Shown piece after piece: positions 1 to 64,000 of a DNA stretch of 64,000 nt (positions are counted from its first letter, which is position 1; every line of letters starts with the position of its first letter). The DNA comes from Parcubacteria group bacterium. GTDB taxonomy: Bacteria; Patescibacteriota; Patescibacteriia; UBA2169. Location: NCBI GenBank assembly GCA_016181765.1, contig JACOYR010000004.1, forward strand, positions 35,320-99,319. The letters are read 5' to 3'. The position numbers and the translations under genes were made by a program. The notes under the pieces were generated by a model. It did no database searches and was not told the DNA's origin. It was given only the letters and a program-made list of their open reading frames with translations.

Positions 1-1031
1 CCTGCGCCCATAAACAGCATGTCGGAGTTCCCGGGGTACAGGGCAAGCTCCGTAGCTGTCCGGGTCGTGGGAAGGGGCCGCGGAATCCAGTTGAACCCGC
101 CGTCCAGGGAGTGGTACAGGGTGGACGTGGTCCCGTAGAAAATCTCAAGCGGATTCTCCTGGTTTACCGCAACTGAATATATGTTAGCGTCCCGCGGACC
201 CGAAATCAAGGGCAAACTGGTCCAGTCCTCCCCATGGTTCAGGCTCCGCAGGAGCCCGTAGCGCGAAGCGTACACAATGCCGGATGGAACGAGCGCGTAG
301 CCGCGCGGGTCATTGGCGCCCGCAAAAGGCTTGAACTCCTCTTCAAAGTAGGACCAGTGCTCCCCCGCATCTTCGGAACGCGCGAGGCCCCTGCCGGAAA
401 CAAGCGCATACATAGTCTGGTCGCGCTGCGGGTGGAACTGCATGCGGGTGAGCGTAGTACCTGTGCCGAGCGATGCGTGCACGCGCCAGGATATGCCGGA
501 GTCGTCCGAAACCAGCAGATCGCCGATGCTCGTGGCCGCGTACACGGTCGCGGTGCGGCCGGGGCGCAGGGCAACGCTCGTGATGAGTATGCCCGGATTG
601 TCGCTGGTGTAGACGCTCTTCCACGTCACGCCCTCATCCGTTGACAGCGCTACTGTTGCGCCAACCGCCGCATAGATGCGGCTCGGGTTCTCGGGGTGTA
701 TGGCTATGTCAGCCACTCCGGTGTTCGGCAGGACCAAATCCCAAAAATGCCCCTGGTTCCACGAAAACCACAGCCCGCTCTTCTCGCTGATTGCGAACAG
801 TTTGCGCGGATCAGCCGGCGAGAACACGAACCGCGCGATATTCACCTCGCTGATGGTCTTCTCTGAAACGCGGTCCTTGTATATGGTTGAGCGCTGTTCC
901 CACGCCTCTCCATCGCTTGCGGAAACCCACACCCCGCCGTCAGACGCCGCAAGATTAGATCGTCCCGGCGTGCATGCCGCTCCGAGGAACAATGGAAATG
1001 CCAGTATGATGGCAAGTGATAAGGCGCGCAT
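1..1031 (-). CDS. BNR/Asp-box repeat (beta-propeller, Ycf48/sialidase-like) lipoprotein; C-terminal part runs off the window start
   Basis: ATG at 1031..1029 on the minus strand. It is missing from the ORF track because there is no stop codon inside the window. My translation begins MRALSLAIILAFPLFLGAAC (signal peptide with a lipobox-like Cys). Four Asp-box motifs of the SxDxGxTW type follow: STDEGVTW, SDDSGISW, SEDAGEHW, SLDGGFNW. Confidence 0.7.
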   Translation of the reverse strand, partial: MRALSLAIILAFPLFLGAACTPGRSNLAASDGGVWVSASDGEAWEQRSTIYKDRVSEKTISEVNIARFVFSPADPRKLFAISEKSGLWFSWNQGHFWDLVLPNTGVADIAIHPENPSRIYAAVGATVALSTDEGVTWKSVYTSDNPGILITSVALRPGRTATVYAATSIGDLLVSDDSGISWRVHASLGTGTTLTRMQFHPQRDQTMYALVSGRGLARSEDAGEHWSYFEEEFKPFAGANDPRGYALVPSGIVYASRYGLLRSLNHGEDWTSLPLISGPRDANIYSVAVNQENPLEIFYGTTSTLYHSLDGGFNWIPRPLPTTRTATELALYPGNSDMLFMGA

Positions 1032-1040
1032 ATTTTGTTT

Positions 1041-1814
1041 TTATAGTGAAATGATGAGGCGCTCCGCAACGAGCTGCCAGTTGCGCGCCTTGGGGTATGC
1101 CAAGGCCCGGATGAGGTCGCGCATGGCGCGGGCCAATGATTTTGAACGTGTTCCGGAAAGCCGGGAGCGCAGCTTGGGAAGCGCTTCCTGGAGCCAGGAG
1201 CGGATGTCGCCTTGGACGATGCCCGCGGAAAGCCACAAGCGCATGCGCGCAGGCGCCGAATCTGCCGCAAGCAGGGAGTGGATCAGGTGCTCCGGGCCGG
1301 TCGCGGGCCTATCCTCCCGCTCCGGGGCAACATGCAGGGCCACCACGCGCGAATACACAGTGGGAAGGATGCGCTTTGCATGATTTAAGAGCAAAAAAAT
1401 GTACGTACTATCGCTTGGCTCCTCCAAAATTTTCAAAAACGCATTCTGGGCTTCAGTGTTTAAGGTGTGCGCCTGGTTGATGATGAGCGCCTTTTTATCC
1501 GCGGCAAGGGGGGTCAGGGAAAGCCAGGACCGCGCCTCGCGCACCGTGCCGATGGTTATCACGTCTTCCTCCGGCCCAATGATTTTGATATCCGGATGCG
1601 CCATTGAATCAGCCGGAAAAAAATCTTTCAAGAACAGCCCAAGCAGTTCCATCTTGCCCGAATTCTCGGGCCCGATGAGCGCGTAGCCGTGCGCCAGCGT
1701 TTTGTTCTCTGATGCATGGTGCAGGTAAGAAAGAATATCCTGGTGCATGCATCCATTATACAAATAATTATGCAGGTGCGTCAAGGAAAAAGGTGTCAGG
1801 TACCTTTTTTTCAC
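1041..1814 (-). CDS. holB: DNA polymerase III delta-prime subunit (AAA+ clamp-loader)
   Basis: 257 aa ORF. It has a Walker-A-like GPENSGK motif, HAYLF-like HGYALIGP and the SRC-like YSRV motif, with the length typical of HolB. The true start may be an internal Met. Confidence 0.7.
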   Translation of the reverse strand: MKKRYLTPFSLTHLHNYLYNGCMHQDILSYLHHASENKTLAHGYALIGPENSGKMELLGLFLKDFFPADSMAHPDIKIIGPEEDVITIGTVREARSWLSLTPLAADKKALIINQAHTLNTEAQNAFLKILEEPSDSTYIFLLLNHAKRILPTVYSRVVALHVAPEREDRPATGPEHLIHSLLAADSAPARMRLWLSAGIVQGDIRSWLQEALPKLRSRLSGTRSKSLARAMRDLIRALAYPKARNWQLVAERLIISL

Positions 1815-1862
1815 CGTGGTACAGGGCTCTCATTTTTTTAACATGCACCTCAAGGTGAACGT

Positions 1863-2876
1863 TTAGCTGGTCGCGAGAATAGAGCGCTTGTAGGACTCAA
1901 GGTTTTCCAAAGCCACGCCCGTGCCCTTTGCCACGCACAGCAGAGCTTCGTCCGCGGTGTAGGCAGGCACGCCGGTTGCCTGGGCAATCAAGCGGTCCAT
2001 GTTCCGCAGGAGCGATGAACCGCCGGACAACACAATTCCCTTATCTATCACGTCCGCGGAAAGTTCCGGCGGCGTGCTCTGGAGCACGGTTTTGACGGAC
2101 GAGATGATGCCTTCCAGTTCAGCCTGGATTGCCTCGGTCACGTCATCGGACGACACCGTGACCGTGCGCGGCAAGCCCGACACCATGTCCCTGCCGCGCA
2201 CCTCGCTTGACATCTTCTTCTGCAGATACAAAGCAGAGCCGATGCTGATCTTGATTTCCTCGGCGCTGCGCTCGCCGATGGCCAGGTTGTACTTCTTGCG
2301 GATGTGCTCCATGATGGCCGCGTCAAACCGGTTCCCGCCGATGCGCACCGAGTTGTTTGCCACGATTCCGCCCAGCGAGATGACGGCCATTTCGCTCGTG
2401 CCGCCGCCCAGGTCTATGATCATGTGCCCGCTTGCGGAGCCAATTGGAATATTCGCGCCTATTGCCGCGGCAATGGGCTCTTTGATGATGTATGCCGCTT
2501 TTGCGCCTGCGGCAATGGTCGCGTCAATCACGGCTCTCCGCTCGGTTGAGGTGATGCCCGCAGGAACCGCAACCATCACCTCGGGCCGAAACAGCCGGAT
2601 GGATCCCACTGCCTTGTTGATGAAGTACTTGAGCATGGCCTCGGTGGTCTTGTAGTCCGCAATCACGCCCTCGCGCAAAGGCCGGGACGCCACAATGGTG
2701 TCCGGCGTGCGCCCGAGCATTTCCTTTGCCTCATCCCCCACTGCCAAGACCTCGCGGTCGCGCACCGACACCGCAACTACCGAAGGCTCGTTCAGGATAA
2801 TGCCTTTTCCGGGCACGTGCACCAGGGTGTTGGCCGTGCCCAGGTCAATGCCGATTTTTGATACAAACAGGCTCAT
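1863..2876 (-). CDS. mreB: rod shape-determining actin homologue MreB
   Basis: 337 aa. N-terminus GIDLGTANTLV, the phosphate-2 motif DLGGGTSE and overall MreB/actin-fold conservation. Confidence 0.9.
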   Translation of the reverse strand: MSLFVSKIGIDLGTANTLVHVPGKGIILNEPSVVAVSVRDREVLAVGDEAKEMLGRTPDTIVASRPLREGVIADYKTTEAMLKYFINKAVGSIRLFRPEVMVAVPAGITSTERRAVIDATIAAGAKAAYIIKEPIAAAIGANIPIGSASGHMIIDLGGGTSEMAVISLGGIVANNSVRIGGNRFDAAIMEHIRKKYNLAIGERSAEEIKISIGSALYLQKKMSSEVRGRDMVSGLPRTVTVSSDDVTEAIQAELEGIISSVKTVLQSTPPELSADVIDKGIVLSGGSSLLRNMDRLIAQATGVPAYTADEALLCVAKGTGVALENLESYKRSILATS

Positions 2877-2978
2877 AGTGAAGTCTTAACGTCAGTTCAT
2901 CTTATGCTTTTGAGCAGCGCGCGTCAAGCCAAAAACGCCCCGTTCAGAACCTCTGCTCCCGCGCCGGGCCTGCCACTC

Positions 2979-4886
2979 TTACTTTGTGAGCGTGATGGTG
3001 CGGTCGCGAGCCAGGTCCCACGCGCCCTGCACGCGGTTGCCTGATTCTTTATCCAGAACTTTTTGGGGTTCTCTCCGGTTGATGTTGAAAGGTACGGCGA
3101 GGTCAAGTTCTAATTGATGAGGAGTTGTTCCTCCCTGCTTTTGAATATACAGCGAGTATCGGCCCTCGGCAATGCGGCTCGCGAGTTCTTTCGGCAAGGT
3201 ATAGGTAAACGACAGAGTCTCCGAGGTGAGAGGCTCAATGGAAATGAACGTGCCGAACACAGTCTTTCCGTGCTCATCCGAAACCGCAACCGGCTCCTCG
3301 TTGCCCCGGGCCGCCACAAAGGTTGAGCCGCGGGGCACGTACAGCCGGGTGTAGGTCCGGTAGCGCGTGGTCTTCCAGTCAAAATCTCCGGTGTGCTCGT
3401 AGGTGACGGAAACCGTTGCGCTCATCTTCCCGTCCGCGCCCGGCGCTAATGCGTAGCTAATGGTTCGGTTGATGGCGGGATCGCTCTTGAGGCTGCCCAG
3501 ATTGGCATCAACCACGAAAAAGTAATCCCCGTCCGCGGGCGCCACCTGGCCCGCCCACTGCATGCTCTCTGCCAGGCGCTGCGCTACTTCGTCCTCAAAG
3601 TACACCAAGAGCTGCCGTTCGCCCAAAGCATCAAGCACAATGGGCACGAGCAAACGAAGCTGGTCCAGAGACATACTGAATACCTTTTCCTTGAGCTCGC
3701 GGGCCACGTCATCAATGATCTCCTTGCGGTTGTAGATGGTAATGCCCTCGCCCTTAAACCCAAGCTCAACGTGGTACGCGAGCTCATCAATCAGGTTTTG
3801 CGAAGTGAATTCCTTGCCGTTGACCGCAATCGGCCCGAGCACGCCCATCAATTCCTCCACAACCGTAGGGGTCAGAGCAATCACCCCGTCAAACCGAGAT
3901 ACCGGGCCGCGCTCATCTTTGTAAAACTGGATTGCGCGGGCCGCTGATGTGGGGAAATCCGGATCCCAGTTTGAATCCCTCAAAAACCACTGCGACTGCT
4001 TGATGTACCGCTGCAAGGGCGCGGGAGGGATCTTTTCGTTGTATGCTTTGGCCGGCTCATCCAGGTTATACACGTTGTCTGTGGTAAACGAAACCACGCC
4101 CGCGTTGCGGACCCGCAACACGCCGTACGTGCCAATGAACCCGCCGGTCGGCCGCAGCTCTGTATTATTCTGCAGGAGCAGGAGGTACGTCTTTTCGCCG
4201 GGGTACCCAAGCACGCGCGGGGCAGCCCCAATCCACGGGGACATGCGGTTAAACACGGTCTGGCCCGCCAAGAGCTTTTCCGAGAGCTGGTTTATTTTTG
4301 AATTTATTGATGAAAACCGCGTAGTGCGGCGCGCGTCTTCCAAAAACACCAGCGCCAAACCGGTCTGGTTGGCAACGCGCTCCCAAAGCACGGTTGAATC
4401 GCTTATCGCTTTCAAAAAAGCGGCTTTATCCTGCTCTGTAAGCTCGCTAAAAGAATTAACGCTCGTCTCTGACAACAGGGGCACTCCCTCTGCCCACAGG
4501 ATAACCGGCCGGGCAGACGCCAGCGAGAGCTTGCCCGCGGCGATGAGCGACCGGACGGACGCAGCTTCGTTTGAAACGAGCGGCAGGAGCGTAAATGGAT
4601 ACAGCTTGTCCAGGTCGCGCTCAAATTCGGAGAGATTGACTTCCGCCGCATCTAAAAGCGCTATGGTTCCCTGCCAGTCGCGGGCAGCTGCGGACGTTTT
4701 CAGGGGTTCCACCAGCCCGGCCATCTGCCGCGCATTACGGTATGCGTCTATCGCGAAATACCCGTAGTACACAACCAAAAACAGCGCAACCAGGCCCGCA
4801 GCCGCAATTCGCTGGTTTTTTTGGGGAACCAATTTCCGCATGCTCTCCCTGCTGAAATATGGCTTGAGGTCGGTAAGTTTAAGCAT
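2979..4886 (-). CDS. DUF4012-like membrane-anchored protein (cell-envelope / polysaccharide-cluster associated)
   Basis: 635 aa with an N-terminal TM helix. It contains the LLLQNNTELRPTGGFIGTYG block I associate with the DUF4012 family. It sits at the head of the glycosyltransferase cluster and overlaps the next GT2 gene by 8 nt. Confidence 0.6.
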   Translation of the reverse strand: MLKLTDLKPYFSRESMRKLVPQKNQRIAAAGLVALFLVVYYGYFAIDAYRNARQMAGLVEPLKTSAAARDWQGTIALLDAAEVNLSEFERDLDKLYPFTLLPLVSNEAASVRSLIAAGKLSLASARPVILWAEGVPLLSETSVNSFSELTEQDKAAFLKAISDSTVLWERVANQTGLALVFLEDARRTTRFSSINSKINQLSEKLLAGQTVFNRMSPWIGAAPRVLGYPGEKTYLLLLQNNTELRPTGGFIGTYGVLRVRNAGVVSFTTDNVYNLDEPAKAYNEKIPPAPLQRYIKQSQWFLRDSNWDPDFPTSAARAIQFYKDERGPVSRFDGVIALTPTVVEELMGVLGPIAVNGKEFTSQNLIDELAYHVELGFKGEGITIYNRKEIIDDVARELKEKVFSMSLDQLRLLVPIVLDALGERQLLVYFEDEVAQRLAESMQWAGQVAPADGDYFFVVDANLGSLKSDPAINRTISYALAPGADGKMSATVSVTYEHTGDFDWKTTRYRTYTRLYVPRGSTFVAARGNEEPVAVSDEHGKTVFGTFISIEPLTSETLSFTYTLPKELASRIAEGRYSLYIQKQGGTTPHQLELDLAVPFNINRREPQKVLDKESGNRVQGAWDLARDRTITLTK

Positions 4887-5715
4887 GGCGTTTTTCCGGC
4901 AGATTGAATCCCCACTTCCTAAAATATTTCAGGGCGCTCCCTAGATGTATCCAGGACATCTTGTTGAAGAACGATAAATAGAAATGGCTTGATACGGACG
5001 CGCGGCCGTGGTAGTGGATGATTTCCACATCCGAAAGGTACCGCACCTCAAAGCCTGCTTCCCAGAACCTGCGGCACCAGTCCGTGTCTTCCAGGAACAA
5101 AAAGAATCGCTCATCCATCAAGCCCACCTGTTTGATTGCCTCGCGCCGCGCGATCATGCACGAGCCCTGCACCCAGTCCACCTGCCGGTTGTCCGTGTGG
5201 TCCCAATCCATCATCAGGTACTTTTTGATTGCGCGCTGCGCGAACCCGAGCCGCGCAAGCGGCGTGCGGCGGTACATTAAAACCTGGGGCGAGGGGAAGC
5301 GGTACACAAAATACTGCAAGCTCCCGTCCGGCGAAAGCAATCGCGGACCCGCGATCCCGACGTTCGGGTTTGCGTCCATATAATCCGCCATTGCCTTGAG
5401 GGAGTTGTCCCAGATCACGATATCCGGATTCATGATGAGCGCATACCGCCCAGCCGAACGGCTGATGCCCAGATTATTGCCCGCGGAAAACCCCTTGTTC
5501 TCTTTAGACTCCAAAAGCTTGACCTGCGGAAACCGCGGCAAAATCTTTTCTTTGATATACGCAACCGACCCGTCCGTGGACGCGTTGTCCACGATGACAA
5601 TTTCATAATCAAGATCCGCGGTATGTTGAACCATGCCCTTGATGCAGGGCAGGAGGAAATCCTTGGTGTTGTAATTAAGTATGATGGCTGACAGGTCCAT
5701 ATTTTCGGATGTCAT
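4879..5715 (-). CDS. family 2 glycosyltransferase
   Basis: 278 aa. Motif EIVIVDNASTDGS, a DxD-type motif and GT2 length. The ATG at 5715..5713 lies inside a TGTCAT repeat element. Confidence 0.85.
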   Translation of the reverse strand: MTSENMDLSAIILNYNTKDFLLPCIKGMVQHTADLDYEIVIVDNASTDGSVAYIKEKILPRFPQVKLLESKENKGFSAGNNLGISRSAGRYALIMNPDIVIWDNSLKAMADYMDANPNVGIAGPRLLSPDGSLQYFVYRFPSPQVLMYRRTPLARLGFAQRAIKKYLMMDWDHTDNRQVDWVQGSCMIARREAIKQVGLMDERFFLFLEDTDWCRRFWEAGFEVRYLSDVEIIHYHGRASVSSHFYLSFFNKMSWIHLGSALKYFRKWGFNLPEKRHA

Positions 5716-5770
5716 TGCGAAGCGCCAATGAGGCGCTGAAGCAATCCTTGTCCCGAGCGAAGCGTGGGGA

Positions 5771-6655
5771 TTATCGTCGCAATAGGGGTACGTATATAAA
5801 TTTAAGCAGTTCGTACACGGCTACAAACGGCATGCGCCACCAGTCTCTCCATGAGAGATTTTTTTTGAGCATCAGCAAATGGTTCTTGTAACTCTCTTCT
5901 TTGGCCCAATCGTGCCGTGACTTCCTGTTACCTTTTGAGACCGCTCGTTGATGGAGAGCCATTGCTTTTATAGCTAGTCTTGATTCATAGCCCGTGCGAT
6001 TTAGCCGCCAGGCAAGGTCAGCGTCCTCTTTGTACATCCAAAACCTCTCGTCAAAGATGCCGTACTTATCTTTGGCTGATTCCAAGGCCGAAAGCCTATA
6101 AAGCGCGCATGCCCCGGACACGCCCCAGACCCTCTCTGTGGGCTCAAATTTTGCGTTTTCAAGCTTGTTTTCGCCAGTATTGGCCACCTGGCCCCAAGGC
6201 AGTATTTTAATGCCCAGTGAGTCAATTATGCCAGATTTTTGGCCAAAAGGCAATATTTTATAGGTTTTGGGGGCTACCGCGGCTATCCGACTTCCCCCCC
6301 CTGTAATCAGGGGGGGATTAAAGGGGGGGTCTGCCTCCATTTTAGCAACCATCTCCTTGAGGCACCCTTCTTGCAGTTCCACATCCGGATTCAACACTAA
6401 AACATACGGCGCTGCGCACTCCGCAAATCCTTGATTGTGCGCCCTTGCAAATCCCTTGTTGTCGTTATTGGTGATGACGCGAACTTCGGGATGATATTTT
6501 CGAACCCAATCAAGTGTCCCATCTGTTGATGCGTTGTCAATCACAAGAATATCAAAATCAACACCCTGCTGTTTTGCGATTCCCCTAAACAGGCGCTCAA
6601 GGTGTTCTTGCGAATTGTGTGTAACAATCTGGATTTGAACTTTCGGCATAATCAA
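5771..6655 (-). CDS. family 2 glycosyltransferase
   Basis: 294 aa with motif ILVIDNASTDGT. It contains an in-frame C8/G7 hairpin insertion encoding EADPPFNPPLITGGGS. Its ATG overlaps the hicA stop (ATGA). Confidence 0.85.
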   Translation of the reverse strand: MIMPKVQIQIVTHNSQEHLERLFRGIAKQQGVDFDILVIDNASTDGTLDWVRKYHPEVRVITNNDNKGFARAHNQGFAECAAPYVLVLNPDVELQEGCLKEMVAKMEADPPFNPPLITGGGSRIAAVAPKTYKILPFGQKSGIIDSLGIKILPWGQVANTGENKLENAKFEPTERVWGVSGACALYRLSALESAKDKYGIFDERFWMYKEDADLAWRLNRTGYESRLAIKAMALHQRAVSKGNRKSRHDWAKEESYKNHLLMLKKNLSWRDWWRMPFVAVYELLKFIYVPLLRR

Positions 6656-6879
6656 GAGTTAAGCAATTCAAAATACCGCTCCCTGCTCATGCCAGCGGTT
6701 TTGAGCAGGCCCTCTATGATATACACCGGAACCTGCCGATACATAGGGATGATGAGCGAACGCTTAGTGCCTGTCTTGTCATATACCAAATGGTCGCCCC
6801 TGGTTCTGATATGCGTGAAACCGTCCCGTACGAACACGTGCACCAGCTCCCTCCAATGTACCGGCGCCATCCTGGGCAT
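6652..6879 (-). CDS. hicA: HicA-family toxin (YcfA-like mRNA interferase)
   Basis: 75 aa. The sequence ELVHVFVRDGFTHIRTRGDHLVYDKTGTKRSLIIPMYRQVPVYIIEGLLKTAGMS matches the HicA/YcfA pattern (GSH-like RGDH, then PxH-type IP). Confidence 0.75.
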   Translation of the reverse strand: MPRMAPVHWRELVHVFVRDGFTHIRTRGDHLVYDKTGTKRSLIIPMYRQVPVYIIEGLLKTAGMSRERYFELLNS

Positions 6880-6882
6880 ACG

Positions 6883-7170
6883 CTAAATCGCCACGCTCAT
6901 CTTTTCGTGCTTGACAATCTCCGGAGGTTTCCACTCTTGATCGTACGTAAAACCCAGTTCTTCTAGTACATCCTTAGTCGTACCTTTACGTTCTGTCTCC
7001 TCGAAAAAAATCTCCGTGACTTCCTGTATATTTTTCCAGGCTTCCTCGACTGTATACCCGCACGACGAAAGCTGCAACAAAGGAATGTGTGCCACATACA
7101 TATCTCCTTCTTTCCAGATTTGGGTGTCCAGTTGCACAAATGATGACTGCATACGCCCACAGTATATCAA
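6883..7170 (-). CDS. hicB: HicB-family antitoxin (UPF0150-like N-terminal domain)
   Basis: 95 aa (or 89 aa from the second Met). It lies 3 nt upstream of hicA. The sequence YVAHIPLL..GYTVEEAWKNIQEVTEIFFEE is typical of HicB/UPF0150. It overlaps the 3' end of the Wzy-like gene by 4 nt. Confidence 0.7.
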   Translation of the reverse strand: MIYCGRMQSSFVQLDTQIWKEGDMYVAHIPLLQLSSCGYTVEEAWKNIQEVTEIFFEETERKGTTKDVLEELGFTYDQEWKPPEIVKHEKMSVAI

Positions 7171-8705
7171 GTATCCTGCTTTTTATCAACCAACCCCGTC
7201 ACCAACATCACGATGCTGATTCCTAAGGGATGGTTCAAGTACGGGCTTACGCCATGCGTGAGCACAACTGCAACAAGCCCGGCTAATGCGCCCAAGATGA
7301 AATAGTTCTTCTCGCGGCTCGCGATGCGCCAGCCGGACTTGAGGATGCGCCAGAGCAGATAGAGGTACGCGCCAACGCCGAGCAAGCCTATCTTCAGCCA
7401 CATCTCCAACCAGCCCAGTTCAAAGGCCGTAGTGGTGTAATTTCCGTCCGGATTATTTTTTAGCACGCGCGGGTCTTGGGATTGGTAGGTCACGCTGGTC
7501 CCGAATCCTGCGCCGAGCACCGGATGGTTCTTGATTGATTCAAGCAATGGTCGGATTTGCGCATAGCGGGACGAAACCGCTGCTTCGCCCGTGAATTTCC
7601 CGGCGCGGTTTTTTATGAGGTCAGCGTCCGCGTTGCTTGGCGGAATCGGGAACTGCATGGCAACCACGACAAGCCCTAAAGCCAATACGCCCGTGCCCGC
7701 GGTGATGGCGACAAAACGCCCGATGGTTTTGATGCGCTTGGGCATTATGACGAACAGCGCGATAATTAAAGCGACAAACGCAATAACCATTGCCAGCCAA
7801 AAACTGCGCGAAAAACTTGCAATGATGGCAGCCAAAGACAATACCAACAATCCAATAGTCATTGCGAGGCCATAGGCCGAAGCAATCTTATTGTCGCCAT
7901 AAGGCTTATTGCTTACATTAGGCTCCGTCTCGTTGTTAGGATTGCTTCGCTTCGCTCGCAATGACATAAAGAGAACACCGAGCAACATAAACACTCCGAA
8001 CACCAGCCAAATCTGGGACTGCATAAAGATGCGCGAGAGAATGGCAGTGGGATCCACGTTTGTAATTTCCGCAAGATGGCTGGCTCGCGACCATGCATAC
8101 AACACATCCTGCAATCCGAACAGTTCATGGCTGAAGATGTAAAACAAGATGACGGTCTTGGCCGCGAGGTATCCCATGGCCGCGGTTATGACAATGCCTA
8201 CGCGCCGCAGAGCGTCAGACGAAGAGAGCACATCATACATCGGAAATATCAAGGCAAAATATAAATAATTGTTGGCATCCGAAAAAACCAATCCCAGTTC
8301 ATTGCCGCGAAGTGCGCCCCATGCAATCCCCCAGCCGAGGATGACCGCAAGCGCCAAATAGGGTTTGAATAGTTTTGAATGTAAAAACTCAATCCTGCGC
8401 TTCTGCGCGGCGCGCGCTCCCCACGCCAGCATGACTGCAAGCCACAGCGCCATGCGGATTGACACCTCAAACCCGCCAATGGAAATTTCCAGCATCCTGC
8501 CGAATGAGCCAATCACCAGCTCACCAAAAACCAGCATCACCCCATGCTCAAGCCGGCGTATGGTCAAAACAATTGCGCTGACTGCAACAATGCCAAACAG
8601 CCACGCGCCTGTTTGCGGGGATGCGAATGACAGGAACGACAGCGCTTCAGCCAGAACTGCAAAAATGATTGAATATTTAAATAGAGTCATATGAGCGATT
8701 GTCAT
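7167..8705 (-). CDS. O-antigen ligase / Wzy-like polytopic membrane protein
   Basis: About 510 aa with at least 10 predicted TM helices and a large loop, as in the O-antigen ligase (Wzy_C) family. The upstream part of the ORF looks like non-coding extension. The start is uncertain (ATG 8705 or 8690). It contains an in-frame copy of the TGTCAT repeat, encoding RAKRSNPNNETEPNVSNKPYGDN. Confidence 0.65.
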   Translation of the reverse strand: MTIAHMTLFKYSIIFAVLAEALSFLSFASPQTGAWLFGIVAVSAIVLTIRRLEHGVMLVFGELVIGSFGRMLEISIGGFEVSIRMALWLAVMLAWGARAAQKRRIEFLHSKLFKPYLALAVILGWGIAWGALRGNELGLVFSDANNYLYFALIFPMYDVLSSSDALRRVGIVITAAMGYLAAKTVILFYIFSHELFGLQDVLYAWSRASHLAEITNVDPTAILSRIFMQSQIWLVFGVFMLLGVLFMSLRAKRSNPNNETEPNVSNKPYGDNKIASAYGLAMTIGLLVLSLAAIIASFSRSFWLAMVIAFVALIIALFVIMPKRIKTIGRFVAITAGTGVLALGLVVVAMQFPIPPSNADADLIKNRAGKFTGEAAVSSRYAQIRPLLESIKNHPVLGAGFGTSVTYQSQDPRVLKNNPDGNYTTTAFELGWLEMWLKIGLLGVGAYLYLLWRILKSGWRIASREKNYFILGALAGLVAVVLTHGVSPYLNHPLGISIVMLVTGLVDKKQDT

Positions 8706-8830
8706 TGCGAGGAGGCGTACTCGCCAACGAAGCAATCTTATCAGCGCGATGAGGAGGGTCATAGTAAAGACATACCTAAACGCGACGTTAAGTTTGCTTC
8801 GCCCTTGAGTACAGGGTCTCGCAATGACAA
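8700..8830. repeat. MITE-like element: two inverted ~38 nt TGTCATTGCGAG..GAAGCAATC units flanking a 54 nt core
   Basis: Left unit TGTCATTGCGAGGAGGCGTACTCGCCAACGAAGCAATC (8700-8737). Right unit in reverse orientation GTTTGCTTCGCCCTTGAGTACAGGGTCTCGCAATGACAA (8792-8830). Solo units at 5710-5747, 7939-7966 and 10889-10913. Confidence 0.6.
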
Positions 8831-8911
8831 TGGTATCATACCTTTTTTGGGCAAAAAAAACAGGGGGATCTCTCAAGACTATCCGAGAGTCCCCCTTGAT
8901 ACGCCGCAGGG

Positions 8912-9334
8912 CTACTTGCCCTTACTCCTCTTCTTTCCGCCTCCCTTGGACGCGATCAATCCTGCAATCCCACCCGTGATGGTTCCGGGTTTGGGATGGG
9001 CCTCGTCCTGCTGGGAGTGACTATGGGATGCGCCACTACCCTGCGATTTGGGCGACGGGGATGTTGGCTGTGCCCGCTTTGAACGGTCACTGGGCCGGCG
9101 CACCCTGGCCGTGTCATTCGGCGGGCCAAGCACGAGCTTCCACACCTGGACGTTGCCGCGGCCCAGACAGACCGTGCATTGGGGCGGCGCAAGCTGCAAG
9201 TCAACTTCAGCTTCATCCAGAACTGCCTGTACTTGCGGCCGCAACTTGGCGCACACCTTTTTGCACAAGCACTTGCCACTGCCTTTGCAGTGTTCACACA
9301 GCTTTGGCGTGGACACTGGTTGCCTGATTCTCAT
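8912..9334 (-). CDS. small DnaJ-type zinc-finger protein (two CxxCxGxG motifs) with C-terminal hydrophobic/poly-Lys tail
   Basis: Start ATG at 9334..9332 overlaps the stop of the upstream gene (ATGA). It carries CEHCKGSG and CTVCLGRG (canonical CxxCxGxG) plus CLCKKVC. The C-terminus is GGIAGLIASKGGGKKRSKGK. The region looks locally GC-rich. Confidence 0.55.
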   Translation of the reverse strand: MRIRQPVSTPKLCEHCKGSGKCLCKKVCAKLRPQVQAVLDEAEVDLQLAPPQCTVCLGRGNVQVWKLVLGPPNDTARVRRPSDRSKRAQPTSPSPKSQGSGASHSHSQQDEAHPKPGTITGGIAGLIASKGGGKKRSKGK

Positions 9335-10023
9335 CTCGCCGCCTCCCCATGCTCGCACAGACGCATGGTGGAAACCGCCTCCGCCTGCACAGCCTGTTTG
9401 ACGCACGGGAGAACGAGGCGAAGCCTGAACCTGGCGAACCACACGAAGCCGAACTCGAACCGGTCGACGTCCACGTAAAGCCTCTCGCGGTCGCCGAAGT
9501 AGAAGAAGGCGATGAAGAAGTTTCCTCCCGACTTGAAGAGAAAGAACGTCGCATGCCCGTCGGTGCGGAGCCAGCCGCGGTACTTCCTGATAAAGCCCAC
9601 AATCTGGCTCTGGGTCAGGCAGAGGCGGCCGGTATCAGCGGAGACCGAGCCGAACATCTGGCCGAACGTCGCGTCGCGAGCCAGTCTATAGACAGCAACC
9701 GGCGCGGCTGCTGTCGGGCCGCTCGCCTCGTTCGCACCCCAGTTGACGAAGTCCGGGTCAATGCCGCCGGTAAAAAGGTCCGTGGCGCCGGGGATGGTCT
9801 CCTGCCCGTCCGTCTCGTCTATGACGAGCGTCTTGCCGCCGGAGATGAGGCGGAGAATGGGCTCGACCCCCAATGACCCGAACCGGCCTTCGTGGAATGC
9901 CTGCAGGGCAGCGAGCGCCCGCTCCGGATCGTACGGATACTCATCCTGCCCGAGCTGGCGCAGGATTTCTCCGAGCCGCCTGCTTGCGGTTCTCTGCTGA
10001 TCGCCGGTGAGAATGTATCCCAC
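9331..10023 (-). CDS. hypothetical protein (no family recognised), first gene of a GC-rich two-gene cassette
   Basis: 230 aa. GTG start with a strong SD (GAGGGAGGA, 5 nt spacer). Translationally coupled to the zinc-finger gene downstream. Confidence 0.55.
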   Translation of the reverse strand: MGYILTGDQQRTASRRLGEILRQLGQDEYPYDPERALAALQAFHEGRFGSLGVEPILRLISGGKTLVIDETDGQETIPGATDLFTGGIDPDFVNWGANEASGPTAAAPVAVYRLARDATFGQMFGSVSADTGRLCLTQSQIVGFIRKYRGWLRTDGHATFFLFKSGGNFFIAFFYFGDRERLYVDVDRFEFGFVWFARFRLRLVLPCVKQAVQAEAVSTMRLCEHGEAAR

Positions 10024-10172
10024 GACAATCCTCCCTCTTGTAATGGCTTATACTCGCCAGCACCCCATGTGCCGACAAATACTCGCCGGTATGAAAAGAT
10101 CTACCACCCGTGAATAGCCACGGCGCTTCTGCCTCATTAATTGAGGCAATAATCTATAATACCACTTCCCCA

Positions 10173-11090
10173 CTACTTCGTCAAGTAGCGCCAGGCGCTA
10201 CGGAAAAACCACCACTGCTTTTGGACGGTTCCCGCCTGGCCGAATGACTGTCCTCCATGGTGGATGATGGACGTGCCGGGCCAGTACACTACTTTGAAGC
10301 CCGCACGCTTGGCGCGGCGGCAGAAATCAACCTCCTCAAACCAGATAAAGTACTTGTCATCCAGCGCTCCCACCCCCCCTTTGTCCCCCCCTCGGGCAGG
10401 GGGGGAAAGCTTTTCTATCGCACTGCGCCGGATGCACATAAACGCGCCCATGACCTGGTCCGCCTCTGACTCACGGGCATAGTCAAAATCTTTTGCCAGA
10501 TAATAATTCAACAAAGATGGAAACAGTTTGTACAGTTTGAAAAATATAATTGCGATGTCGCGCACACGCGGAAACCGCCGCACCGAGGGCTGGAGTGTGC
10601 CGTCCGGATTCAAGAGCTTGCATCCCAGAACGCCAATGGAGGTATCGCTCTCCATCTTATCAAACACCTTCTTGAGCGAGTTCTCGGTGAATTCGGTGTC
10701 CGGGTTCAGTAATAAAACATATTTCCCGGATGATTCTTTGATGGCGATATTGTTTGCCGCGGCAAAACCTAAATTTTTTGAATTACGAATCAGCTTGATT
10801 GTCATCCCGAGGGGGTATTCGCCCCCGAGGGATCCCTTGTACGTTCCATTTGCAGGCTGTAAGGGATTCCTCCACTCCGCTCGCCTTCGGCTCGCTTCGG
10901 TCGGAATGACATCAAAATTACTCTCCAGCATCTCCACTGTTCCATCGGATGACGCATTATCAACCACAATCACCTCAAAACCAACGCCTGCAGTATATGC
11001 ATATAAAGACTCCAGGCACTTCTCCAAAAGGCCTTTTACGTTCCAGGATATGATGATGACCGAGATATCCATACACCAGCACAGTAGCAT
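10173..11090 (-). CDS. family 2 glycosyltransferase (with two in-frame repeat-element insertions)
   Basis: 305 aa with motif EVIVVDNASSDGT and a DxD-like motif. The extra segments ASRRRAEWRNPLQPANGTYKGSLGGEYPLGMTI and SPPARGGDKGG are encoded by GC-hairpin/TGTCAT-like repeats. Confidence 0.8.
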   Translation of the reverse strand: MLLCWCMDISVIIISWNVKGLLEKCLESLYAYTAGVGFEVIVVDNASSDGTVEMLESNFDVIPTEASRRRAEWRNPLQPANGTYKGSLGGEYPLGMTIKLIRNSKNLGFAAANNIAIKESSGKYVLLLNPDTEFTENSLKKVFDKMESDTSIGVLGCKLLNPDGTLQPSVRRFPRVRDIAIIFFKLYKLFPSLLNYYLAKDFDYARESEADQVMGAFMCIRRSAIEKLSPPARGGDKGGVGALDDKYFIWFEEVDFCRRAKRAGFKVVYWPGTSIIHHGGQSFGQAGTVQKQWWFFRSAWRYLTK

Positions 11091-11412
11091 ATTTCGGGAA
11101 TAAAGGGCATTAACCCTATGTTAGCTCCTCGGCTCGGAAATGAAAAGAGTACTTTTCATTTCACTCGCTCTACGTCGCTAATAAAAAAAGAGGCCGCCCG
11201 GAAAATCCGACCGAGCGGCCCTGCCTCACCTTTCCAGGCTTCATCGCGTCACCGCGAGATCGCCGCAAGCGCGACGATGAGCAAGAGCACGGCCACAAAG
11301 AGAACACCAGTGCCGCCGTAATGGCAGAACCAGCTGTCCAGCCAGTTCCATATTCTGTCGCATTTTCTGCATTCCACGGCTCACCTCCGCCTTGTGGGCT
11401 AATAAGGAAACC

Positions 11413-11577
11413 CTAGCTTCGGACATACACCGCGCCGGCGAAAAAGCCCGAGTAGATGAACGCCAAAAACCAGTACGGAACCCCGCCGGTGATTGTCTTG
11501 AAGACCGGCAATGAAAGGACGAAAAACACGGCCCACATTCCGGCCGTGATGGCCAGCTTCACGGTCCGCGCGCTCAT
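11413..11577 (-). CDS. small membrane protein (54 aa, two TM segments)
   Basis: Translation MSARTVKLAITAGMWAVFFVLSLPVFKTITGGVPYWFLAFIYSGFFAGAVYVRS. SD AAAGGGGG lies 5 nt upstream. Its ATG overlaps the stop of an upstream 31 aa mini-ORF (ATGA). The ORF track shows a longer 87 aa version. Confidence 0.45.
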   Translation of the reverse strand: MSARTVKLAITAGMWAVFFVLSLPVFKTITGGVPYWFLAFIYSGFFAGAVYVRS

Positions 11578-11929
11578 CCCTGCCCCCTTTGCTGGCGAAT
11601 ATGGAACCTGCATACCAGCACGACGGCGACAAGCGCCGCCGAAATGGATATTACAAGCCAGGCATACATGGCTCAACCCTCCCTTTCTGACTAGAAATCC
11701 AGTTTCCTATCGCGCCCGTGCCGCCCATGCCCAGCAGAATACCGCCCGCGCACAGCATTATGGTGTTAGCCAACGCTTGCCTCCTCGAGTGAAAGTCGCT
11801 TTTTCATTTCAAGGAGCAAAACCGCCTCCTCGGTATATAGTTACACTACCTCTAATTTTTGACTTTGCCAAGACAAAAGAGGTATGCTTGTATCAATCGT
11901 TCATATCCCCATTACGAAAGAGGAAACAG

Positions 11930-12172
11930 GTGGATAAACACGAACGAGAACGGCATTGCGAAACCGCGAAGCGGCTGTACGCAGGAAGGCGCGTAAGCGT
12001 CACGTCCCGGGACTTCACTGAACCAGTAGTGCTGGACGTGCTCCGCGCGAACTCCAACCGCGGGTGCCCGTTTCAAGAGTTGTACTCCTTGTACGGCATA
12101 GACGTGCCAGGAGGCTTTGTTCGGGAGGTGGGGTTCTGGGAGGGAGACACATGCATCAACGTCATCGGCTGA
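11930..12172 (+). CDS. hypothetical small protein (80 aa)
   Basis: GTG start preceded by AAAGAGGAAACAG (good SD). Translation MDKHERERHCETAKRLYAGRRVSVTSRDFTEPVVLDVLRANSNRGCPFQELYSLYGIDVPGGFVREVGFWEGDTCINVIG. The upstream part of the 238 aa track ORF is low-complexity and rejected. Confidence 0.4.
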   Translation: MDKHERERHCETAKRLYAGRRVSVTSRDFTEPVVLDVLRANSNRGCPFQELYSLYGIDVPGGFVREVGFWEGDTCINVIG

Positions 12173-12230
12173 CCGCACGAATGCGGAAGCCAAAAAGGGC
12201 GGCTGCTCTCAAAGAGATGCGGCCGCCTCT

Positions 12231-12902
12231 TCACGTCAGGCTATGTTTTTGTTTGATCCGAGAAATAGCTGCCTGGTATTGTTTTACTTTTCTTCCAACG
12301 CCGAGTTTAGTCAAAAACGACGGCATCCAGGCGGACATGGTGCCGCCGGGCTTGACGGTAAACAGCGCCTCATCAATCCACTTCCCGACGTGCCCCTGCT
12401 CCAGCATAGTAAGCCACAAATCCCAATCTTGCAAGCGCTTGAGCGACTCGTCAAATCCCGGAAAGTGCTCCCGCCGCATAAGTGATGTGGTGTGGATATA
12501 GGGCATCTCGCGGAGCTTGTCCGCGCTGAACTCCCAGAGCCTGAACTTTTTCCATCCGAACTTGAATGATGAGTATGCGTACGACACACCCGGGTTCTCA
12601 TCAAGAACTTTTGACATTTTGGACAGCATGCCCGGCCGCATGACCACGTCCGCGTCGCAGAAGAGGATGTATTGGCCGGTTGATTCTTTGAACCCGCGAT
12701 TGCGCGCTGATGGAGCTCCTCTGTTCTCCTGCCGGATGACGCGAATGCTCGCGACATCGCTGACTGGCTCCCGCGACCCATCATCAACGATAATAATTTC
12801 AAAATTTTGAAATGTTTGATTTTTTATGGATTGCAAACATTGCGCAAGCTCTTTGGCGTGGTTATAGACGGGGATGATAATGGAAATTATGGGTGAGTTC
12901 AT
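12231..12902 (-). CDS. family 2 glycosyltransferase
   Basis: 223 aa. Motifs IIIPVYNHAKELAQCLQSI and EIIIVDDGS, and a DxD-like FCDADV. Confidence 0.85.
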   Translation of the reverse strand: MNSPIISIIIPVYNHAKELAQCLQSIKNQTFQNFEIIIVDDGSREPVSDVASIRVIRQENRGAPSARNRGFKESTGQYILFCDADVVMRPGMLSKMSKVLDENPGVSYAYSSFKFGWKKFRLWEFSADKLREMPYIHTTSLMRREHFPGFDESLKRLQDWDLWLTMLEQGHVGKWIDEALFTVKPGGTMSAWMPSFLTKLGVGRKVKQYQAAISRIKQKHSLT

Positions 12903-13939
12903 ATTTCTGTTTTCTGATAACCGTTTTCTATCTGCGTAATAATTGCCTCCGCAATCTGCCCGATATTACCCGGCTCAACCAAAACGCCATTATCCCCCAC
13001 GGCCTCGGGCACGCCGCCCACGCGTGACCCTATGACGGGTTTATTAAACATCTGCGCTTCTTTGTACACAATGCCATAGCCCTCAAAATCATTGGGATCG
13101 TCTGTGGGGGTGAGTATAAAGCAATCGCAGGCCGAGAGCCAGGCATACTTCTCCTCATCGCTCACTTCGCCGGTGAACATAACGTGTCCGCCCCGGCTGG
13201 ACAGTTCCAGCTCCCGCCTCTCTGTTCCATCGCCGACCACCACGTACACGAGCTCCGGAACAATCTTCCAAACCTCGCGCAATGAGCGCAACACAACATC
13301 AATCCCCTTTCGCTTTACCAGGCGGCCGACCGAAAGCAGGATCGGCCGTGCGCCGAGCGCGTACTTTTGGCGGAGTTCGGCTGCATGCGCCCGGTAGCGG
13401 GCGGGGTCAACCTTCGGAACGCGCGGGTAAGAAACGCGCGCGCGTGAAGGGTCAATGCCGTATTTTAGAAGCAATTGGCTCGTTGCACGGCTGTTCGCAA
13501 TAATCTCGGAAGCTTCGCGCAGAATCCTTGATGCCCACCATCGCTTCCAGGCTGAACGCCGCGCCATCACCAAATCAAGGCCGTGCACGTACACGCGATA
13601 CGGAATTTTGAATCTCCACTTCCACCACAAGGCGGCATAGCCAATAGGCAGGATATGGGAAATCCAGAGATAATCAGGCCGACCACCCCCTAACCCCCTC
13701 CTGGATACAGGAGGGGGAATCGCGCGCCACAACAATGGCAGCCAGTGCGGCCACTTGTCCCAGAAATGCTCCTCGGCCCTCATGACCCGAACCAACTCGC
13801 GTGACGCGCCAACTTCGCCGGCGAGATAGGTCGCAACCCCGCCATATTTCGGGGCCCCCAGCGATTCCTGCGGAATCGTCTGGGGTAAACTCGGCGGGTA
13901 CTCAAGCGTGAGCAGCAAGGGATGTTTTCTGTTCGGCAT
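12899..13939 (-). CDS. GT4-family (GT-B fold) glycosyltransferase with two in-frame palindromic insertions
   Basis: C-terminal GT4 signature EGYGIVYKEAQMFNKPVIGSRVGGVPE. N-terminal EYPP..GGVATY motif is split by an inserted segment. A second insertion PPPVSRRGLGGGRPDY is encoded by a GC-hairpin element. Start taken at MPNRK (13939), ahead of the EYPP block. Confidence 0.8.
   Translation of the reverse strand: MPNRKHPLLLTLEYPPSLPQTIPQESLGAPKYGGVATYLAGEVGASRELVRVMRAEEHFWDKWPHWLPLLWRAIPPPVSRRGLGGGRPDYLWISHILPIGYAALWWKWRFKIPYRVYVHGLDLVMARRSAWKRWWASRILREASEIIANSRATSQLLLKYGIDPSRARVSYPRVPKVDPARYRAHAAELRQKYALGARPILLSVGRLVKRKGIDVVLRSLREVWKIVPELVYVVVGDGTERRELELSSRGGHVMFTGEVSDEEKYAWLSACDCFILTPTDDPNDFEGYGIVYKEAQMFNKPVIGSRVGGVPEAVGDNGVLVEPGNIGQIAEAIITQIENGYQKTEI
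13683..13719. repeat. GC-hairpin repeat element, copy inside the GT4 coding sequence
   Basis: CCACCCCCTAACCCCCTCCT-ggatac-AGGAGGGGGAA. Same family as the copies at 21065, 37428 and 37563. Confidence 0.7.
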
Positions 13940-13943
13940 AGCG

Positions 13944-15386
13944 CTAGCGGCTGACCACGGATTTGAGCCACTGCCAGTCCTCTGACGTGTACGCGCGCAG
14001 GAGGAGGAGCAGCATGCCGTACAAGATGATCGCAACCGGGATGATGATGAGGAACGAGTACTCGCCCCGCAGATAGAGCACTACTTGCCCCATGAGAGCG
14101 GACGCAGCAACAATTTTAACGAGGCTTACTGCGAACCGCGCCGTGAATGTGGGGACGATATGGCGCGAGCGCACCCAGCCCAAGAACACAATCAAGATGC
14201 TGCAGAAGAGCGAGGCGTACACAGCCCCTAAAAATCCGTACAGCGGAATCAGGATCAGGTTTAAGCCCACGAACGCGGTTAACTGGATGCACCGGTTTAC
14301 GGTGTTGGCGCGCTCGTTGCCGGTCGCGTTCAAGAGCGACCCGAACGGGAACTCAACGTACAAGAACACCACGGCCCAGATGAGTATCTTGAGCGCAGGA
14401 ATGGAAGCGCTAAACTCGGGCCAAATCACGGTGATGATGGGATCCGCGAGCAGGTAGATGCCCACCGCAATGGGCAGGCTCACCGAGAAGAGGAGCTGCA
14501 AAGTCCGGGAAAAGATTGACTGCAGGCGCTCCTCTGATTCAACCGCATAGCGCGACATGGCCGGGTACACGGCCGCGGTGATGGCGAGCGCCACAAACGG
14601 GAACGTGAACACGATTTTCGCGGGAATGGCGTACAGGCCGACTGCCTCATCACCCACTAAGTTCTTAATCAAAATTGAATCAATGGTGTTGTACGCCTTA
14701 ATGAACCCGGCAGCCAAAAAAAACGGGGCCGCGCGCTCCATCCACTCCCGCGCAAGGGGCACGTTAATGCGCAGCCGGAAATCCAATGTTGTTTTGCGCT
14801 TGATGAGCACTGCGGAAAATATGACGTGGAACAAGCTGCCTGCCCCGATCACCAGAAGCAATGCGCGCAAGTCGGATGTTTTGGAAACCACAAAAAGCCC
14901 TGCCCCAAAAATGATGATCTGGAATATAACCGTTCCAAGCGCTTCGTAGAACAGGTTCTGCCGGGCGCGGAATACGGCGTAAAAGTAGGCGGTGAACGCG
15001 TCCATCACCATGATGACCGAGGTGATGGCGAGCAGGATCCGCAGTTCGCGCCCGTACCCCAGGGCCAACGTTACTCCGTGGAGCGCCAAAATGGCGGCAA
15101 ACGCCAAAAACATCCGGATGCCGAAGAGCGCGGTAAAGCGCTCTTTCTGCTTTGCGGGGTCCTGGCTGAACGTGCGTATGGCGAGCGGCACAATCCCGAA
15201 GTCAGCCACCAGGGAAAAAAATGCGGCAAACGAGAGCGCGAAAATGTAGGCGCCGAGCAATTCGGGCCCCAGGGCGCGCGCGAGCACGCTGAAGTACCCA
15301 AAGGAAAGGATTTTTTGGAACACCAGAGCCGCGGTGTACACGGCGCCCGAACGGGCGACTTGTTTGGGGTGGTGCATCTGCGGCAT
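13944..15386 (-). CDS. polysaccharide flippase (Wzx / MOP-superfamily)
   Basis: 480 aa with about 12-14 TM helices. Length and topology are typical of oligosaccharide flippases. Positioned at the end of the GT cluster. Confidence 0.75.
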   Translation of the reverse strand: MPQMHHPKQVARSGAVYTAALVFQKILSFGYFSVLARALGPELLGAYIFALSFAAFFSLVADFGIVPLAIRTFSQDPAKQKERFTALFGIRMFLAFAAILALHGVTLALGYGRELRILLAITSVIMVMDAFTAYFYAVFRARQNLFYEALGTVIFQIIIFGAGLFVVSKTSDLRALLLVIGAGSLFHVIFSAVLIKRKTTLDFRLRINVPLAREWMERAAPFFLAAGFIKAYNTIDSILIKNLVGDEAVGLYAIPAKIVFTFPFVALAITAAVYPAMSRYAVESEERLQSIFSRTLQLLFSVSLPIAVGIYLLADPIITVIWPEFSASIPALKILIWAVVFLYVEFPFGSLLNATGNERANTVNRCIQLTAFVGLNLILIPLYGFLGAVYASLFCSILIVFLGWVRSRHIVPTFTARFAVSLVKIVAASALMGQVVLYLRGEYSFLIIIPVAIILYGMLLLLLRAYTSEDWQWLKSVVSR

Positions 15387-15414
15387 ACTGCTATACTAGC
15401 ACCTTTTTGAGAGA

Positions 15415-15849
15415 TTACCGCTTTGACCACTGCGGGCTGCGGCGCGCGCGCTTCTTGCCCGGCTTCTTGCGCTCCTTGACCCTGCGGTCAACCGTCATAA
15501 ATCCCGCGGCGCGCAGCGCGGGCTTTAATTCCGCGTTATGCGAAACGAGCGCGCGCGCAATGCCCAGGCGCACCGCTTCGGCTTGGCCGTGGGCTCCGCC
15601 CCCGAACACGGACGCGTTTACGTCGTAGGCCTTGTCCGTGCCCAGTGCGGAAAGCGAAGCCCGGGCGATGTCTGCAAGGTCAGGCCGCGGAAAGTAATCC
15701 GAAAGCTCGCGCTTGTTCACCACGAATTTTCCGCTGCCGCGCACGTAGAGCTGTACGGAGGCGCTGGCGCTCTTCCGGCGGCCGATGCCGCGGATGTACT
15801 TGCGGCCCTTAAACTGGTTCTTCTCGCTTGTCTTTTCTTCGGTAACCAT
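15415..15849 (-). CDS. rpsI: 30S ribosomal protein S9
   Basis: C-terminus GGGAHGQAEAVRLGIARAL..DRRVKERKK..KRARRSPQWSKR is the classic S9 sequence. Confidence 0.9.
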   Translation of the reverse strand: MVTEEKTSEKNQFKGRKYIRGIGRRKSASASVQLYVRGSGKFVVNKRELSDYFPRPDLADIARASLSALGTDKAYDVNASVFGGGAHGQAEAVRLGIARALVSHNAELKPALRAAGFMTVDRRVKERKKPGKKRARRSPQWSKR

Positions 15850-15853
15850 CTTA

Positions 15854-16213
15854 TTATTCTTTCGCCCCTCTAATGGCTAATCGCTTGATCATGCTCTTGC
15901 GCAGGGAGTTCTTGGGCAGCATGCCGTACACGGCGCGCTTGAGCACTTCTTCGGGACGGCGGTTCAAAAGCTGGCGGAGGCTCTCGCTCCTCAAGCTCCC
16001 CGGGCGCCTGGTAGGGCGAAAGTAGAGCTTTTGGTCCATCTTGTCGCCGGTGATTCTCATCTTGGCGTAATTTTCAACCACCACGGCATCGCCGCAGTCT
16101 TGATACGGCACGTACGAAGCCTTGTTTTTTCCCATGAGCAGCCGGGCCGCCTGGGAGGCGATCCTGCCCAAGGGAATTCCGGATGCGTCTATGGTGTGGG
16201 TGGTGCGCTGCAT
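15854..16213 (-). CDS. rplM: 50S ribosomal protein L13
   Basis: 119 aa from MQRTT. GIPLGRIASQAARLLMGK..YVPYQDCGD aligns with the L13 N-terminus; YGMLPKN is also present. The longer track ORF has a non-coding-looking N-extension. Confidence 0.85.
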   Translation of the reverse strand: MQRTTHTIDASGIPLGRIASQAARLLMGKNKASYVPYQDCGDAVVVENYAKMRITGDKMDQKLYFRPTRRPGSLRSESLRQLLNRRPEEVLKRAVYGMLPKNSLRKSMIKRLAIRGAKE

Positions 16214-16232
16214 ATCGCTCGCTCTATGTCGC

Positions 16233-16583
16233 CTATACGAATGAAATGATAGCCTGCAGGCCGGAGTCGCCCGGCCGAGGGGTGGTTTTGCGGATCCGCA
16301 GGTACCCGCCCGGGCGGCCCTTATACTTGGGGCCGATAACCTCAAACAGCTTTTTGACGGCCCGCTTGTTGGCCAGGGAAATGACGGCCCTGCGGCGGCG
16401 CGCCACCGAATCGTCCGCGGCGCTCGTCACCAGTTTTTCCGCGTACGGGCGCAAAGCCTTTGCCTTTGCTTCCGTGGTTTCAATTGAATCGTACAGCACC
16501 AAGCTCGCCGCAAGCTGGCGCAAGAGCGCGCGCCGCTGCGAAGCGGTACTCCTCAATTTATTGGCTTTTTTCTGGTGCCGCAT
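16233..16583 (-). CDS. rplQ: 50S ribosomal protein L17
   Basis: 116 aa. MRHQKKANKLRSTASQRRALLRQLAASL is the L17 signature N-terminus. Confidence 0.9.
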   Translation of the reverse strand: MRHQKKANKLRSTASQRRALLRQLAASLVLYDSIETTEAKAKALRPYAEKLVTSAADDSVARRRRAVISLANKRAVKKLFEVIGPKYKGRPGGYLRIRKTTPRPGDSGLQAIISFV

Positions 16584-16592
16584 ATCTGATGC

Positions 16593-17393
16593 TTATTCTT
16601 TGGCCTCCTCCTCTTTCGCGCCTGCTTCTCCGGATCCCGGCTCCTCTGGTTCGGCTTCATCCGCGGCTTCCGAATCATCATCACCGGATTCCATAAGCGC
16701 ATCAAATTCGCTCACCAGCTTAAAGTGGCCGGAAAGGATGCCCGCGGCCTGCTTAACCGCGTCCGAAACCGTAATCGTGCCGTTCGTTTCAATCTGCATG
16801 ATGATTTTATCGTAATCGGTCCGGTCCCCCACGCGCACGTTGTCCACCTGGTAGCCCACCTGGTGCACGGGCGTGAAGATAGAATCAATGGCAATGGCGT
16901 TCACCTCCAAGTGCTCCTCTTTGCCGCGCGATTCCACGGTGTCATACCCGCGGCCGGGCCGCACCCACAACGCCATATCCACGGACGCAGCTTTATCGGT
17001 GAGCGTCATGATGACTTGGTCCGGGTTCGCGATCTCAATGTCGCTCGACTTCTCAATGTCGCCGGCGGTCACGGCCTGCTCTCCGGAGACGTTCAGCTTG
17101 AGCAAAACGGACTCGTTTGAAAAACTTTTGAGGTTCACGCGCTTCAAATTCAGCGAGATGTCCACCACGTCTTCTTTTACGTACTCAATGCTCGTAAACT
17201 CATGGGTCGCGCCCTTGATCTTGAATGCGTAAATCGCGGCTCCAGGCAGGGATCCGAGGAGCACGCGCCGCAAGGCGTTGGCAAGGGTCGGGCCGTATCC
17301 CGGATACAGCGGCTCAATGGTGAGTTCGCCCGCAAACTCGCTGCCGTCTCTCGGCGCAACCTTTATTTTTTTGGGGAGTGGAATAGATTCCAT
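16593..17393 (-). CDS. rpoA: DNA-directed RNA polymerase alpha subunit
   Basis: 266 aa. GYGPTLANALRRVLLGSLPGAAI matches the RpoA N-terminal domain. It has a short acidic C-terminal tail instead of a full CTD. Confidence 0.85.
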   Translation of the reverse strand: MESIPLPKKIKVAPRDGSEFAGELTIEPLYPGYGPTLANALRRVLLGSLPGAAIYAFKIKGATHEFTSIEYVKEDVVDISLNLKRVNLKSFSNESVLLKLNVSGEQAVTAGDIEKSSDIEIANPDQVIMTLTDKAASVDMALWVRPGRGYDTVESRGKEEHLEVNAIAIDSIFTPVHQVGYQVDNVRVGDRTDYDKIIMQIETNGTITVSDAVKQAAGILSGHFKLVSEFDALMESGDDDSEAADEAEPEEPGSGEAGAKEEEAKE

Positions 17394-17411
17394 AGCTGTA
17401 GTTTAAAAAAA

Positions 17412-18038
17412 TTATCTGGAGTAAAATTCAACGATTCTGCGGACGTTGATCTCGCGGCGCGGCTCGGTGACGTCGGGAAGAGCCACTACCGCGGCTTCGG
17501 CTTCGGCCGTGCGGCTAAGCCAGGAAGCGGGAGTGCGGTTGATTGCTTTCACTGCTTCCGAAAAACGCGGATTCTTCGCAACCCGGTCTATAACCGTGAT
17601 GGCGGCGCCCACAGGCACGAGCATGGAAGGGGTGCTCGCCTTTTTGCCGTTTACCCGAATGTGGCCGTGGTTCACCATCTGCCGCGCCGCGGGCCGCGTT
17701 TTTGCAAATCCCAGGCGGTACACCACGTTATCCAGCCTGCTTTCAAGCATGCCGAGCATCACGTCGCCCGTGTCCCCTTGGGCGCGGATGGCTTTTTGGT
17801 AGTAATTGCGGAACTGGCGCTCCAGAATGCCGTACATGCGCTTGGCTTTCTGTTTTTCCCGGAGCTGTATGCCGTAGTTGGAGACTTTGGCGCGCAAACC
17901 GCGCGGGCCGTGCATGCCCGGAAAATAGCTCTTGCGCGAAAGCGGCGATTTGGCGGTTCCGGCCTTATCCAAATCCGGGTGCAAATCAACCCCCTCTCTG
18001 CGCGAACGCTTGTATTTTGGCGATAGGTCTCGTGCCAT
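17412..18038 (-). CDS. rpsD: 30S ribosomal protein S4
   Basis: 208 aa. MARDLSPKYKRSRREG and the S4 domain VNGKKASTPSMLVPVG. Confidence 0.9.
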   Translation of the reverse strand: MARDLSPKYKRSRREGVDLHPDLDKAGTAKSPLSRKSYFPGMHGPRGLRAKVSNYGIQLREKQKAKRMYGILERQFRNYYQKAIRAQGDTGDVMLGMLESRLDNVVYRLGFAKTRPAARQMVNHGHIRVNGKKASTPSMLVPVGAAITVIDRVAKNPRFSEAVKAINRTPASWLSRTAEAEAAVVALPDVTEPRREINVRRIVEFYSR

Positions 18039-18043
18039 ACTGG

Positions 18044-18493
18044 TTAGACTCTGCGCGGCTTTTTGGCGCGCGGGCCGTTGTGCGGCACCGGCGTCTTGTC
18101 TTTAATTGATTGGATGGCTAATCCCAAGCCCGAAAGCGCGCGGATTGCTGCGTCCCGCCCCATGCCCACGCCCTTCACCACCACGTCAACCTGGGATAAT
18201 CCGGATTGTTTCACGAAATCAGCGAGCCCGCGCACCACCACTCCGGCTGCGTACGGGGTAGATTTCTTTGGCCCCTTGAATCCCGCTTTGCCCGAGGAAG
18301 CCCAGGCAACCACGTTGCCGGTTCCGTCCGCAATGGAAACCATAGTGTTGTTGTAGGTAGCATTCACGTAGGCAACCCCTTTTTTGAGGGAAACCTTGGA
18401 CTTCTTCTTGCGCTTGGGAGCGGCCTTTGCTTTGGAACCGGACTTCTTCGGCGTCGGCGCAGGAGTAACTGGATTTTGTGCTTCTTCGGTCAT
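18044..18493 (-). CDS. rpsK: 30S ribosomal protein S11
   Basis: C-terminal ADGTGNVVAWASSGKAGFKGPKKSTPYAAG..DVVVKGVGMGRDAAIRAL is the S11 core. It has a Lys/Ala-rich N-extension. Confidence 0.9.
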   Translation of the reverse strand: MTEEAQNPVTPAPTPKKSGSKAKAAPKRKKKSKVSLKKGVAYVNATYNNTMVSIADGTGNVVAWASSGKAGFKGPKKSTPYAAGVVVRGLADFVKQSGLSQVDVVVKGVGMGRDAAIRALSGLGLAIQSIKDKTPVPHNGPRAKKPRRV

Positions 18494-18500
18494 AGGGGGT

Positions 18501-18896
18501 TTAGGTCTTCTGGGCTGTCGGCTTCTTGCCGCTGGTTGCAGTCTTGCGCACGTTTCCGCGCACGGTCCGGGAGTTGGTCTTGGTGCGCTGGCCGCGCACG
18601 GGCAAGTGCCGGCTGTGGCGCAAACCGCGCCAGGTTCCGATCTCTTTCAAACGCTTGATGTTCCCATGCACCAGCCGCACCAAATCTCCCTCTAGCACAA
18701 TCTTGTTGCCGTCAATCACGGTGCGGATGCGGTTCACCTCTTCCTCGGTCAAATCCTTGCACCGCTTGGATTCGCCAATGTTGGCGCTCGCAAGCACTTT
18801 CCCGCTCGTTCTGCGGCCAATGCCCTTGAGGTAGGAGAGGGCGACCACAATCCGTTTGTTGTCCGGGAGCGTTACTCCCGCAATGCGTACTGCCAT
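18501..18896 (-). CDS. rpsM: 30S ribosomal protein S13
   Basis: [31 protein letters not shown] is the S13 signature. Confidence 0.9.
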
Positions 18897-18924
18897 TCTT
18901 CGTCTAAAACTTACATAATTATTC

Positions 18925-19038
18925 TTAACCCTGCCGCTGCTTATGCTTCGGGTTCTTGCAAATCACGACCAGGCGCCCCTTGCGGCGCACCACCTTGCAG
19001 TCTCTGCAGATCTTTTTTACCGAAGCGCGAACTTTCAT
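18925..19038 (-). CDS. rpmJ: 50S ribosomal protein L36
   Basis: Not in the ORF track (too short). My translation of the minus strand is [37 protein letters not shown], 37 aa, with the canonical L36 zinc-ribbon pattern. It sits in the expected position between infA and rpsM. Confidence 0.85.
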
Positions 19039-19044
19039 ACTGTT

Positions 19045-19299
19045 TTAATACCGATAGGTAATCCTGCCTTTGCCCGTGTCATAGGGGCTCATCTCCACCT
19101 TGACCTTGTCAAACGGGAGCAGGCGAATTTTAAACATCCGCATCTTGCCCGAGAGATGGGCAAGGATTTCGTGCCCGTTCTCCAGCTCCACCTTAAAGGT
19201 CGCGTTGGGAAGCAATTCCAGAACCTGGCCGTCTACCTCAATAAATCCCTTGCGGTTTACATTAAATCCCTGGGGCTCGGCCGTATTTTTTTGATCCAT
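19045..19299 (-). CDS. infA: translation initiation factor IF-1
   Basis: 84 aa. The S1-like OB fold [27 protein letters not shown]...I.PFDKV.VE.SPYD is the IF-1 hallmark. Confidence 0.9.
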
Positions 19300-19403
19300 G
19301 AAAAATCAAGTAAAAAGAAACCATTCAAGAGCTTTCGCTCTTAAGATAAGCCTATCAGTAAGCTCACTTTTTGCTTGGTATATAGGCGTTTATAGGTATG
19401 GTT

Positions 19404-19432
19404 ATACTAATAGAGTCTTTGAATAGTGTCAA
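19404..19432 (-). promoter_or_regulatory. sigma70-like promoter for the infA-rpmJ-rpsM-rpsK-rpsD-rpoA-rplQ operon
   Basis: On the minus strand: TTGACA (19432..19427), 17 nt spacer, TAGTAT (19409..19404). This is about 105 nt upstream of the infA ATG. A small hairpin (AAGAGCGAAAGCTCTT) lies in the leader. Confidence 0.5.
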
Positions 19433-19469
19433 GGGCTCCCTTGTGGGAAGCCAAAATGCCCGGTTTTGG

Positions 19470-20357
19470 CTAGGCCACCAGGAGCACGCCCGCGAACATC
19501 AGGGCAATGGCCGCGAATTTCTGTACGAGCACCCTGCGGCCTGCCTCCTCATGCAGGATGCGCGGGAACCAGGCGCTTAGAATCACGGCATAGAGCAGGA
19601 CAAAAAACGGCTGGGTTGATGCGAGCGCATTCACCAGGGTGATGTACCCGCCCAAGGCCGCAAACATAAAAATAAAGCTCGCGGCAAAATCCATGGACTC
19701 TATGCACCCGAGGATGATGAATACTTTTTTCCCGTGTTCTTTTGCGGTAGCGCGGATATCCGGGTAAGCTCTGATGAGCAGGGGGATAAGGACAATAGTT
19801 TGCCCCGCGTACATATAAAAAAGAGCCGTCCAGTACCCTGCCGCATCCAACAAGTATTTAGTGGCAATATTGCCAATGGCAACCAACACCGCGCAGAGCG
19901 CCATAAGCCAGAAAGCCTTATTCGGGGTCATGCGCCTGCCCGCGGCTTTTGGGGAAAGCAGCAGTGCGCCGAGCACAATGGCCGCGATTCCGAGGTATGT
20001 TTTTCCGGTAAAAAGTTCATTGAGAAAAATACCGGCAAGCAGTGCCGTAAAGAGCGGCACCACGTGGAGCAAGGGCGCAATGCGGGATATTTCCTCTGCT
20101 GTAATGGCATTAAAATAAAAAATTCCTGCAATCATATACAGGGCGCCGCCGGCCATGCCCAAAAGCCCGAGGTTCCGGGGAACCTCTTCAACGGTCCCCG
20201 AAAGCAACAGGACAAGAGCCGTGGTTCCGGCAAAAACCAAGGAGAGCGAAAACATCACCAGCGGATTTTTTACGTACCTGCTGACGACGTGCTTGTCCAG
20301 CACATTCACCCCGGCCCACAGCGCGGCGGATAGAATTGCAAAAAACTGCCAAGCCAT
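19470..20357 (-). CDS. EamA/DMT-superfamily transporter
   Basis: 295 aa with 10 TM helices arranged as two EamA-like halves. Confidence 0.7.
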   Translation of the reverse strand: MAWQFFAILSAALWAGVNVLDKHVVSRYVKNPLVMFSLSLVFAGTTALVLLLSGTVEEVPRNLGLLGMAGGALYMIAGIFYFNAITAEEISRIAPLLHVVPLFTALLAGIFLNELFTGKTYLGIAAIVLGALLLSPKAAGRRMTPNKAFWLMALCAVLVAIGNIATKYLLDAAGYWTALFYMYAGQTIVLIPLLIRAYPDIRATAKEHGKKVFIILGCIESMDFAASFIFMFAALGGYITLVNALASTQPFFVLLYAVILSAWFPRILHEEAGRRVLVQKFAAIALMFAGVLLVA

Positions 20358-20406
20358 TTAATTTAATTTGAAGTGAATGTATTTTCCAAATTTTACGTCT
20401 TGCATG

Positions 20407-21060
20407 CTATTTCTTGTTACGCATATCCATAAGATACATGTCCTTTTGGGTGCGGTATACCAGGACGAATGAATATGCAAAGAGGAGCGCGGCAAGGTAG
20501 GGCAAGGCTTTTTCAAACCACGGAACGCCAAGGTATATGATGCCCGCATTCAAAAGGATGATGGCAAGCCGGTACTCTGTGGGCCCGAACCCCAGGGACC
20601 CGATTTTGAACGCGTTGTACGCTGAAAACGAGAGAAAGGTGCTTACCGGGATGATGGTGCACGCGATGAAGAAGATGAAAAGCGCAAGCAGCGCGGATGC
20701 ATCAACCAAGAGCGCATACCCGATGAATACGCTAGCCGCGAACACAAAGTCCAATAGGTGGTCCGTGTAAAATCCCCAGCGCGCAAAACCGGAATTCCGG
20801 TAGCGACCAACAGCGCCATCCAGAGAGTCAGTGAGCCAGTGCAGTACCATGATGCCGGACGCGGCCCAGAGCCACCGGATGTCTGCCGCGGCCCAGTAAG
20901 AAAACCAGATAATGCCAGCGCTCCATGCAAGCGAAGCAAGGGTCAAATTCACGCCGTTCAAAAACCGCGGCGCTCGCGGCGCCATTGCGCCTACCAGCTT
21001 GTGCTCCCACGCGCTCAAGATGGAGGTGTTGATTTTCTTGTTTCCGTCAAACAGTTCCAT
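20407..21060 (-). CDS. CDP-alcohol phosphatidyltransferase family protein
   Basis: Motif DSLDGAVGR (the D-x2-D-G-x2-A-R class) in a 6-TM protein. Start taken at MELFDG. Upstream codons of the track ORF run into the GC-hairpin element. Confidence 0.7.
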   Translation of the reverse strand: MELFDGNKKINTSILSAWEHKLVGAMAPRAPRFLNGVNLTLASLAWSAGIIWFSYWAAADIRWLWAASGIMVLHWLTDSLDGAVGRYRNSGFARWGFYTDHLLDFVFAASVFIGYALLVDASALLALFIFFIACTIIPVSTFLSFSAYNAFKIGSLGFGPTEYRLAIILLNAGIIYLGVPWFEKALPYLAALLFAYSFVLVYRTQKDMYLMDMRNKK

Positions 21061-21064
21061 AGTA

Positions 21065-21102
21065 CCACCCCCTTGCCCCCTCCTCATTAGAGGAGGGGGG
21101 AA
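21065..21102. repeat. GC-hairpin repeat element at the murC / CDP-alcohol-PT junction
   Basis: CCACCCCCTTGCCCCCTCCTC-atta-GAGGAGGGGGGAA. The first 22 nt are identical to the copy at 37563. Confidence 0.7.
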
Positions 21103-22493
21103 TGTTTGGTTAAGTTCCGCGCAACTCGGTCCACGTCACCCGCGCCCATGATAATGACCACGTCATTGGGTTTGATTTTTTCTTTGAGCTGCTTTTCAGC
21201 ATCTTTGAGGTCAGGCGCGTACGTGACTTTAACGTCTCGCGACTTTTTTATGGCTTCAACCAAATCCTTCGACGACACGTCCTGGTCGCGCGAATCCTCG
21301 CGGCCGGACACGTCGTAAATTTCGCTGATGATGACCTCGTCAGCCCTGCCGAATGAATCCGCAAATTCATTAAACAGTTTCTTGGTGCGGTTGCGGTGGT
21401 GCGGCTGGAACAGGGCCAGGATGCGGTGGAAGGGGTACCAGTCCCGGGCTGCTCTGAGCGTAGCGCGGATTCCGTCCGGATGATGGCCGTAATCAGAGAT
21501 GACTAAAGCCTTGCGGTACTCGCCCGCCAGCTCAAACCTGCGCCAGGTCCCTTTGAACTTGGAGAGCGCTTTCAAAATTTTTTTGCGCGGAACTCCGGCC
21601 GAATCCGCCGCAACCGCGGCCGCAACCGCATTGGCCAGGTTGTGCTCCCCGGGCACGTGCATTTTGGCGTACCCCCAATCCTCGCTGTTGTCGCAGATGT
21701 TGAAGCTCAAATTCCCCACCCAGCCGCGCTCCCCGGACGTCTGGGCAATGCCTGCGGCGCGCACCCCGGAATTCCCCTTGACCCCGAACGTGCGCTTCAT
21801 GCCCCTCGGGATTTCAAGCGCTCTGCTCGCTTCGTCATCCCTGTTTATAATCACTATGCCGCTCTTGGAAACTGAATCAACCCACGCCTGAAAATGTTTG
21901 ATTATGTCATTCGTGTCCTTGTAAAAATCAAGGTGGTCAGCGCTGATGTTGGTGATGACTGCAATCAGAGGCTTGTAGTTGAGCATCTTGGCCGCGTACT
22001 CATCCGCCTCAATCACGAGCCAATCGGACTTTCCGATGCGAATATTGGAATCCCACTGCGCGACCCGCGTGCCCACCACCGCCGTGGGGTCATAGCCCGC
22101 TTCTTCAAGCATCAAGCCGACCATGGCCGTGGTAGTTGATTTGCCGTTGGTGCCCGAAATTGCAATGACCTTTTTGCCGCGCGAGAATGCTCCCCAGAAT
22201 CCGGCTGCCGGCATTTGTTTGATGCCGCGTCCGGCCGCCTGCATGCGCAGGGCATCGGTTTTTGGAACCGCCTCTGAATAGATGAGCACATCAACGCCAT
22301 CCGGGAGTTCCACATTCGCGCCGCGGGCAGCAACGCGAGCGCCCATGCGGACAAGCTCGTCCGTGATATCGCTCCGGGCCGTGTCAAACCCGGATACGTG
22401 CACACGGTGGTGCAGCAGCAATTTGGCAATGGCAGACACGCTAATGCCGCCAATGCCCGCCAGGTATGCATGCTTGAACTGCTTGAGGTTCAT
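21087..22493 (-). CDS. murC: UDP-N-acetylmuramate--L-alanine ligase
   Basis: 468 aa. N-terminal Rossmann motif YLAGIGGISVSAIAKLL, ATP-site ISGTNGKSTTTAM and Mur ligase middle and C-terminal domains. The last five codons (HSPLL) and the stop are supplied by a GC-hairpin element. Confidence 0.9.
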   Translation of the reverse strand: MNLKQFKHAYLAGIGGISVSAIAKLLLHHRVHVSGFDTARSDITDELVRMGARVAARGANVELPDGVDVLIYSEAVPKTDALRMQAAGRGIKQMPAAGFWGAFSRGKKVIAISGTNGKSTTTAMVGLMLEEAGYDPTAVVGTRVAQWDSNIRIGKSDWLVIEADEYAAKMLNYKPLIAVITNISADHLDFYKDTNDIIKHFQAWVDSVSKSGIVIINRDDEASRALEIPRGMKRTFGVKGNSGVRAAGIAQTSGERGWVGNLSFNICDNSEDWGYAKMHVPGEHNLANAVAAAVAADSAGVPRKKILKALSKFKGTWRRFELAGEYRKALVISDYGHHPDGIRATLRAARDWYPFHRILALFQPHHRNRTKKLFNEFADSFGRADEVIISEIYDVSGREDSRDQDVSSKDLVEAIKKSRDVKVTYAPDLKDAEKQLKEKIKPNDVVIIMGAGDVDRVARNLTKHSPLL

Positions 22494-23563
22494 ATGACTG
22501 CCGGTGAGCCCCCGAGCGACGCAATGATGTTTACCATGCGCTCCCGGGCGCCCTCTTTTAAGAGCCCGGCTAGGGCGCGGCCGAGCGCCTCGCGCTTTTC
22601 GGGCGATTCCAAAAGTTCGCGCACGCGCCGCACCACGGTTTCGTCTAGTTGGTCCTGCCGGTACACCACTGCCGCGCGCTCGCGGAGGCAGTAAAAGGCA
22701 TTGTCTTCCTGGTGCGTGCCAGGCATAGGGATGATGATGGCCGCCTTTCTGAGGTGCCCCAGTTCGGTAATAGTTCCTATGCCCCCGCGGGTGATGGCCA
22801 GGTCAGCGGCTGCCAAGGCGTGCGGCATGAGCGGACCTAAAAACTCAACCTGGCGGTAGCGCTCGTGCGTTTGAGAGGGATCCATTTTGCCGCGGCCCGC
22901 AAGGTGGACCACATTAGCCGCGCGGGTGAGGCTTAAGAGGTGCTTCCACACCCACGCGTTCAGGGCTTCTGCCCCGCTTGAGCCGCCGGTAATGAGCACC
23001 ACCGGGAGCGTTGCATCAAAATGAAATTCAGAGGCCGCAGCCAGGGGGTTTGCTTCTTTAAGCGCGTCCCGGGCCGGATTGCCGATCCACTCTGCCTTGG
23101 CCTTGGGGAAATCTTCTAAAGACTTTTTGAAGCTCACCGTAATCTTGGACGCGAAAGGCGCGCACAGCTTGTTGGAGAGCGTGGGGCGGATGTCCTGCTG
23201 GTGGATGATGATCTTTTTCCGGAACAGCCACCCGGCCCAGATAACAGGCACGGAAACGAACGAGCCCGCGCCAATGATCACATCCGGCTTTTCAACCATC
23301 ACAATCAAGAGGCTCCGCAGGAACGCGAGCGCCAAAAAGAAAGGGTCAACCAGCACGCGCAGGGAAAAGTACCTGCGCAGCTTGATGGCAGGCACCCACT
23401 CGTACCCAATGGAAAGGGGCCCGATCAGGGACCGCTCAATGCCGCTCCTGGTGCCCACCCAAAACCAGTCCCAGCTTTTATGCTGCTTCTTCGCCTCCTC
23501 GTACATTGCGATGAGCGGGTTTACGGACCCGAGGGTCCCGCCGCCCGCGAGCAGGATTTTCAT
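22490..23563 (-). CDS. murG: undecaprenyldiphospho-muramoylpentapeptide beta-N-acetylglucosaminyltransferase
   Basis: 357 aa, GT28 fold. N-terminus KILLAGGGTLGSVNP..; position between ftsW and murC. Confidence 0.9.
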   Translation of the reverse strand: MKILLAGGGTLGSVNPLIAMYEEAKKQHKSWDWFWVGTRSGIERSLIGPLSIGYEWVPAIKLRRYFSLRVLVDPFFLALAFLRSLLIVMVEKPDVIIGAGSFVSVPVIWAGWLFRKKIIIHQQDIRPTLSNKLCAPFASKITVSFKKSLEDFPKAKAEWIGNPARDALKEANPLAAASEFHFDATLPVVLITGGSSGAEALNAWVWKHLLSLTRAANVVHLAGRGKMDPSQTHERYRQVEFLGPLMPHALAAADLAITRGGIGTITELGHLRKAAIIIPMPGTHQEDNAFYCLRERAAVVYRQDQLDETVVRRVRELLESPEKREALGRALAGLLKEGARERMVNIIASLGGSPAVI

Positions 23564-23582
23564 AATGATGCCCTATGATGCC

Positions 23583-24710
23583 CTATGATGCCCTGTTCAT
23601 TTTGGAAATATTCAAAAGGATGCCGATCGCAACCAAGGTCACGACCAGCGAGCTTCCGCCGTAGGATACCAAGGGGAGCGTCAAACCAGTCAAGGGCAGT
23701 ACCCCGAGCATGGCGCCTATGTTGATGAACGCCTGCAGCGCAATCCACGTGCCCACTCCAAAAGCGGCCAGCTTGCCGAATCCGTCCCCCGCGCTCCGGG
23801 AAATGCGGATGCACTGCCAAAAAAAGAATAAAAACAGCGCCAGCACGAGCATGCTGCCCGCAAATCCGAGCTCTTCGGCAATGACCGCGAAAATGGAGTC
23901 CCCGGTCACCTCGGGCAGGTAGAGGTATTTTTGCAAGGACCGGGTGAGCCCGCGCCCGAATATCCCGCCCGAGCCCACGGCCAGGAGCGCCTGGGTGATG
24001 TGGTACCCCGCTCCCTGCGGGTCGGCCGAAGGGTCCAGAAACGCCGTAAACCGCGCAAGGCGGTACGGGGCGAGCGCGATCGCGGCTCCCAAGGCAACAG
24101 CTCCCGCGCCCAAGAGCCCGGCCAAGTGCTTGAGATCAGCGCCGCCCACAAAGTACATGCTTATGGCAATGGCGCAGATGATAATCAGGGTCCCCAAATC
24201 AGGCTGTTTGAGGATGAGGAACGCAATGGCGCCGAGCACGATGGTGAGCGGCAAGAGCCCGGTGTAAAAATCCCGTATGCCCGCCCGCCCGCGCTCCGAG
24301 AGCCAGGCCGCAAGGTACAAAATCAGGGTGAGTTTGGCCAGTTCGCTCGGCTGGAACCCGAACGGCCCGAGGTTGAGCCAGCGCTGCGCGCCCTGGCCCG
24401 CGATGCCGATTCCGGGCACCAACACGAGCACCAGGAGCGCCACGCTCGCAAGGAGAATGACAAACGACCAGCGCTGCCAGACCCGGTAGTCAATGCGGTA
24501 GGCAAGGTACGCCGCACCGAGCCCGAGCAGAAGGGCTATGAGCTGGCGCTTGATGAAGAAGTTGGGATCCCCGAACCGCTCAATGCCGACGGCAACGGAC
24601 GCGGAAAAAAGCATCAAGAGCCCGAACACCAGAATGGCCCCGCTCGCCGCAAAGAGCGGAATGTGGAGCGCGCTTCTCGGCGCTTGTTTGTGCGTGTACC
24701 GCGCGGTCAT
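23583..24710 (-). CDS. ftsW: SEDS-family peptidoglycan polymerase FtsW/RodA
   Basis: 375 aa, 10 TM helices, conserved SEDS blocks (for example GGSSLVVT near the C-terminus). It sits between murD and murG. Confidence 0.85.
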   Translation of the reverse strand: MTARYTHKQAPRSALHIPLFAASGAILVFGLLMLFSASVAVGIERFGDPNFFIKRQLIALLLGLGAAYLAYRIDYRVWQRWSFVILLASVALLVLVLVPGIGIAGQGAQRWLNLGPFGFQPSELAKLTLILYLAAWLSERGRAGIRDFYTGLLPLTIVLGAIAFLILKQPDLGTLIIICAIAISMYFVGGADLKHLAGLLGAGAVALGAAIALAPYRLARFTAFLDPSADPQGAGYHITQALLAVGSGGIFGRGLTRSLQKYLYLPEVTGDSIFAVIAEELGFAGSMLVLALFLFFFWQCIRISRSAGDGFGKLAAFGVGTWIALQAFINIGAMLGVLPLTGLTLPLVSYGGSSLVVTLVAIGILLNISKMNRAS

Positions 24711-26023
24711 AGGCCGGACACTGCCTTGCTGAAATCATCCCCGCGCGCGAACTCGTGCGGCCACAGGTTAAAGCTCGCTGCCGCAGGAGAGAACAGGATA
24801 ATGTCGCCCTTTGAAGCGGCAGAGGCGGCAATGCGTACGAGCACCCCAAGGTCGTTGTGGCCCGCAGTAAGCTTTTTGAATCCGGCCAAAGCTTTCTTCT
24901 GTTTGGCGCTCGCATCCCCAACCAGCAGGTGCGCCTGGCTGCAGTATTTGATAACGGAGCGCGCCCACTCGGTGAACACGAGCTTTTTGTCGGCCCCGCC
25001 GGCGATGAGGATGATATTCTTGCGCCTCCCGCCGAAGCGTTCCAATGCCGCAATGCCCGCCTCGGGCGTGGTCGCGGTCGTGTCGTTGACGTACACAACG
25101 CCCTTCTTGACGGCAATAATCTCCTGCCTGCCCGAAAGCACGGGCGGATTTTTTAAAACACTCCTGATGTCCCGGGCAGAAACGCCGTACTGTTTTGCCG
25201 CGGCAATCGCGGCCACCGCGTTTTCCAGGTTGTGGCGCCCGGCAAGCGCCATGCCCTTCATCAACGCACGGTGCTCGCCCTTTGAAAAGAATACCGCGTT
25301 TGGCGCCGCTTCCTTATGCCACTGCGCGAGCAGGCTATCATCTTTGTTGAGGATCAATATATGCTCGGCGGCCTGGTGCCGGAAAATTTCTTTTTTGGAC
25401 GCGTAGTAGTGCGCCAGGCTCTGGTAGCGGTTCAAATGGTCCGGGTATAAATTGGTGACCACCGCAATGTCCGGCGCGCCGCGCACGATGTTGAGGCCCT
25501 CAAGCTGCCAGCTGGAGAGCTCCAAAACCGCGAGGTGATGAGGTGTCATGCGGTCCAGCACATCCAGCATGAACGAGGTTTTGATGTTGCCCGCGAGCAC
25601 GGTGCGGGGATTTTTCTTTTTGCACATTGCGGCAATCAGGCTCGCGGTGGTGGATTTGCCGCGCGTGCCGGTAACCGCAATAATCGGGGCCTCGCACCGG
25701 TCAAAAAACAAGCTCGCCTCGTTATACACGGGCTTATTGAGCCTTCGGCCGAGCTGCAGGTACCGAGACTCTTTGGGCACGCCCGGGTTGTACACCACAT
25801 AATCAGCCCATTTCACGTCTCGCTCGCGGTGCCTGCCCAGCACATACACAATACCCGTCTGCTTTGCCAGCGCTTTTATGGACGGCTCAAGCAGCTTCCG
25901 GTCGCGCAGATCGGAAATAACAAGCTTGGCGCCATGCTTATGTAGCCACCGTGCCGTTGCCGCGCCCCCGCCGTGCAAACCCAGGCCCAGGAGCAGGATC
26001 TTTTTTCCGGCAATCGGAATCAT
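24707..26023 (-). CDS. murD: UDP-N-acetylmuramoylalanine--D-glutamate ligase
   Basis: 438 aa. N-terminus KKILLLGLGLHGGGAATARWLHKHGAKLVISD (MurD Rossmann) and P-loop VTGTRGKSTT. Confidence 0.9.
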   Translation of the reverse strand: MIPIAGKKILLLGLGLHGGGAATARWLHKHGAKLVISDLRDRKLLEPSIKALAKQTGIVYVLGRHRERDVKWADYVVYNPGVPKESRYLQLGRRLNKPVYNEASLFFDRCEAPIIAVTGTRGKSTTASLIAAMCKKKNPRTVLAGNIKTSFMLDVLDRMTPHHLAVLELSSWQLEGLNIVRGAPDIAVVTNLYPDHLNRYQSLAHYYASKKEIFRHQAAEHILILNKDDSLLAQWHKEAAPNAVFFSKGEHRALMKGMALAGRHNLENAVAAIAAAKQYGVSARDIRSVLKNPPVLSGRQEIIAVKKGVVYVNDTTATTPEAGIAALERFGGRRKNIILIAGGADKKLVFTEWARSVIKYCSQAHLLVGDASAKQKKALAGFKKLTAGHNDLGVLVRIAASAASKGDIILFSPAAASFNLWPHEFARGDDFSKAVSGL

Positions 26024-27078
26024 ACCAGCGCCGCATCAATCAAAAACAGAATCACCCCGAGCACGGCCGTGACCGAGGCAATCACCCAGAACCGCATCAC
26101 GATTTTGGGCTCGCTCCAGCCGATTGCCTCAAAGTGGTGGTGGATCGGGGTTGATATGAAAATCTTCCTGCCAAACCCTTTCTTTGAAATTGTCTGGATG
26201 ATGACGCTGCCTGATTCTATGACAAACAATAAGCCCACCACCGGCAAAAACAGGGCCGTATTTGTGAGCATGGCAACAATGCCGAGCGTGACCCCAAGCC
26301 CCATGGCTCCGGTATCCCCCATAAAGAACCGGGCCGGGTTGATGTTGAACCATAAAAACGCAAGGAGGCTGCCCACAATCACCCCGCAGAACGTGGCAAG
26401 CTCAAAGCGGCCGGAAATGAAAGCCATGGCGCCGAACGCCCCGAACGCGGCCAAGAGCAAGCCTCCGGCCAGGCCGTCCAGGCCGTCTGATTCGTTCACC
26501 GAGAACGCGGTTGCCACGATGATGAATACAAAAATGGGCACGTACCACCACCCGATTGCAAACGTGCCGAAGAACGGGACGTGCAGCAAATCCCACTCAA
26601 GCTTGTAGAAAAACCACCACGAGCCCGCGAGCGCGATGAGCGTGTAGATGATGAGGCGGTGCCACACGTTCAAACCGCCTTTGAAGGCGCCTCGCGCGCG
26701 GATGTTGAACCAGTCATCAGCCAAACCAACCAAGGATGAAGCAACCAGGGCGCCGAGCGGCAGGAGCGTTTCCCCGCGGTCCAAAAAATTGAACCGTGCC
26801 GCGCTTGATTCAGGAAAAAATTTTTCAACGTAAAAAAACACCAGCGCGAGCAGGAGCACTGTAACCCACACCAGCACCCCTCCCATGGTCGGGGTCCCGG
26901 CTTTCTTTTGGTGCAGCCGGGCAAACACCGGCGCCTGGGAGCTCGCGCGTATTGCCTTGCCCAGCTTATACTTGTACAAAAAGTGCGTCAGCAAGGGCGT
27001 TAAGGCAAACGCGATCACGAACCCAAGCGTGGTGAGGATAAAAATTTTAATCACCGGAAACAAGGATGGAACGTCCAT
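26020..27078 (-). CDS. mraY: phospho-N-acetylmuramoyl-pentapeptide transferase
   Basis: 352 aa polytopic membrane protein. Conserved MraY blocks (GLDGLAGG, HHHFE-like TPIHHHFE). Confidence 0.9.
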   Translation of the reverse strand: MDVPSLFPVIKIFILTTLGFVIAFALTPLLTHFLYKYKLGKAIRASSQAPVFARLHQKKAGTPTMGGVLVWVTVLLLALVFFYVEKFFPESSAARFNFLDRGETLLPLGALVASSLVGLADDWFNIRARGAFKGGLNVWHRLIIYTLIALAGSWWFFYKLEWDLLHVPFFGTFAIGWWYVPIFVFIIVATAFSVNESDGLDGLAGGLLLAAFGAFGAMAFISGRFELATFCGVIVGSLLAFLWFNINPARFFMGDTGAMGLGVTLGIVAMLTNTALFLPVVGLLFVIESGSVIIQTISKKGFGRKIFISTPIHHHFEAIGWSEPKIVMRFWVIASVTAVLGVILFLIDAALV

Positions 27079-27079
27079 G

Positions 27080-27406
27080 TTACGAAAGCCCTTTGAGTAC
27101 GGCTAATACCAATGAGACGAGTAGAATCATCTCCATCAAAAACGTCAGGCCCCCGAGCACGGCCTGCCACAGTTTGTTTCCGAAAAACGCGGACCGCGCC
27201 ACCAGCATGTTCACTGCGAGGATGACCGTGCCGAGCGTGGGAAACAAAAATAAATCGTATTTGGGGCCGAACCGGTCCAAGCCGAAGTAAATGGTGTAGT
27301 GCAGAGGCACAAAATCCTCGGATACCGAGAACCGCCACCCGGCAATGAACCACAGGATTCCGAGCTCCTTGATTTTAGACAATTGCATGCCCTCATCATA
27401 CAACAT
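27080..27406 (-). CDS. small membrane protein (3 predicted TM segments), dcw-cluster associated
   Basis: 108 aa hydrophobic ORF directly upstream of mraY. No recognisable family. Not FtsL-like in topology. Confidence 0.5.
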   Translation of the reverse strand: MLYDEGMQLSKIKELGILWFIAGWRFSVSEDFVPLHYTIYFGLDRFGPKYDLFLFPTLGTVILAVNMLVARSAFFGNKLWQAVLGGLTFLMEMILLVSLVLAVLKGLS

Positions 27407-27415
27407 TTTTGCCGG

Positions 27416-27865
27416 TTAGTCCACACCCATGCACTTGGCGCACCTGCACCCCTTGGGCTTGATGCGGTCATCAAAGTACTCCTTGCCGTAGTCGTACGTG
27501 AGCTCTTCCCCGGGCTTGATGTTCCGCCGGGCATAGACCTTGATGCGCTTTCCGTAGATGTCGGTCTCGCAGTTGGGGCGGCAGGAGTGGTTGATGTACC
27601 GCGCCGCGTTGCGGCGCGAAGAGCCGTCCACGGCCCAGTTGCGGTTTATCTGGAACAGGTACTTGGTATTGCGCTCCTGGGCTTTGGCGTCCGGAAGCAC
27701 TTGGCCCCGGTACTCAATCACAAACTGCCCGCGCCTGATTGCCTCTCGGGCAAACAAGCCCAAGCCCGCCGTGGCGCGGCGCACGGATACTGGCGCGGGC
27801 TTCTGCTTTGGCCTGCCTGCCCGCCGTATCGGCGGGCCGATTTTTTTGGGGGTTGATGAAGCCAT
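27416..27865 (-). CDS. SET-domain protein (putative protein-lysine methyltransferase)
   Basis: 149 aa. RYINHSCRPNCE (SET NHSC motif), ELTYDYG (ELxYDY) and a Cys-rich post-SET CRCAKC. Confidence 0.8.
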   Translation of the reverse strand: MASSTPKKIGPPIRRAGRPKQKPAPVSVRRATAGLGLFAREAIRRGQFVIEYRGQVLPDAKAQERNTKYLFQINRNWAVDGSSRRNAARYINHSCRPNCETDIYGKRIKVYARRNIKPGEELTYDYGKEYFDDRIKPKGCRCAKCMGVD

Positions 27866-28015
27866 AAACTGCTATGATAGCGCATCATAGCGGTTGATGC
27901 AAGCAACCTAATACAATTACTTTGGGGAATGGCTGGTAATTCCGAAACAACGTTATTCCTTCCACTTAATGGAACACCCCATGGAGGGGGGTTTTGATTT
28001 GCACGAGCCTGAATT

Positions 28016-28882
28016 TCAGATATTTTTATTTCTGATCTGTCGCGCGTTCTTGCCGGTAATTGCGCTGTTTCCGGTTTTTTTCTCTATGGACTTTCGGGCC
28101 GCGCCAGCCACGCTCCCGCCTTCGCGCGCCACGGTTTTATTTTCATCCAAATTTTTCGGTTCTCTTTTTTCCGATATTTCAGTGGTCGCGGTTTCGGCAA
28201 GCATATTCAAAACCAATTCCAAATTAGTCATATTGTCCCGCAGATTTTCTTTTTTCAGCCCTTTGAGATTTTTATACTCCTTGGTGGTCAATCCGGCCCA
28301 TGCCCGGCTTATCTCATCGGTTAGAATTGCAAACTCCAGACCTTGTTTCATGCCCCGTTTTTCCCATTCATCAGTAAGCGCTTTGCGGATTTCAATGCTT
28401 TTGAGGCGCTGATTGACCCACTCCGGGCTGTATCCTTTTTGCAGGTATGTTTTTAAGGCACGATTAATGGCCAATTCGGGATCTGCTGTTTCTTCCAAGC
28501 GCTCATAGCCCACTTGCGCCAGCCAAAGCTTAAATGGTTCGGCATTTGGCGAAGGTATTGACTGGATGAGCCGGAGCATAACCTCTGTATCGGTGGCATC
28601 TGTGGCATAATATTTGCCATCTTTAGCCATAAATTTCAGTTCGTGACATTTTGTCACGGACTGACTACCTTCTTCTTTTAGTCTTTGTTTTAACTTTCTC
28701 CAATATGCCCCGGCATCAATACTGTTAGTTAACACTCTCACCACATCAATCACAGAAAAATACCAGAGTTCTTTTTCATCATCCCAGTGGCGGCGAATTT
28801 GATTGCCCTCAAAAAGCGCGATGGATTTATTTTTTGATTGTTTCTTTTCGTTGTTCATATATAATCCGTTGCCATTTTCCAT
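28016..28882 (-). CDS. Bro-N / KilA-N-like DNA-binding domain protein (DinD/antirepressor-like)
   Basis: 288 aa. The N-terminal block IALFEGNQIRRHWDDEKELWYFSVIDVVRVL fits the Bro-N pattern (F.G..IR...D.E.WF...DV...L). The rest is alpha-helical. Confidence 0.55.
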   Translation of the reverse strand: MENGNGLYMNNEKKQSKNKSIALFEGNQIRRHWDDEKELWYFSVIDVVRVLTNSIDAGAYWRKLKQRLKEEGSQSVTKCHELKFMAKDGKYYATDATDTEVMLRLIQSIPSPNAEPFKLWLAQVGYERLEETADPELAINRALKTYLQKGYSPEWVNQRLKSIEIRKALTDEWEKRGMKQGLEFAILTDEISRAWAGLTTKEYKNLKGLKKENLRDNMTNLELVLNMLAETATTEISEKREPKNLDENKTVAREGGSVAGAARKSIEKKTGNSAITGKNARQIRNKNI

Positions 28883-28890
28883 TCTATCTC

Positions 28891-29196
28891 TTATTTGACA
28901 AATTGACTACCAAAAGCCCTGTGCAATATAGATTGCTCCAAAGCCGCCAAATCATCACGGGTTGATTTTTGGTATTCCTTTAGCCGCCGAACCTTCTCGG
29001 CAAGCTGGTGAAATGGGATGGTGAAATGGGGACATGACCCATTTTTGATGACCCATATTTCCCGTTTCTGCGTGACCAGCCGGAAATGACTCAATCGGTT
29101 GTAGTAGCTCTTATAGGAATACGCGATGAACTCGCTTGCATAACTCACCCAACCAAGCCCTTCGCAAAATTTATTTCTTACCCTTGCCGAAAACAA
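28891..29196 (-). pseudogene. remnant of a type I restriction-modification S subunit (HsdS C-terminal fragment)
   Basis: 101 aa ORF whose end LAEKVRRLKEYQKSTRDDLAALEQSILHRAFGSQFVK resembles the conserved C-terminal helix of HsdS (..L..LKQSILQKAF.G..). No complete target-recognition domains and no hsdM or hsdR nearby. Confidence 0.35.
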
Positions 29197-29692
29197 AATC
29201 TAGAGTAGGATCTAATTCTTTTAATAATTTTTTATGTTCTTGGAGAATTTCTTCTTGAATTTTTATTGATTCAGCCATACACCAATCACGTATAAGTTCA
29301 TAATTTTTGTTTTCCTTGCAATCTTTAGCTATCCCCTTTCCTTCAACCTCTTCCTTCATCATGTTTATTGCGAGTATAGAGATACATGCTTTTTTATCAT
29401 CTATGTATTGAGATAGCCCTGTATAACCCACTATTAGGTCGCTAAAGTCATCTCCATGTTTTGAGAATATAATCGCTATTTTAATCGCTTCTTTAATTTC
29501 GTCTTTTGAATAAGGCAATATAGAAATTGGCGCTCCAAAAACCATATAAGCTGATTTTTCCATTATCTTCCCATAATCATTGATTATTTTTTCAGCTTCT
29601 TTGACATCCATAGAGGGGAGAAAAAAGGTTTCAGGAATTGTTTTTATTGAGGGAACGATGACCTTGGTGGCGGTGATGGTGGGTGGATTCAT
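29171..29692 (-). CDS. hypothetical protein (AT-rich island)
   Basis: About 173 aa from MNPPTIT. No recognisable domain. Codon usage matches the AT-rich island. Confidence 0.45.
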   Translation of the reverse strand: MNPPTITATKVIVPSIKTIPETFFLPSMDVKEAEKIINDYGKIMEKSAYMVFGAPISILPYSKDEIKEAIKIAIIFSKHGDDFSDLIVGYTGLSQYIDDKKACISILAINMMKEEVEGKGIAKDCKENKNYELIRDWCMAESIKIQEEILQEHKKLLKELDPTLDFVFGKGKK

Positions 29693-29705
29693 GTTGATAT
29701 AAGGC

Positions 29706-31043
29706 TCATCTAAACAAACTTTTGAACCAACTTTGAATTCTCGAAAAGAAAATAAAATTAAGTTTTGACTCCGTCGTTTTCTCATTGCTGGTTTCAAAAT
29801 CAGTAATAATATCTTCTACGACAAATTGATTAGTTGTATTTATTTCTTCTGCAGTCTGTTCTGGCTCAATCTGGACGCACGAATTACCAACTTCTCTATA
29901 CCCGTCATCACACAGCCACACATCTGTTAGGCTTTCTACAGCATGCGCATGTTCTGGAATTTGTATGCAATATTTTTTATTTAACGAAAGAGCATATCCT
30001 TCATTACAATGGATACTTGCTTCTTTTTCTTCCCTAACCACTTCGCTAGAAAGCACCCTAGCTCCTGTTTCATTCTCTGTAGTTGTAGCCTCTATACCGG
30101 GTTGAGTATTTGTAGATTTATCAATAGATGGCGTAGCTACCACAGGAGTAGTAGGAGTATCTTGTTCTACAGTGGCAGGAGAAGCAAAAATTGGTTCGCG
30201 TTGATTTTGTTTATCACTATTGAATAGATTAACCCTTGAATTAAGATTATTCAACAATTGCTCGTAAGAATTGTCTACTTCCTCTATGCACCTCTCATTT
30301 TCAAAAATATACCCATAGTCACACTCGCATGTTTTCGAAGAAGAATCGTAACTTGAATAATAACCATAATTATCATGGCAGTATGAATCACCATCTACAC
30401 AGGTTTGCCCCCCAAATAAATTCGTATCCAGAACATACCCTCTGCCACACTTACAACTATCGGTTAAAATATCGTGTTCAGCATTCCATCCCAGCAACTC
30501 TTGACAATAATCATCTCGCGACACACACTTCCCGCCATTCAAAATATAGCCATAACTACATTTACACGAACTAGTCAGGGAGTTATAACTTGAATTATAG
30601 CCATACAAATTCCTACAATAGGTATTGCCAGAAACACATTCCTTATCACCAAAAATATTCGTATCCACTACATAGCTATAATTACACTCACATCCACCAG
30701 ACAACGAATCATATGAAGAGTTTAAAGGACACGAAGGCCTAGAAGGAATTGAGGGGGTTAGGAAATCGTAATTCAATGAAGGATATGTGTAATCAGGCGC
30801 TGGGGTGGTATAGCCAGTACCACCATCGCCCCAATGGCTATGTATAGGATCAGATGGTTGTGGTAATCCTTTATTGTTATGACAGTGGTACTCGCCATAA
30901 GACAACCCCCAAGAACTGCAGTTCGTTCTACAAGTATGGCAACCCGAGCCATCAGTGCCCCCGGGATGAGCGAAAGTAGAATCCGATAATCCAAATATGA
31001 CAAAGGTTGCCCCCAGTAGTATGAAAAAAAATCTAAGGCGCAT
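29706..31043 (-). CDS. secreted protein with N-terminal His/Cys-rich module and four tandem ~40 aa Cys-rich repeats
   Basis: 445 aa. Signal peptide MRLRFFFILLGATFVIFGLSDSTFA. N-terminal module HPGGTDGSGCHTCRTNCSSWGLSYGEYHCH. Four repeats of the form C(E/K)CxYGYxL..xxCVxxDxYC. A Thr/Pro-rich linker and an acidic C-terminal domain follow. Confidence 0.6.
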   Translation of the reverse strand: MRLRFFFILLGATFVIFGLSDSTFAHPGGTDGSGCHTCRTNCSSWGLSYGEYHCHNNKGLPQPSDPIHSHWGDGGTGYTTPAPDYTYPSLNYDFLTPSIPSRPSCPLNSSYDSLSGGCECNYSYVVDTNIFGDKECVSGNTYCRNLYGYNSSYNSLTSSCKCSYGYILNGGKCVSRDDYCQELLGWNAEHDILTDSCKCGRGYVLDTNLFGGQTCVDGDSYCHDNYGYYSSYDSSSKTCECDYGYIFENERCIEEVDNSYEQLLNNLNSRVNLFNSDKQNQREPIFASPATVEQDTPTTPVVATPSIDKSTNTQPGIEATTTENETGARVLSSEVVREEKEASIHCNEGYALSLNKKYCIQIPEHAHAVESLTDVWLCDDGYREVGNSCVQIEPEQTAEEINTTNQFVVEDIITDFETSNEKTTESKLNFIFFSRIQSWFKSLFR

Positions 31044-31070
31044 AATCTAATAGTGAGTCGGAAAACCTAT

Positions 31071-32537
31071 CTAAAGTTCCCATTTAAAGTAACGATTCAC
31101 CGCATATTCAACGCCTACGCGGAAACGATTAGTGCGCTTATCATTCTCAATTTCATGAATTTCCCGATCTAGCGCATCAATTTCTGATTTAACGCGATTT
31201 TTTTCTTTTTCTTTCATCTCATGATAACGCCTATCTATATCGCCAATACTTTCTTTAAGGACTTTCTCGTTCTGTGTAATTAGAGCATCCTTCCTTGTAT
31301 GAATATTTGTTATGTCTGTCTTTGTAGTTCTCACTTGGTTAAAAATTTTTTTTAAATGAGAATGTAGCCGCTTTACCGTGGGAGATGAGACAAAAAGGCC
31401 TTCAAATGGCTTTATTGCTGTACGCGATATCAACTCAATGATGAATAACACTAAACACACCAACCATTTAATTCCATATGTAATACTGCCGAGGAATGAT
31501 TTGATCGTCCTCCAAACAAGGCTCCACTCGGTATGGCTCAAAAATAATGCGGCAAGAAAACCAACCCCAAAAAATAGGGCTATATATACAAGGTCACTAA
31601 AATTTTCGTTTATATTTTCACGGCGATAAAAGTACAAAGAAACTGGAATACTTATAAGTGTAACAATACCTATCAATAGCGCTATTGCCTCAAACAACTT
31701 TTTCAATAAACTAGGACACGACTTGTGGTTGTGAAAAAATTTTACACCCTCAAAAGCGAAAACCATAATAACCATAAAAGCAATTGTAAATTGGATCAGA
31801 CTTATCCCGTCACCACGGTTCCACACGGGGATTGCGTCTATATTGAGTCGTGAGCTAATGTAATAATCTACAATGAGCAACACAATAAAAATCACAATTG
31901 GCCACCAATGCGCAACAGCACTAAATCCATCAAGCGATGTAGTTAATTTATCGTGCGTGTCCAATAGCCATTTTTTTGATGCTACTGTGATTGGATTTTT
32001 TCTTGCCTTTTGCTTCTCTTCTCTGTACTCCTTTTCCGCATCAAGAAGCGCAATAGTTAATCTTTCTTTTTCTGATTCAAATTTTGTCAATTTCTCAACC
32101 AAGCTCTGCAGTTCTATATCAAGTTTTTGAATTTCATTCTCCAAAGATTGCTTAAAATTGTTTAAATGTTTTTCTGCGTACTCGTGTTCATTTTTTAAAT
32201 TTTGCTCAAGACGCGCGACAAACTCTTTGCGTTCTTCTTCTAATTTAGTTTTTTTTAATCTCAATATTTCAATACGCTCCTGCATATTCGTCATAAATTT
32301 CGGCTTCGGAACACTATCCCAAATTCTGGACTTAGCTATGCCATGCTGTTTGTCTAGTGGCTCATTTTTAAACGAAGTATCAATTTCATTAAGAATACGA
32401 CGATTCAAATTCTTAGTAGCGATTCTGCCAACATTAACGCCGCGACCGAAACGGCTTGTATAGTACACAATAGTGGCCAGTAATGCAGCCCCTCCAATAC
32501 CCGGCACTGCGATTGCGATGATTTGCCAGTAATTCAT
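31071..32537 (-). CDS. membrane protein with flanking coiled-coil regions (unknown function)
   Basis: 488 aa. N-terminal TM, long heptad-like KE-rich helix, four central TM helices and a C-terminal coiled coil. No family recognised. Confidence 0.5.
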   Translation of the reverse strand: MNYWQIIAIAVPGIGGAALLATIVYYTSRFGRGVNVGRIATKNLNRRILNEIDTSFKNEPLDKQHGIAKSRIWDSVPKPKFMTNMQERIEILRLKKTKLEEERKEFVARLEQNLKNEHEYAEKHLNNFKQSLENEIQKLDIELQSLVEKLTKFESEKERLTIALLDAEKEYREEKQKARKNPITVASKKWLLDTHDKLTTSLDGFSAVAHWWPIVIFIVLLIVDYYISSRLNIDAIPVWNRGDGISLIQFTIAFMVIMVFAFEGVKFFHNHKSCPSLLKKLFEAIALLIGIVTLISIPVSLYFYRRENINENFSDLVYIALFFGVGFLAALFLSHTEWSLVWRTIKSFLGSITYGIKWLVCLVLFIIELISRTAIKPFEGLFVSSPTVKRLHSHLKKIFNQVRTTKTDITNIHTRKDALITQNEKVLKESIGDIDRRYHEMKEKEKNRVKSEIDALDREIHEIENDKRTNRFRVGVEYAVNRYFKWEL

Positions 32538-32541
32538 ATAG

Positions 32542-33918
32542 TTATCTACAAAGATGATTTAAATAAATACTGCGTTTAATTTGTGCGAAGCTCTCATCTT
32601 CGTCCTCATTCTTAAAAAGTTTAATACAAGCGTTAGAAGAGATAACAGCATTAAAAGTCGCGCCAATATCACTAATATACCGTTGAGGGCAAACGAGCGA
32701 AATATTGTAGAGAGGGTATTTCACCCTGGCTTCTTCTTGTGCTATTTCTGAATCAATCTCCTGGTGCTCTGTAATGTATTTTCTCTGTTGAGCGCTATTA
32801 TTATTATTCTGCTGTTGAAAATATGCCCCACAATCTTGCAAAAATTTCGCGTATGAATCTGATTCTATTTGGTATGTATTTTTCCAACCATATGTTTTAG
32901 GAAGACCAGTCATCGTGCCAGCAGTAACAATAACAACTTTATCATCCGACTCTTTCATAGAACTTAAATTCTCAACAGAAGGATCAAGGTAAAGCTTTTG
33001 TTGTGTGAACCAATCTTTAAAAGTATTTTGTAACACATCAGTCTCGTGCCAAGTACAACTAAATTTATCATTATTTTTAATGTCGCAAGTATGCTCTTTA
33101 ACAGTAGTTATATAAAGCACTTCAGTTTTTCGAGAATCGTCTCTTTCTTTTGCCATTCTAAAAATTGGGTATGATCGTTTTAACTCCAAAGTTAGTGTGC
33201 TGCCGTTTTCGGCTTTTGTTTCAAACTGCAAAGTGTCGCTGGAAGGAAGTTCTGATATGTATCCATTCACAATTCGAGTTATTTCTTTAATGTCATTTGA
33301 AGTAGTGGGCGCAAGAACCAACTTTGTTGTTGTGTTTGAATTTGTAAGTGTGGTAGTAAATGGGGGTTGTAATTCGGTATCTTCCCCTTCAATTTTTTGA
33401 CGCAGTTCAACCCAAACCTGTGGAGTAATCACTTCAGAATATCCATCCGCAATAAACTTAACTTTGTTTGCGATAGGATCAATCTCAAATGACTTTTTGA
33501 AATCCAGATTTTTCTGTTTATTGAGTATTGCGCTCCATACGCCAGGAGATTCTTGATCTCTTGCTTCATAAGGAAGAATAATAAGACAATAATCATCCAC
33601 ATCTGCACCCCTGAAAGTAAAAGCCGTATTGCCTTCTTTTTGATTACAAATAGAATCGAGAGGAGGAGGGTCCACAATCTTAAACATCCCAAACACAATC
33701 CCAGCCACAATCAAAATAATTACAGTAGCAACAATAATCGTTTCCTGTGTATCCTTGCGCTCTTTTAATCTATCACTCCCTGGCGGGACCTGTGGGTGTG
33801 TATCCATCATAGGAAGTAACGTTATCTCCTCTAGCCGTTGTTTCTCAATTTCTTTTCCACAGTTAGGACAAAAATTGTCTTTCTCTTTAAGTTGTTCTCC
33901 GCACTTACTGCAATACAT
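32542..33918 (-). CDS. zinc-ribbon / single-pass membrane protein with large extracytoplasmic domain (unknown function)
   Basis: 458 aa. N-terminus MYCSKCGEQLKEKDNFCPNCG (CxxC..CxxC zinc ribbon), one TM helix (IIVATVIILIVAGIVFGMF), then a roughly 370 aa Ser/Thr/Asn-rich ectodomain. Confidence 0.5.
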   Translation of the reverse strand: MYCSKCGEQLKEKDNFCPNCGKEIEKQRLEEITLLPMMDTHPQVPPGSDRLKERKDTQETIIVATVIILIVAGIVFGMFKIVDPPPLDSICNQKEGNTAFTFRGADVDDYCLIILPYEARDQESPGVWSAILNKQKNLDFKKSFEIDPIANKVKFIADGYSEVITPQVWVELRQKIEGEDTELQPPFTTTLTNSNTTTKLVLAPTTSNDIKEITRIVNGYISELPSSDTLQFETKAENGSTLTLELKRSYPIFRMAKERDDSRKTEVLYITTVKEHTCDIKNNDKFSCTWHETDVLQNTFKDWFTQQKLYLDPSVENLSSMKESDDKVVIVTAGTMTGLPKTYGWKNTYQIESDSYAKFLQDCGAYFQQQNNNNSAQQRKYITEHQEIDSEIAQEEARVKYPLYNISLVCPQRYISDIGATFNAVISSNACIKLFKNEDEDESFAQIKRSIYLNHLCR

Positions 33919-33944
33919 ATCCGAACCATAGCTAAATAAGCTTA

Positions 33945-34175
33945 TTATGGCAAGCTCTCACATGCCTCACCATCTTTATTCCCATCTAGCCGATGAATAT
34001 CATTACTTACCCCGCCACAGGACTCAAACACACGCTGTGCTTCTGCGCGTGTCTTAAAATCTGAACAGTTATAGGCATTGCTGTCACAAATTGTGTTGTT
34101 GGATGAGCCAGCGCTGCAACCTGTCAACGCCAAACTGGCAAGGAGCAGTAGCAAGATGTAGTGTAGTTGTCGCAT
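33945..34175 (-). CDS. Excalibur (extracellular Ca-binding) domain lipoprotein
   Basis: 76 aa from MRQLHY. Lipobox LTGC. DxDxDGxxCE-type motif LDGNKDGEACE. Near-identical to the C-terminal 55 aa of the adjacent thermonuclease. Confidence 0.6.
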   Translation of the reverse strand: MRQLHYILLLLLASLALTGCSAGSSNNTICDSNAYNCSDFKTRAEAQRVFESCGGVSNDIHRLDGNKDGEACESLP

Positions 34176-34197
34176 ATAATTTAGTTTAATGCCAAAT

Positions 34198-35091
34198 TTA
34201 AGGTAAACTCTCGCACGCCTCGCCATCGCCATCCGCATCAAGACGATGGATGTCGTTTGCCACGCCGCCACACTGCTCAAACGCGGCCTGGGCTTCTGCG
34301 TGCGTTGTAAAGTTACTGCAGTTGTAAACATTGTTTGAACAATCGTACTGGCCTTGCGCTTGTGGCTCTGTATCTGGTTCTATAGTCGAGGGGGGTGGAG
34401 CGCTTGGTGCTGGCTCCCCTTGCTCTACTTCATCTGCGTCCGCGCACACGCCATCCGCCCACAGACCGCGCTTTGCTACGCGCGCCTCGTCCTCGGCTTG
34501 TTTAAATTGTTCTTGATACTTATATGGCAGGTTGTAGGTGTATTCGTGTCCATACCCCTCGCGTATCATCAAGTCGCTAAAGTTGGCGCCATCTTCAAAA
34601 AAAACGTAACGAAGCAAACGGCTGTACTTGTCGCGCTCGCCCTGGGTTGGATCTGCTTCCAGTCGGACACGATTACCGCTTAATACCTCCTTGGCTTTGT
34701 TGGATGCCTCTATGCCAAAACACTGTACTGGCTTTCGGGGATCAACTGTTTCTGGCGTGTCTATGCCAATGAGGCGTATAGTTTCGCTTGAGCCGTCCAT
34801 GTCAACAGCAATCGTATCCCCGTCAACTACTCTCACAACATCATATAATACTTCATCTGTGCTGGTTGCATTTTTATCCGTGTCATTATGTCCTTCAACT
34901 GGTTCAATAGCATCGTCATCTACGGCTGATTCATTTGAAACACTTGCGCCTTCAGCTTGTTGATTTTGGTCTGAAATATTCTGTGTCGGCGCGCTCGCGG
35001 ATTGACTTTTTGCATTACGAACATTATCTGAAGAAGATGTACATCCGCTTAATATAATAGATAAAATACTTAAAACAACGATCTTCTTCAT
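34198..35091 (-). CDS. thermonuclease (SNase-like) lipoprotein with C-terminal Excalibur domain
   Basis: 297 aa. Lipobox ILSGC. SNase core VDGDTIAV..IRLIGIDTPE..GE..ASNKAKEVL..RLLRYVF..REGYG. The C-terminus is an Excalibur motif LDADGDGEACE. Confidence 0.75.
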   Translation of the reverse strand: MKKIVVLSILSIILSGCTSSSDNVRNAKSQSASAPTQNISDQNQQAEGASVSNESAVDDDAIEPVEGHNDTDKNATSTDEVLYDVVRVVDGDTIAVDMDGSSETIRLIGIDTPETVDPRKPVQCFGIEASNKAKEVLSGNRVRLEADPTQGERDKYSRLLRYVFFEDGANFSDLMIREGYGHEYTYNLPYKYQEQFKQAEDEARVAKRGLWADGVCADADEVEQGEPAPSAPPPSTIEPDTEPQAQGQYDCSNNVYNCSNFTTHAEAQAAFEQCGGVANDIHRLDADGDGEACESLP

Positions 35092-35231
35092 AAAATTTTA
35101 TGGTTGTTATAAGGATATATGGCCTAACGTTTCGGCATATGATGCTGTATGAGCAATACGGGTGGAGTGAAGCGGAACCGCATACACGCCGTTGTACGAT
35201 GTAATGAAAAAAGTTTTAATTTCTAGTGCAA

Positions 35232-36464
35232 TTATTTTCTTGCTATTTTTTCCATAATTTTATGGTCATTTCCGAATCTGCACATCGCATCGCAGTTTCC
35301 ACTAAGATCTGACGATAAGATGTATCGTATGTCCAATCCCTTTTCTTTGACCGATGGTCTGCTGAGTTGGATTTTAATATCTTTTTCTCTTTCATCCGGT
35401 ATCGCAATGTAAAGTTTTGAACTATGTAATGGCAATGACAGTGATAAATCAGCAAGCCGCAAAATACCTGAATAAATTGATGTGCTTTTTTCTACTTCAA
35501 AAGCGCACACAATTATATTCGTGCCTTTTACAAACCAAACAACATCAATCAAACAAATAGTCTTGAATATATCTTGGTTTACATCTAACTCGGGAAACTT
35601 ATTTAAGCTGATGAAAGAAAATTTATTATCCCGATAGGTCTTTGAACGATCATTTGCGGCGGCAATTACGTCATATCCGAGTGCGTGGCCGATCTTAAGT
35701 AATTGATATTGCATCTCTGTATGCAATTCATCTTCGTGTTTTTCATTCTCAACTTTTGAATGGCGTTTATGAAGTTGTGCCAATATTTTTTCCCGATCTT
35801 TTTCTGAAAGTGACGCTCCTTTATCCACTAAAATATTGTTTGCCCCTATTTCGAATAAAAATCCCGCAAATGCACCTAAATCATTTGAAAAATGCCTTAG
35901 AAATTCATTATTTTTTTGAATTATTATCTCTCTCATTTTTAAGTATTCTTTCCAAGAACCCAATTTGATTTTTTCACGAAATAAAGTATTAAAACCTTTT
36001 ACGATTGCCGTATTGCATGGCGGAATAATTGTTGGATGCAGAAAATATAAAATACTACCAACTGCAGGTCCAAGCCCTTTAATATTTTTTTCATTCAGTT
36101 TTATGATTTCCGATATGATTGTTTCTTTGTTTGAGGTATTTAAACAATTTTCTAAAAATTGACCGAAATATTTTTTATTTTCCTGATTTTCATAGATATC
36201 CGGTATTCTTAATTTCGGTTTCCAATAAAATGGATGAGCCGCCCCTTCAAATACTTCTTTTTGTTCAGTAATGCAATTAAGAACAAACTCCAGTGAACTG
36301 CCCTTAAAGTCGTTTGGGAAATGCCCATTTTTTATGTCGTCAATTACCTGAATTACACCTCTTCTTACAGAACGAAAAGCTTTCAGTCTCTCTTCGCTAT
36401 TTACAAACCAAGTATGGTAAACCAAGTCATGGTTGTTTTTATATTGTTTGATAAGCTCGTCCAT
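35232..36464 (-). CDS. putative PD-(D/E)xK-fold nuclease with HhH-like motif (restriction-endonuclease-like)
   Basis: 410 aa and AT-rich. IKGLGPAVGSILYFLHP resembles a helix-hairpin-helix. Near the C-terminus IDVVWF..IIVCAFEVEKS fits the D..(D/E)xK nuclease core. No adjacent methyltransferase. Confidence 0.4.
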   Translation of the reverse strand: MDELIKQYKNNHDLVYHTWFVNSEERLKAFRSVRRGVIQVIDDIKNGHFPNDFKGSSLEFVLNCITEQKEVFEGAAHPFYWKPKLRIPDIYENQENKKYFGQFLENCLNTSNKETIISEIIKLNEKNIKGLGPAVGSILYFLHPTIIPPCNTAIVKGFNTLFREKIKLGSWKEYLKMREIIIQKNNEFLRHFSNDLGAFAGFLFEIGANNILVDKGASLSEKDREKILAQLHKRHSKVENEKHEDELHTEMQYQLLKIGHALGYDVIAAANDRSKTYRDNKFSFISLNKFPELDVNQDIFKTICLIDVVWFVKGTNIIVCAFEVEKSTSIYSGILRLADLSLSLPLHSSKLYIAIPDEREKDIKIQLSRPSVKEKGLDIRYILSSDLSGNCDAMCRFGNDHKIMEKIARK

Positions 36465-36575
36465 AATCTAAAGATACCTTTTATGATTATTTCTAAAACC
36501 ATTAGTGGAAAGAAATACTAAAACTTTTCATTATTTCGCCTAACTACTTGCTACCCCAAACACGCACAATGTGTA

Positions 36576-37265
36576 CTATTTCTTTTGCTTAAAAATAAAT
36601 ATCACAAACAAACCTATAACCACAAAATCAATCGCACCCCACAACGTCTTGTTATACAAATAAATAGGCATGATTGGATTAAACAGAATAGCAACAGCTA
36701 CAAAGCACCAAAACCAAAATCCTTTTTTCCGCAATGCCCGGTATAAGTAGTAGGCGTAGTAAATAGACGAGGCAGTCACAATAATCTTGGTAATAGTATA
36801 AAAACCATACGGCATCGGAAATACTGACAGAAACAGCACTATTGAGCTTACTATGGCGGGCCATCGGTAGAATTCAAGTTTGGAATGAACATGCGCCATA
36901 TGATTTTGCTCTGATTTTATCTTATTTGAGTGTAATAAATCCGTATTACGGCCATTTTCTTCTGTCTTTTCTACACTAGAAACATCACCGCCTAACAAAT
37001 ATATGCCATTTTTATAAACCACGACATCATGGCCAATAATCGTATTTATCTTATAACGATATTGCCTAATATGGTCTTCGGAGTAATCCTTTTCCCTATC
37101 CAAAAAATCGCCAATATCCGTTACTGTACCTTGCTTATTTGCGCATAAAAAAACAAGCACGCGGTAAGCGTTGCCGGTTAAGCGTAACTCCTTATTATGT
37201 TCATCAAAAACTTGCCTGCTATTAGTATCTAAACTAAAAAATTTATGTTTATACAACATATTCAT
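36576..37265 (-). CDS. ToxR/CadC-like membrane-anchored transcriptional regulator (OmpR-type winged HTH + C-terminal TM domain)
   Basis: 229 aa. The N-terminal ~90 aa (..ELRLTGNAYRVLVFLCANKQGTVTD..L..) fit the OmpR/PhoB C-terminal wHTH pattern. The C-terminal half has 3-4 TM helices. Confidence 0.5.
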   Translation of the reverse strand: MNMLYKHKFFSLDTNSRQVFDEHNKELRLTGNAYRVLVFLCANKQGTVTDIGDFLDREKDYSEDHIRQYRYKINTIIGHDVVVYKNGIYLLGGDVSSVEKTEENGRNTDLLHSNKIKSEQNHMAHVHSKLEFYRWPAIVSSIVLFLSVFPMPYGFYTITKIIVTASSIYYAYYLYRALRKKGFWFWCFVAVAILFNPIMPIYLYNKTLWGAIDFVVIGLFVIFIFKQKK

Positions 37266-37427
37266 CTCGTATTGTTGCTGTCAATCTATCATTTTCCAGC
37301 CTAAAAATCAACCCAAAACTCCCGCCTCCTCGGTGGGCAGACGGCTCATCCCAAAACAGCCGATCGGCTCATTTACACCATTTGAGCCGATCGCGGCCCG
37401 GATATGAGCCGATTTACCATCCCCCAA

Positions 37428-37464
37428 CCACCCCCTCGCCCCCTCCTTGGTAAAGGAGGGGGAA
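37428..37464. repeat. GC-hairpin repeat element (island / pilus-operon boundary, copy 1)
   Basis: CCACCCCCTCGCCCCCTCCTT-ggta-AAGGAGGGGGAA. Confidence 0.7.
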
Positions 37465-37508
37465 TTAATCGCGGCCGCTTGAAGCGTCCGCGCCACTCCC
37501 TATCATCC

Positions 37509-37543
37509 CCTTGTATCAAATCATCACTTTCTGGTATAATACA
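37509..37543 (+). promoter_or_regulatory. putative sigma70 promoter (extended -10) for the pilus operon
   Basis: TTGTAT (-35), 18 nt spacer, TGgTATAAT, about 75 nt upstream of the pilB ATG. The leader contains a GC-hairpin repeat element. Confidence 0.45.
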
Positions 37544-37562
37544 CACAGGCAAAAATATCACC

Positions 37563-37602
37563 ACCCCCTTGCCCCCTCCTTAAAATAAAAGGAGGGGGAA
37601 CG
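37563..37602. repeat. GC-hairpin repeat element (pilB leader, copy 2)
   Basis: CCACCCCCTTGCCCCCTCCTT-aaaataa-AAGGAGGGGGAA. Confidence 0.7.
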
Positions 37603-37617
37603 CGAAAGTAAAATAAA

Positions 37618-39384
37618 ATGCTCTCCGATAAAAAAACAAAAGAAATACTGGAACAAAACAATCTCCTTGAGGCAAGCGAAGTTGCCAAGTACCAGGAAGA
37701 GGCGGAAAAGAAGAATCTTCAGCTGGATGACTACCTGCTCCAGGCAGGGGTCGTGACCGAAGACATCCTCTACAGCGCGGTCGCAACCACGCACCAGGCG
37801 CCGTTTGTGAACCTCAAGGACCAGGCCATTGATAAGGATGTCCTGTTTTTGATACCCGAGCCCATTGCCACCACCTACCACATCATCGCGTTCGCGAAGA
37901 CGGATAAGGACATTTCGGTTGCCATGATTGACCCGGATGACGTGCAGACCATTGAGTTCATCCAGCGCAAAACGAGCCTGCCCGTAAAAGTGCACATCGC
38001 GACCCCGAGCGCCATTGCCGAGGCTGCCAAAGCCTACCACCAGAGCCTGGAAACCGAGCTTGCGGGCATCAACAAAAAAACCGGCGGAATCGGAGTGGGC
38101 GCGGAACTGCCGGAGAAGGATGAAAACGGCAAACCCAAGGACTTGGAAAACCTGGCCCGGGACGTGCCCGTGATCCGCGTGGTGGACACTTTGCTTGAGT
38201 ACGCAATTTTTGAAGGGGCCTCGGACATCCACATAGAGCCCGGCGAAATCAACCTGCTCATCCGGTTCAGGATTGACGGAATCCTGCGCGAGGTCATGAA
38301 TCTGCCGCGCGCGCTCGCGGACGGGATTGTGGCGCGCATCAAAATCCTCTCCAACTTAAAGCTTGACGAGCACCGGCTCCCCCAGGACGGCAGGTTTAAG
38401 ATTGAAACCAAAGACTACAAAATATCGTTCCGCGTGTCCATCATCCCGGTGTTTGACGGGGAAAAGGTGGTGATGCGCTTGCTGGATGAGGGAAAGAAAA
38501 TGCTTGATTTGCCCGCGCTCGGGTTGAATGACCAGGCCCTGGAACTCGTAAAGCAGAACATTGCAAAGCCGCACGGCATGATTCTCGTGACCGGGCCAAC
38601 CGGCTCCGGCAAGACGACCACCTTGTACACCATGATGCACATTTTGAATACCCCGAAGGTGAACATCTCAACCATTGAGGACCCCATTGAGTACCGCATG
38701 CCCCGCATCAACCAGTCCCAGGTAAACCCCAAGATTGAATTCACGTTCGCGCGCGGGCTTCGCGCACTGTTGCGGCAGGACCCAAACATCATCATGGTCG
38801 GCGAGATTCGCGACTCGGAGACCGCGAACATTGCCGTGAACGCGGCCATGACCGGGCATTTGGTGCTCTCCACCTTGCACACCAATGACGCGCCCACCAC
38901 GCTCCCCCGCTTGGTTGACATGGGTATTGAGCCGTTCCTGGTTTCAACCACCGTAAACGTGATCATGGCCCAGCGGTTGGTGCGCAAGCTCTGCAAGCAC
39001 TGCCTCACCAGCTACACCATGACTGCTGATGAGGTGAAGAGGCTGGAAAAGGACCACGGCATTAACCTGGCAACACTCATGGCGCTCGTGTCCAAGGCAG
39101 AGGGAGACCAAACGGGCGCCGAAGACGTCGGGGCCATCCTGTTCTTTAAGGGCAAGGGCTGCAACAAATGCGGGGGACAAGGCTACAAGGGCAGAATCGG
39201 GATTTACGAAGTCCTGCCCATGACCGATTCCATGAAGCACCTGGTGTCAAGCGGGGCCACTTCCCAAGAGATCCATGACGAAGCGCGCAAAGCAGGCATG
39301 ATCACCATCCTGGAAGACGGGTTCTTGAAAGCCAAGCAGGGCATTACGAGCATTGAGGAAGTGTTGAGGGTCACTAAAGAGTAA
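37618..39384 (+). CDS. pilB: type IV pilus assembly ATPase PilB (GspE-family)
   Basis: 588 aa. N-terminal GspE_N-like domain, Walker A GPTGSGKTTTLY, Asp box, Walker B and a tetra-Cys motif CKHC..CNKCGG. Confidence 0.9.
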   Translation: MLSDKKTKEILEQNNLLEASEVAKYQEEAEKKNLQLDDYLLQAGVVTEDILYSAVATTHQAPFVNLKDQAIDKDVLFLIPEPIATTYHIIAFAKTDKDISVAMIDPDDVQTIEFIQRKTSLPVKVHIATPSAIAEAAKAYHQSLETELAGINKKTGGIGVGAELPEKDENGKPKDLENLARDVPVIRVVDTLLEYAIFEGASDIHIEPGEINLLIRFRIDGILREVMNLPRALADGIVARIKILSNLKLDEHRLPQDGRFKIETKDYKISFRVSIIPVFDGEKVVMRLLDEGKKMLDLPALGLNDQALELVKQNIAKPHGMILVTGPTGSGKTTTLYTMMHILNTPKVNISTIEDPIEYRMPRINQSQVNPKIEFTFARGLRALLRQDPNIIMVGEIRDSETANIAVNAAMTGHLVLSTLHTNDAPTTLPRLVDMGIEPFLVSTTVNVIMAQRLVRKLCKHCLTSYTMTADEVKRLEKDHGINLATLMALVSKAEGDQTGAEDVGAILFFKGKGCNKCGGQGYKGRIGIYEVLPMTDSMKHLVSSGATSQEIHDEARKAGMITILEDGFLKAKQGITSIEEVLRVTKE

Positions 39385-39388
39385 GCTG

Positions 39389-40591
39389 ATGGAAGAACAA
39401 ACAACCACTGAAAATGCGCCCTTGAAAACCGGCGCGCACAAGAAGATTGAGCAGAATTCCGGAACGTCCACCGGAGCTTTTGAAGCGCTTGAGCAAAAGA
39501 TTTTAAATCCCCAGGGAATCAACGCCAAGTTTGACAAGTGGACTGATTTCGCGCGCGCGGTCAAGGAAGAAGAAAAAATATTCTTTACCCAGAATTTGGG
39601 AGTGATGTTAAAGAGCGGCCTCTCCGCTTCGCGCGCCCTGCGGACCTTGACCCTGCAGTCATCCAACCCCAAGTTCCAACGCGCTCTGGCTGTGATTACG
39701 CGCTCCGTGGAAAAAGGCCAGCCCATCGCGACTGCCATGGAAGCGTACACCAGCATATTTCCCCCGATATTCGTAAACATGATACGCGCCGGGGAGAAAT
39801 CCGGCCAGCTGGAGCGCGTATTGAAAGAGCTCACCAACCAGCTCAAGCGCTCGCACGAATTGCGCGCCAAAGTAAAAGGCGCCATGATGTACCCGGTGGT
39901 GGTGATGGTGGCAATGATCCTGATCGGCGCGGGCATGCTGGTGTTCGTGATTCCAAAACTGCTCGGCATCTTTAAGGAGGTGAATGCGGAACTGCCCTTG
40001 CCCACCCAAATCCTGATTACCGTAAGCACTGCGCTGAATGAGCACATCCTCATTTACGGGCCCGCGTTTGTCCTCTCGGTTGGGGCGTTGATATACGCGA
40101 CCCGGAAAGGGCCGGGCCAGCGCATATGGCACTCAATGATTTTGCGCATGCCCGTGATTTCAAAAATCGCGGTCAAAATCAATCTCGCCAAAATCGCGCG
40201 CACCCTGGGGTCTTTGATGGCAACGGACATGCCGGTTGTTGATTCGTTGAAATTAACCGGCGGCGTGGTATCAAACATTCACTACCGCCTGTCCTTGGCG
40301 GCGGTTGCCGGCGAGGTGGAAAAGGGCAAAACAATCTCCTCGGAGCTTGGCAATTTCAGCAAGCTCTACCCCCCGGTTGCCCAGCAGATGATACAGGTGG
40401 GCGAGGAAACCGGGGAAATCGGGAATATCCTGATACAGCTCGCGGAGTTCTACGAGGAAGACGTCAAGCAGACCATGGAATCCCTGCCCACCATCATTGA
40501 ACCGATTATGATATTAATCCTCGGGGGGGCCGTGGGAGGCATGGCAATCGCGGTCATCATGCCCATGTTCTCTTTAGCAAATGCTGTGTAG
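39389..40591 (+). CDS. pilC: type IV pilus platform protein PilC (GspF-family)
   Basis: 400 aa with two GspF repeats and three TM segments. Immediately downstream of pilB. Confidence 0.85.
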   Translation: MEEQTTTENAPLKTGAHKKIEQNSGTSTGAFEALEQKILNPQGINAKFDKWTDFARAVKEEEKIFFTQNLGVMLKSGLSASRALRTLTLQSSNPKFQRALAVITRSVEKGQPIATAMEAYTSIFPPIFVNMIRAGEKSGQLERVLKELTNQLKRSHELRAKVKGAMMYPVVVMVAMILIGAGMLVFVIPKLLGIFKEVNAELPLPTQILITVSTALNEHILIYGPAFVLSVGALIYATRKGPGQRIWHSMILRMPVISKIAVKINLAKIARTLGSLMATDMPVVDSLKLTGGVVSNIHYRLSLAAVAGEVEKGKTISSELGNFSKLYPPVAQQMIQVGEETGEIGNILIQLAEFYEEDVKQTMESLPTIIEPIMILILGGAVGGMAIAVIMPMFSLANAV

Positions 40592-40621
40592 AGCCAAAGG
40601 GTTTGCAGGGGGCGCCATTTA

Positions 40622-41074
40622 ATGCAAAAATTCAAAAATAAGTTTAAGGCGCTCACGCTGATTGAACTTTTGGCGGTGATTGCAATCATGGGTGTGCTCG
40701 CTTCAATAAGCGCGGGCTTTATCCGCGCGTACCAGCCCAACATTAAGCTGTACACGGAAACACGGCAGCTGCACGAGGCCCTGGAGGAAGCGCGTTCGCG
40801 CACCATCGCGGAACAGCAGGCGTACGGGGTCAGATTTTTCCGGGAACAGGGCCGGTACGAGCTCGTAAGCCTGGAGGGAGCCGGCACGGTGATTGGCGCC
40901 TACACCCTGCCCAATGAAGTATGGTTCGCAAGCATTGCGGCGTTTGAAAATGATACGGCCCAATTCAACAAAGCAGGGGCTGCGCGCGAATCCGGGGACG
41001 TGGCGCTCCAAAATTCAAACAGCGACCAGCGCACCGTATCCATCAACCCTTCGGGGTACATAGAAACCAAATAA
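40622..41074 (+). CDS. prepilin-type N-terminal cleavage/methylation domain protein (pilin/pseudopilin)
   Basis: Class III signal peptide KALTLIELLAVIAIMGVLASIS (G/F-TLIE motif). Confidence 0.8.
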   Translation: MQKFKNKFKALTLIELLAVIAIMGVLASISAGFIRAYQPNIKLYTETRQLHEALEEARSRTIAEQQAYGVRFFREQGRYELVSLEGAGTVIGAYTLPNEVWFASIAAFENDTAQFNKAGAARESGDVALQNSNSDQRTVSINPSGYIETK

Positions 41075-41075
41075 C

Positions 41076-41498
41076 ATGAAACGCGCGCGCGACAACAGAG
41101 GCATAACATTAGTTGAAGTGCTCATCAGCATGGCCGTGCTCTCAATCGGCATCCTGGGCTTGCTCCAGGCGTTTCCGCTCGCAACCAGAACCGAGCGCTC
41201 TTTGGAAATGGAGGCCATAGCAAACCACTTGGCGCAGGAAAAGATGGAATCGTTCCAGGCGCTTGCGTATGAGGACATTGCGATTGGTACGCTTGAGAGC
41301 GGCGTGGCTGCGGACGCGGACATCACGAGCCCATTCTACATCTTTACCCGCACCACCACCGTGGCCTATGTGGACCAAAACCTCGCAACCAGCCAAACCG
41401 ACCTGGATCTCAAGCGCATCAGCATCACCATTTCCTGGCCCCGGCCTTCGGGAGCCGGCACCAGCACCACTTCGCTCGTAACGTTACGGAGCAAATAA
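41076..41498 (+). CDS. prepilin-type minor pilin (PilV/GspI-like)
   Basis: RGITLVEVLISMAVLSIGILGL prepilin leader and hydrophobic helix. Confidence 0.75.
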   Translation: MKRARDNRGITLVEVLISMAVLSIGILGLLQAFPLATRTERSLEMEAIANHLAQEKMESFQALAYEDIAIGTLESGVAADADITSPFYIFTRTTTVAYVDQNLATSQTDLDLKRISITISWPRPSGAGTSTTSLVTLRSK

Positions 41499-41499
41499 C

Positions 41500-42060
41500 A
41501 TGAAATCACAGGGCGGATTTACGCTGTTTGAAACCCTCATCGCCATGACCATTGGCGTGACGCTCTTGGGCTTGCTGTTTTCCATCTACAGCCTCTCAAC
41601 CAAGTCCCTCTCTCTCGGCCAGGCCCGGGCAGAGTTGACCCAGACTTCCCGCAGCGTGATAGAGCGCATCACCCGCGACGTCCGCGAAACGCAGAGCCTC
41701 GCATCTCCCCTTCCGCCGGACGCCGATGACCCGGGGAATCCTCCTGTATCCGAACTGCAGATGGAAGACGGGCACGCAGGGACTCTGCAATATATCCGCT
41801 ATTACCTGGACGGCGCAAATGTGGGCCGCCAAACCGTGCAGTACTACTTTATGGAAGAGCCGGAGATTTTGGTGCCGTACAACGCGGAAGACGAGCTCGG
41901 CAATCCGCCGGTGGTGAATATTATTGAAGACAATGTGGTGGGCCAGTATGTGAACAGCATGCTATTCTACGGCCAGAACCCGATATACGTTGAGCTTGAG
42001 CTTGAAAAAAACGCAGTCACGCACGCCACGCGCACCACGCTCTATGGAAGAAACCTCTAA
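41500..42060 (+). CDS. prepilin-type minor pilin (PilW/GspJ-like)
   Basis: GGFTLFETLIAMTIGVTLLGLLFS prepilin leader. Confidence 0.75.
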   Translation: MKSQGGFTLFETLIAMTIGVTLLGLLFSIYSLSTKSLSLGQARAELTQTSRSVIERITRDVRETQSLASPLPPDADDPGNPPVSELQMEDGHAGTLQYIRYYLDGANVGRQTVQYYFMEEPEILVPYNAEDELGNPPVVNIIEDNVVGQYVNSMLFYGQNPIYVELELEKNAVTHATRTTLYGRNL

Positions 42061-43261
42061 CACCAAACAAAAAGGCTTCCTCTTGATAGCTTCCCTGTTC
42101 GTGCTCTCAACCATGATGGTGATAGTCGGCTTTTACGTGTCCTCGGTAACACAGGAGGTGAAAGTCGCCTCAATCGTTGATACCGCGCCCCAGGCATACT
42201 ACCTGGCCGAAGCAGGGATTGTGGACGCGCGCTGGAAGCTTTCCAATGACGCGGCGTACAAAACGAACTTTGAGACAAACCCTTCGTGGAGCACGTCTTT
42301 TACGCGCACTGACGCGCTCATTCCCGGAGCCTCGTACGCCGTGAGCATAGAGAACAGCGGGCTCGCGAATGCCGTGATTACCGCAACCTCAACCGTGTCC
42401 GTGCGCGACACGCAAACCCAGCGCGTGGTGCGCGCGAACGCGTTTAAGGCCTTAAACGACACCCCGACCGCGGGCATTGCCGTGTACGCGAAAGGCGAAC
42501 TCTACGGAGCCGGCTCAAACGTTTCCGCAATCGGAGGTGATTTTTATGCGGGAAGCGAGATTGACTTGAATTTGTTCAGCTCCTGGACAACGGATGGGGA
42601 CGCCTTGTCAGCCGGCACGATTGACGTAAGCATTACCTCGGACCTTTCTGCAACCGGCGTGTATGACCAGGGCAATCCGCCCATTCCCGGATACATAGAC
42701 ATGCCGCAGATTGATTTTGACTCAAGCGACCCAAGCTCGTTCAAATCACGGGCAAACCAGACCTACAATACCGGAGAGTGGAACCAGCTCTTGCGCGATT
42801 TTCCGGTTTTGACTCTTGAGGGCATCACGTATGTGACCGGCAACGCGGAAATCAAAAAAGGCACCGCCCTCACCATCAACGGAATACTCGTGGCGGACGG
42901 ATCCATCAAGATCGGAAACGGCTACTCGTCCCAGCAGGACCCGGCCCGCGTGATCGTGAATAAAACACCGGGCGAGCCCTCGGGCCTCATTGCCAAGAAT
43001 GACATAGACATCGGGGGATACAGCTCGGACATAGACGTCGCGGGCCTCATCTACGCGGGCTCGCGGCTGCGCGTGCTGGACGGCATGACCCAGAACGTCA
43101 CGCTGGACGTTGCCGGCGGCATTGTGGCGCAGAACGTTGAGGTCCTGGTTGCCTGGCAGCCCCTGACCGTGACCTTTGACCAGGCCGCGGTGAGCGACGC
43201 GCTCGGAGAGCCCTTGTTCTCGCAGGTCATTATCACGGACCATTGGGAGGAAGAGTACTAA
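42044..43261 (+). CDS. PilX/GspK-like minor pilin (large, non-canonical leader)
   Basis: Start taken at MEETSNTKQKGFLLIASLFVLSTMMVIVGFYVSS. The PilX_N-like hydrophobic segment is followed by a roughly 350 aa beta-rich domain. Confidence 0.6.
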   Translation: MEETSNTKQKGFLLIASLFVLSTMMVIVGFYVSSVTQEVKVASIVDTAPQAYYLAEAGIVDARWKLSNDAAYKTNFETNPSWSTSFTRTDALIPGASYAVSIENSGLANAVITATSTVSVRDTQTQRVVRANAFKALNDTPTAGIAVYAKGELYGAGSNVSAIGGDFYAGSEIDLNLFSSWTTDGDALSAGTIDVSITSDLSATGVYDQGNPPIPGYIDMPQIDFDSSDPSSFKSRANQTYNTGEWNQLLRDFPVLTLEGITYVTGNAEIKKGTALTINGILVADGSIKIGNGYSSQQDPARVIVNKTPGEPSGLIAKNDIDIGGYSSDIDVAGLIYAGSRLRVLDGMTQNVTLDVAGGIVAQNVEVLVAWQPLTVTFDQAAVSDALGEPLFSQVIITDHWEEEY

Positions 43262-43284
43262 GTATGGTATCATACGAATGAAGG

Positions 43285-43370
43285 TGTGCAGGCGATGTAA
43301 ATTTTTTTGCGAGAATGATGGAGCGAAGCGACCCTTCGGAGTAAAAAAATTTACATCGCCGAACACCTGA
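43285..43370. repeat. large imperfect palindrome in the pilX-like / pilM intergenic region
   Basis: Perfect 18 bp arms GGCGATGTAAATTTTTTT / AAAAAAATTTACATCGCC, extendable to about 25 bp, around a 34 nt loop that has its own small hairpin (CGAAG..CTTCG). Confidence 0.6.
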
Positions 43371-43374
43371 TACT

Positions 43375-44418
43375 ATGGACATTCTCACAGATACATTTGA
43401 CGCATTCGGGCTGGACATAGGCGACCGGTCCCTCAAAGCCGTGCACCTTGCGGGCCGCGGCAAAAACATCCGGGTGCGCACGCACGGCTCTTGCGAGGTG
43501 CCCAAGGGCGTGTTTGAGAAGGGAACATTGGTTGCGCCGGACAAGCTGTGCGCGTCCCTGCGCGCCCTGCTTGCATCATGCGCCCCGAAAAAAATCAAAA
43601 CCCGCTACGTGCACGCCTGTTTGCCGGAAACCCACACCTTCATCAAGCTCCTTGAGTTTTCGGATGTTTCGGGGCCGGAGCTCGGCGCGCGGGTGCGGGA
43701 GGAACTGCCGAGCCACGTTCCGCTGGATATTGATGACGCGTACATTGACTGGACCGTGGTGGGAACCACGGATCAAGGCGGCCTCCGCGTGCTCGCCGGG
43801 GCCATTCCCAAGCAAACGTCAGACTCCTACACCAACGCGCTACGGGCATGCGGGCTCATTCCCCTCTCCTTGCAGGTGGAGGCCCAGGCAATCGTGCGGG
43901 CGCTGGTTGACCGGAACGCGCCCCTGCAGGGGCCGCTCGCCATTGTGGACATCGGCGCCACGCGCTCAAGCTTTATACTGTACGACCGGGGCTCAATCCA
44001 GTTCACGGTGAGCATCCCCTCATCCGGCGAAGATGCGACCGAAGCAATCGCGTCCAAATTATCTATTTCCTACGAAGAAGCCGAGAACGCCAAGCGCACC
44101 ATGGGCCTGGATCCAGGATTAGGAGAGGGAACCGTGGCTAAAATCCTTGCCCCTATGGCGCTCTCCCTCACAAGCGCTATACAAAAAAACTGCATGTTCT
44201 ACGGGGAGCACTTTCCGGGGACTCAACCGGTTGCGGGCATTCTCTTGTGCGGGGGCGGGGCGGCCATGCCCGGATTTTTGGGCACGCTCTCGGATACCAT
44301 GCCCGGCATTGCCATTGCCCACGGCAACCCCGTTCTGCACGTGGCAGGCGGGGAAGAAGCGGGGCTCGGGCTCTCGCACACCACGGCAATCGGCTTGGCT
44401 TTGACACAGCTCATCTGA
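43375..44418 (+). CDS. pilM: type IV pilus assembly protein PilM (actin-like ATPase fold)
   Basis: 347 aa. N-terminus FGLDIGDRSLKAV and internal DIGATRSSF, the actin-fold phosphate motifs typical of PilM/FtsA. Confidence 0.8.
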   Translation: MDILTDTFDAFGLDIGDRSLKAVHLAGRGKNIRVRTHGSCEVPKGVFEKGTLVAPDKLCASLRALLASCAPKKIKTRYVHACLPETHTFIKLLEFSDVSGPELGARVREELPSHVPLDIDDAYIDWTVVGTTDQGGLRVLAGAIPKQTSDSYTNALRACGLIPLSLQVEAQAIVRALVDRNAPLQGPLAIVDIGATRSSFILYDRGSIQFTVSIPSSGEDATEAIASKLSISYEEAENAKRTMGLDPGLGEGTVAKILAPMALSLTSAIQKNCMFYGEHFPGTQPVAGILLCGGGAAMPGFLGTLSDTMPGIAIAHGNPVLHVAGGEEAGLGLSHTTAIGLALTQLI

Positions 44419-44419
44419 C

Positions 44420-44977
44420 ATGCGCCAACCCTACCTCAACTTAATTCCGGAAGCGCACAAGCTCGTGCTGGCGCGCGAGCGCATGTTCTACTTTGTGCAC
44501 ACCATTGTCGGGATACTCGTGGTGGCGCTTGCCGCAAACAGCATCCTCCTCATCCTCGCCCGCTTTATCCTGGTAGACTACGCAAACCAGCTGAAAGACG
44601 ACACGTCGCTGGTTTCGGTGCGGCACTCCAGCTTGCACAAGGAAGTCCAGCGCATCAACCGCGCGCTTTCGGACACTGCCCAGGTCCAGGCCAATTTCGT
44701 GAAATACAGCGATCTGCTCTCGGATGTGGCGGTACTCCTGGGAAACGGCGTCACCATTGACTTTTTGCACGTAAACACGGATGCAAACACCTTGCGCGTG
44801 ACCGGAACTGCCCAAAACCGCGAGGCGCTGGTTCGCGCGCAGGACGCCCTCAAATCCCTGCCCGGCGTGGTTTCACTGGATTCACCGCTTGAGAATTTCC
44901 TTGAGCGCGAAAACATCAGCTTCCGGTTCAATGCGGTGCTTTTGGACAACATTTACCATAATCCCCCGGCCGAATAG
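44420..44977 (+). CDS. pilN: PilN-like bitopic pilus assembly protein
   Basis: 185 aa. Short cytoplasmic N-terminus (LNLIPE motif), one TM helix and a periplasmic domain. Directly downstream of pilM. Confidence 0.7.
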   Translation: MRQPYLNLIPEAHKLVLARERMFYFVHTIVGILVVALAANSILLILARFILVDYANQLKDDTSLVSVRHSSLHKEVQRINRALSDTAQVQANFVKYSDLLSDVAVLLGNGVTIDFLHVNTDANTLRVTGTAQNREALVRAQDALKSLPGVVSLDSPLENFLERENISFRFNAVLLDNIYHNPPAE

Positions 44978-44980
44978 CCT

Positions 44981-45538
44981 ATGCGAGGACTTCTGAAAAA
45001 CCGATTCATGATATCAACCATTGCGTTCGCCCTGCTCCTGGTGGCGCTCGCAGCGCTCATCATATTCCCCTCGTACCGCGAAATCAAGGTCATCAACCAG
45101 CAAGTCCTGGAGGAGCGCATGAGGCTGGAAAAACTCTACACCCAGGGGCAATTGCAGAAGGCGGTGCAGCAGAACTATGAATCAATCAAACAGGAGATCG
45201 GGTTCCTGGATGAGGTCATGCTCGCTGAACGCGAAGAGCTCGCCTACATCACGGCCGTGGAACGCGTTGCCGAAGAGGCGGGGGTTGAGCTTGACCTCGC
45301 AATCGGGGATGCAAAGCGCGTGCCGGACCAGCGCTTCTCGGAACTCGGATTCACGCTTACGGCGCGGGGCGATTGGGAACAGCTGGTGCGCTTTGTCGGG
45401 CGCTTGGAGTCACTGCCCTACTACACGAACATTTCCGAAATGACCACAAGCGCGCGCGAGAACGAGCCCGGCGCGAGCAGGCACGCGGCCATGACCATTG
45501 GAGCCGCCACGTACTGGAGGATTCCGTCCATTCAATGA
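44981..45538 (+). CDS. pilO: PilO-like bitopic pilus assembly protein
   Basis: 185 aa. N-terminal TM, coiled-coil, then a ferredoxin-like PilO-type domain. Confidence 0.65.
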   Translation: MRGLLKNRFMISTIAFALLLVALAALIIFPSYREIKVINQQVLEERMRLEKLYTQGQLQKAVQQNYESIKQEIGFLDEVMLAEREELAYITAVERVAEEAGVELDLAIGDAKRVPDQRFSELGFTLTARGDWEQLVRFVGRLESLPYYTNISEMTTSARENEPGASRHAAMTIGAATYWRIPSIQ

Positions 45539-45545
45539 TACCCGC

Positions 45546-45911
45546 ATGAATCTCCCTTTTTTGCACAAACGAAACACAACCGCGGCCCCCGGCGATTTGG
45601 ACAAGCTCCACGCGGTGCGGCTTGGGGTGATTACTGTAATCGCGCTCTTGCTCGCGAGCGTGTTGGTGTTTTTGTACCGCGACTTTTACCAGACCATTGT
45701 CCAGGCAAAACAAGTAATCGTGCTCAAGCAGGAGGTGGCCCTGGAGAACATTGACCTGAAGCTCTGGAACAGCGTGTCCGCAATCCATAAGTACAAAATA
45801 GCGCCTCAAGCGGCCGGACCCATTGCTGACCCGTTTAAGACGGTCACCATTCCCGCCCCCGAGCCCCCGAGCCAGGCCGAACCTGGGGCGGGCGCGTCCG
45901 ATGCGCTATGA
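45546..45911 (+). CDS. small bitopic membrane protein (possible PilP-like component)
   Basis: About 121 aa from MNLPFLHK, one TM helix and a Pro-rich tail. It overlaps the pilO end in another frame. Weak assignment. Confidence 0.4.
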   Translation: MNLPFLHKRNTTAAPGDLDKLHAVRLGVITVIALLLASVLVFLYRDFYQTIVQAKQVIVLKQEVALENIDLKLWNSVSAIHKYKIAPQAAGPIADPFKTVTIPAPEPPSQAEPGAGASDAL

Positions 45912-46849
45912 TGAACAACGTGCACAAAACTGAATTCAGCGCATTCACCTGGCACAACGTGACTGACAACGGGGAACAGGAGATCCGGTATCTGCGGGAT
46001 AAGTTTGGCTTTGAATCCGCTGACTTGCAGGTGGTGGCAAGCCCCCCGCTGCGGCCCAAGCTTGACCTGAACCCCGCGTACCTCTTTATCGTGCTCCCCT
46101 ATCCGGTGCACGAGCGCAAGACCAGTGTGGTCACCACGAGCGAGTTGGACCTGTTTCTGATGAAGAACGCGGTAGTCACGGTGCATAAAAATGAAATCCA
46201 GGCCCTGCGGGACATAAGCCAGCGCATGGAGGCGGAGCCGCGGTTTCGGGAAAAGTACAGCCGCGCGAACCCGCTCAAGTTCACGCTGGACATGATAGAA
46301 ACCCTTGATCTTTCGCTCTACCCCATGCTTGACCACTTCTCCTGGGACATAGACGCCATAGACAAAATTCTCTTCACGGGCCGCGAACGCGAGCTCGTGG
46401 GCTCAATCCTCGCCATCAAGCGCAACATCGTGGCCGTGCGCAAATCCCTGGGCGGCCAGAAAGACGTAATTGAAGAAATGCAGGAGCACGCCAAAGAGTA
46501 CGTGGGCGCCAAAGCCCTGGACCGCGCCACGGAAGCGCAGTTCAGGAACATCAGAAACCTCTCAAAAGACCTGTGGGTGCAGATGGAGAACCATATGGCA
46601 ACCATTGGCGCGCTCCAGCAGACCAACGAATCCTTGATTTCGTTCCGCTTAAACGACATCATGAAGACGCTCACCATGCTCTCGTTGGTTGTGTTTCCCT
46701 TAACGCTCCTCGCCGCAATCTTCGGCATGAACACCACCGGCGGCATGCCGTTTGTGGAAAGCATGGGCGGGTTCTGGCGGGTCATCGCAATCATGCTCTC
46801 GGGCATGCTCTTTATGCTCTACTGGTTCAAGCGGCATCGGTGGATATAA
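45908..46849 (+). CDS. corA: CorA-family Mg2+/Co2+ transporter
   Basis: 313 aa. Two C-terminal TM helices with the GMN motif (FGMNTTGGMP). Confidence 0.85.
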   Translation: MMNNVHKTEFSAFTWHNVTDNGEQEIRYLRDKFGFESADLQVVASPPLRPKLDLNPAYLFIVLPYPVHERKTSVVTTSELDLFLMKNAVVTVHKNEIQALRDISQRMEAEPRFREKYSRANPLKFTLDMIETLDLSLYPMLDHFSWDIDAIDKILFTGRERELVGSILAIKRNIVAVRKSLGGQKDVIEEMQEHAKEYVGAKALDRATEAQFRNIRNLSKDLWVQMENHMATIGALQQTNESLISFRLNDIMKTLTMLSLVVFPLTLLAAIFGMNTTGGMPFVESMGGFWRVIAIMLSGMLFMLYWFKRHRWI

Positions 46850-46854
46850 AAAGA

Positions 46855-46898
46855 ACCCTCCCAAGACTCCAGCGCGCTGGCCGAAATCTTGAGAGGGT
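46855..46898. terminator. putative bidirectional hairpin between convergent corA and the large GTPase-like gene
   Basis: 11 bp imperfect stem ACCCTCCCAAGA / TCTTGAGAGGGT around a 20 nt loop. No clean U-tract on either side. Confidence 0.35.
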
Positions 46899-46984
46899 CC
46901 GTACAAAGGACTACGTACTGAAGAGCGATGCCTCCTTTCTGCGGGGGCGTTGTTGATGTTGGTGTATGTTGAGGTGTCGGTGAG

Positions 46985-49900
46985 TTACGGGCCGCCGACA
47001 GCTGCGCCGCGGGCCGGGTGCATGACCTGGTTCGGGTAGGTGACTCCGAAGTCCAGGAACCACTCATCCGGCTGGAAGAACTGCGCCGCCAGGATGCAGA
47101 CCATGTCCGCGGTCGGAATGGTTTCCTTGAACATGCTCCGGATCCTGACCGCTTCCGCGCCGCCTTCGGCAGTGTTCATAACTACATCATGGGCGTACGC
47201 GCACCAGTTGGCGAACGCCTGCACCGCGAGGTTTGAGGCCTCCCCGCACTCCAGGCCGCCTGCCTTCGCGCACCTCTCTATCCAGGATTCGTGCGCAGCC
47301 TGGTACCGCTTGTGCCGGGACACTAGGTCCAGGGCGTATGCCAACTTCTTTGCCCGAAGGCTCCGTTCCTCAAAACCTCCCAGGTGATTGATGAACCTAA
47401 CGTGCCACACCCCCCGGGCATCCTGGAACAGCGGGCACTCGGGGTGCATGGGCTCATCCGGGCCAAGGATCGCAACCCGGACTCCCTTCTCGGTTACGAA
47501 CGAGAGCCGCGCCCATGCCGCATCCGGATGCGCGGGATTGTATTCCGCGATACCCGGATTCAAAAGGAGCGCTGCAGCCGCGCGCCGGTGCCAGCGCGCG
47601 GTCTCCTCATCCGCGATCCGCGGGGCGTGCCGGTACCGGCCCAGGGGGAACACGGTCAGAGTCTCGGTGAATCCGCTCCGGTTGGTGTCGTCCCTCCGCT
47701 CCCGGGCTTCAGCGTTGATGGCTTCCTCAAGCACGGCATCGTCCTCGCACAAACTTGCGATTGCCGAGCTCGGCAGGGTGTCCACCTGCTTGAACACGAA
47801 CACAGCGGGAACATCCGCGTAGAATACGCGCACCTCGCCCCTGCTGAACCGGAGCGTTTCAACGAATCCGGCGAGCGATCGGGGGCACACCAGCACCGTG
47901 CGCCGGGTCGGGCCCTCAAGTTCCTGCAGACCCTGCTCGTCGATGCGGATGAACGGCTCGGACTCCCGCAGGTGGTCTGCGATGAACTGCCGCGCGTCCG
48001 GGTGCCTGGTGAAGAGATCCTCAAACGATACGGAAATACCGTCCGGCACGCCGATGATATCCTCAAACGGGCAATCCGTGCGCGCAAGCGCGTCCGGCGA
48101 ATCCCAGGAGAACATGGACGCAAAGGCAGATGCAACCGCGCCCTCATCCACAACCAGCGAAGCCGCAAGCGCCTGGTCGTCCGGGAACAGCGAAAGCCGA
48201 ACCGCCGACTTCTCGGCGCGGCCCTGCACGAGCGCTTTCTCCACCTCATCGCGCGCGCGGCCAACTTCCGCGGCGAGATCATCGCGCGCCGCCGTAAAGA
48301 GCGCAATCTGCGCGTCCAGCTCCGCACACACCAGGCCGCGGAGCGCAGCCATTTTGGCGGTGAGCATATGCCGGAGCACGGCTCCCGCAATGGTGCTGAT
48401 CCCTTGGACCATGGATGATACTGCATCATTCAGGTCCTTGTCGGCTTTCGCGCGCGCGGAAGCGATAGCCGGGGATGGTATATTGAAGAGCGCCCGAAAC
48501 CATCCCGGTTGCAAGGCCTCGGCCACAGCATGGGAAGACTTCGCGTCCACAACAGCCGAGCCGGCGCTGATCGCGGCAGATCTGTCCGCGGACAGGAAGT
48601 GGTCCACGGGCCTCTGCTCGGTTCCCTCTCGCGAGTCAAGGGACACCCGAGCCGCAACAAGCGCATCCAGAACGCGGAGCACTCCCATATTCGGAAGCGC
48701 ATTGCGGACCCGCGTTCGCAGATCTGTGATGCGGTCGCCCGCAATCCGAAACACTTCTGCTTCCGGCAATTGGGCATCCACGAACTCGGGGATGGACCGG
48801 ATTGCAGCGACCGTTGCCAAACCGGTTGCCGCGGGATCGTGGATCAGATCCTCCCGAAGCTTGATCTGGTCAAAGACCGGCGCCAGGGACGCGCCCTCGT
48901 TAGCCGAGCGCATCACCCGCTGTTCCCACTGCTCTATGGTCCGCCGGGCGCCGGCTTGCGTAATCGGAGCCGCGAGCGCGGCCGGCTCCGAACCCGGATT
49001 CCCCTCGCGCATGCGGCCAAGCACTGCCGCGCGCTTGCCGAGCGCCGCGATCCGCGGCAACTCGCGCCAGAGCTCGCACACGTGCAGCGCGATAGAGCTC
49101 CACACGAACGGCATGCGCATGGCAGCCGGAACCGCCTTGGCCATGTCCTCGTGCAGCTCAACCGCGAGGAACGATGCCAGTTCCGGAACCTGGGACAAAT
49201 AGTACAGGTAGTCAGCAACCATCCGCTGGGCGTCCTCAAACGAGAGCGCCTGGTCCTTGTCGTTCTTGCCTTCCACCAGAATGATCTGGCCCAGGCAGCC
49301 GGGCTCCACATCCTCGGAAAACCCCGGAAGCAAACCGCCGAAGTGGGGATGGTCTGGATCCGTGCCCAGGAGCACCAACCGGTCCCAGATGCGCGCTGCC
49401 GCAGCCATGATGATCTTGTGCCTGCGGTCGCGCTGGGGATCCCCGGTGATCGGGTACAGCTCCGGCCCCAAGACAATGAGGCGCTGGATCAGCCCGGGGT
49501 TCATCTGCCACCTCCACGCCGCGTGCATGATCGCGGATGCGAGGCCCGTCCCCCCGGTTCCGGCCACGTAGCTGACCTCGCGATCAGCTGACGCGAGCGA
49601 CCGGTCCGCGGAGTCAAACGAGGCATCCACAAATGCGAGCCACTGGGTCACGTGCTGGCGCTCCATGGCGTTCAGCGCAGCCGCAATCACGGGCTGCTTG
49701 TCCACGCCCGAACGCCCTAGGTTGCACCCCGGAAGCCCGTGCCGGGACTGGAGGAACTGAAGCGGCAGATCACGCTCCCACTCCCTCTCATGCTGCCCAA
49801 ACACGGCAGTAAAGTTGGTGACCGACCTGCCCAGGACGTACTCCCTAAGCCAGGGCGAGCGCCGAGTCCGGGATAACAGCTTGTTATTGTTGAGGCAGGC

Positions 49901-50134
49901 GTCTACTGCTCCGATCCGTACCTGCCGGCTGCGGCGCGGGTTTAACCGCAGCATTTGGTCCACCTGCACACCGACCAAGCTGCCCGCGCCGCCGCAGAAC
50001 TGCATCACGTGCCTTCTGTACCGGGTGTCGGCCGCCTCGTTGGCGGGCTCCGCGGCAACAACCGGCTCATGGCGCTCTGGCGCGCCCGCACCCGGACTTT
50101 CGTCCACTGCGGCCGCAACGATTGTGTCTGCCAT
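46985..50134 (-). CDS. large (1049 aa) protein with N-terminal FtsZ/tubulin-superfamily-like GTPase motifs and ~700 aa alpha-helical C-terminal extension
   Basis: T1-like FCGGAGSLVG, T2-like IGAVDACLNN, T3-like GLPGCNLGRSG, T4-like SYVAGTGGTGLASAI and a T7-like LSFEDAQ. Start ATG at 50134 overlaps the stop of the upstream vWA gene by 1 nt (TGATG). SD AGGAGG. Family assignment is inference. Confidence 0.5.
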   Translation of the reverse strand: MADTIVAAAVDESPGAGAPERHEPVVAAEPANEAADTRYRRHVMQFCGGAGSLVGVQVDQMLRLNPRRSRQVRIGAVDACLNNNKLLSRTRRSPWLREYVLGRSVTNFTAVFGQHEREWERDLPLQFLQSRHGLPGCNLGRSGVDKQPVIAAALNAMERQHVTQWLAFVDASFDSADRSLASADREVSYVAGTGGTGLASAIMHAAWRWQMNPGLIQRLIVLGPELYPITGDPQRDRRHKIIMAAAARIWDRLVLLGTDPDHPHFGGLLPGFSEDVEPGCLGQIILVEGKNDKDQALSFEDAQRMVADYLYYLSQVPELASFLAVELHEDMAKAVPAAMRMPFVWSSIALHVCELWRELPRIAALGKRAAVLGRMREGNPGSEPAALAAPITQAGARRTIEQWEQRVMRSANEGASLAPVFDQIKLREDLIHDPAATGLATVAAIRSIPEFVDAQLPEAEVFRIAGDRITDLRTRVRNALPNMGVLRVLDALVAARVSLDSREGTEQRPVDHFLSADRSAAISAGSAVVDAKSSHAVAEALQPGWFRALFNIPSPAIASARAKADKDLNDAVSSMVQGISTIAGAVLRHMLTAKMAALRGLVCAELDAQIALFTAARDDLAAEVGRARDEVEKALVQGRAEKSAVRLSLFPDDQALAASLVVDEGAVASAFASMFSWDSPDALARTDCPFEDIIGVPDGISVSFEDLFTRHPDARQFIADHLRESEPFIRIDEQGLQELEGPTRRTVLVCPRSLAGFVETLRFSRGEVRVFYADVPAVFVFKQVDTLPSSAIASLCEDDAVLEEAINAEARERRDDTNRSGFTETLTVFPLGRYRHAPRIADEETARWHRRAAAALLLNPGIAEYNPAHPDAAWARLSFVTEKGVRVAILGPDEPMHPECPLFQDARGVWHVRFINHLGGFEERSLRAKKLAYALDLVSRHKRYQAAHESWIERCAKAGGLECGEASNLAVQAFANWCAYAHDVVMNTAEGGAEAVRIRSMFKETIPTADMVCILAAQFFQPDEWFLDFGVTYPNQVMHPARGAAVGGP

Positions 50135-51918
50135 CAGATGTAAACCTCCTCGGTTGATAGTTCTTGAACTGTTGGTTGGATGACGGCGCTATCTGCCGCA
50201 ACACTGGGCACTACTGCCCCATCCACCTGGTATGCCTGATTCACTGCATCCAGGATCTGGACTGACTGGGCAACCAGGGGGTACATCTTCCCGGGCTGCA
50301 TCGGAACCCTGTCTATGCCCGCCGCACTCCCGGAAAGCGGGAACATGCTGCATGGAACGCGCGGGCCGATGTAGATGCCGTTCGGAGTCGGAACGACGGC
50401 GATGTTCCTCACCTCAAACCACGTGCTCCTGATCGGCCTCACTTGGCCATTGCAGGCAATGTGCCCCACAACACCGCTGGTATCCTGCGGCAGCGCTCGG
50501 CTGGTAACAGTATGCTCGCTCCAGGCCCGCATGCGCCGAGCAGCCACGAAAAGCATCGCAACAGCGAACACAAGGATCGCGGCAATGCCGAGGAGCTTGT
50601 CCGGAATCCAATCCCGGTACAGCCATGCCCGCCGCTCCGCGAGAATGGCAGGCCGGTTCCCACGCTCCGTAAGGCTCACGCTCCCATGCGGCACGAGCTT
50701 CACCTTGCACGGGACTGGCCGTGAGAGCGGCCAGAGCACGTCCCCGGGAGGCGGCGACTCTTCGTTGAATGCGACAAAGACCTCAACTTCTGCCTTGTCC
50801 GGAATCACGAGTCCCTCGGAAAACGGGATTGGCTCGCTTTCGGAACCGCGGATCTTCCAGAACCCGAGCACATGTGCGGCATCGCTTGAGTTCTCGGAAT
50901 CTGCAACTAGAACCGCAGTAAAAAGCTCGCCGGATGCCCGCGTTGGCGCATCCAGCAAAAGCTCATACACTCCGGCCAAGTACATCTCTCCAAGGCCGGA
51001 AACCAAAATCCGGGCCGGCTCGTTAAGATTTGCCCATGAGTAGGAGCCGTTCAGCTCCCGGTCAATGGCCTCAAACCGCTTGCGCACATCAGCCCAGGAT
51101 CCGGCCGGGTACACCGGGAAATCCGCATTCCCGAACAAGCTGCGCAGGTGCACCTCCCCTGGGTACTCCATATCGCGTGTGTTCACAGACACAAGCTCCA
51201 CCGAGAACATGCCTTTGCGTTCCTGCGGAACGCGGGACATGCACTCCTGGAGCGCTTCCTGGAAAAACCACGAATCCTGGCCGGCAGGCTCATCATTCCA
51301 GCCGTCTCCCACAATGGTCGCGTGGAACCGGATTCCGGACTCTTTCAACTCAATGAACCCGTTCTCCATGTCAGTCAGGAGCGGGAGCGCGTAGTTGGTG
51401 TACGCGGTTTCGGCTTTCCCGAAAGCGTGCCTGGTCAGGTAGTCCTTTACCATTGCGGCAAGTACTGCGCGCCCCGAGTCCGAGGCTGCCGTTGGCCAGG
51501 GCACATAGCTCGTACCCACCAGGCGCACGGTTACTTTGTTCGCGCCGGACACGGCAAGAATCCGGTCGCGGACAATTGCCGCGGCCTCGTCACGTTCCTC
51601 CTCTGAAAGCGAAGCCGAGATGTCCAAATACACCACCTCATGGTACGTGCCGTTGGGCGTGTTCCACCCAGGAACCTCAACGCCGCCGTGCACAGGCAAG
51701 GCTGATTCCGCCGCTGGCGCGGCGCGCTCAACCAAAGGCGCGCTTACACCGGCCGTATCACGATCCCACACCGTACGAACCGGAGGGACCATGGTCTCCC
51801 CGGTGTGCGATGGGTCATCATCCGGAACACCCATATTGGGGTCAAAACCGCACCCGAACACGGAAACAGTCCCTAACGCGGCAGCGCACAACGCCAAAAA
51901 CAACTTTCTCTCGCGCAT
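50134..51918 (-). CDS. von Willebrand factor A (vWA) domain membrane lipoprotein
   Basis: 594 aa. Lipoprotein signal LGTVSVFGC. MIDAS-like VVYLDISASL (DxSxS) with downstream T and D residues (IVGDGWND). TM helix LLGIAAILVFAVAMLFVAA at about aa 440 and a C-terminal domain. SD GGGAGGG 8 nt upstream of the ATG. Own promoter upstream. Confidence 0.55.
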   Translation of the reverse strand: MRERKLFLALCAAALGTVSVFGCGFDPNMGVPDDDPSHTGETMVPPVRTVWDRDTAGVSAPLVERAAPAAESALPVHGGVEVPGWNTPNGTYHEVVYLDISASLSEEERDEAAAIVRDRILAVSGANKVTVRLVGTSYVPWPTAASDSGRAVLAAMVKDYLTRHAFGKAETAYTNYALPLLTDMENGFIELKESGIRFHATIVGDGWNDEPAGQDSWFFQEALQECMSRVPQERKGMFSVELVSVNTRDMEYPGEVHLRSLFGNADFPVYPAGSWADVRKRFEAIDRELNGSYSWANLNEPARILVSGLGEMYLAGVYELLLDAPTRASGELFTAVLVADSENSSDAAHVLGFWKIRGSESEPIPFSEGLVIPDKAEVEVFVAFNEESPPPGDVLWPLSRPVPCKVKLVPHGSVSLTERGNRPAILAERRAWLYRDWIPDKLLGIAAILVFAVAMLFVAARRMRAWSEHTVTSRALPQDTSGVVGHIACNGQVRPIRSTWFEVRNIAVVPTPNGIYIGPRVPCSMFPLSGSAAGIDRVPMQPGKMYPLVAQSVQILDAVNQAYQVDGAVVPSVAADSAVIQPTVQELSTEEVYI

Positions 51919-51995
51919 TTCGGCATCCCTCCCGTGAATAGTGCGAGTGATTGCTTACTGATTGTCAATGTTCTGTTTTTGTTTGCTAGATGATA

Positions 51996-52024
51996 TTTAT
52001 ACTATATTATATTAGAATTGTCAA
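51996..52024 (-). promoter_or_regulatory. sigma70-like promoter for the vWA/GTPase-like operon
   Basis: Minus strand: TTGACA (52024..52019), 17 nt spacer, TATAAA (52001..51996). About 70 nt upstream of the vWA gene start. Confidence 0.5.
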
Positions 52025-52032
52025 TAATTTTC

Positions 52033-52076
52033 AAAAAAAGAACCCTCTGCCTCTCAAAACCGAGAAAGACAGAGGG
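52033..52076 (-). terminator. Rho-independent terminator of the coiled-coil protein gene
   Basis: Minus strand: stem CCCTCTG..CAGAGGG followed by TTCTTTTTTTG. It lies 60 nt downstream of the 52139 stop. Confidence 0.6.
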
Positions 52077-52138
52077 TTTTGGACGTATGGCCAACAAACA
52101 ATAGCGAGTGTACAGAGTGAACAGCTACTGGGTGCGGC

Positions 52139-53881
52139 TCACTCCCTTGCCTTCGGGCGCGTTGCGCGTCCGCGCACCGGATGCGCTTCACGGCCATTGT
52201 CTTGCCCTGGACCCGATGTATCCGCAAGCCGTGCCGACTCGGGTGCCGGCTTGCCGCGCTCCAGCGCAGGCCGGGCTTCTCCGCCGAGCAGTGCGGCTGC
52301 GTCCAGGCGGAATCCATCCTGAATCCCGCGGTCCGACATGCCTGCCGCGCGCAAGGCAATGGCTGCCTGCACGCGAGTGCTCTCGCTGTTGATAAGCCCG
52401 GCGGCTTCATTGAGCCGCGCCCGGACAGCCGGAATCGTATTCGCGACAATAACGACGCGTGCCTGTATGTCCACTTCCGAGACGCGCCGCGCCACCTCGG
52501 CTTGCGCGTGGGCCTCAACCGCGTCCTTGAGCTCCTGGTCGCGCTGTGCGATCCCCTCCTCCAGACTCTTGAGGAGCGGCCGCACGAACTCTTCGCGCGC
52601 AACCTGGAGCACGATCAGAGTGAGCGCTTCGCGGTCAGCGCCTGGAATGCGGTCCAGAAACTCCTGGACTTTAGGACGCTGATCTTCTGTGCGCTTCTTC
52701 AGCCGCGCTTCTTCTGCCTCGAGGCTCGCGCGCTTCTCTTCCAGCTTCGCGATGAGTTCCGTGCGGTCATCAGGCGTGATTCGCGCATCATTCCTGACCT
52801 GCTGTCCGATGCTTGGAACGGACCCGAGGTCCGCCCTTTCAATCGCGCGGCCAAGGCCAGTAAGCGCGTTTGCGCGCTGCTTTTCCTTGAGCTCTGCCTC
52901 GCGTTCATCAAGCGCGTGGTAGAGCTCATCCTTGCGCTCCCGGGAAATCGCGGCAGCCGCCACGATTTCCCGCGTCGCCGCAACGTCGTCCGTGCCCTTG
53001 ACCGCGGCTGTGAGGTGTACCTCGGCGCGCTTCTCCCACGCGGCTATGAGCCGTGCCGCGTTCTCCGCGTCCAAGGCTCCCGTCTGGGCGCTCTCGGACA
53101 CACGGCCGCGAATCGGCCAGAACTTGTCCCGACCCTCGGAAGCGATGGACGCGCTGATCTCGCGAACCAGAGCTTCCTGCGCCTCCTCGCGCTTGCGGAT
53201 GTGCTCCGGCGGCCGGACATCAACCGTCACGTCCTTGAACGAAAACACGTTGCCCTCGTTCGCAAGCCCCGCAAGCGCGCCCTTCATAGCATCTCGAATC
53301 TCGCTTGCAAGCTGTGACTCCCGGGACACGCCTGCATGTCCCGGCAACCCGAGAACCCTGTGCTCGGAGTATGTCCGGCTGCCGAGAATCTCGGCAAACG
53401 GGCTTGTGAGCATGTCCCGAGCAGCCTGCCAATCCCCGGACAGGACGTACGGCAGGCCCTGCTGGGTGCGCGCGAGCAACGCAGGCATGCTGGCGACCTG
53501 GGCCGTGCCGCAGACTACCACGTCCAGTGGAATTGCCTCGCCCGCGCCAGGCTTGGTCGGAATGCCCGGGTAGATCCACTGGAAGCTGAACGTGTTCGTG
53601 TGTACCACAAATGGCATCATGCTGTCTATCGCCGGGCTCTCGCCCCGGGCGACGACCCGAAGCCCTGTCGGCGTCATCACGAGGAATGTGGCGCCGGCGC
53701 GCGAGAGCAAGCGCCTGCGGACCGGTGCCAATTTCGCGGCGAGCGATGCTCTCGGCGCCGTGATGATGAGGGGCACCGCACCAGACTGGTCACCCCTCCC
53801 CAGAAACTCCAGGTCCTCGGACACATTGACTCGGTCCAGCGTTGTGACGCTGGTCCCGGTTACTGCAATCTTCTGTGCCAT
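52139..53881 (-). CDS. hypothetical protein: N-terminal ~220 aa globular domain + long Glu/Arg/Ala-rich coiled-coil
   Basis: Start taken at ATG (MAQKIAVTG) preceded by AAGGAGGGG with 7 nt spacer. The ORF track starts 12 codons earlier at a TTG. No family recognised. Separately terminated from the downstream vWA operon. Confidence 0.55.
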   Translation of the reverse strand: MAQKIAVTGTSVTTLDRVNVSEDLEFLGRGDQSGAVPLIITAPRASLAAKLAPVRRRLLSRAGATFLVMTPTGLRVVARGESPAIDSMMPFVVHTNTFSFQWIYPGIPTKPGAGEAIPLDVVVCGTAQVASMPALLARTQQGLPYVLSGDWQAARDMLTSPFAEILGSRTYSEHRVLGLPGHAGVSRESQLASEIRDAMKGALAGLANEGNVFSFKDVTVDVRPPEHIRKREEAQEALVREISASIASEGRDKFWPIRGRVSESAQTGALDAENAARLIAAWEKRAEVHLTAAVKGTDDVAATREIVAAAAISRERKDELYHALDEREAELKEKQRANALTGLGRAIERADLGSVPSIGQQVRNDARITPDDRTELIAKLEEKRASLEAEEARLKKRTEDQRPKVQEFLDRIPGADREALTLIVLQVAREEFVRPLLKSLEEGIAQRDQELKDAVEAHAQAEVARRVSEVDIQARVVIVANTIPAVRARLNEAAGLINSESTRVQAAIALRAAGMSDRGIQDGFRLDAAALLGGEARPALERGKPAPESARLADTSGPGQDNGREAHPVRGRATRPKARE

Positions 53882-53984
53882 CACTTGCCCCTCCTTCAGG
53901 TGGGCGTACTTGCGCAAAGGTTAGGGTTGATTCAGCGAATTTGTACACAACACTGATTTTCAAATAACAACAAAACTACAGTTA

Positions 53985-54052
53985 GTTATACATAATTGCT
54001 TATTTTTGTCAAGTTTTTGCACATTGACAAATAAATAGAAATGTGATATTAA
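53985..54052. promoter_or_regulatory. divergent back-to-back promoters with an inverted-repeat putative operator
   Basis: Minus: TTGACA (54012..54007), 16 nt spacer, TATAAC (53990..53985), serving the coiled-coil gene. Plus: TTGACA (54024-54029), 17 nt spacer, TATTAA (54047-54052), serving the 54168 operon. The -35 boxes form TTGTCAA-N12-TTGACAA, a perfect 7 bp inverted repeat. Confidence 0.5.
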
Positions 54053-54167
54053 GACTAAAGAAATCTAACTCGGTCGTTGACAACCTATTATTTAGGATAC
54101 AACACAAACAAAATCACCTGACTTCCCGCAACTTCCACAGCGCAACTATTGCGAAGGAGATGATCGC

Positions 54168-54407
54168 ATGAACGCAGCAACAGCGCCTGGCCAAAGCCAG
54201 ACAGTGGAACAGGCCAGGGAACGCGCGCGCCAGAAAGCGGCGCAGATCACGGAACAGATGGCTGTGGCAAAGACCGCGGCCGCTGTCCGGGCTATCCTGG
54301 ACACCCTGCCCGGCGCAAACCAGGTCGGCGAACTTACGCCTGATGATTTGGCCAGGCTTACGGAGCATGGCCAGTCCCTGGAGCCGAGCCGACCCCAGCC
54401 GCAATGA
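54168..54407 (+). CDS. small hydrophilic protein (79 aa), first gene of plus-strand operon
   Basis: SD GAAGGAG 8 nt upstream. Stop overlaps the next gene start (ATGA). Ala/Gln-rich and helical. Confidence 0.5.
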   Translation: MNAATAPGQSQTVEQARERARQKAAQITEQMAVAKTAAAVRAILDTLPGANQVGELTPDDLARLTEHGQSLEPSRPQPQ

Positions 54408-54937
54408 CGAACAAGCGCGCGCACATCAAGCGCGTGCTCATCCGGTGCGGCGAGTTTGATCTCGCCCGCGCGCGGACCGTGGGCCTCGTCACGCCATTCC
54501 TGGGAACTAAGCCAAAGCGCTGGAGAAAAGAGCGCACAGGCGGGCTGCTGGACGGTCCGCAGTACCACGCGGAAAACCCGGACGACACACAAGAAATCCG
54601 GGATCACCTAAAGGCGCTCGCAGATACCCGGCGCAGAAGCATCAAGCGCGCGCGCCGATGGTTTTGCCTGTGCTCGCTCATACTACTCTTCGCGGGCCCG
54701 GTCCTGGTGATGCTTACCAAGGCTCCGGTCACCCGTCTAGATATCATCCCGTTCATTGTGCGCCATCCCTTCATGATGGCGGCAGTTCCGATCTCATTCG
54801 CGGCGATCCTCGCCGCGAACCGCATTCCAGGACATGGCATCGCGTGGATAGGGGCGCTCCAGGGAAACTGGATGGCCAAACTCTTCGCTATCACGGCCTG
54901 GATCTGGCTCTTCACCATGATACTCACCCACTCCTAG
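54404..54937 (+). CDS. membrane protein (3-4 TM), unknown function
   Basis: 177 aa. Translationally coupled to the preceding gene. Basic N-terminus then hydrophobic helices. Confidence 0.5.
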   Translation: MTNKRAHIKRVLIRCGEFDLARARTVGLVTPFLGTKPKRWRKERTGGLLDGPQYHAENPDDTQEIRDHLKALADTRRRSIKRARRWFCLCSLILLFAGPVLVMLTKAPVTRLDIIPFIVRHPFMMAAVPISFAAILAANRIPGHGIAWIGALQGNWMAKLFAITAWIWLFTMILTHS

Positions 54938-54951
54938 AAGCAGAGGCTACC

Positions 54952-55587
54952 ATGAATCAGCAACAGCGCGGAGGCCAAGGCCGCCGCAACAGAAACCGCG
55001 GAGGTGGCGGGCAGGGCGGCAACGCCCTGAACATCCCAGGTGTTCCGCAGCAGGTAATCAGGAACGCGCTGGACCAGATAGAGGTCGGCGAACTCGGAGA
55101 TGAAATCCTTGACCATCTGCAGGCAGACGGCCGAAGAGCTGAAGAGAGGCACAGGGCCGACATCGCCAAGATGGCCGCTGAAACCGATCGTGTCAAAGTA
55201 GAAACCGAAGCAAAGCGGGCTACGGACGCGAGGGCTGCCGAAAAAGATCGCAAAGAGGCGGAATCCGCGTCCAAGGCTTCGCGGCAGAAAGCGAACTTCT
55301 TGGTTGCGCAAGCCTTGTCCGAGTACCTTGCGAGCATCAACGGCATCACGGCGCTCGCAGAGCTCCATCGCAGGCGGATCACGGTCCAGTTCCTGGACAA
55401 ACTCACTCCGGCTGCATTGGAGCACTTCCGCGCCTCGCTCGGGCAGATGGCTCAAGAGGGCGCCGAAAACACGTCCGATAAAATCCAAAAAATACTTGCG
55501 CTACTCGGGAAAACCGAGAGCGACACCGAACGGTTCCGCATCGCATGTGCGCTCGGGCTCTTGCCCGAGCAGTACCAGAGGAGTTGA
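54952..55587 (+). CDS. hypothetical protein with N-terminal Arg/Gly-rich (RGG-like) segment and coiled-coil
   Basis: 211 aa from MNQQQRGGQGRRNRNRGGGGQGG. SD-like GCAGAGG upstream. The upstream part of the 309 aa track ORF overlaps the previous gene and is rejected. Confidence 0.5.
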   Translation: MNQQQRGGQGRRNRNRGGGGQGGNALNIPGVPQQVIRNALDQIEVGELGDEILDHLQADGRRAEERHRADIAKMAAETDRVKVETEAKRATDARAAEKDRKEAESASKASRQKANFLVAQALSEYLASINGITALAELHRRRITVQFLDKLTPAALEHFRASLGQMAQEGAENTSDKIQKILALLGKTESDTERFRIACALGLLPEQYQRS

Positions 55588-55589
55588 AG

Positions 55590-56288
55590 ATGAAAAAACT
55601 CAATGAGATATTCAACAAATTGTTTGAAGAGACGGTTGGCCAGGTTGGCGCGGGCTTTGTGAACCGGACCATCCTCGGAGGGAGCGGGGAACCGGTGCAG
55701 GTATCGGTTCCACGGATCTCGGGGCTGCATACGTTCCGCGCGGGCATTCTGCCGAGCCTCGGGCTTGCTGATGAAAGCGCGTTCGGCGGGGACATAGCCC
55801 TGTTCAATGAATGGGCCGCCAGACTCTACGGCACATCCGCAAATCCGGTCATTGCCGAGTTCATCGGGAAGTTGGTGCGCCTGCGCCAAACCGAGCCCTG
55901 GAGGGCAACACTCCTGCGCGTCATCATCACCAAGCATCCACACGAGGCCGCGCAGCGCCAGATACTCGTATTCCTCGCGAACAGCAGCGGGTACGACGAT
56001 TTCTACAACAGAGTCTGCATGCTCGTTCCGGAGAAGCAGTTGTCAACCAAAGCCGGCGAGTGGCTGCGCCGAAACGTCCTGAATTGGGGCGCCGTAAAGA
56101 AACACGCGCGCTCCGGCCGAGATTTCACTGTGCGGCACGCGCGGCGCGGCGACAGCTATGTCGCCCGCACCGCGGTACCCCCGGTCCGCGCAAAGCGCGT
56201 GGCGTGGAACGCAAGCCTGGATCGCACAGCGCGCCGCATTGAGCAGAACGGCGGCAGGCTCTCCACTAAGTGGTGGCTCCCCTTCTGA
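55590..56288 (+). CDS. hypothetical protein (232 aa)
   Basis: Start MKKLNEIF preceded by GAGGAG. It starts 3 nt after the previous stop. No family recognised. Confidence 0.5.
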   Translation: MKKLNEIFNKLFEETVGQVGAGFVNRTILGGSGEPVQVSVPRISGLHTFRAGILPSLGLADESAFGGDIALFNEWAARLYGTSANPVIAEFIGKLVRLRQTEPWRATLLRVIITKHPHEAAQRQILVFLANSSGYDDFYNRVCMLVPEKQLSTKAGEWLRRNVLNWGAVKKHARSGRDFTVRHARRGDSYVARTAVPPVRAKRVAWNASLDRTARRIEQNGGRLSTKWWLPF

Positions 56289-56320
56289 ACCCAACACACC
56301 AAAAACAAGGAGTAAGGACA

Positions 56321-58735
56321 ATGAGCGGACTTCTGAAAGAACTGCTGGAAATCCTCCTGGGATTCCTGCGGTTTGACTTCCGGGTCACGTGGGCAGTCGC
56401 ATCCGGCGCCGCCAGGCGCCTGTTTGTCTCCATCGGCATTGAGCTCATCGCCATCGTGGCCTTCGCCGCCCTGGCGCAGTTCAATCCGTACTGGTATCTG
56501 GCCTGCGCCGGTGCCACTCTGGCCATCTCCGTGTACCAGTACGCGTTTCTCGCGGCAATCACGATTCCCATGGCCGCGAATTTCGCGCTTGAGCATCAGC
56601 TCTCGCTGGTCCTGGTCCAGATTCTGGGTGCGGCCCAAGTGCCGCTCGCCAAAATCGCAACTGCGGTAGCCGAGTTCCGGGGGAAGATCGGCCAGATCAT
56701 CGCCCAGCCCGAAGGGGAAATCGGCGATTCCATCATGACGCTCCTCCTCCAAGTTGTAAGGCCATTGGAGCTGCCGAACGCCATCGTGAACCTGGCCGCG
56801 GATCCCATGATCGCGGTTATCAGGGCCGTGGACAAATCCATCCAGGAGCTGCCCGGAAAAACCTGGCAGCAAATCAAAAAGGTTGCCGGCCCGGTGCTCT
56901 CCGGCTTCCTGGTGTTCCAGTGGTTCAGTGTCGCCGGATGGGCGCTGCTCGCGGCGAGCCCGCCCGCCATCGTGTGGGCTCCGATATTCGCGGCAGCAGT
57001 CGGCGCGATTCTCACGCTGCTCGCGATTCCAAGCCGCAAAGAACAACACCCGCGCACGCGGTTTGAGAATGCCATGCTCTGGGTGCTCGGTGTGTCTCTC
57101 GTGTACGCAGCCTACATGTACTACGATGAATCGCTGTTCGTGCTCCCGCTGCTCGTGGTGCCGATCATGGCCGCACTCCTCTTTGCCCTCGCGTGTTGGG
57201 GATTGCGGTTTGGAGGCAGCATGCTGGTACTGGTTGTGGGTGTATGGGGCATTGTCTCGCCCCAGCACTGGCTCGCAACCCGGAACTCGTTCGGCGGCTT
57301 GAACCAGAGCGCGCCCGAGTACGCGGAAGTGCGCAATCCCTGCCAGGCGTACCAGCCTGGCCGCGGCAGGACCTACGTCCGTGATCCGACCATCAAGCCC
57401 CTCAAAGAGGGAGATGTATTGCGGCTCGCGCGCAGCTCTTCGTTTGAGTCTCCGACAAGCGATTCAAAAGACAACCTCTGGCTGGAAATGGTTGGAGTGG
57501 TTGATGTTGCCACGGGTATGGTTGACCCAGGCGCCAAGAACTTCTGGGTACCCTTGGGCTACGTCAAGCAAACCGGCTGGGATCCTGCGGAGGTGGCAGT
57601 CGGCGCAACCGGAGGCGCGCAGGGCGCCTTGCCCTACAATCCCTACGCCATCTGGGACCAGACCGCAGAACCGCCGGTCAAAGTGGCAAGCTTCAACCCG
57701 GGGTTGGACGCGCCCGCCGAAGTGCGGCCCAACACCACTCCGCTCATGCACCCGCTCGGCGACTACCGCATCACGCCCATTGTCTACTATGGCACCATCC
57801 GGCAACGGGACGGCATGCGGAACTGGAGCGATGTGTTCCCGGCTTCCGTTGGCACGCCAGTGCGCGCTGGCGCGGCAGGAACCGTGATCGCCGTGCATCC
57901 GGCCAAACGCCACGAGGTAAGCGCTATCGTGCTTCGCCACGACAACAGTGAACGAGGCACGTTCTACACGCGCTACCTGGAGGTGGGCACGATCCTGGTT
58001 GCCGTGGGAAACACAGTCAGCCAGGGAGATACTATCGCGCGATCCGACGGCAGGCCCGGAGCCAGCGGTACAATGAGCGACGCGCAAGAACCCCACATCG
58101 GGTTTGAGGTGTGGGCCGTCGTAGAGGGTCCCAACACCTGGTTTCCGGTGGACACTATGCGGTGGATCAATGGAGTGGCCGCCCAGAAAGTGGTGATAGC
58201 GCCCCAGGAATTCACCGCCTACCCCCTGTACCCCATCCCCGGAACCGAAGACGAGTATGAGGTTCCGGTCAACCGGCCCGTAAGTATTCTCGCGGACCGC
58301 GTACGGTTGGGGAATCTAGTGGACATCCGGGTTCTCTCTCCAGAAGCGGGCTATGTCATCAACGGCCGGGAGGAACACCGCGCCTACTTCCGGGAGCCCA
58401 TCGCGCTGTTGGGCAAACCGTACCCCAAGGTCAAGGGTACGGACGCGTTCGTGTGGCAGACCTACTCCTTCTACACGGACCACGAACAGGCAAAGTACGG
58501 CCAGCTCATTGCCGGCATCAACGGCTTTGAGACTGCGTATGGCCTGCACTACGGCGCAACGAGGTTCACGGCGGAGGAAGACGGCGCCGTCTGCATCGGC
58601 ATCAACGAGGCGGTGGGCATCCGCGCGAATAACGAGCGCTTGGTGGATGCGTCCGCCGACAACTACGTCAGGGACTCAACCCGTGATGTGGTCCGCGTCA
58701 AGGTCGCCATCAGGCGCGGCGGTTCCGCAATCTGA
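56321..58735 (+). CDS. polytopic membrane protein (about 9-10 TM) with C-terminal degenerate M23/LytM-like peptidase domain
   Basis: About 805 aa from MSGLLKELLE (SD AAGGAG). The N-terminal ~330 aa are hydrophobic. The C-terminal region GDYRITPIVYYG..VGTPVRAGAAGTVIAVH..GTFYTRYLEVGTILVAVGNTVSQGDTIARSDGRPGASGT..PHIGFEVW follows M23 topology but lacks the full HxH (HIGFE), so it is probably non-catalytic. Confidence 0.55.
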   Translation: MSGLLKELLEILLGFLRFDFRVTWAVASGAARRLFVSIGIELIAIVAFAALAQFNPYWYLACAGATLAISVYQYAFLAAITIPMAANFALEHQLSLVLVQILGAAQVPLAKIATAVAEFRGKIGQIIAQPEGEIGDSIMTLLLQVVRPLELPNAIVNLAADPMIAVIRAVDKSIQELPGKTWQQIKKVAGPVLSGFLVFQWFSVAGWALLAASPPAIVWAPIFAAAVGAILTLLAIPSRKEQHPRTRFENAMLWVLGVSLVYAAYMYYDESLFVLPLLVVPIMAALLFALACWGLRFGGSMLVLVVGVWGIVSPQHWLATRNSFGGLNQSAPEYAEVRNPCQAYQPGRGRTYVRDPTIKPLKEGDVLRLARSSSFESPTSDSKDNLWLEMVGVVDVATGMVDPGAKNFWVPLGYVKQTGWDPAEVAVGATGGAQGALPYNPYAIWDQTAEPPVKVASFNPGLDAPAEVRPNTTPLMHPLGDYRITPIVYYGTIRQRDGMRNWSDVFPASVGTPVRAGAAGTVIAVHPAKRHEVSAIVLRHDNSERGTFYTRYLEVGTILVAVGNTVSQGDTIARSDGRPGASGTMSDAQEPHIGFEVWAVVEGPNTWFPVDTMRWINGVAAQKVVIAPQEFTAYPLYPIPGTEDEYEVPVNRPVSILADRVRLGNLVDIRVLSPEAGYVINGREEHRAYFREPIALLGKPYPKVKGTDAFVWQTYSFYTDHEQAKYGQLIAGINGFETAYGLHYGATRFTAEEDGAVCIGINEAVGIRANNERLVDASADNYVRDSTRDVVRVKVAIRRGGSAI

Positions 58736-58837
58736 ATCACATATCAACTAGGAGGGGAAACACAAAAACAAAAACACAAAACATATGCGGCGTAACGCTC
58801 GCATATGTTCGTTCGTTCCACTGCGCCAATGCAGTCG

Positions 58838-58892
58838 GTCCCCCGCCTATTGATAGGTCAAGTCTGATCTCTCAAGCGGGGGATCTTTTTTT
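58838..58892 (+). terminator. Rho-independent terminator after the plus-strand operon
   Basis: Stem CCCCCGC..GCGGGGG with an internally structured loop, followed by ATCTTTTTTT. Confidence 0.6.
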
Positions 58893-58927
58893 ACGCAAAT
58901 TTCCTCAAGGGTTTCCCTCTCAATTTC

Positions 58928-60013
58928 CTATTTCCTGCTCCGCTTCTCCCACGCAACGAGCAGGGGGGACGCGAGGAAGATGGACGAGTAGGTTCCGGCA
59001 ACCACGCCGATCATCAGAGCCAGCACAAAGTTCTTGATGGACTCCCCGCCGAAGAGGTACACCGCGAGCAGAACAACGAACGTGGTAAGGGCTGTAAACA
59101 CGGACCTGCGGACAGTTTCGTTGACGCTCGTGTTCACGATCCATTCAAACTCGTGCTTCCAGTGGTCGCGGGACAAATTCTCCCGCGTCCTGTCAAACAC
59201 CACAATGGTGTCATTCACTGAGTACCCGAGGATGGTTAAAAGCGCCGTCACAAACAGGATGTCCACCTCAACGCCCGCAAGCTTTCCCAACACCGCGAAT
59301 ATGCCCGTGGGGATTGCCACGTCATGGATGAGAGCAATAATTGCGGTGATGCCGTACTTCCAGCTGGAGACGGGCTTGGACACTTTCCGGAACGCCCAGG
59401 CAATGTAGAGTATAATGGAAATAATCACCGCAATGATGGCGTACGCGGACTTCTGCTTGAGCTCCTGCCCAATGGTCGGGCCGATTGACTCAAACCTATC
59501 TTCACTTACAAGCACAAGCCCGCCAATGGTAGTGACCGGCGATGAGATAACCGCTCCCCCGTCGCCCTCAACCTGAATGTCAACGGGGTTGCCCTGGCTG
59601 TCAGTTGCCTGAATCTTGGGTACTCCGGCAGGAGCGCTCTCTGGCTTGGCAGCCTCTTTGGAGCGTTCACTCTCGGGCAGTTGGCCAGCGAACTCCGTAT
59701 TCAAGCGCCCCGCAATGGCCTGGTGCTCTTCCTCGCTTATATCCCGAAACCGCAGTAAAAACCCATGCTCCCCGGTTTTCTGGACCTGCACTGAATCAAT
59801 AAGTTTTGTTCCATTCTCATCAGGGCGGGTGAGTATTTCGGCGATGGATGCGGCATCAGCCTCAATCCGCTCGTCAACCGTAATTTCCAAGAGCGATCCG
59901 CCCGTAAAATCAATGCCCAAGCGCAAGCCGAATACCGCAACCGCAAGAACGCTTGCTCCGACGAGCACCCCTGAAATGGCGAAATAGATGTTGCTGTGCT
60001 TGATGATTTGCAT
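58928..60013 (-). CDS. secF: protein translocase subunit SecF
   Basis: 361 aa. N-terminus FAISGVLVGASVLAVAVFGLRLGIDFTGGS, six TM helices, the usual SecD/F periplasmic domain. Confidence 0.85.
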   Translation of the reverse strand: MQIIKHSNIYFAISGVLVGASVLAVAVFGLRLGIDFTGGSLLEITVDERIEADAASIAEILTRPDENGTKLIDSVQVQKTGEHGFLLRFRDISEEEHQAIAGRLNTEFAGQLPESERSKEAAKPESAPAGVPKIQATDSQGNPVDIQVEGDGGAVISSPVTTIGGLVLVSEDRFESIGPTIGQELKQKSAYAIIAVIISIILYIAWAFRKVSKPVSSWKYGITAIIALIHDVAIPTGIFAVLGKLAGVEVDILFVTALLTILGYSVNDTIVVFDRTRENLSRDHWKHEFEWIVNTSVNETVRRSVFTALTTFVVLLAVYLFGGESIKNFVLALMIGVVAGTYSSIFLASPLLVAWEKRSRK

Positions 60014-60019
60014 AGGATA

Positions 60020-61714
60020 TTAGGCGCCCCAGAGCCACCTCTGCTTGGAGAGCCATCTGCTGCGGCCCGCGAATTCAATAAACACGCGCGTGATGATGAT
60101 GGCGCTGAACATGGAAACCAGGACCCCGATGCCGAGCGTAATGGCAAAGCCCTTTACCACGCTGGAACCGAACCACGCGAGGATCAGGCACGTGATGAGC
60201 GTTGATGCGTTTGAGTCGCGGATGGAATTCCACGCGCGGTCAAAGGCAACCCCAACCGCGTGCCCGAACGCATTGCCCAGGCGCAGCTCTTCCCGGAGCC
60301 GCTCAAAAATCAAAACATTCGCGTCCACGGCCATGCCGATGGAGAGCAAGAACCCGGCAATGCCGGCCAAGGTCAGGGTGACGGGAATGAGCTTGAAAAA
60401 CGAAAACACGATTGCCGCGTACCACACGAGCGCGAGAACGGCGAGCAAGCCCGCGGCCCGATAGATGCCGAGCATGAGGAGCCCTACGAGCGCGAATCCG
60501 ATTAAGCCCGCGGTAATGCTCTTTGCAACCGAGGCAGTGCCAAGCGTGGGGCCCACGGTCTGCTGGGAAATGAGGTTAATGGGCACGGGCAATGCCCCGG
60601 CGTTCAAGCGTTCCACGAGCTCGCGCGCCTCGGGAATAGTGAAATTTCCGGTGATGACCGCCTGGCCGCCCGGGATCCGGTTCTGCACCACGGGCGCGGA
60701 AATCAAACCTCCGTCAAGAAAAATGCCAATGCGCTTTCCCACGTTTTTGTCCGTGAGCTCTTCAAACAGCCTGGCTCCCTCATCATCAAACTGCAAGCCG
60801 ACCTGGCTGGCCCCGGAGTAGCTGTCAAACTGCACTTCACTGCGATTGAGCTGCTTGCCGCCGAGCTCGGTTTGGGCCCAGGGCTGGTAGTCCGGCACGT
60901 CCCCTTCCAGGCTCTGGGTGCGGAACAGGATGTGCCGTGCGCGCACCTCTTCCGCTTCAAAACCCGTATCATCCGTAACCACGCGCGATTCCAGGCGCTG
61001 GATGATGTGGTACCCGAACTCGGTTTCAACGGGCTCAAGCGTGGTTTCGCCTTCCCCGACAAGCTCGCCATAGAGCACGTCCCCGAAGGGCTTCACTAAA
61101 AGTTCACGCCGCATGAAACCCAAATCCCCGCCCGCTTGCGCGCTGCCCGGGTCCTCGGAGAGTTCAGTCGCAAGCTCCGCAAAGTTCTGGCCTTGCGCAT
61201 CTATGATTTTCTGGATGGTTTCTTCGGCTTTCTTGAACTGGGAAGCGTTGAACTGCTCGCGCTTTGCCCGTTCTTCCGCGCTTACGGGCACTGGTTCCGG
61301 AGCAATGGCTTCGGTCTTAAATTCCAAGAGCGGGGTTGCGCCGATCTGGCGAATGGCTTCGTTGACATCAAACACGCCGGCAAGCTCCACAATGATGCGC
61401 AGGTGCTCACCAACTTTCGCGGTCTGCACCACGGGCTCGGAAACGCCCAGGGCATTGACTCTCGCCTCTATGACGTCGCGCACTCCGGAAATCGCGGTCT
61501 CGGCGTCATCCAGCCCAACCTGGGACGTGTCAGCCTCATAGACGAGATGCGCGCCTCCCTGCAAATCAAGCCCCAGGTGGGTCCTGAACCGCTCAAACCA
61601 GTACTTTGCCGGCCATTTCGCGGGGAGCGTGTCAAGAAAAATAGACCCGGAAATAAATCCAAGGACTATGATGAGCGCGAATAGTATCCAAACTTGTTGC
61701 CGGGTGCTAGCCAT
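60020..61714 (-). CDS. secD: protein translocase subunit SecD
   Basis: 564 aa. N-terminal TM, large periplasmic domain (LGLDLQGG), C-terminal six TM helices. Directly upstream of secF. Confidence 0.85.
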   Translation of the reverse strand: MASTRQQVWILFALIIVLGFISGSIFLDTLPAKWPAKYWFERFRTHLGLDLQGGAHLVYEADTSQVGLDDAETAISGVRDVIEARVNALGVSEPVVQTAKVGEHLRIIVELAGVFDVNEAIRQIGATPLLEFKTEAIAPEPVPVSAEERAKREQFNASQFKKAEETIQKIIDAQGQNFAELATELSEDPGSAQAGGDLGFMRRELLVKPFGDVLYGELVGEGETTLEPVETEFGYHIIQRLESRVVTDDTGFEAEEVRARHILFRTQSLEGDVPDYQPWAQTELGGKQLNRSEVQFDSYSGASQVGLQFDDEGARLFEELTDKNVGKRIGIFLDGGLISAPVVQNRIPGGQAVITGNFTIPEARELVERLNAGALPVPINLISQQTVGPTLGTASVAKSITAGLIGFALVGLLMLGIYRAAGLLAVLALVWYAAIVFSFFKLIPVTLTLAGIAGFLLSIGMAVDANVLIFERLREELRLGNAFGHAVGVAFDRAWNSIRDSNASTLITCLILAWFGSSVVKGFAITLGIGVLVSMFSAIIITRVFIEFAGRSRWLSKQRWLWGA

Positions 61715-61940
61715 GATGCTGTTTCATCTCAAAATCTTCCAAAACATCCCCTTCAGAGAGCCCTTTCCCTTTGAGCGCCTCGCGTACGGTTCGCGCGCCC
61801 GCGAGGAATGTATCCTTTTTCAACAACAAAATTCGGTGCTTAAGGGCATCCTCAACAAACGACTTCTCGCTCGCATAGCCATGCGCTTTTGCAGCGGAAG
61901 AAACCTCTTTTTCCAATGTTTCTGATAAAGTAACAACCAT
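61707..61940 (-). CDS. ribbon-helix-helix (CopG/Arc-like) small protein, possible antitoxin/regulator
   Basis: 77 aa. Predicted beta-strand VVTLS followed by two helices (ETLEKEVSSAAKAHG / SEKSFVEDALKHRI). Overlaps the secD start by 8 nt. Confidence 0.4.
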   Translation of the reverse strand: MVVTLSETLEKEVSSAAKAHGYASEKSFVEDALKHRILLLKKDTFLAGARTVREALKGKGLSEGDVLEDFEMKQHHG

Positions 61941-61954
61941 ATGAGCTTATAGTA

Positions 61955-62182
61955 TCATAATATGCACTTACCGGCAATGTACTCAAATCTTTTTACGTTG
62001 CGGCCGTCCACTTCCACTTCTCCCATAAACATCGCCAAAGGCCGCACCCATAAACGGGACGCTGTATTGTTATAAAGCGCTTCATACACCACAAGGTCTT
62101 CCAGGGTTTCGCTGTGCTTTGCCGGCCCGATAACCCGATACTCGCCGCCCTTGTAGTGCCTGTATATTCCTAATGCAAGCAT
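61955..62182 (-). CDS. DUF1653-family small protein
   Basis: About 75 aa from MLALGIYRHYKGGEYRVIG..YEALY..W.RP..F...VEVDG, the DUF1653 hallmark (YRHYKGGEY). Confidence 0.6.
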   Translation of the reverse strand: MLALGIYRHYKGGEYRVIGPAKHSETLEDLVVYEALYNNTASRLWVRPLAMFMGEVEVDGRNVKRFEYIAGKCIL

Positions 62183-62183
62183 G

Positions 62184-62792
62184 TTATTTCCTTCCGATAA
62201 TCTGCAGCCAAGTGGTTTTATGCATTGGCGTGGCAGATTCAAATACTGCTTCCATACCAAGTTCTTTTAGATAGCCGCGCAATTCTTCCTTGGTAAAATA
62301 ACTGAAAAACCGTTCGTATTGGTATCCATAACCCTCCTCAACCACAACCTGTTCCTCGTCCTGCCCCTCCCACTTCTCTTTGACTGCAATGTAGAGATGT
62401 CCGCCTTTTTTCAATCGGCTGGCCAGGCCTTTCAGTACGGCAATGACTTCTTTTTTTGGAATGTGCAGAAGTGAAGCTTGGCTAAAAATTCCATCAAACT
62501 CCCGCTCAAGCGTTCCGGCATCTTTCATGTCTATCACTAAAAACTCAACACCCGGAACGTCCCGCTTGGCGATTTCAATCAGCTTATCGGAAAAATCAAT
62601 GCCTAAAACACACAGTCCTTTTTCCGAAAGATATTTTGATTTAACACCCGCGCCGCAACCCACGTCCAGCACAGAACCGCCTTTCGGCAAAAACGAAACA
62701 AACGCATCTGTTCCCTCAACCCACCATGAATCACTCTTATGATCTTTATACCAATCTTCCGCGATTCGATTGTAGGTGTCTTTAAGATTCAT
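62184..62792 (-). CDS. class I SAM-dependent methyltransferase
   Basis: 202 aa with motif I VLDVGCGAGVKSKYL and a post-I acidic residue. Rossmann-fold MTase. Confidence 0.8.
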   Translation of the reverse strand: MNLKDTYNRIAEDWYKDHKSDSWWVEGTDAFVSFLPKGGSVLDVGCGAGVKSKYLSEKGLCVLGIDFSDKLIEIAKRDVPGVEFLVIDMKDAGTLEREFDGIFSQASLLHIPKKEVIAVLKGLASRLKKGGHLYIAVKEKWEGQDEEQVVVEEGYGYQYERFFSYFTKEELRGYLKELGMEAVFESATPMHKTTWLQIIGRK

Positions 62793-63213
62793 GCGAGCCG
62801 CCTATCTTTGTTAAAAATTCAGTCGGCGCAACAATGGGAATGCCATCAAATGACCCCAACTCCAGGAGGTGGCGGTCTCCGGAAACGATAAAGGAAGCCC
62901 GGGCCGCAAGCGCGCAGGATAAGAACTTGTCGTCTTTTGGATCCTCGGCAACCACATCAATCGGAAACCGCTCTCCCGGAACGTACTCTGCTACCTCCCA
63001 AAACTCCTCTACCAAAGCCTGCGGCGTTTTTCCGATTGACGCAAATACGCGCGTGAACTTTGGCCGGTTGAGCACGTCCAGCAGCTCATCCATTGTATCC
63101 CGCGACACGCACAGGGTAATGACTCCTGACCGCGCAAACTCAAAAATGTCGCTCGTGCTCCCGCGCCACAGCAACGCTGATACCAAAACGTTCGTGTCCA
63201 GCACTACGCGCAT
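62782..63213 (-). CDS. PIN-domain nuclease (VapC-like toxin)
   Basis: 143 aa. MRVVLDTNVLVSAL plus downstream acidic residues (D..E..D) with PIN spacing. Confidence 0.75.
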   Translation of the reverse strand: MRVVLDTNVLVSALLWRGSTSDIFEFARSGVITLCVSRDTMDELLDVLNRPKFTRVFASIGKTPQALVEEFWEVAEYVPGERFPIDVVAEDPKDDKFLSCALAARASFIVSGDRHLLELGSFDGIPIVAPTEFLTKIGGSHES

Positions 63214-63221
63214 ACCAACTG

Positions 63222-63467
63222 CTATGGCCGCCCGGAACGAACCTCACGAACCGTGTCATCAATATCTTTTGCCGTAATGCCCCTCCCCGCGGACTTAAGC
63301 TTTTTCCAGGTCTTCCAAAATTCCGGCTCCGGCTCCGGCACCCGCTTGAGCGTAATCATGTCTTCCGATGAAATCATAAGCACGTCAGCGCCTTCCCAGG
63401 ACTTTTGCAGATCCTTGGGCAAAAAATCCACTTTGTCCTTATCAAGTTTTACCGTCTGCGTGGTCAT
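63222..63467 (-). CDS. AbrB/MazE-like (SpoVT-AbrB fold) antitoxin partner of the PIN toxin
   Basis: About 81 aa from MTTQTVKLDKDKVDFLPKDLQKSWEGADVLMISSEDMITLKRV, the swapped-hairpin pattern. Lies 8 nt upstream of the PIN gene. Confidence 0.55.
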   Translation of the reverse strand: MTTQTVKLDKDKVDFLPKDLQKSWEGADVLMISSEDMITLKRVPEPEPEFWKTWKKLKSAGRGITAKDIDDTVREVRSGRP

Positions 63468-63520
63468 AGTATCTGTATGATACCAATTGTTAGGGGTGGT
63501 GTCCAGCGTGCGCAAGCATA

Positions 63521-64000
<480 letters not shown>

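What the first reader, a model, noticed from the sequence alone, without database searches (positions are those of the whole stretch)
27866..37300. About 9.4 kb AT-rich island of lineage-restricted genes between the dcw cluster and the pilus operon
Base composition drops sharply, visibly AT-rich from about 28.9 kb to 37.3 kb. Gene content switches to proteins without housekeeping homologues. These are a Bro-N/KilA-N-like protein, an HsdS C-terminal remnant, a Cys-rich secreted repeat protein, a coiled-coil membrane protein and a zinc-ribbon ectodomain protein. There are also duplicated Excalibur modules, one fused to a secreted thermonuclease. A PD-(D/E)xK nuclease-like protein and a ToxR-like membrane regulator are also present. 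The right edge coincides with two GC-hairpin repeat copies and a set of GAGCCGAT direct repeats. No integrase or tRNA is visible, so if this is a genomic island its mobilisation functions are lost or outside the window. The content suggests a surface-interaction or defence cargo.
Basis: partly seen in the sequence, partly recalled or inferred. Interest (0 to 1): 0.6.

Follow-up and report, generated by a model that had tools for sequence, protein, structure and literature searches.

The report
Foreign AT-rich gene island, immobile
A 9.6 kb block of foreign, AT-rich DNA sits between the pilus and cell-wall operons of an uncultured Patescibacteria bacterium; it carries ten accessory genes and no mobility genes, which makes it an ordinary genomic island with unusually exact boundaries.

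Summary
GC falls from 0.55-0.62 to 0.29-0.45 over about 28.0-37.3 kb. GC3 is 0.29-0.54 in the island and 0.67-0.81 in host genes. Tetranucleotide correlation with the host drops from 0.8-0.9 to about 0.

An empty site exists. In three contigs of a sister lineage (79-85% nucleotide identity), pilB and the SET gene start 159 bp apart; here they are 9,753 bp apart. Homology breaks at 27902 and resumes near 37507. So about 9.6 kb was inserted between two retained promoters, with no flanking repeats, integrase or tRNA.

The cargo is a mosaic of ten co-oriented genes:
- A Bro-N protein (PADLOC PDC-S13) next to a weak HsdS-like remnant.
- A solitary NmeDI_C-family nuclease that occurs widely across phyla.
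- A staphylococcal-type nuclease lipoprotein and a duplicated Excalibur lipoprotein.
- A very rare zinc-ribbon and coiled-coil membrane protein pair, with one other occurrence in public data.

Not all genes are lineage-restricted. The "ToxR-like" call is not supported. The GC hairpins are a dispersed 40-bp host repeat, not island ends.

Verdict: a genuine but ordinary genomic island, a new member of a known kind.

The parts
27903..37500 (.). Inserted segment as defined by the empty site in the sister lineage. It is about 9.6 kb and replaces about 25 nt. The right limit is accurate to about 20 nt.
   Evidence: blastn of L259, L260 and L261 against the window: homology ends at 27902 and resumes by 37507-37610. 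Read directly from the sequences.
28016..28882 (-). Bro-N domain protein, 288 aa, of the PADLOC PDC-S13 / phrog_15286 family. It is a widespread solitary candidate defence gene. GC3 is 0.46.
   Evidence: Pfam Bro-N 2.7e-8. PDC-S13 6e-130, full length. phrog_15286 6e-117. Homologues sit inside a CRISPR I-B operon and next to a HEPN/MNT pair.
28891..29196 (-). Short ORF (85-101 aa) whose last 41 residues resemble the C-terminus of a type I HsdS subunit. Possible remnant, weakly supported. GC3 is 0.54.
   Evidence: PADLOC Specificity_I E 0.0047, profile positions 348-388 of 391. No Pfam hit and no tblastn hit in plasmids.
29171..29692 (-). 173-aa cytoplasmic protein with no detectable family. GC3 is 0.30.
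   Evidence: No hit in Pfam, PADLOC, PHROGs, NCBIfam or plasmids. The start codon follows the independent gene call.
29706..31043 (-). Secreted 445-aa protein: signal peptide, an N-terminal YHYH metal-binding-type motif, then four tandem Cys-rich repeats of about 40 aa. It has 24 Cys.
   Evidence: NCBIfam YHYH_alt 2.7e-10. Repeats and signal peptide. Only the YHYH part has relatives in plasmids, in Bacillales. No viral relatives.
31071..32537 (-). 488-aa membrane protein. It has an N-terminal TM segment, about 160 aa of charged coiled-coil-type sequence, five TM segments, and about 100 aa of charged tail.
   Evidence: Topology. Exactly one homologue among 1.84 billion representatives: P0123, 36% identity over the full length.
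32542..33918 (-). 458-aa protein with a cytoplasmic zinc ribbon, one TM segment and an ectodomain of about 380 aa with conserved Cys. It is the conserved partner of the coiled-coil membrane protein.
   Evidence: Pfam Zn_Ribbon_1 8e-8. One homologue in 5.8 billion proteins (P0122, 44%), encoded directly upstream of the coiled-coil homologue on L172.
33945..34175 (-). 76-aa lipoprotein consisting of one Excalibur Ca-binding module.
   Evidence: Pfam Excalibur 5.8e-6. Lipobox LTGC read directly. 72% identical to the module in the neighbouring nuclease. L172 also has an Excalibur C-terminus just before its zinc-ribbon gene.
34198..35091 (-). 297-aa lipoprotein: lipobox, low-complexity linker, staphylococcal-nuclease domain, and a C-terminal Excalibur module. 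GC3 rises from 0.26 at the 5' end to 0.54 at the 3' end.
   Evidence: Pfam SNase 1.6e-23 and Excalibur 4.7e-5. PADLOC C3a212 2e-46. NCBIfam NucI 1.7e-34, below its cutoff. GC3 gradient. The DGDT, IDTPE and DKYSR motifs are visible in the sequence.
35232..36464 (-). 410-aa solitary nuclease. The C-terminal PD-(D/E)xK domain is of the NmeDI_C type (ID307 ... E323-V-E325-K326). The conserved N-terminal domain of about 230 aa has no family hit. GC3 is 0.29.
   Evidence: Precomputed PF27126. PADLOC REase_II 6e-9 on residues 234-383. Invariant catalytic residues. No DNA methyltransferase motif that survives Pfam checking anywhere in the window.
36576..37265 (-). 229-aa membrane protein. The soluble N-terminal part of about 130 aa has unknown fold. 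The C-terminal part is DUF6804 with three TM segments.
   Evidence: Pfam DUF6804 4.7e-20. Topology. L172 has a 101-aa DUF6804 gene right after its coiled-coil gene, 38% identical. The winged-helix reading is not supported.
37342..37411 (.). Nested inverted repeat built from three (A)TGAGCCGAT units, about 80 bp upstream of the DUF6804 gene, in the GC-rich right end of the inserted DNA.
   Evidence: MFE -34.2 kcal/mol (+ strand) and -37.9 kcal/mol (- strand), z -6.6 and -4.6. Motif positions. No Rfam match.
37427..37463 (+). Copy of a dispersed host repeat of about 40 bp (ACCACCCCCTyGCCCCCTCC-loop-GGAGGGGG), lying inside the inserted DNA.
   Evidence: Four copies in the window, at about 13689, 21064, 37427 and 37560. 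The copy at 21064 is a clean 40-bp insertion relative to L259.
27866..27902 (-). Left flank: the retained SET promoter-like region (TTGCAT-17-TATCAT, then 8 nt, then ATG). The breakpoint lies immediately upstream of the -35 element.
   Evidence: Direct comparison of the window with L259 and L261.
37507..37617 (+). Right flank: the retained pilB promoter-like region (TTGTAT-18-TGGTATAAT) and the 5' leader. The leader carries a second repeat copy (37560-37600) that the sister lineage lacks.
   Evidence: Direct comparison of the window with L259, L176 and L173.

Best explanation
This is a horizontally acquired genomic island that cannot move itself. It lies in the genome of an uncultured Patescibacteria (Parcubacteria-group) bacterium with about 57% GC.

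Shown: about 9.6 kb of foreign DNA at about 36-40% GC was inserted into the short divergent intergenic region between pilB and the SET-mraY-dcw genes. The insertion happened after this lineage split from a sister lineage at about 80% nucleotide identity. It landed between the two promoters, which are both retained.

Inferred: with no integrase, transposase, tRNA or target duplication, entry was most likely by DNA uptake followed by illegitimate or homology-facilitated recombination.

The block is a mosaic of three parts, all co-oriented with the dcw genes.
1. Left: a probable fragment of a type I restriction-modification locus. It holds an HsdS-like tail and an embedded PDC-S13 Bro-N candidate defence gene.
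2. Centre: an envelope set. It holds a conserved but extremely rare pair (zinc-ribbon ectodomain protein plus coiled-coil polytopic membrane protein). With it are a Cys-rich YHYH secreted protein, an Excalibur lipoprotein, and a surface-anchored Ca-dependent staphylococcal-type nuclease.
3. Right: a solitary NmeDI_C-type PD-(D/E)xK nuclease and a DUF6804 membrane protein.

Likely function (inferred): the two nuclease-type genes and the Bro-N gene act in defence against incoming DNA. The lipoprotein nuclease degrades extracellular nucleic acid at the cell surface. The remaining envelope proteins alter the cell surface. None of these activities has been tested.
For: Foreign composition: GC, GC3 and tetranucleotide profile.

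Empty site: three independent contigs of a sister lineage have pilB and SET 159 bp apart. Homology ends at 27902 and resumes near 37507.

Outgroups: L176 and L173 (MraY 77% and 73% identical) have pilB directly beside the small membrane gene. Of 28 further relatives with this junction, 22 also have the direct junction. No island gene occurs in any of these loci.

Not a chimera: independent assemblies from nine other sequencing runs are 100% identical to the window. One 15.9-kb contig spans pilus operon, island and SET.

No mobility functions: all ten ORFs are accounted for and none is a recombinase. There is no tRNA. No flanking direct repeat exceeds chance 8-mers.

Mosaic origin:
- There are two GC3 classes.
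- The NmeDI_C gene is 77% identical in DNA to a gene in an unrelated genome, and the similarity stops at the ORF ends.
- That family is solitary in four of four other genomes checked.
- Bro-N homologues are solitary inserts in defence loci.
- The Excalibur / zinc-ribbon / coiled-coil / DUF6804 order recurs on a 32%-GC contig.

Intact catalytic motifs are present in both nucleases (direct reading of the SNase sequence).

Genomic islands, including ones with restriction-modification cargo, are documented in Patescibacteria (PMC12455944). PDC families were defined as genes embedded in BREX, DISARM or type I R-M loci (bioRxiv 10.1101/2024.01.29.577857).
Against: - The mechanism of entry is inferred only from the absence of mobility genes and repeats.
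- The donor is unknown.
- The right 200 bp of the inserted DNA (37300-37500) is GC-rich and host-like, which a simple one-step insertion of AT-rich DNA does not explain.
- A solitary restriction-type nuclease with no methyltransferase in the window is unexplained. The NmeDI site RCCGGY is not depleted (104 found, 102 expected).
- The HsdS remnant is only weakly supported.
- No expression data exist.
- Five of the ten proteins have no functional assignment.
- AlphaFold models of two of them were unusable.
Confidence: 0.85

Rival explanations
1. The ten genes form one coherent system rather than a mosaic. On this reading a membrane-bound regulator (the DUF6804 protein) binds the upstream GAGCCGAT inverted repeat. 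It controls an operon for capture and degradation of foreign DNA at the surface and inside the cell, functionally coupled to the adjacent type IV pilus.
For: All ten genes are co-oriented and tightly packed, with gaps of 4-150 bp. A strong nested inverted repeat lies upstream of the first gene. Excalibur, zinc-ribbon, coiled-coil and DUF6804 genes also co-occur on L172. The island contains two nucleases and lies next to the pilus genes.
Against: There are two GC3 classes. The NmeDI_C and Bro-N genes are solitary inserts in unrelated contexts elsewhere. L172 has DUF6804 directly after the coiled-coil gene, and the portion of L172 recovered shows neither the NmeDI_C-type nuclease gene nor the Cys-rich gene. 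No DNA-binding domain could be shown in the DUF6804 protein. The sister lineage has the same pilus operon without the island.
Confidence: 0.1
2. The region is a decayed prophage or other integrative element whose integrase and structural genes have been deleted.
For: The Bro-N domain is classically phage-associated. The Bro-N protein matches phrog_15286 and has 173 confirmed relatives in IMG/VR (80 loci kept). The nuclease and Excalibur proteins match PHROG families, and one viral contig has a nuclease 56% identical.
Against: There is no capsid, tail, terminase, lysis, replication or integrase gene. There is no att-like repeat and no tRNA. The nuclease of the NmeDI_C family, the coiled-coil, zinc-ribbon and Cys-rich proteins have no viral relatives. 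Bro-N homologues also lie in non-phage defence contexts.
Confidence: 0.04
3. The block is ancestral low-GC DNA that was lost in the relatives, or it is an assembly or binning chimera.
For: The closest outgroups are themselves low-GC (0.31 and 0.37), similar to the island. One short-read contig (L082) ends close to both island edges.
Against: An ancestral origin needs repeated independent losses in the sister lineage, both low-GC outgroups and 28 further relatives. It also needs one 9.6-kb patch to have escaped the genome-wide rise in GC. Against a chimera, both junctions are reproduced at 100% identity in independent assemblies of other runs.
Confidence: 0.02

Closest known systems
Genomic islands of Patescibacteria/CPR bacteria as catalogued in aquifer MAGs (PMC12455944), including islands with type I R-M systems and restriction endonucleases
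   Same: Atypical composition, accessory cargo that includes restriction-type genes, and presence in a streamlined Patescibacteria genome. [quoted passage not shown]
   Different: Here the insertion is delimited almost to the base pair by an empty site in a sister lineage. There is no complete R-M system, only an orphan nuclease and a possible HsdS tail. The island is far lower in GC than its unusually GC-rich host. The core cargo is a membrane-protein pair with one other known occurrence.
Defence islands and genes embedded in type I R-M loci (PADLOC PDC candidates, bioRxiv 10.1101/2024.01.29.577857)
   Same: The Bro-N protein is a full-length PDC-S13 match (E 6e-130). It lies directly downstream of, and co-oriented with, an HsdS-like C-terminal remnant. 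A homologue is embedded in a CRISPR I-B operon.
   Different: No HsdM or HsdR gene is present and the HsdS similarity is marginal. Defence activity of PDC-S13 was not found to have been tested in the papers searched. Most of the island is envelope genes rather than defence genes.
NmeDI type II restriction-modification system of Neisseria meningitidis (PMC2095814)
   Same: The nuclease shares the C-terminal PD-(D/E)xK catalytic domain (PF27126 NmeDI_C; PADLOC REase_II), with intact D...ExK residues.
   Different: Only the C-terminal 150 aa or so match. The protein is 410 aa against 351 aa, with an unrelated and highly conserved N-terminal domain. There is no adjacent methyltransferase here or in four other genomes. 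RCCGGY is not avoided. The specificity and the dependence on modification are unknown.
Secreted or lipoprotein staphylococcal-type thermonucleases with Excalibur domains (for example NucI and EcnA in NCBIfam)
   Same: It has an SNase domain with the Ca-binding and catalytic motifs, a lipoprotein signal and an Excalibur Ca-binding module.
   Different: It scores below the equivalog cutoffs (119 bits against 250 for NucI; 76 against 180 for EcnA). The gene has a 5'-to-3' GC3 gradient that suggests a chimeric origin. A second free-standing Excalibur lipoprotein gene follows it.

Membership tests
Genomic island (horizontally acquired accessory region) | Base composition and oligonucleotide usage differ from the host genome | tested here: met
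   GC is 0.34-0.44 in the island against 0.55-0.65 outside. GC3 is 0.29-0.54 against 0.67-0.81. Tetranucleotide correlation is about 0 against 0.64-0.93.
Genomic island (horizontally acquired accessory region) | Absent from the same locus in close relatives (empty site) | tested here: met
   L259, L260 and L261 have pilB and SET 159 bp apart, against 9,753 bp here. Outgroups L176 and L173 and 22 of 28 further relatives have a direct junction.
Genomic island (horizontally acquired accessory region) | Integrase or other recombinase, tRNA target, flanking direct repeats (classical mobile island) | tested here: not met
   None of the ten ORFs is a recombinase. There is no tRNA in 64 kb. Only chance-level 7-9-mers are shared between the edges.
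Prophage or prophage remnant | Structural, packaging, lysis or integration genes of phage type | tested here: not met
   PHROGs hits are limited to the Bro-N, nuclease, Excalibur and zinc-ribbon families. Four of six island proteins scanned have no relatives in IMG/VR.
Type I restriction-modification system | HsdR, HsdM and a full HsdS with two target-recognition domains | tested here: not met
   There is only a 41-residue C-terminal similarity to Specificity_I at E 0.0047. No HsdM or HsdR is present.
Type II R-M system of the NmeDI type | PD-(D/E)xK catalytic domain of the NmeDI_C family | tested here: met
   Precomputed PF27126 on this exact protein. PADLOC REase_II 6e-9. D307, E323, E325 and K326 are invariant across the family.
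Type II R-M system of the NmeDI type | Cognate DNA methyltransferase encoded alongside | tested here: not met
   The neighbours are the DUF6804 and SNase genes. A motif scan of all window ORFs followed by Pfam found no DNA methyltransferase. The rest of the genome could not be searched.
Type II R-M system of the NmeDI type | Full-length homology to R.NmeDI and RCCGGY specificity | tested here: inconclusive
   Only residues 234-383 align to the 351-position model. RCCGGY is not depleted, at 104 found against 102 expected. Specificity cannot be tested in silico.
PADLOC PDC-S13 (candidate single-gene defence) | Full-length match to the family profile | tested here: met
   E 6.1e-130, residues 17-286 on profile positions 3-272 of 286.
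PADLOC PDC-S13 (candidate single-gene defence) | Anti-phage activity | not testable with these tools
   No paper in the searchable library mentions PDC-S13. PDCs are predictions made from embedding in known defence loci.
ToxR/OmpR-type membrane-bound transcription regulator | N-terminal winged-helix (Trans_reg_C) DNA-binding domain | tested here: not met
   No Trans_reg_C hit even at E up to 5. BLASTP against the PhoB effector domain, recalled from memory, gave E 18. The AlphaFold model has pLDDT 46 and is unusable.
ToxR/OmpR-type membrane-bound transcription regulator | Single TM segment followed by a periplasmic sensor domain | tested here: not met
   The C-terminal part is DUF6804 with three TM segments and no ectodomain.
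Staphylococcal nuclease (SNase) family | SNase fold domain with Ca-binding and catalytic residues | tested here: met
   PF00565 at 1.6e-23 over profile positions 1-107 of 107. The DGDT, IDTPE and DKYSR motifs are read directly in the sequence. It is not an equivalog of NucI or EcnA, scoring below both cutoffs.

The most novel reading that the evidence does not exclude
The Excalibur lipoprotein, the zinc-ribbon ectodomain protein, the coiled-coil polytopic membrane protein and the DUF6804 protein may form a previously undescribed envelope module. The module is known from only two loci in all public sequence. It would travel between low-GC ultra-small bacteria and act at the cell surface together with the Ca-dependent nuclease. 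Possible roles are capturing and degrading foreign or host DNA for nucleotide scavenging, or attachment to a host cell.
Probability: 0.15. Interest if true: 0.55.

Novelty: new member of a known kind. Interest (0 to 1): 0.3.

Why it matters
Genomic islands are already documented in Patescibacteria, so the kind is not new. The value here is the clean natural experiment. The insertion is bounded almost to the base pair. It lies between two retained promoters in a streamlined genome. It has no mobility genes and has not drifted toward host composition. A sister lineage provides the empty site.

This gives a concrete case for asking how ultra-small, probably competent bacteria take up and fix foreign DNA without integrases. 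It also shows that the pilB-mraY junction is a recurrent insertion site across the clade. It further flags two things worth separate study: a membrane-protein pair with only two known occurrences, and a highly conserved solitary nuclease family that inserts as a single gene in many phyla.

Tried and rejected
- Flanking att-like repeats: the repeat finder and a k-mer comparison of both edges found only chance-level 7-9-mers.
- GC hairpins as island ends: rejected. The same 40-bp element occurs at about 13689 and 21064. The 21064 copy is a clean insertion relative to the sister lineage.
- HsdS remnant: no match next to Bro-N homologues in 80 viral loci, in plasmids or in Pfam. Only a marginal PADLOC hit remains.
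- ToxR-like winged helix: no Pfam hit, no BLASTP similarity to PhoB and no PDB sequence hit.
- AlphaFold of the DUF6804 protein (pLDDT 46) and the zinc-ribbon protein (pLDDT 40) were too poor for fold search, so no fold search was run.
- The word-index homologue search for the coiled-coil protein returned nothing, not even the protein itself. It was swamped by low-complexity candidates and was replaced by the exhaustive search.
- PADLOC hits of the coiled-coil protein to LmuB, PbeC and ZorA are treated as coiled-coil noise.
- Restriction-site avoidance for RCCGGY: none.
- Rfam: nothing in the window or in the right-end intergenic region.
- Population variation: all short-read contigs are identical to the window apart from one 42-bp indel. 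No contig of this strain shows the empty site.

Full report
**Observation**

The composition claim holds.
- In 1-kb windows GC is 0.34-0.44 from 28 to 34 kb and from 35 to 37 kb. Most of the remaining window is at 0.55-0.65.
- The 200-bp profile places the drop at about 27.85-28.0 kb and the rise at about 37.3 kb. There is an internal bump to 0.51-0.57 at 34.1-34.8 kb.
- Third-position GC of the ten island genes is 0.29-0.54. Eleven flanking genes have 0.67-0.81.
- The tetranucleotide correlation of 2-kb windows with the rest of the window is -0.19 to 0.16 inside the island and 0.64-0.93 outside.

The region holds ten ORFs, all on the minus strand and tightly packed. The window has no tRNA gene and no Rfam match.

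**Host and flanks**

The left flank is FtsW, MurD, MraY, a small two-TM protein and a SET-domain protein. The right flank is PilB, PilC and pseudopilins. MraY is at most 66-68% identical to species representatives. The best matches are Patescibacteria MAGs labelled Falkowbacteria, Kuenenbacteria, Kerfeldbacteria, Komeilibacteria and Uhrbacteria. The exact proteins occur in an NCBI MAG named Parcubacteria group bacterium, on a 281-kb contig.

**Is it an insertion?**

Yes, and the evidence is layered.

1. Distant relatives. I ran tblastn of all window proteins on 80 MraY loci. In 28 of them pilB lies upstream of mraY and divergent from it. In 22 of those the two start codons are 408-782 bp apart. 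In six they are 2.2-3.1 kb apart. None has any island protein or SET.
2. Closer relatives. A metagenome scan with PilB found two: L176 (MraY 77%, PilB 70%) and L173 (73%, 69%). There pilB starts 181 and 211 bp from the small membrane gene. Both are low-GC (0.31 and 0.37).
3. Sister lineage. The 90%-identity cluster of the SET protein has a representative from other datasets. It lies on three contigs (L259, L260 and L261; GC 0.54) that align to the window at 79-85% nucleotide identity on both sides. On these contigs pilB and SET start 159 bp apart. In the window the distance is 9,753 bp.

Reading the sequences gives the breakpoints. Left homology ends at 27902, immediately upstream of the -35-like TTGCAT of the SET promoter. 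Right homology resumes at about 37507, with the pilB promoter-like TTGTAT-18-TGGTATAAT. About 25 nt of the empty site are replaced by about 9.6 kb.

SET is shared by the window and the sister lineage but is missing from the low-GC outgroups. In those outgroups the promoter-like GGACTAA...TTGTATGAT motif of the small membrane gene is conserved, and it abuts the SET stop codon in the window. SET is therefore an older, compositionally adapted acquisition at the same spot.

Some relatives carry a PMT_2 glycosyltransferase or two secreted proteins at this junction. The junction is a recurrent insertion site.

**Not an artefact**

Independent assemblies of nine other runs from the same study are 100% identical to the window. 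One 15.9-kb contig spans pilus operon, island and SET.

**No mobility signature**

- None of the ten ORFs is a recombinase.
- The two edges share only chance-level 7-9-mers.
- The two GC hairpins at the right edge are real, but they are copies of a dispersed element of about 40 bp. Further copies lie at about 13689 and 21064.
- The 21064 copy is a clean 40-bp insertion relative to the sister lineage.
- The 37560 copy sits in the pilB leader, outside the island, and is also absent from the sister lineage.
- The three GAGCCGAT units are arms of a nested inverted repeat at 37342-37411, with MFE -34 to -38 kcal/mol and z -4.6 to -6.6. Its role is unknown.
- The GC-rich 200 bp at the right end of the inserted DNA remain unexplained.

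**Cargo**

*Bro-N protein.* It is a full-length match to PADLOC PDC-S13 (6e-130) and phrog_15286. Relatives at 50-64% identity are numerous in IMG/VR and occur on plasmids. One relative lies between cas4 and cas1 of a type I-B CRISPR operon, and another lies next to a HEPN/MNT pair. PDC families were defined as genes embedded in BREX, DISARM or type I R-M loci. That fits the HsdS-like tail just upstream, but the similarity there is marginal.

*The 410-aa protein.* It carries the NmeDI_C catalytic domain, with invariant D307, E323, E325 and K326.
- Its family has more than 7000 members; the best 120 listed are 63-83% identical and come from several phyla.
- The gene is solitary in four of four other genomes examined.
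- DNA similarity stops at the ORF ends.
- In a GC-rich genome the gene is again AT-rich.
- R.NmeDI itself is a 351-aa type II enzyme with a cognate methylase (PMC2095814). Only the C-terminal 150 residues or so correspond.
- No DNA methyltransferase was found in the window, and RCCGGY is not avoided.

*Nuclease lipoprotein.* It has a complete SNase domain and an Excalibur module. A 76-aa Excalibur lipoprotein follows it, and the two Excalibur modules are 72% identical.

*Zinc-ribbon protein and coiled-coil membrane protein.* Each has exactly one homologue in the public collections searched. The two homologues are adjacent on one 3.4-kb contig of 32% GC. They are preceded by an Excalibur C-terminus and followed by a DUF6804 gene. 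The ectodomain shows long invariant blocks and conserved cysteines.

*Remaining genes.* The Cys-rich protein has a YHYH motif and four tandem repeats. The 173-aa protein has no detectable relatives.

**Interpretation**

The block is a mosaic of promiscuous single genes (the Bro-N gene and the NmeDI_C nuclease gene) and a rare envelope module. It was assembled in low-GC genomes and fixed here very recently, because it shows no drift toward host composition.

Entry without an integrase is most simply explained by DNA uptake and illegitimate recombination in an intergenic region. That step is inferred, not shown. The functions proposed are domain-level inferences: defence for the Bro-N and PD-(D/E)xK genes, surface nucleic-acid degradation for the lipoprotein nuclease, and surface remodelling for the rest.

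**Comparison and verdict**

Genomic islands, some with R-M cargo, are already described in Patescibacteria (PMC12455944). This is a new member of that kind. It is notable mainly for its exact boundaries, its lack of any mobility gene and its rare core module. Interest is modest.

Noticed in passing
window 13689-13720, 21064-21100, 37427-37463, 37560-37600: A dispersed palindromic element of about 40 bp (ACCACCCCCTyGCCCCCTCC-loop-GGAGGGGG) has four copies in 64 kb. The 21064 copy is a clean 40-bp insertion between two adjacent genes relative to sister-lineage contig L259. The 37560 copy lies in the pilB 5' leader. The 20 kb of sister-lineage sequence has no copy. It looks like a recently active REP- or MITE-like repeat.
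   Followed up: partly
window 27365/27366 (small membrane gene upstream of mraY): The window lacks 42 bp (14 codons, in frame) that are present in four independent short-read assemblies of the same strain. The missing part falls in the N-terminal region of the small two-TM protein. It is either a strain variant or an assembly error in the MAG.
   Followed up: partly
window 35232-36464; loci L170, L256, L257, L258: The NmeDI_C-family gene is a solitary single-gene insert among unrelated housekeeping or metal-resistance genes in every genome checked. Protein identity is 64-79% across the five genomes compared. DNA similarity stops at the ORF ends. No methyltransferase lies nearby. The N-terminal domain of about 230 aa is very conserved and has no family assignment. 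How such a gene spreads and is tolerated is unexplained.
   Followed up: partly
window 19480-20406: A 927-bp segment carrying an EamA-family transporter gene (19470-20357) has no counterpart in sister-lineage contig L259. There the CDP-alcohol phosphatidyltransferase gene is followed directly by infA. This is a second, smaller gene-content difference between the lineages.
   Followed up: partly
loci L006, L015, L019, L024, L026, L058 (region between pilB and mraY): Six relatives carry 2.2-3.1 kb of extra DNA at the same pilB-mraY junction. L006 and L015 have a PMT_2-family membrane glycosyltransferase there, and L019 has two secreted proteins. Together with SET and the island, this marks the junction as a recurrent insertion site in this clade.
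   Followed up: partly
window as a whole, compared with L173, L176, L259: The host genome is about 57% GC and its sister lineage about 54%. The next closest relatives are 31-37% GC, and several named relatives carry GC tags of 36-43 in their names. A strong upward GC shift seems to have happened in this small clade.
   Followed up: no
window 60020-61714 (minus strand): A SecD-like protein has a PpiC-type peptidyl-prolyl isomerase (Rotamase) domain between the first P1 segment and the P1 head subdomain. This is an unusual domain insertion.
   Followed up: no
window 4879-12902: A cluster of family-2 glycosyltransferases and a Wzy_C O-antigen-ligase-like protein has moderately lowered GC (0.50-0.53). 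Its tetranucleotide correlation with the host is lower than elsewhere (0.64-0.70 in two windows). It may be another variable surface-polysaccharide region.
   Followed up: no
window 34198-35091: Within the nuclease gene GC3 climbs from 0.26 in the signal peptide and linker to 0.42-0.56 in the nuclease and Excalibur domains. This suggests a chimeric gene assembled from parts with different histories.
   Followed up: no

Follow-up and report, generated by a model that had tools for sequence, protein, structure and literature searches.

A secreted Parcubacteria protein with a YHYH_alt head, an EGF-like stalk, and a putative C-terminal anchor

A conserved histidine right after the signal peptide generally marks proteins that chelate metal outside the cytoplasm (PMC12537917; PMC10952591). 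The N-terminal-histidine metalloproteins include CopC, YcnI (DUF1775), PCuAC, LPMOs, and the "anglerases" Ang-1 and Ang-2 (PMC12537917; PMC10952591). The larger YHYH domain of Pfam (PF14240), which is associated with phage tails, is predicted to bind Zn2+ via three histidines and one aspartate (Iyer et al. 2021, PMC7824862). The NCBIfam family NF033223 ("YHYH_alt") is known already but is uncharacterized, and no paper in the literature that we searched describes or tests this small head. Here we describe a protein that, judging by its sequence, adds an EGF-stalked and amphipathic-tailed form from the Patescibacteria to this family.

The gene lies in a 64-kb stretch of DNA (the window) and is an intact open reading frame with an ATG start at 29706..31043 (-). 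According to the ORF list and the translation, this is a complete coding sequence of 445 amino acids plus the stop codon. The bacterium is one of the Parcubacteria, in the candidate phyla radiation, and the product of the gene is a genuine secreted protein; a homolog search found more than 200 proteins that share its N-to-C architecture. The GenBank protein for this gene (HYT31_02795; P0001) has 272 amino acids and begins with MSRDDYCQELL; its start codon is the GTG at 30522-30524 (residue 174, in repeat 2). As annotated, the protein is without its signal peptide, its head, and two of its repeats, and surveys that rely on annotation would therefore miss the gene. A scan for promoters and terminators at the gene did no better than on shuffled sequence.

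The original prediction for 29706-31043 was a secreted protein with a signal peptide, a module rich in histidine and cysteine, and four repeats with four cysteines each, and all of these are present in the intact 445-residue ORF. Its view of the protein as secreted and extracellular, with a YHYH-type head and EGF-like repeats, also stands, but we found no specific support for its reading of the protein as an adhesin or host effector tied to episymbiosis. It also overlooked two half-repeats, a C-terminal amphipathic helix (residues 426-444), and the extent of the head, which reaches to about residue 86.

The Sec signal peptide has canonical n-, h-, and c-regions and covers residues 1-25 (30969..31043 (-)), with a predicted signal peptidase I site at TFA/HPG. 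The n-region is MRLR, in which R2 and R4 are basic; the hydrophobic core is 15 residues (FFFILLGATFVIFGL); and the c-region is SDSTFA, with threonine at -3 and alanine at -1. The mean Kyte-Doolittle hydropathy is 1.87 over 19 residues, and this is the only such hydrophobic segment in the 445-residue protein. The junction is conserved: alanine is found at -1 of the A/H junction in 86 of 93 relatives (with V, A, T, S, or I at -3) and in 129 of 130 representative head-bearing proteins. From the signal-peptidase site and its conservation, we infer that cleavage occurs between A25 and H26. Export by Sec and cleavage by signal peptidase I would then leave His26 as residue 1 of the mature protein.

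The core of the head is residues 26-55 (30879..30968 (-); HPGGTDGSGCHTCRTNCSSWGLSYGEYHCH), as delimited by the NF033223 match, column conservation, and covariation of cysteines. It has four cysteines and four histidines within mature residues 1-30, and the match to NF033223 scores 40.4 bits (E = 2.7e-10; residues 24-55 against positions 2-25 of the 25-position model), as compared to the curated cutoff of 30 bits. These results bear out the suggestion of a YHYH-like and plausibly metal-binding module. All of the signature residues of NF033223 (H26, D31, G34, H36, Y52, H53, and H55) are present. In alignments of 53, 93, and 134 sequences, H26, G28, G34, and H53 are invariant, and at least 90% of the sequences have A25, T30, D31, H36, Y52, and H55. 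The near-invariant set of H26, D31, H36, H53, and H55 corresponds to His1, Asp6, His11, His28, and His30 of the mature protein.

Covariation of the cysteines suggests two disulfides in the head, C35-C54 and C38-C42. C35 and C54 are both missing from heads with GGH...YH[YF]H, just as C38 and C42 are both missing from short forms. The head cysteines could be metal ligands rather than disulfide partners. A gene pair encoding DsbA and VKOR is directly upstream of a homolog in two loci (L004 and L005), and we found no homolog of the DsbA or VKOR from L004 in the window.

A profile of the head and signal peptide found 7,127 clusters (at 50% identity) with E ≤ 1e-3 and 1,521 clusters with E ≤ 1e-10. 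The head occurs in Patescibacteria, in Firmicutes (such as Dubosiella, Brevibacillus, Paenibacillus, and Bacillus), and in one DPANN archaeon, and these sequence comparisons identify it as the widely conserved part of the protein. It is always N-terminal: a pattern scan of genomes that was independent of the signal peptide placed it 19-48 residues from the start of the ORF in 79 of 79 ORFs. Some precursors of 53-77 amino acids consist of a signal peptide and a stand-alone head, and some of these stop exactly at ...YHCH. There are also small tethered head proteins of 103-180 amino acids with no stalk domain. A Dubosiella member of the family (locus L013) may be N-terminally lipidated and have its head some 20 residues inside the mature chain, and if so, it argues against a strict need for the free amine of His1.

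Beyond the core, residues 56-86 (30786..30878 (-); NNKGLPQPSDPIHSHWGDGGTGYTTPAPDYT) form an extension of the head, which was recognized from the AlphaFold2 model and is conserved in relatives from the Patescibacteria. The model of mature residues 1-79 has a pTM of 0.63 and block-mean pLDDT of 85-94 for mature residues 11-60, with strands at mature residues 10-12, 27-29, 41-45, and 53-56. In this model, the extension and the core pack into a four-stranded mini-domain of about 60 amino acids. Foldseek with the confident head model found no match in PDB (best E = 5.7) or BFVD (best E = 3.8), and a sequence search of PDB with the head found nothing meaningful: the sole matches were to antibody chains, at E > 0.4. 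We also found no match to the head by tblastn over 50,697 phage records and just one relative among the 2.9 million viral contigs of IMG/VR. Because the head is essentially absent from phage records and viral contigs, we rejected a phage-tail role for the YHYH_alt variant.

These searches also bear on the idea that the protein is a metallohydrolase targeted to the cell wall, with the head as a minimal catalytic zinc site, like the site predicted for the YHYH domains of phages, that is delivered to peptidoglycan. Some relatives contain PG_binding_1 or SH3_3 (peptidoglycan-binding and bacterial SH3 domains in Pfam), which are common in cell-wall hydrolases, and YHYH domains were predicted by Iyer et al. 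to be metal-dependent hydrolases tied to phage tails (PMC7824862). However, the core has just 22-30 residues, or about 60 when the extension is counted, and a hydrolase active site of that size would be very small; the head has no matching fold in PDB or BFVD, and it is nearly absent from phages. Also, neither the protein nor ten diverse head-only proteins had any match to PF14240 at E ≤ 10 in a Pfam search. We consider this explanation to be highly improbable. Because the head has no similarity to PF14240, the published zinc prediction transfers by motif analogy only.

We suggest that the head binds a metal. The first 60 or so mature residues would fold into a four-stranded domain whose YHYH_alt core is stapled by C35-C54 and C38-C42. 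The side chains of His1, Asp6, His11, His28, and His30, along with the free alpha-amino group of His1, would be the chelating ligands of a divalent transition-metal ion (Cu2+, Zn2+, or Ni2+). We liken this site to those of CopC, YcnI, and the anglerases, which use their N-terminal histidine; metal binding by the head is thus proposed from conserved residues and by analogy.

The head is followed by linker 1, which is rich in proline, serine, and tyrosine (residues 87-104; 30732..30785 (-)) and was recognized by its composition and low pLDDT, and then by four repeats, at residues 105-136, 143-173, 180-215, and 222-252. Each repeat contains exactly four cysteines, in the pattern C-x12-16-C-x-C-x2-G-Y-x-C. 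We built a profile from 281 repeats in 93 relatives, and it identifies all four of the proposed tandem repeats, with i-E values of 2e-8 to 5e-12. As mapped onto the gene, repeat 1 covers residues 105-142 (30618..30731 (-); i-E = 1.9e-8; block-mean pLDDT of 87-96 over residues 101-140), repeat 2 covers residues 143-179 (30507..30617 (-); 4.9e-12; pLDDT of 96-98), repeat 3 covers residues 180-221 (30381..30506 (-); 1.8e-11; 97-98), and repeat 4 covers residues 222-253 (30285..30380 (-); 9.7e-12; 96-97). The original prediction suggested a search for the repeat in other proteins, and the profile matched no other ORF in the 64-kb window. Tandem Repeats Finder detected no repeat within the gene at the level of DNA, so the repeats have diverged.

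The repeats had been described as EGF-like or defensin-like, and our results support the first of these. AlphaFold2 predicts the structure of the stalk with pLDDT of 93-98, and each repeat has an EGF fold with one helix and two small β-hairpins. In PDB, the best Foldseek match for the array has an E of 4.7e-4 and a probability of 0.98; it is Pfs25, which contains four EGF domains in tandem. The top matches were the EGF arrays of Pfs25, Pfs28, NELL2, megalin, and uromodulin, and differences in how the arrays bend keep the global TM-scores low. The PDB sequences that match the repeat profile are EGF proteins only. Relatives match cEGF, EGF_MSP1, or TIL from Pfam: 35 of 93 match cEGF at E < 1e-3, and one of them (P0069) scores 40.1 bits, above the cutoff of 26.6. 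The protein itself is below the thresholds (19.8 of 27 bits for EGF_MSP1_1, 10.5 of 26.6 for cEGF, and TIL also sub-threshold), and it has no match in PHROGs. Because every match by sequence or fold is of the EGF type, we rejected the defensin-like reading.

The canonical EGF pattern has six cysteines (C1-C3, C2-C4, and C5-C6), while these repeats have four. Their spacing fits C2, C4, C5, and C6, so it is the C1-C3 pair that is missing. The pairing of the remaining cysteines is suggested by half-repeats that lack both the first and the second cysteine. In short, the repeats are EGF-like but lack one of the three EGF disulfides. The number of repeats ranges from 1 to 5 among the relatives, and the variant with an EGF-like stalk was seen only in metagenome-assembled genomes that are named as lineages of Patescibacteria or are unclassified. 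Among 134 head-bearing proteins, 21 have a Cadherin-like domain in the middle and 6 have a G5 domain there; both of these domains occur in extracellular and in cell-surface proteins.

The remainder of the protein had been described as a threonine/proline-rich linker and an acidic C-terminal domain. The linker is there: linker 2 (residues 254-343; 30015..30284 (-)) has a short helix at residues 259-274 and then a disordered spacer rich in threonine, proline, glutamate, and asparagine, with pLDDT of 40-56 over most of its length and a net charge of -9. The C-terminus turned out to be different: a small cysteine-hairpin module is followed by an acidic spacer and then by a tail that is amphipathic, with basic and aromatic residues. 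The cysteine-hairpin module (residues 344-391; 29871..30014 (-)) was found with a regular expression and weak profile matches and has block-mean pLDDT of 62-83. It contains the half-repeats C346-C359 and C378-C389 on either side of IPEHAHAV, with a sub-threshold hit to EGF_MSP1_1 at residues 361-390, and 8 of the 93 relatives retain it. The tail (residues 426-445, ending in LNFIFFSRIQSWFKSLFR; 29709..29768 (-)) is modeled by AlphaFold2 as a helix at residues 426-444, with a hydrophobic moment of 0.44 and hydrophobicity that is below transmembrane grade.

At least 35 of 79 genomic head-bearing proteins end with the same kind of tail, and 13 end instead with a transmembrane helix and lysine or arginine. 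More broadly, the C-termini of head-bearing relatives are an amphipathic tail, a transmembrane helix with KK, PG_binding_1, SH3_3, or Excalibur. Because these anchors are interchangeable, we interpret the protein as a head on a stalk that is tethered to the envelope. We propose that the tail is an in-plane anchor to the membrane or envelope, and it could instead be a signal for sorting or for docking to another protein. With the signal peptide, this agrees with the predicted extracellular location, and the protein probably stays on the cell surface.

The architecture led to the suggestion that the protein is an adhesin or mediates interactions with a host or partner cell. If so, the array and the head would bind a ligand on the host's surface and help an episymbiont to attach. 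Several observations fit: the array is closest in fold to a surface protein of Plasmodium that is made of tandem EGF-like domains, the EGF-stalk variant was seen only in Patescibacteria-named or unclassified genomes, the number of repeats varies, the gene lies in a horizontally acquired island (see below), and homologs adjoin large surface proteins with CLIPPER, VWA, PKD, or LTD domains. On the other hand, searches of Pfam and NCBIfam and a motif scan found no known adhesin domain or sorting signal. There is no LPX[TSA]G (LPXTG-type) motif, and the protein ends with an amphipathic helix rather than with the transmembrane segment of a sortase-anchored, MSCRAMM-type C-terminus. Also, the head, which is the most conserved part, is shared with ordinary free-living Firmicutes and with the stalkless tethered proteins; the neighborhoods of the homologs are variable; and the repeats are highly conserved in sequence, whereas host-facing surfaces would be expected to be hypervariable. 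An adhesin or partner-cell effector thus seems unlikely to us. Because of the restricted distribution of the EGF-stalk variant, a lineage-specific role for this variant is possible.

The gene is within an island of 39% G+C (28.0-37.3 kb) in a genome of 58% G+C. We found no convincing att-like repeats on the flanks of the island, and it has no tRNA and no integrase, so the search does not demonstrate that it is a discrete mobile element. The island also encodes, in the same co-directional array, a small Excalibur-domain lipoprotein with the lipobox LALTGC (33945..34175 (-)) and a lipoprotein with both staphylococcal-type nuclease (SNase) and Excalibur domains (34198..35091 (-); Pfam SNase E = 1.6e-23). 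At the far end is a DUF6804 membrane protein (36576..37265 (-); E = 4.7e-20), and in 7 other loci a DUF6804 gene is no more than 2.5 kb away from a YHYH_alt gene. A gene for a PilB-type ATPase flanks the island. A 410-residue neighbor, whose homolog adjoins a relative in locus L074, resembles cytoplasmic nucleases of the PD-(D/E)xK type, and we regard it as a probable passenger of the island. We compared proteins of the island to 88 related loci by BLAST: a coiled-coil protein with six transmembrane segments and a Zn-ribbon transmembrane protein (directly upstream), as well as a Bro-N gene, are not conserved beside the homologs, so we rejected a joint function with the immediate neighbors. Neither metal transporters nor metal regulators are conserved beside the homologs.

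In 10 of 88 other loci, an Excalibur gene directly adjoins the YHYH_alt gene, and wherever we found an Excalibur ORF in these loci, it was beside a head gene. Fusions link the head to Excalibur (L077) and to two metal-dependent exoenzymes, SNase (L014) and a ComEC-type metallo-β-lactamase-fold (MBL) hydrolase (on a Paenibacillus plasmid). Together with the SNase-Excalibur fusion in the window, the second Excalibur lipoprotein on the same strand, and the nearby PilB-type ATPase, this raises the idea that head-bearing proteins, Excalibur proteins, and secreted nucleases cooperate in scavenging extracellular DNA or nucleotides. The head might, for instance, provide cations, position them, or bind nucleic acid on the surface of the cell. 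However, there is no nuclease partner close to most of the head-bearing proteins, the head shows no signature of nucleic-acid binding, and two unrelated genes separate our gene from the Excalibur genes in the island. The exoenzyme fusions could be explained equally well by a generic module for metal binding or anchoring. We are doubtful of this scavenging role and would be surprised if it proved correct.

The explanation that we prefer, and to which we give an even chance, is that the protein is an envelope-attached, extracytoplasmic head on a stalk, in which the N-terminal-histidine head chelates metal, the EGF-like part is a spacer, and the C-terminal tail is the anchor. The four EGF-like modules, with two disulfides each, would form a rigid spacer that sets the distance and rigidity of the head relative to the cell surface. 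The disordered linker rich in threonine, proline, and glutamate and the small cysteine-hairpin module would come next, and the aromatic and basic amphipathic helix would keep the protein at the surface of the membrane or envelope. The chemistry would be the task of the head: capture or hand-over of metal, or metal-dependent binding. The links of the head to metal-dependent exoenzymes and to the Ca2+-binding Excalibur proteins speak for this view, and the variable neighborhoods, in which metal-transport and metal-regulator genes are not conserved, speak against it. The anchoring by the tail and the biological role of the protein are our interpretation of these features.

More speculatively, the YHYH_alt head may represent an unrecognized class of very small (22-60 amino acids) N-terminal-histidine modules that capture metals, are widespread in the outer-membrane-less Patescibacteria, Firmicutes, and DPANN, combine with interchangeable stalks and anchors, and sometimes exist as a free 30-residue peptide. 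This protein would then be an EGF-stalked "fishing rod" of the Patescibacteria for a transition metal, perhaps in partnership with secreted nucleases and the adjacent Ca2+-binding Excalibur proteins. We offer this broader idea tentatively.

Few surface proteins of candidate-phyla-radiation bacteria have been characterized, and this analysis defines one recurrent architecture for them: a head, a disulfide-rich EGF-like stalk, and an anchor. It also yields residue-level predictions that can be tested. The family of YHYH_alt heads is large (thousands of clusters) and carries the conserved histidine after the signal peptide that is now used as a hallmark to find new metalloproteins. If the head does bind metal, it would be among the smallest such modules known, and this would explain a widespread family of "hypothetical proteins" in Firmicutes and Patescibacteria.

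NF033223 is among the closest known systems. Its members have the same signature, H-x-G-x-T-D-x2-G-[CG]-H ... Y-H-x-H, and those in RefSeq-annotated Firmicutes are also directly behind a signal peptide. In contrast to the NF033223 model, our protein has a long form of the head, with an 8-residue insertion that contains CxxxC (TCRTNCSSWG) and a second putative disulfide, and its head is longer by about 30 residues. No curated model describes its EGF-like stalk or amphipathic tail. PF14240 shares the motif D...G-H...Y-H-x-H and the prediction of metal binding, but our head is much smaller, is cellular rather than viral, and is always at the mature N-terminus. Excalibur (PF05901, an extracellular Ca2+-binding domain) resembles the head in that both are small, cysteine-containing, extracytoplasmic accessory modules that are fused to SNase and to membrane anchors and are encoded by adjacent genes in 10 loci. 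Excalibur's motif (DxDxDGxxCE) and sequence are unrelated to the head, however, and it is C-terminal while the head is strictly N-terminal.

The stalk compares most closely to EGF domains such as cEGF (PF12662) and EGF_MSP1_1 (PF12946) and to the arrays of Pfs25 and Pfs28. The C-x-C-x2-G-Y-x(n)-C half of each repeat matches C4-x-C5...C6 of EGF, and the repeats likewise have two β-hairpins. They differ in having four cysteines instead of six, with no C1-C3 disulfide and a short helix in place of the N-terminal loop, and, unlike the Plasmodium arrays, they are found in a bacterium.

Finally, the N-terminal-histidine metalloproteins share with our protein a conserved histidine right behind the cleavage site (which is predicted here) and an extracytoplasmic location, and the anglerases share the concept of tethering to the membrane via a linker. 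CopC starts with His-Pro and binds Cu(II) through His1, an aspartate, and a histidine; our mature chain, as predicted, also begins with His-Pro and has a conserved aspartate and further histidines. The known examples are β-sandwiches and unrelated in fold to our head, which is modeled as a mini-domain of about 60 amino acids, stapled by putative disulfides, with no match in PDB. Our protein also has neither a fused permease nor copper or nickel genes linked to it.

The gene at 29706-31043 (minus strand) is an intact open reading frame that begins with ATG and encodes 445 amino acids. Transmembrane-grade hydrophobicity is confined to residues 1-25 (MRLR-FFFILLGATFVIFGL-SDSTFA), which form a textbook signal peptide with threonine at -3 and alanine at -1. 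The mature N-terminus reads HPGGTDGSGCHTCRTNCSSWGLSYGEYHCH, and these 30 residues hold four cysteines and four histidines. Both the signal peptide and the compact N-terminal pattern of the original prediction were confirmed. The protein has 24 cysteines: four in this N-terminal head, 16 in the four repeats of the stalk, and four in two half-repeats.

A homology search with this protein gave 206 matches (E ≤ 1e-3), almost all of them metagenomic proteins without names; the few named ones are from Parcubacteria. The best match (P0001; 100% identity, 272 amino acids, N-terminus MSRDDYCQELL) is the GenBank protein for this very gene, HYT31_02795, and starts at an internal GTG (30522-30524, residue 174). 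Because the full-length homologs share the N-terminal architecture in its entirety, the GenBank model lacks two repeats as well as the head and signal peptide. Its start site was probably called incorrectly; the setting is an AT-rich island in a GC-rich genome. The gene itself is real and widespread; its record, truncated at 272 amino acids, is a misannotation that omits the head. The neighboring reading frame is listed at 29171-29797, overlapping the 3' end of our gene; most plausibly it starts at ATG 29692, which removes the overlap.

The head belongs to a catalogued family: residues 24-55 match NCBIfam NF033223 (YHYH_alt) at 40.4 bits (cutoff 30). The larger YHYH family, Pfam PF14240, did not match our protein even at E ≤ 10, nor did it match ten diverse head-only proteins. 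Among 93 relatives, the numbers that have the same residue are A25 (86), H26 (87), G28 (87), T30 (85), D31 (80), G34 (89), C35 (86), H36 (85), C38 (87), C42 (91), H53 (85), C54 (89), and H55 (83). When we compared a profile of the head and signal peptide to 1.84 billion representative proteins, we found 7,127 clusters at E ≤ 1e-3, 1,521 of them with E ≤ 1e-10. When we scanned one genome per GTDB species with a pattern that makes no use of the signal peptide, 158 relatives were confirmed. The majority are from Patescibacteria lineages (Paceibacterota, Wolfe-, Azam-, Nomura-, Magasanik-, Jorgensen-, Zambryski-, Buchanan-, and Falkowbacteria, and Peribacteria); others are from Firmicutes (Dubosiella muris, Erysipelotrichaceae, Clostridiaceae, Bacilli) and one Aenigmatarchaeota MAG. 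The head was found in 0 of 50,697 phage records, and IMG/VR yielded one relative, so it is essentially absent from viruses. Our literature search found no paper that describes or tests the small head; the discussion of YHYH that we found was limited to the larger Pfam domain.

The position of the head is strictly N-terminal. Its first histidine lies 19-48 residues from the start, and it was internal in none of 79 extracted reading frames. In 129 of 130 representatives, residue -1 is alanine, and in 129 of 130, residue -3 is V, A, T, I, S, or L (cysteine in the other). This is the signal peptidase I rule, and its conservation predicts that His26 is residue 1 of the mature chain across the family. 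As a possible exception, one Dubosiella protein may have its head behind a lipobox instead of at the mature N-terminus. There are also stand-alone precursors of 53-77 amino acids (P0143, P0152, P0161, and others) that comprise just a signal peptide and a head. Some of these stop right at ...YHCH; for them the predicted product is a free secreted peptide of 30 residues, from His to His.

Variant forms of the head suggest its disulfide bonds. Forms with GGH...YH[Y/F/L]H lack both C35 and C54, and short forms (HSGGTDxxGCHTNHxTGEYHCH) lack the insertion that bears C38 and C42, so we infer C35-C54 and C38-C42 as the probable pairs. An AlphaFold2 model of mature residues 1-79, built from 129 sequences, has four short strands (pTM 0.63) and is confident over mature residues 11-60 (block-mean pLDDT 85-94), so the folded head has about 60 residues (precursor 26-86) rather than 30. 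Foldseek recovered no similar structure with this model; its best E values were 5.7 (PDB) and 3.8 (BFVD). No related sequences were found in the PDB. That the head is a cell-wall metallohydrolase seems very improbable for a domain that is nonviral, unrelated to PF14240, and too small.

The stalk consists of four repeats (residues 105-136, 143-173, 180-215, and 222-252) of the form C-x12-16-C-x-C-x2-G-Y-x(n)-C. A profile of 281 repeats from 93 relatives recovered all four as a domain (i-E 2e-8 to 5e-12), as the original prediction of four 4-Cys repeats would have it, and matched no other reading frame in the 64-kb window. Tandem Repeats Finder found no DNA-level repeat in the gene; the repeats are old and have diverged. 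Across residues 111-250, pLDDT is 93-98 in the full-length model, and each repeat is modeled as a short helix followed by two beta-hairpins. The top PDB fold match is Pfs25 (E 4.7e-4, probability 0.98), followed by Pfs28, NELL2, megalin, and uromodulin, all of which are tandem EGF arrays. The five best matches of the repeat profile among all PDB sequences are EGF-domain proteins as well, including Pfs28 (E 0.005) and thrombomodulin, factor Xa, and fibrillin (E 0.1-0.2), with alignments that traverse C-x-C-x2-G-Y...C. Among the 93 relatives, the Pfam matches at E < 1e-3 are to cEGF (35), TIL (19), and EGF_MSP1_1 (17). Our protein itself is under the Pfam EGF thresholds, and some relatives are above the gathering score (cEGF in P0069, 40.1 bits vs. 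26.6). The spacing had been described as EGF-like or defensin-like; the Pfam and fold matches support EGF-like. The cysteines fit C2, C4, C5, and C6 of EGF, so unlike EGF domains, these repeats lack the C1-C3 disulfide. A fair label is "EGF-like, four-Cys variant." Half-repeats lack the first two cysteines, which are lost together, and this suggests that the bonds are 1-2 and 3-4.

After the stalk, residues 254-343 are mostly disordered and are rich in Thr, Pro, Glu, and Asn. The two half-repeats (C346-C359 and C378-C389) are close to the C-terminus and had not been listed before; they lie in a small two-hairpin module (residues 344-391; CNEGY...C-IPEHAHAV-...WLCDDGY...C) that is common to 8 of 93 relatives. 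The last 20 residues (LNFIFFSRIQSWFKSLFR) include a predicted helix (426-444) that is amphipathic (moment 0.44), aromatic, and basic, with too little hydrophobicity for a transmembrane helix. Of 79 genomic head-bearing proteins, at least 35 end in a tail of this type, [GS][FW][FW]xK[IL]FxW[FL]; among them are minimal proteins of 103-180 amino acids that have a signal peptide, head, linker, and tail. The anchors are interchangeable: in 13 others, mostly from Firmicutes, the tail is replaced by a true transmembrane helix with Lys/Arg after it, and other C-termini are PG_binding_1, SH3_3, or Excalibur. The middle part varies too: among 134 representatives it is cadherin-like in 21, G5 in 6, and EGF-like in one. 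Our protein has no LPXTG motif.

These parts are typical of tethered surface proteins, so we read the protein as a head joined to an envelope anchor through a rigid spacer and a flexible linker, and we consider it likely that it is tethered in this way. The combination of head, stalk, and tail is common in Patescibacteria metagenomes (over 200 relatives), and no curated model describes the long-form head with a four-Cys EGF-like stalk and amphipathic tail. The original prediction favored an adhesin or host-interaction protein. The array's top fold match does come from the surface of a parasite, and all MAGs in which we saw the EGF-stalk variant are either named as Patescibacteria lineages or unclassified. 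However, no adhesin feature is present and the conserved part, the head, is shared with free-living Firmicutes, so we think this role unlikely. The protein is solid and well delimited, and its head, not its repeats, is the most interesting part.

The gene lies in an island (28.0-37.3 kb) with about 39% G+C (39.2% for our gene) vs. about 58% for the window. This suggests horizontal transfer, with a low-G+C Patescibacteria lineage as a possible donor; five relatives' contigs have 31-35% G+C, and others have up to 50%. We found no integrase or tRNA in the island and no direct repeats flanking it. It is bordered by a SET-domain gene (next to MraY) and a PilB-type ATPase gene. The SET-domain protein at the left edge (27416-27865) has 149 amino acids (Pfam SET, E 3e-27). 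At the right border, just before and at the start of the PilB-type gene, are two copies of a C-rich 22-mer, ACCACCCCCTYGCCCCCTCCTT (37427-37448 and 37560-37581; 95% identical, 133 nt apart).

The island has nine co-directional genes on the minus strand. The first encodes a DUF6804 membrane protein (36576-37265) with an extra cytoplasmic N-terminal region of about 130 residues before its three transmembrane helices. Next is a 410-amino-acid protein (35232-36464) with no match in Pfam or PHROG, which is probably a restriction or defense passenger. It has a C-terminal PD-(D/E)xK-like motif (IDVVWF...AFEVEKST), and a homolog (30% identity) is directly upstream of an EGF-stalk relative (L074, 4844-5893). 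A lipoprotein that combines a staphylococcal-type nuclease (SNase) with Excalibur (34198-35091) and a small Excalibur lipoprotein with lipobox LALTGC (33945-34175) follow. For the latter, a start at ATG 34175 is more plausible than the ORF-finder start at 34331, which would overlap the nuclease gene. Then come a Zn-ribbon transmembrane protein, a coiled-coil protein with six transmembrane helices, our protein, a 173-amino-acid protein of unassigned function, and a Bro-N protein (28016-28882; phrog_15286, E 5.8e-117). The match is very strong, and phrog_15286 is a family of phage proteins with no assigned function; no other gene in the island is clearly phage-like.

The neighborhood varies among homologs: one locus is a serine-recombinase element with DUF6804 and Zn-ribbon genes (L001), and another has polysaccharide and large surface-protein genes (L006). 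DUF6804 genes, shorter than the island's, are within 2.5 kb of YHYH_alt genes in seven loci. DsbA-like thioredoxin and VKOR genes are directly upstream of the full-length homolog P0016 (L004, 4594-5722; L005, 4182-5310). This is circumstantial support for disulfide formation, and suggests a dedicated oxidative-folding pair for the Cys-rich homolog in some genomes; we found no counterpart in the window. Excalibur reading frames are present in 10 of 88 loci (L014, L025, L026, L029, L045, L060, L065, L078, L080, and L083), most of them labeled as Patescibacteria lineages. All ten adjoin the head gene on the same strand, with gaps of -117 to +27 nt, and so make up a conserved cassette of two genes. 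The partner is a small Excalibur-domain protein with a membrane anchor at its N-terminus. In two of these loci, L045 and L083, the head protein is an EGF-stalk relative. The head is also fused to SNase (L014), to Excalibur (L077), and to a ComEC-type metallo-beta-lactamase-fold hydrolase on Paenibacillus crassostreae plasmid pPC03 (L089, 3932-4960), where a DUF3006 gene follows. This last is a second type of metal-dependent exoenzyme with the head, after SNase. Given these fusions and adjacencies, as well as the SNase-Excalibur fusion in the window, the protein might cooperate with Excalibur and nuclease proteins to scavenge extracellular DNA. A generic metal-binding or anchoring module would explain them equally well, and we view scavenging as doubtful, slightly more so than adhesion.

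What would the tethered head do? A conserved histidine straight after the signal peptide marks extracytoplasmic metal binding regardless of fold; this principle recently led to the "anglerases," in which a domain that captures metal is tethered to a membrane permease (PMC12537917). The histidine brace becomes competent only after signal peptide removal, and most bacterial examples are in copper trafficking (PMC10952591). The larger YHYH domain is predicted to bind Zn2+ via three histidines and one aspartate (PMC7824862). By analogy to these three cases, the chance that the head binds a metal seems about even. No conserved metal-transport neighbor of the head genes was found.

In our proposed mechanism, predicted cleavage at A25|H26 would expose His1, which together with the conserved D31, H36, H53, and H55 would chelate a transition metal. 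The two disulfides would stabilize a head that is too small for a hydrophobic core, the stalk and linker would keep it away from the membrane, and the tail would anchor the protein. We would put this model as a whole, metal included, at roughly a coin toss. An analogy is CopC, which starts with His-Pro and binds Cu(II) via His1, an aspartate, and a histidine. Like CopC, our protein is predicted to begin with His-Pro once mature.

Follow-up and report, generated by a model that had tools for sequence, protein, structure and literature searches.

To our knowledge, the FtsZl1 proteins are the most divergent relatives of tubulin and FtsZ known, and the literature that we searched held no experimental study of any of them. 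Operons that pair an FtsZl1 gene with a gene for a vWA-domain protein were predicted by Makarova and Koonin in 2010 (PMC2875224). Here, we analyzed a window of 64,000 nucleotides from the genome of a Parcubacteria group bacterium (GCA_016181765.1, JACOYR010000004.1:35320-99319); this window is the whole stretch of DNA examined, and all positions are counted from its first letter. It contains a very rare, unannotated gene cluster, and we estimate with a probability of about 60% that the locus represents a very divergent offshoot of the FtsZl1-vWA system type, with new envelope partners and a putative function. The first-pass annotation had presented the system as a candidate undescribed one, a label that must be dropped for the system type, given the operons predicted earlier.

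The three minus-strand open reading frames on which that annotation was based were all found, at 46985..50134 (1049 aa), 50134..51918 (594 aa), and 52139..53917 (592 aa). The stop codon of the vWA gene and the ATG of the 1049-aa gene overlap by one nucleotide, as had been claimed (cTGATGg), and the latter gene is translationally coupled to the former. The promoter-like pair TTGACA-17-TATAAA was located upstream of the vWA gene at 52024..51996, and the same AT-rich spacer contains a second, better pair, TTGAAA-17-TATAAT, at 52034..52006 (11 of 12 matches); the ATG of the vWA gene is preceded by the ribosome-binding site GGGAGGG. The Rho-independent terminator described 3' of the coiled-coil gene was present, and another hairpin separates the vWA/GTPase operon from corA, which is convergent with it. 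Instead of the proposed trio, the conserved unit is a divergent module of seven genes that includes an M23/LytM membrane protein encoded outside the interval first annotated. The features are listed in Table 1.

Table 1. Positions of the genes, protein regions and candidate control signals of the module in the window.
Feature	Position	Strand	Basis or remark
Intrinsic-terminator-like hairpin, end of vWA/GTPase operon	46853..46900	-	20-bp stem, then T-run
1049-aa FtsZl1-like tubulin-superfamily protein (probable)	46985..50134	-	ORF; NCBI hypothetical protein HYT31_02890
C-terminal region, residues 661-1049	46988..48154	-	conserved within family only (alignments)
Ala-rich helical middle, residues 380-660	48155..48997	-	composition and heptad scan
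N-terminal tubulin/FtsZ-like domain, ~residues 38-365	49040..50023	-	
T4-like loop SYVAGTGGTGLASAI, residues 188-202	49529..49573	-	between predicted strand and helix
T1-like glycine loop FCGGAGSLVG, residues 46-55	49970..49999	-	between predicted strand 1 and helix 1
594-aa bitopic membrane protein	50134..51918	-	ORF, TM prediction, orthologue alignment
Second TM helix, residues 442-460	50539..50595	-	hydropathy 2.88, in all orthologues
Predicted vWA domain, ~residues 88-300	51019..51657	-	MIDAS pattern
Promoter-like hexamer pairs, upstream of vWA gene	51996..52034	-	consensus matches only
Intrinsic-terminator-like hairpin, 3' of coiled-coil gene	52041..52078	-	15-bp stem, then T-run
580-aa soluble protein, likely start ATG 53881	52139..53881	-	orthologue comparison
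s1, small membrane protein, 3 predicted TM helices	54404..54937	+	first gene of divergent operon
s2, 211-aa soluble protein	54952..55587	+	Gly/Gln/Arg-rich N-terminus, charged helical middle
s3, ~232-aa soluble protein	55590..56288	+	ORF opens 55545, likely start ATG 55590
821-aa polytopic membrane protein, M23/LytM domain	56270..58735	+	likely start ATG 56321

The N-terminal ~340 aa of the 1049-aa protein very probably belong to the tubulin/FtsZ superfamily, with FtsZl1 (Pfam Tubulin_2) as the nearest relative. The protein family is small: only five clusters at 50% identity were found among 1.84 billion proteins, two of them distant members (19-21% identity) that bridge to FtsZl1, and only three proteins were found among 5.8e9 clusters. 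When the family N-domain was compared by hhalign with 31 FtsZl1 sequences, transcribed from Additional file 2 of Makarova and Koonin, the result was a probability of 95.6% with an E value of 1.2e-8 over 196 columns. This is the same level as the benchmark, the known relationship between FtsZl1 and FtsZ (96.1%, E 3e-9). Control comparisons with 30 column-shuffles scored 17 at most, and the reversed query scored 15.8. An independent replicate against eight annotated plasmid 'tubulin-like' proteins gave 94.2% and E 1.2e-7 over 296 columns, which span the whole Tubulin_2 domain. The close clade alone reached only E 0.01 against FtsZl1, indicating that the link depends on the two bridging sequences, and the direct comparison of the family N-domain with FtsZ gave 0.2%. 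Placement in the tubulin/FtsZ superfamily, as proposed in the first-pass annotation, was thus borne out by profile-profile comparison, and the FtsZl1 family that it had named proved to be the nearest relative. Of the profile searches that it had suggested, the comparison with FtsZl1 was positive and those with the Pfam models found nothing: Pfam Tubulin (PF00091) gave no match at E<=1, nor at E<=10 for the N-domains, and the Tubulin_2 HMM (PF13809) recovered none of the six family members at E<=10. Canonical FtsZl1 proteins, used as positive controls, matched Tubulin_2 at 7e-61 to 3e-115. Sequence searches of Pfam, NCBIfam, PADLOC, and PDB returned no match for any of the three proteins first annotated. 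With this locus, the FtsZl1 family would reach beyond what current profile models detect. The AlphaFold model of the 1049-aa protein, also suggested as a check, was of low confidence (pLDDT 46, pTM 0.49); a Foldseek search with this model found no match at E 1e-3 or better.

All the motifs previously quoted for the 1049-aa protein were found in its sequence, and its N-domain has the predicted Rossmann-like order of the tubulin/FtsZ fold, S1-H1-S2 ... S4-T4-H4-S5-H5. In the six family sequences, down to 19% identity, G48, G49, D78, G143, and G194-G195-x-G197 are invariant. The T1-like loop aligns with the GLGGTG loop of FtsZl1 and the T4-like loop with GSLAGGTGSG; judged from these alignments, the phosphate-binding positions T1 and T4 both keep their glycine loops. 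The strict T4 tubulin signature, [SAG]GGTG[SAT]G, is not kept, as the 1049-aa protein reads GTGGTGLA; the G-G-x-G core is invariant in the six sequences and the flanking positions differ from the signature. The stretch LSFEDAQ, formerly taken as T7-like, aligned to an FtsZl1 helix after an S6/T6-like strand ending at Asn291, where no T7 is demonstrable, and neither a T7 loop nor a C-terminal activation domain was identifiable in the protein. With the strict signature lost and these two elements not identifiable, GTP hydrolysis and polymerization are only putative. The helical middle contains a heptad-rich, Pro-free stretch at residues 566-640, and the low-confidence structure model places a long helix at 555-642. 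For the C-terminal region, neither FtsZl1 C-termini nor Pfam nor PDB gave a match.

The gene upstream encodes a predicted vWA membrane protein whose MIDAS is intact by alignment. The MIDAS consists of D99-x-S101-x-S103, T174, and D205, with canonical spacings of 75 and 31 residues, and the DISAS motif reported earlier was upheld by alignment of six orthologues: D99, S101, S103, and D205 are invariant in all six, and at position 174 five of them have Thr and the one from L005 has Ser. Among the six orthologues, two matched VWA_2 or VWA of Pfam at 2-3e-4; a close orthologue matched VWA_CoxE at 0.065, and the window's own copy had no Pfam VWA match. The strength of the orthologues' matches equals that of the vWA protein linked to FtsZl1 in Thermus. 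Along the protein, a signal/lipobox helix is followed by the vWA domain, a beta-rich region, a second TM helix with an Arg-rich cytoplasmic flank directly after it, and a tail of ~130 aa. The earlier assignment of a C-terminal ectodomain appears to have the topology reversed. Since the N-terminal signal/anchor helix precedes the vWA domain and the second TM helix follows it, this domain would be the ectodomain, exposed on the outside, and the last ~130 aa would be cytoplasmic; this topology is predicted from the signal/anchor, the second TM helix, and the positive-inside flanks.

For the coiled-coil gene, comparison with orthologues points to ATG 53881 as the most likely start, which gives a product of 580 aa and not 592. 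This protein has a globular head of ~225 aa and an A/E/R-rich helical tail, and it is 44-49% identical to its orthologues in L001 and L002 over the first ~390 residues, with a mean column identity of 66% in the alignment. It had no Pfam or PDB match. At the position of this gene, the more distant loci L003 and L004 carry a two-TM protein with no detectable similarity to it, so the coiled-coil partner proposed in the first-pass annotation holds for the close clade and is replaced in the distant relatives. On the divergent side, the position of s1 is conserved in L001-L004. For the 821-aa protein, ~5 TM helices and an extracytoplasmic M23/LytM domain are predicted; it matched Pfam Peptidase_M23 at E 2e-10 (41 bits; cut-off 28.7 bits), and ShyA matched its M23 domain at E 0.004. 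In the alignment with ShyA, the zinc motifs of the window copy are degenerate, HxxxD being replaced by RNWSD and HxH by HIG, suggesting a degenerate LytM domain that is probably non-catalytic. Among the M23 orthologues, HxxxD and HxH are variably present.

With the patterns used, the module was detected in two loci among 185,579 species genomes, and its hosts are Parcubacteria and a few unclassified metagenomic contigs. The seven-gene arrangement is kept in L001-L004, two of which have different flanking genes. The vWA and GTPase-like genes occurred together in every relative found, always facing the divergent operon for the M23/LytM protein and three small proteins; it is this pair that stands from the trio, the unit being the seven genes. 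Between clades, BLAST similarity was found for the GTPase-like and vWA proteins (window against L003/L004) and for the N-terminal region of the M23 protein (L003 against L002, E 7e-14). The close relatives are syntenic with the window, two contigs over the whole neighborhood and one over part of it, and the flanks of the window module are type IV pilus, CorA, and SecDF genes. The window also contains mreB, mur, and ftsW-type genes, and the module lies outside the mur region. The locus is GC-richer, as first noted, with 0.60-0.65 in the three genes against 0.54-0.61 in the pil, sec, and corA neighbors. The lateral acquisition read from this excess was not sustained: GC3 equals that of the neighbors, so the excess reflects the amino-acid composition of the proteins, and the locus is syntenic in close relatives.

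We tentatively propose, at somewhat less than even odds, that the module works as a trans-envelope scaffold. The GTPase-like protein would oligomerize or switch conformation with guanine nucleotide under the membrane, and its C-terminal region would dock either on the vWA protein, at its cytoplasmic tail, or on membrane partners. This docking could position or regulate metal-dependent binding by the external vWA domain, and likewise the cell-wall-binding LytM domain, probably non-catalytic in the window copy. The whole would then serve local remodeling of the envelope or cell surface, in loose analogy to the way in which FtsE, in the cytoplasm, drives EnvC in the periplasm through FtsX. A more far-reaching reading, which we consider unlikely, is that these proteins form a new tubulin-superfamily family that assembles, driven by nucleotide, into a filament or ring beneath the membrane of these ultra-small Parcubacteria and, through the vWA tail and the LytM protein, controls an extracellular metal-dependent adhesin and local wall remodeling, for example at a site of host contact. 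If true, it would be a minimal trans-envelope cytoskeletal machine without a described counterpart, in an episymbiotic lineage.

Among the alternatives, the one that survives best, although still unlikely, is an inter-organism conflict or anti-phage system in which the external vWA or wall-binding protein senses an invader or a perturbed envelope and the tubulin-like NTPase, as a switch or oligomerizing transducer, triggers a membrane or cell-wall effector. Plasmid FtsZl1-vWA loci adjoin BrxL, caspase/CHAT, TROVE, WYL, nucleases, and transposases in defense-island-like surroundings, and the family is extremely sparse and fast-evolving, with accessory genes that turn over between clades, both typical of conflict systems. 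However, no PADLOC model matched any of the three proteins, the flanks of the window and its close relatives are syntenic housekeeping genes, GC3 matches the host genome, and the module has no recognizable toxin or nuclease effector, its M23 domain being degenerate. Should it prove a conflict system, the tubulin fold would be linked to immunity. EnvC and NlpD are degenerate LytM factors that activate septal amidases, and by this token the module might be an accessory, particular to this lineage, of cell division or of peptidoglycan separation; the FtsZl1-like protein would be drawn to the septum, where the LytM membrane protein would activate wall hydrolases. The probable tubulin-superfamily membership of the 1049-aa protein and the mreB, mur, and ftsW-type genes in the window favor this idea, which we nevertheless judge improbable: with the patterns used, the module is missing from almost all other Parcubacteria (two loci among 185,579 species genomes), which indicates that it is not a general division component, and it sits apart from the mur region. 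Makarova and Koonin (PMC2875224) argued that FtsZl1 co-occurs with canonical FtsZ and is unlikely to act in division. It is very improbable that the N-domain has a different Rossmann-like fold that binds nucleotides or ligands (e.g., Get3/ParA-like or CARF-like) with coincidental glycine-rich loops, even if CARF-domain and Get3 proteins were among the weak Foldseek matches (none at E<=1e-3), model confidence is low, direct FtsZ, Tubulin, or Tubulin_2 profile matches are missing, and the strict GGGTG(S/T)G is absent from the 1049-aa protein.

Read as a divergent FtsZl1-vWA branch, the locus would extend this type to the Candidate Phyla Radiation, where its partners differ and center on the envelope: they comprise a vWA domain predicted to face outward, a membrane protein whose LytM domain is degenerate, and small membrane proteins. 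Its compact, conserved seven-gene order and predicted topology offer testable ideas on how a tubulin-like NTPase may be wired across a membrane, and if the protein forms filaments, it would be a new cytoskeletal element in organisms thought to be minimal in their cell biology.

Compared with known systems, the locus is closest to FtsZl1, whose proteins are of similar length (~1000-1200 aa) and likewise begin with a tubulin/FtsZ-like domain of ~340 aa, followed by a helical or coiled-coil middle and a non-FtsZ C-terminus. The profile homology spans the whole N-domain, with the Trp-containing insert that is specific to the family and the block that follows H5, and the lack of an identifiable T7 loop is a limitation reported for FtsZl1 too. 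In both, a vWA gene with intact MIDAS, often membrane-associated, lies immediately upstream: in Thermus, the vWA-then-tubulin-like genes overlap as in the window, whereas in the Nostoc and Allomeiothermus plasmid loci they are adjacent without overlap. Unlike FtsZl1, the window family is missed by the Tubulin_2 HMM (E>10), its T4 loop reads GTGGTGLA and not (A/S)GGTGSG, its C-terminal ~700 aa are unrelated by sequence, and its host is a Parcubacteria (CPR) genome. The partners differ as well. FtsZl1 is accompanied by Ser/Thr protein kinases, a divergent P-loop GTPase, and OmpA-family proteins, none of which occurs in the seven-gene module, where M23/LytM and small lineage-specific proteins are present; canonical FtsZl1 neighborhoods searched with HMMs of the module proteins gave no match, and the FtsZl1 neighborhood tables of Makarova and Koonin (PMC2875224) list no M23 protein. 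The distance to FtsZ, tubulin, CetZ, TubZ, and PhuZ (PF00091) is greater, as the 1049-aa protein has no direct sequence or profile similarity to them, lacks FtsZ_C, Tubulin_C, and a recognizable T7, and carries ~700 extra residues, and the module has no dcw or partition-system context. FtsEX-EnvC is a functional analogy only. Its components are non-homologous, with an ABC ATPase in place of the tubulin-like NTPase, and in the module, the LytM domain and a polytopic membrane region form one protein and the coupling is putative. Even so, both combine a cytoplasmic NTPase, membrane proteins, and an extracytoplasmic degenerate LytM domain that would bind or regulate the cell wall and not cut it.

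Profile comparison placed the large protein of the locus in the tubulin superfamily, as an FtsZl1-type member; FtsZl1 is Pfam Tubulin_2 (PF13809), the family described by Makarova and Koonin 2010 (PMC2875224). In a six-sequence alignment, the invariant N-terminal residues were G48-G49, D78, G143, G194-G195-x-G197, R237, G257-T258 and L269-P-G-F272. An AlphaFold model of residues 38-381, built from six sequences, had low confidence (pLDDT 46, pTM 0.49); in this model, GGAGS linked strand 1 to helix 1 and GTGGTG likewise joined a strand to a helix, which is where tubulin has its T1 and T4 loops. A full-length model, built with three sequences, had a pLDDT of 34 and was discarded as being of no use. 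When the low-confidence N-domain model was submitted to Foldseek, no match was obtained at E 1e-3; the best one was CetZ (E 0.012), with CARF and Get3 folds mixed in. Because the model was weak, model-independent sequence evidence was sought. The reference sets for hhalign were 31 FtsZl1 and 12 FtsZ N-domains, transcribed from Makarova and Koonin (2010), Additional file 2. The family N-domain matched FtsZl1 with a probability of 95.6% (E 1.2e-8) over 196 columns, almost the entire template, and the benchmark, the accepted remote homology between FtsZl1 and FtsZ, gave 96.1% (E 3e-9). A direct link to FtsZ was absent, with 0.2% against the 12-sequence profile and a negative comparison with the single E. 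coli FtsZ sequence. The best of 30 column-shuffled queries against FtsZl1 gave E 0.13, with a top score of 17, and the reversed query scored 15.8. The two distant members alone gave 96.4% (E 1.1e-9) and were the source of the signal, the close clade alone being weak (4.1%, E 0.01), and the FtsZl1 link rests on these two bridging sequences and on alignments transcribed or assembled by us.

Searches with tblastn found 14 plasmids with annotated 'tubulin-like' genes. Eight full-length proteins from these plasmids served for a second, independent hhalign test, in which the probability was 94.2% (E 1.2e-7) and the match extended through 296 columns, the full span of Pfam Tubulin_2. The T1 loop, the T4 loop, the T5 Pro and helix H5 were in register, as were the S2 Asp (VDAC/IDTC in the family, IDTD in FtsZl1) and the insert specific to FtsZl1, in which a Trp is conserved. 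The post-H5 block of the family, 'EPGCLGQIILVEGKN...LSFEDAQRMVA', aligned with 'PFDxVYLVxxxN...emvA' of FtsZl1; therefore, LSFEDAQ, taken as T7-like in the first-pass annotation, fell in a helix that comes after a strand resembling S6/T6, and its T7 reading was rejected. No T7 loop was assignable in the large protein from the alignment with plasmid FtsZl1, and FtsZl1 itself had likewise been noted earlier as having none that could be assigned. Within the C-terminal ~700 aa, a helical, Ala-rich part that is heptad-rich at 566-640 comes first and a conserved region second, and no similarity to FtsZl1 C-termini was found.

The large protein carries the NCBI label 'hypothetical protein HYT31_02890 [Parcubacteria group bacterium]'. 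Scans of Pfam, NCBIfam, PADLOC and PHROGs gave no meaningful match for the large, vWA or coiled-coil protein, and phmmer and hmmsearch against PDB sequences retrieved nothing for the three. Among 5.8 billion clusters searched by word index, the large protein retrieved only itself and two relatives (64% and 51% identity), and exhaustive profile searching with HMMER through 1.84 billion representatives yielded five clusters, two of them being the distant full-length members P0010 and P0011 (19-21% identity). A pattern scan based on a three-sequence alignment, with one genome per species across 185,579 species, returned two loci, both already-known close relatives. The two closest relatives, L006 (CAYIMZ010000008.1, encoding the 64%-identical protein) and L007 (CAZSGI010000009.1), come from MAG records labelled 'uncultured Gammaproteobacteria bacterium'. 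The second record, which is also our locus L002, was gene-for-gene syntenic with the Parcubacteria MAG over SecF, the module and the PilM-O region. Both Gammaproteobacteria labels are probably wrong.

The three minus-strand reading frames proposed in the first-pass annotation were recovered as described, together with the one-base overlap (TGATG) of the vWA stop codon with the large-gene start codon, a promoter-like site in the AT-rich spacer 5' of the vWA gene and the terminator of the coiled-coil gene. The same spacer contained a second, better promoter-like site, and a GGGAGGG ribosome-binding site was found 3' of both. From the promoter-like sites, the terminators and the overlap, the vWA and GTPase-like genes are read as one bicistronic unit, with a separate transcript for the coiled-coil gene.

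Features of the locus and its surroundings (window positions unless a locus is named)
Feature	Position	Strand	Description
Large GTPase-like gene	46985..50134	-	1049 aa
Large-gene terminator	46900..46853		20-bp stem
vWA gene	50134..51918	-	594 aa
Promoter-like site, as first annotated	52024..51996		TTGACA-17-TATAAA
Second promoter-like site	52034..52006		TTGAAA-17-TATAAT
Coiled-coil gene terminator	52078..52041		15-bp stem
Coiled-coil gene	52139..53917	-	592 aa as first read; from orthologue comparison, start most likely ATG 53881 (580 aa)
s1	54404..54937	+	177 aa; three TM helices (predicted)
s1 in L001	4677-5570		longer copy
s1 in L002	4673-5605		longer copy
ORF overlapping s1	54146-54607	opposite to s1	153 aa; probably spurious
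s2	54952..55587	+	soluble (predicted)
s3	55590..56288	+	soluble (predicted)
M23/LytM gene	56270..58735	+	~five N-terminal TM helices
Type IV pilus set, complete	37618-45911		PilB-like ATPase, PilC-like platform, several prepilin-like genes, PilM, PilN-like, PilO-like
Low-GC island	27900-37300		GC 0.34-0.44 vs ~0.57 elsewhere; seven minus-strand ORFs

From its motifs and predicted topology, the 594-aa product was assigned as a membrane protein with an extracytoplasmic vWA domain. Residues D99-x-S101-x-S103 and D205 (in V/T-D-G) were invariant among six orthologues with identity as low as 18%, the T174 position was Thr in five and Ser in the sixth, and the spacings of 75 and 31 between MIDAS residues were canonical. 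In Pfam, VWA_2 or VWA was hit at 2-3e-4 by two of the six orthologues, and VWA_CoxE at 0.065 by another one; among vWA proteins of canonical FtsZl1 loci, that of Thermus did no better (3e-4) and that of Nostoc was undetected. When the vWA family was compared by hhalign with three FtsZl1-linked vWA proteins, the result was not significant. The vWA domain follows an N-terminal signal/anchor helix, which in the close clade bears a lipobox Cys, and a second TM helix (residues 442-460) followed by Arg-rich sequence sets off a C-terminal tail of ~130 aa. Hydropathy and flanking charges, read by the positive-inside rule, predict an extracytoplasmic vWA domain and a cytoplasmic tail, which reverses the C-terminal ectodomain proposed previously.

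In the four loci with enough sequence (close-clade L001 and L002, distant-clade L003 and L004), one extra gene precedes the vWA/GTPase pair, and opposite lies a divergently oriented operon, made up of three small genes and a gene for a 668-821-aa M23-domain protein. In L005, partial on a shorter contig, the pair adjoins pil genes. Type IV pilus genes, CorA and SecDF flank the module in the close clade and different genes (Dus) do so in the distant clade; since the flanks differ, the module itself, with its seven genes in divergent arrangement, is the conserved unit. Inter-clade BLAST similarity was detected for the GTPase-like and vWA proteins (window against L003 and L004) and for the N-terminal region of the M23 protein (L003 against L002, E 7e-14). 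The coiled-coil partner was kept in the close clade only; a two-TM protein with no detectable similarity to it takes its place in the distant clade. The M23 protein matched Pfam M23 at 2e-10. In the window copy, the domain (~residues 515-615) has RNWSD for HxxxD and HIG for HxH, and the zinc ligands are missing; HxxxD and/or HxH are retained in some orthologues only. In known cases, EnvC and NlpD, degenerate LytM domains bind or regulate peptidoglycan and do not cleave it, and the motif loss in the window likewise suggests a binding or regulatory role rather than catalysis. Neither the coiled-coil nor the M23 protein gave a significant hhalign result against proteins encoded downstream of FtsZl1 in Thermales. 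The s1 product is 297-310 aa long in L001 and L002, where it carries an additional N-terminal helical extension of ~120 aa.

The earlier remark that the locus is GC-richer held for total GC (0.60-0.65 in module genes vs 0.54-0.61 in neighbours) but not for GC3 (0.69-0.78 vs 0.69-0.79); the excess was at codon positions 1 and 2 and followed the Ala/Gly/Arg/Pro-rich proteins. With GC3 equal to that of the neighbours and synteny conserved, recent lateral acquisition was therefore unsupported, and the transfer idea put forward on the basis of GC was rejected. Elsewhere in the window, the low-GC island encodes, among others, Bro-N domain, zinc-ribbon and DUF6804 proteins and a secreted SNase + Excalibur nuclease; the window contains no tRNA. 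The island probably represents a mobile element, or what is left of a prophage, that was inserted beside the type IV pilus ATPase gene. The pilus set directly adjoins the module, with CorA in between, in the close clade only.

Beyond the homology, conserved glycine loops, intact MIDAS, gene coupling and module conservation observed here, we propose that the cytoplasmic GTPase-like protein would act as a nucleotide-dependent oligomer or switch that docks on the vWA cytoplasmic tail and on membrane partners. Such docking would order the two external domains, vWA and LytM, as a scaffold across the envelope that serves to remodel the envelope or the cell surface. The main rival is that the module is a conflict or defence system, as canonical FtsZl1-vWA plasmid loci sit amid BrxL, caspase/CHAT, TROVE, WYL and nuclease genes; the present module, however, is flanked by housekeeping genes and contains no toxin-like effector, and PADLOC matched none of its large, vWA and coiled-coil proteins. 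These plasmid pairs (L009, L010, L012 and L013, on Thermus, Allomeiothermus, Nostoc and Azospirillum plasmids) are also adjoined by transposases, and their defence-island-like context was not stressed in the 2010 description.

Known FtsZl1 operons encode vWA proteins, often membrane-bound with an intact MIDAS, together with kinases, a P-loop GTPase and OmpA proteins, and a role in membrane remodelling was proposed (Makarova and Koonin 2010, PMC2875224). In a 2023 survey, Tubulin_2 proteins are treated as an outgroup to the rest of the superfamily, both sparse and divergent. The possible kinship with FtsZl1 and its membrane-associated partners, raised in the first-pass annotation, was supported by the N-domain homology in hhalign and the upstream vWA gene; overall architecture is also common to both, and the vWA/GTPase gene overlap recurs in the Thermus FtsZl1 locus. 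In contrast, the C-terminal two-thirds is unrelated, and the family HMM, which detects canonical FtsZl1 at 7e-61 to 3e-115, recovered no large-protein family member at E<=10. The kinase, P-loop GTPase and OmpA partners are missing from the present locus, whereas it has a LytM membrane protein, and M23 proteins are absent from the neighbourhood tables of PMC2875224. A literature search found neither experimental work on FtsZl1 nor a description of a CPR version. The locus is therefore regarded as a new form of the FtsZl1-vWA kind, which was already known from computational prediction.
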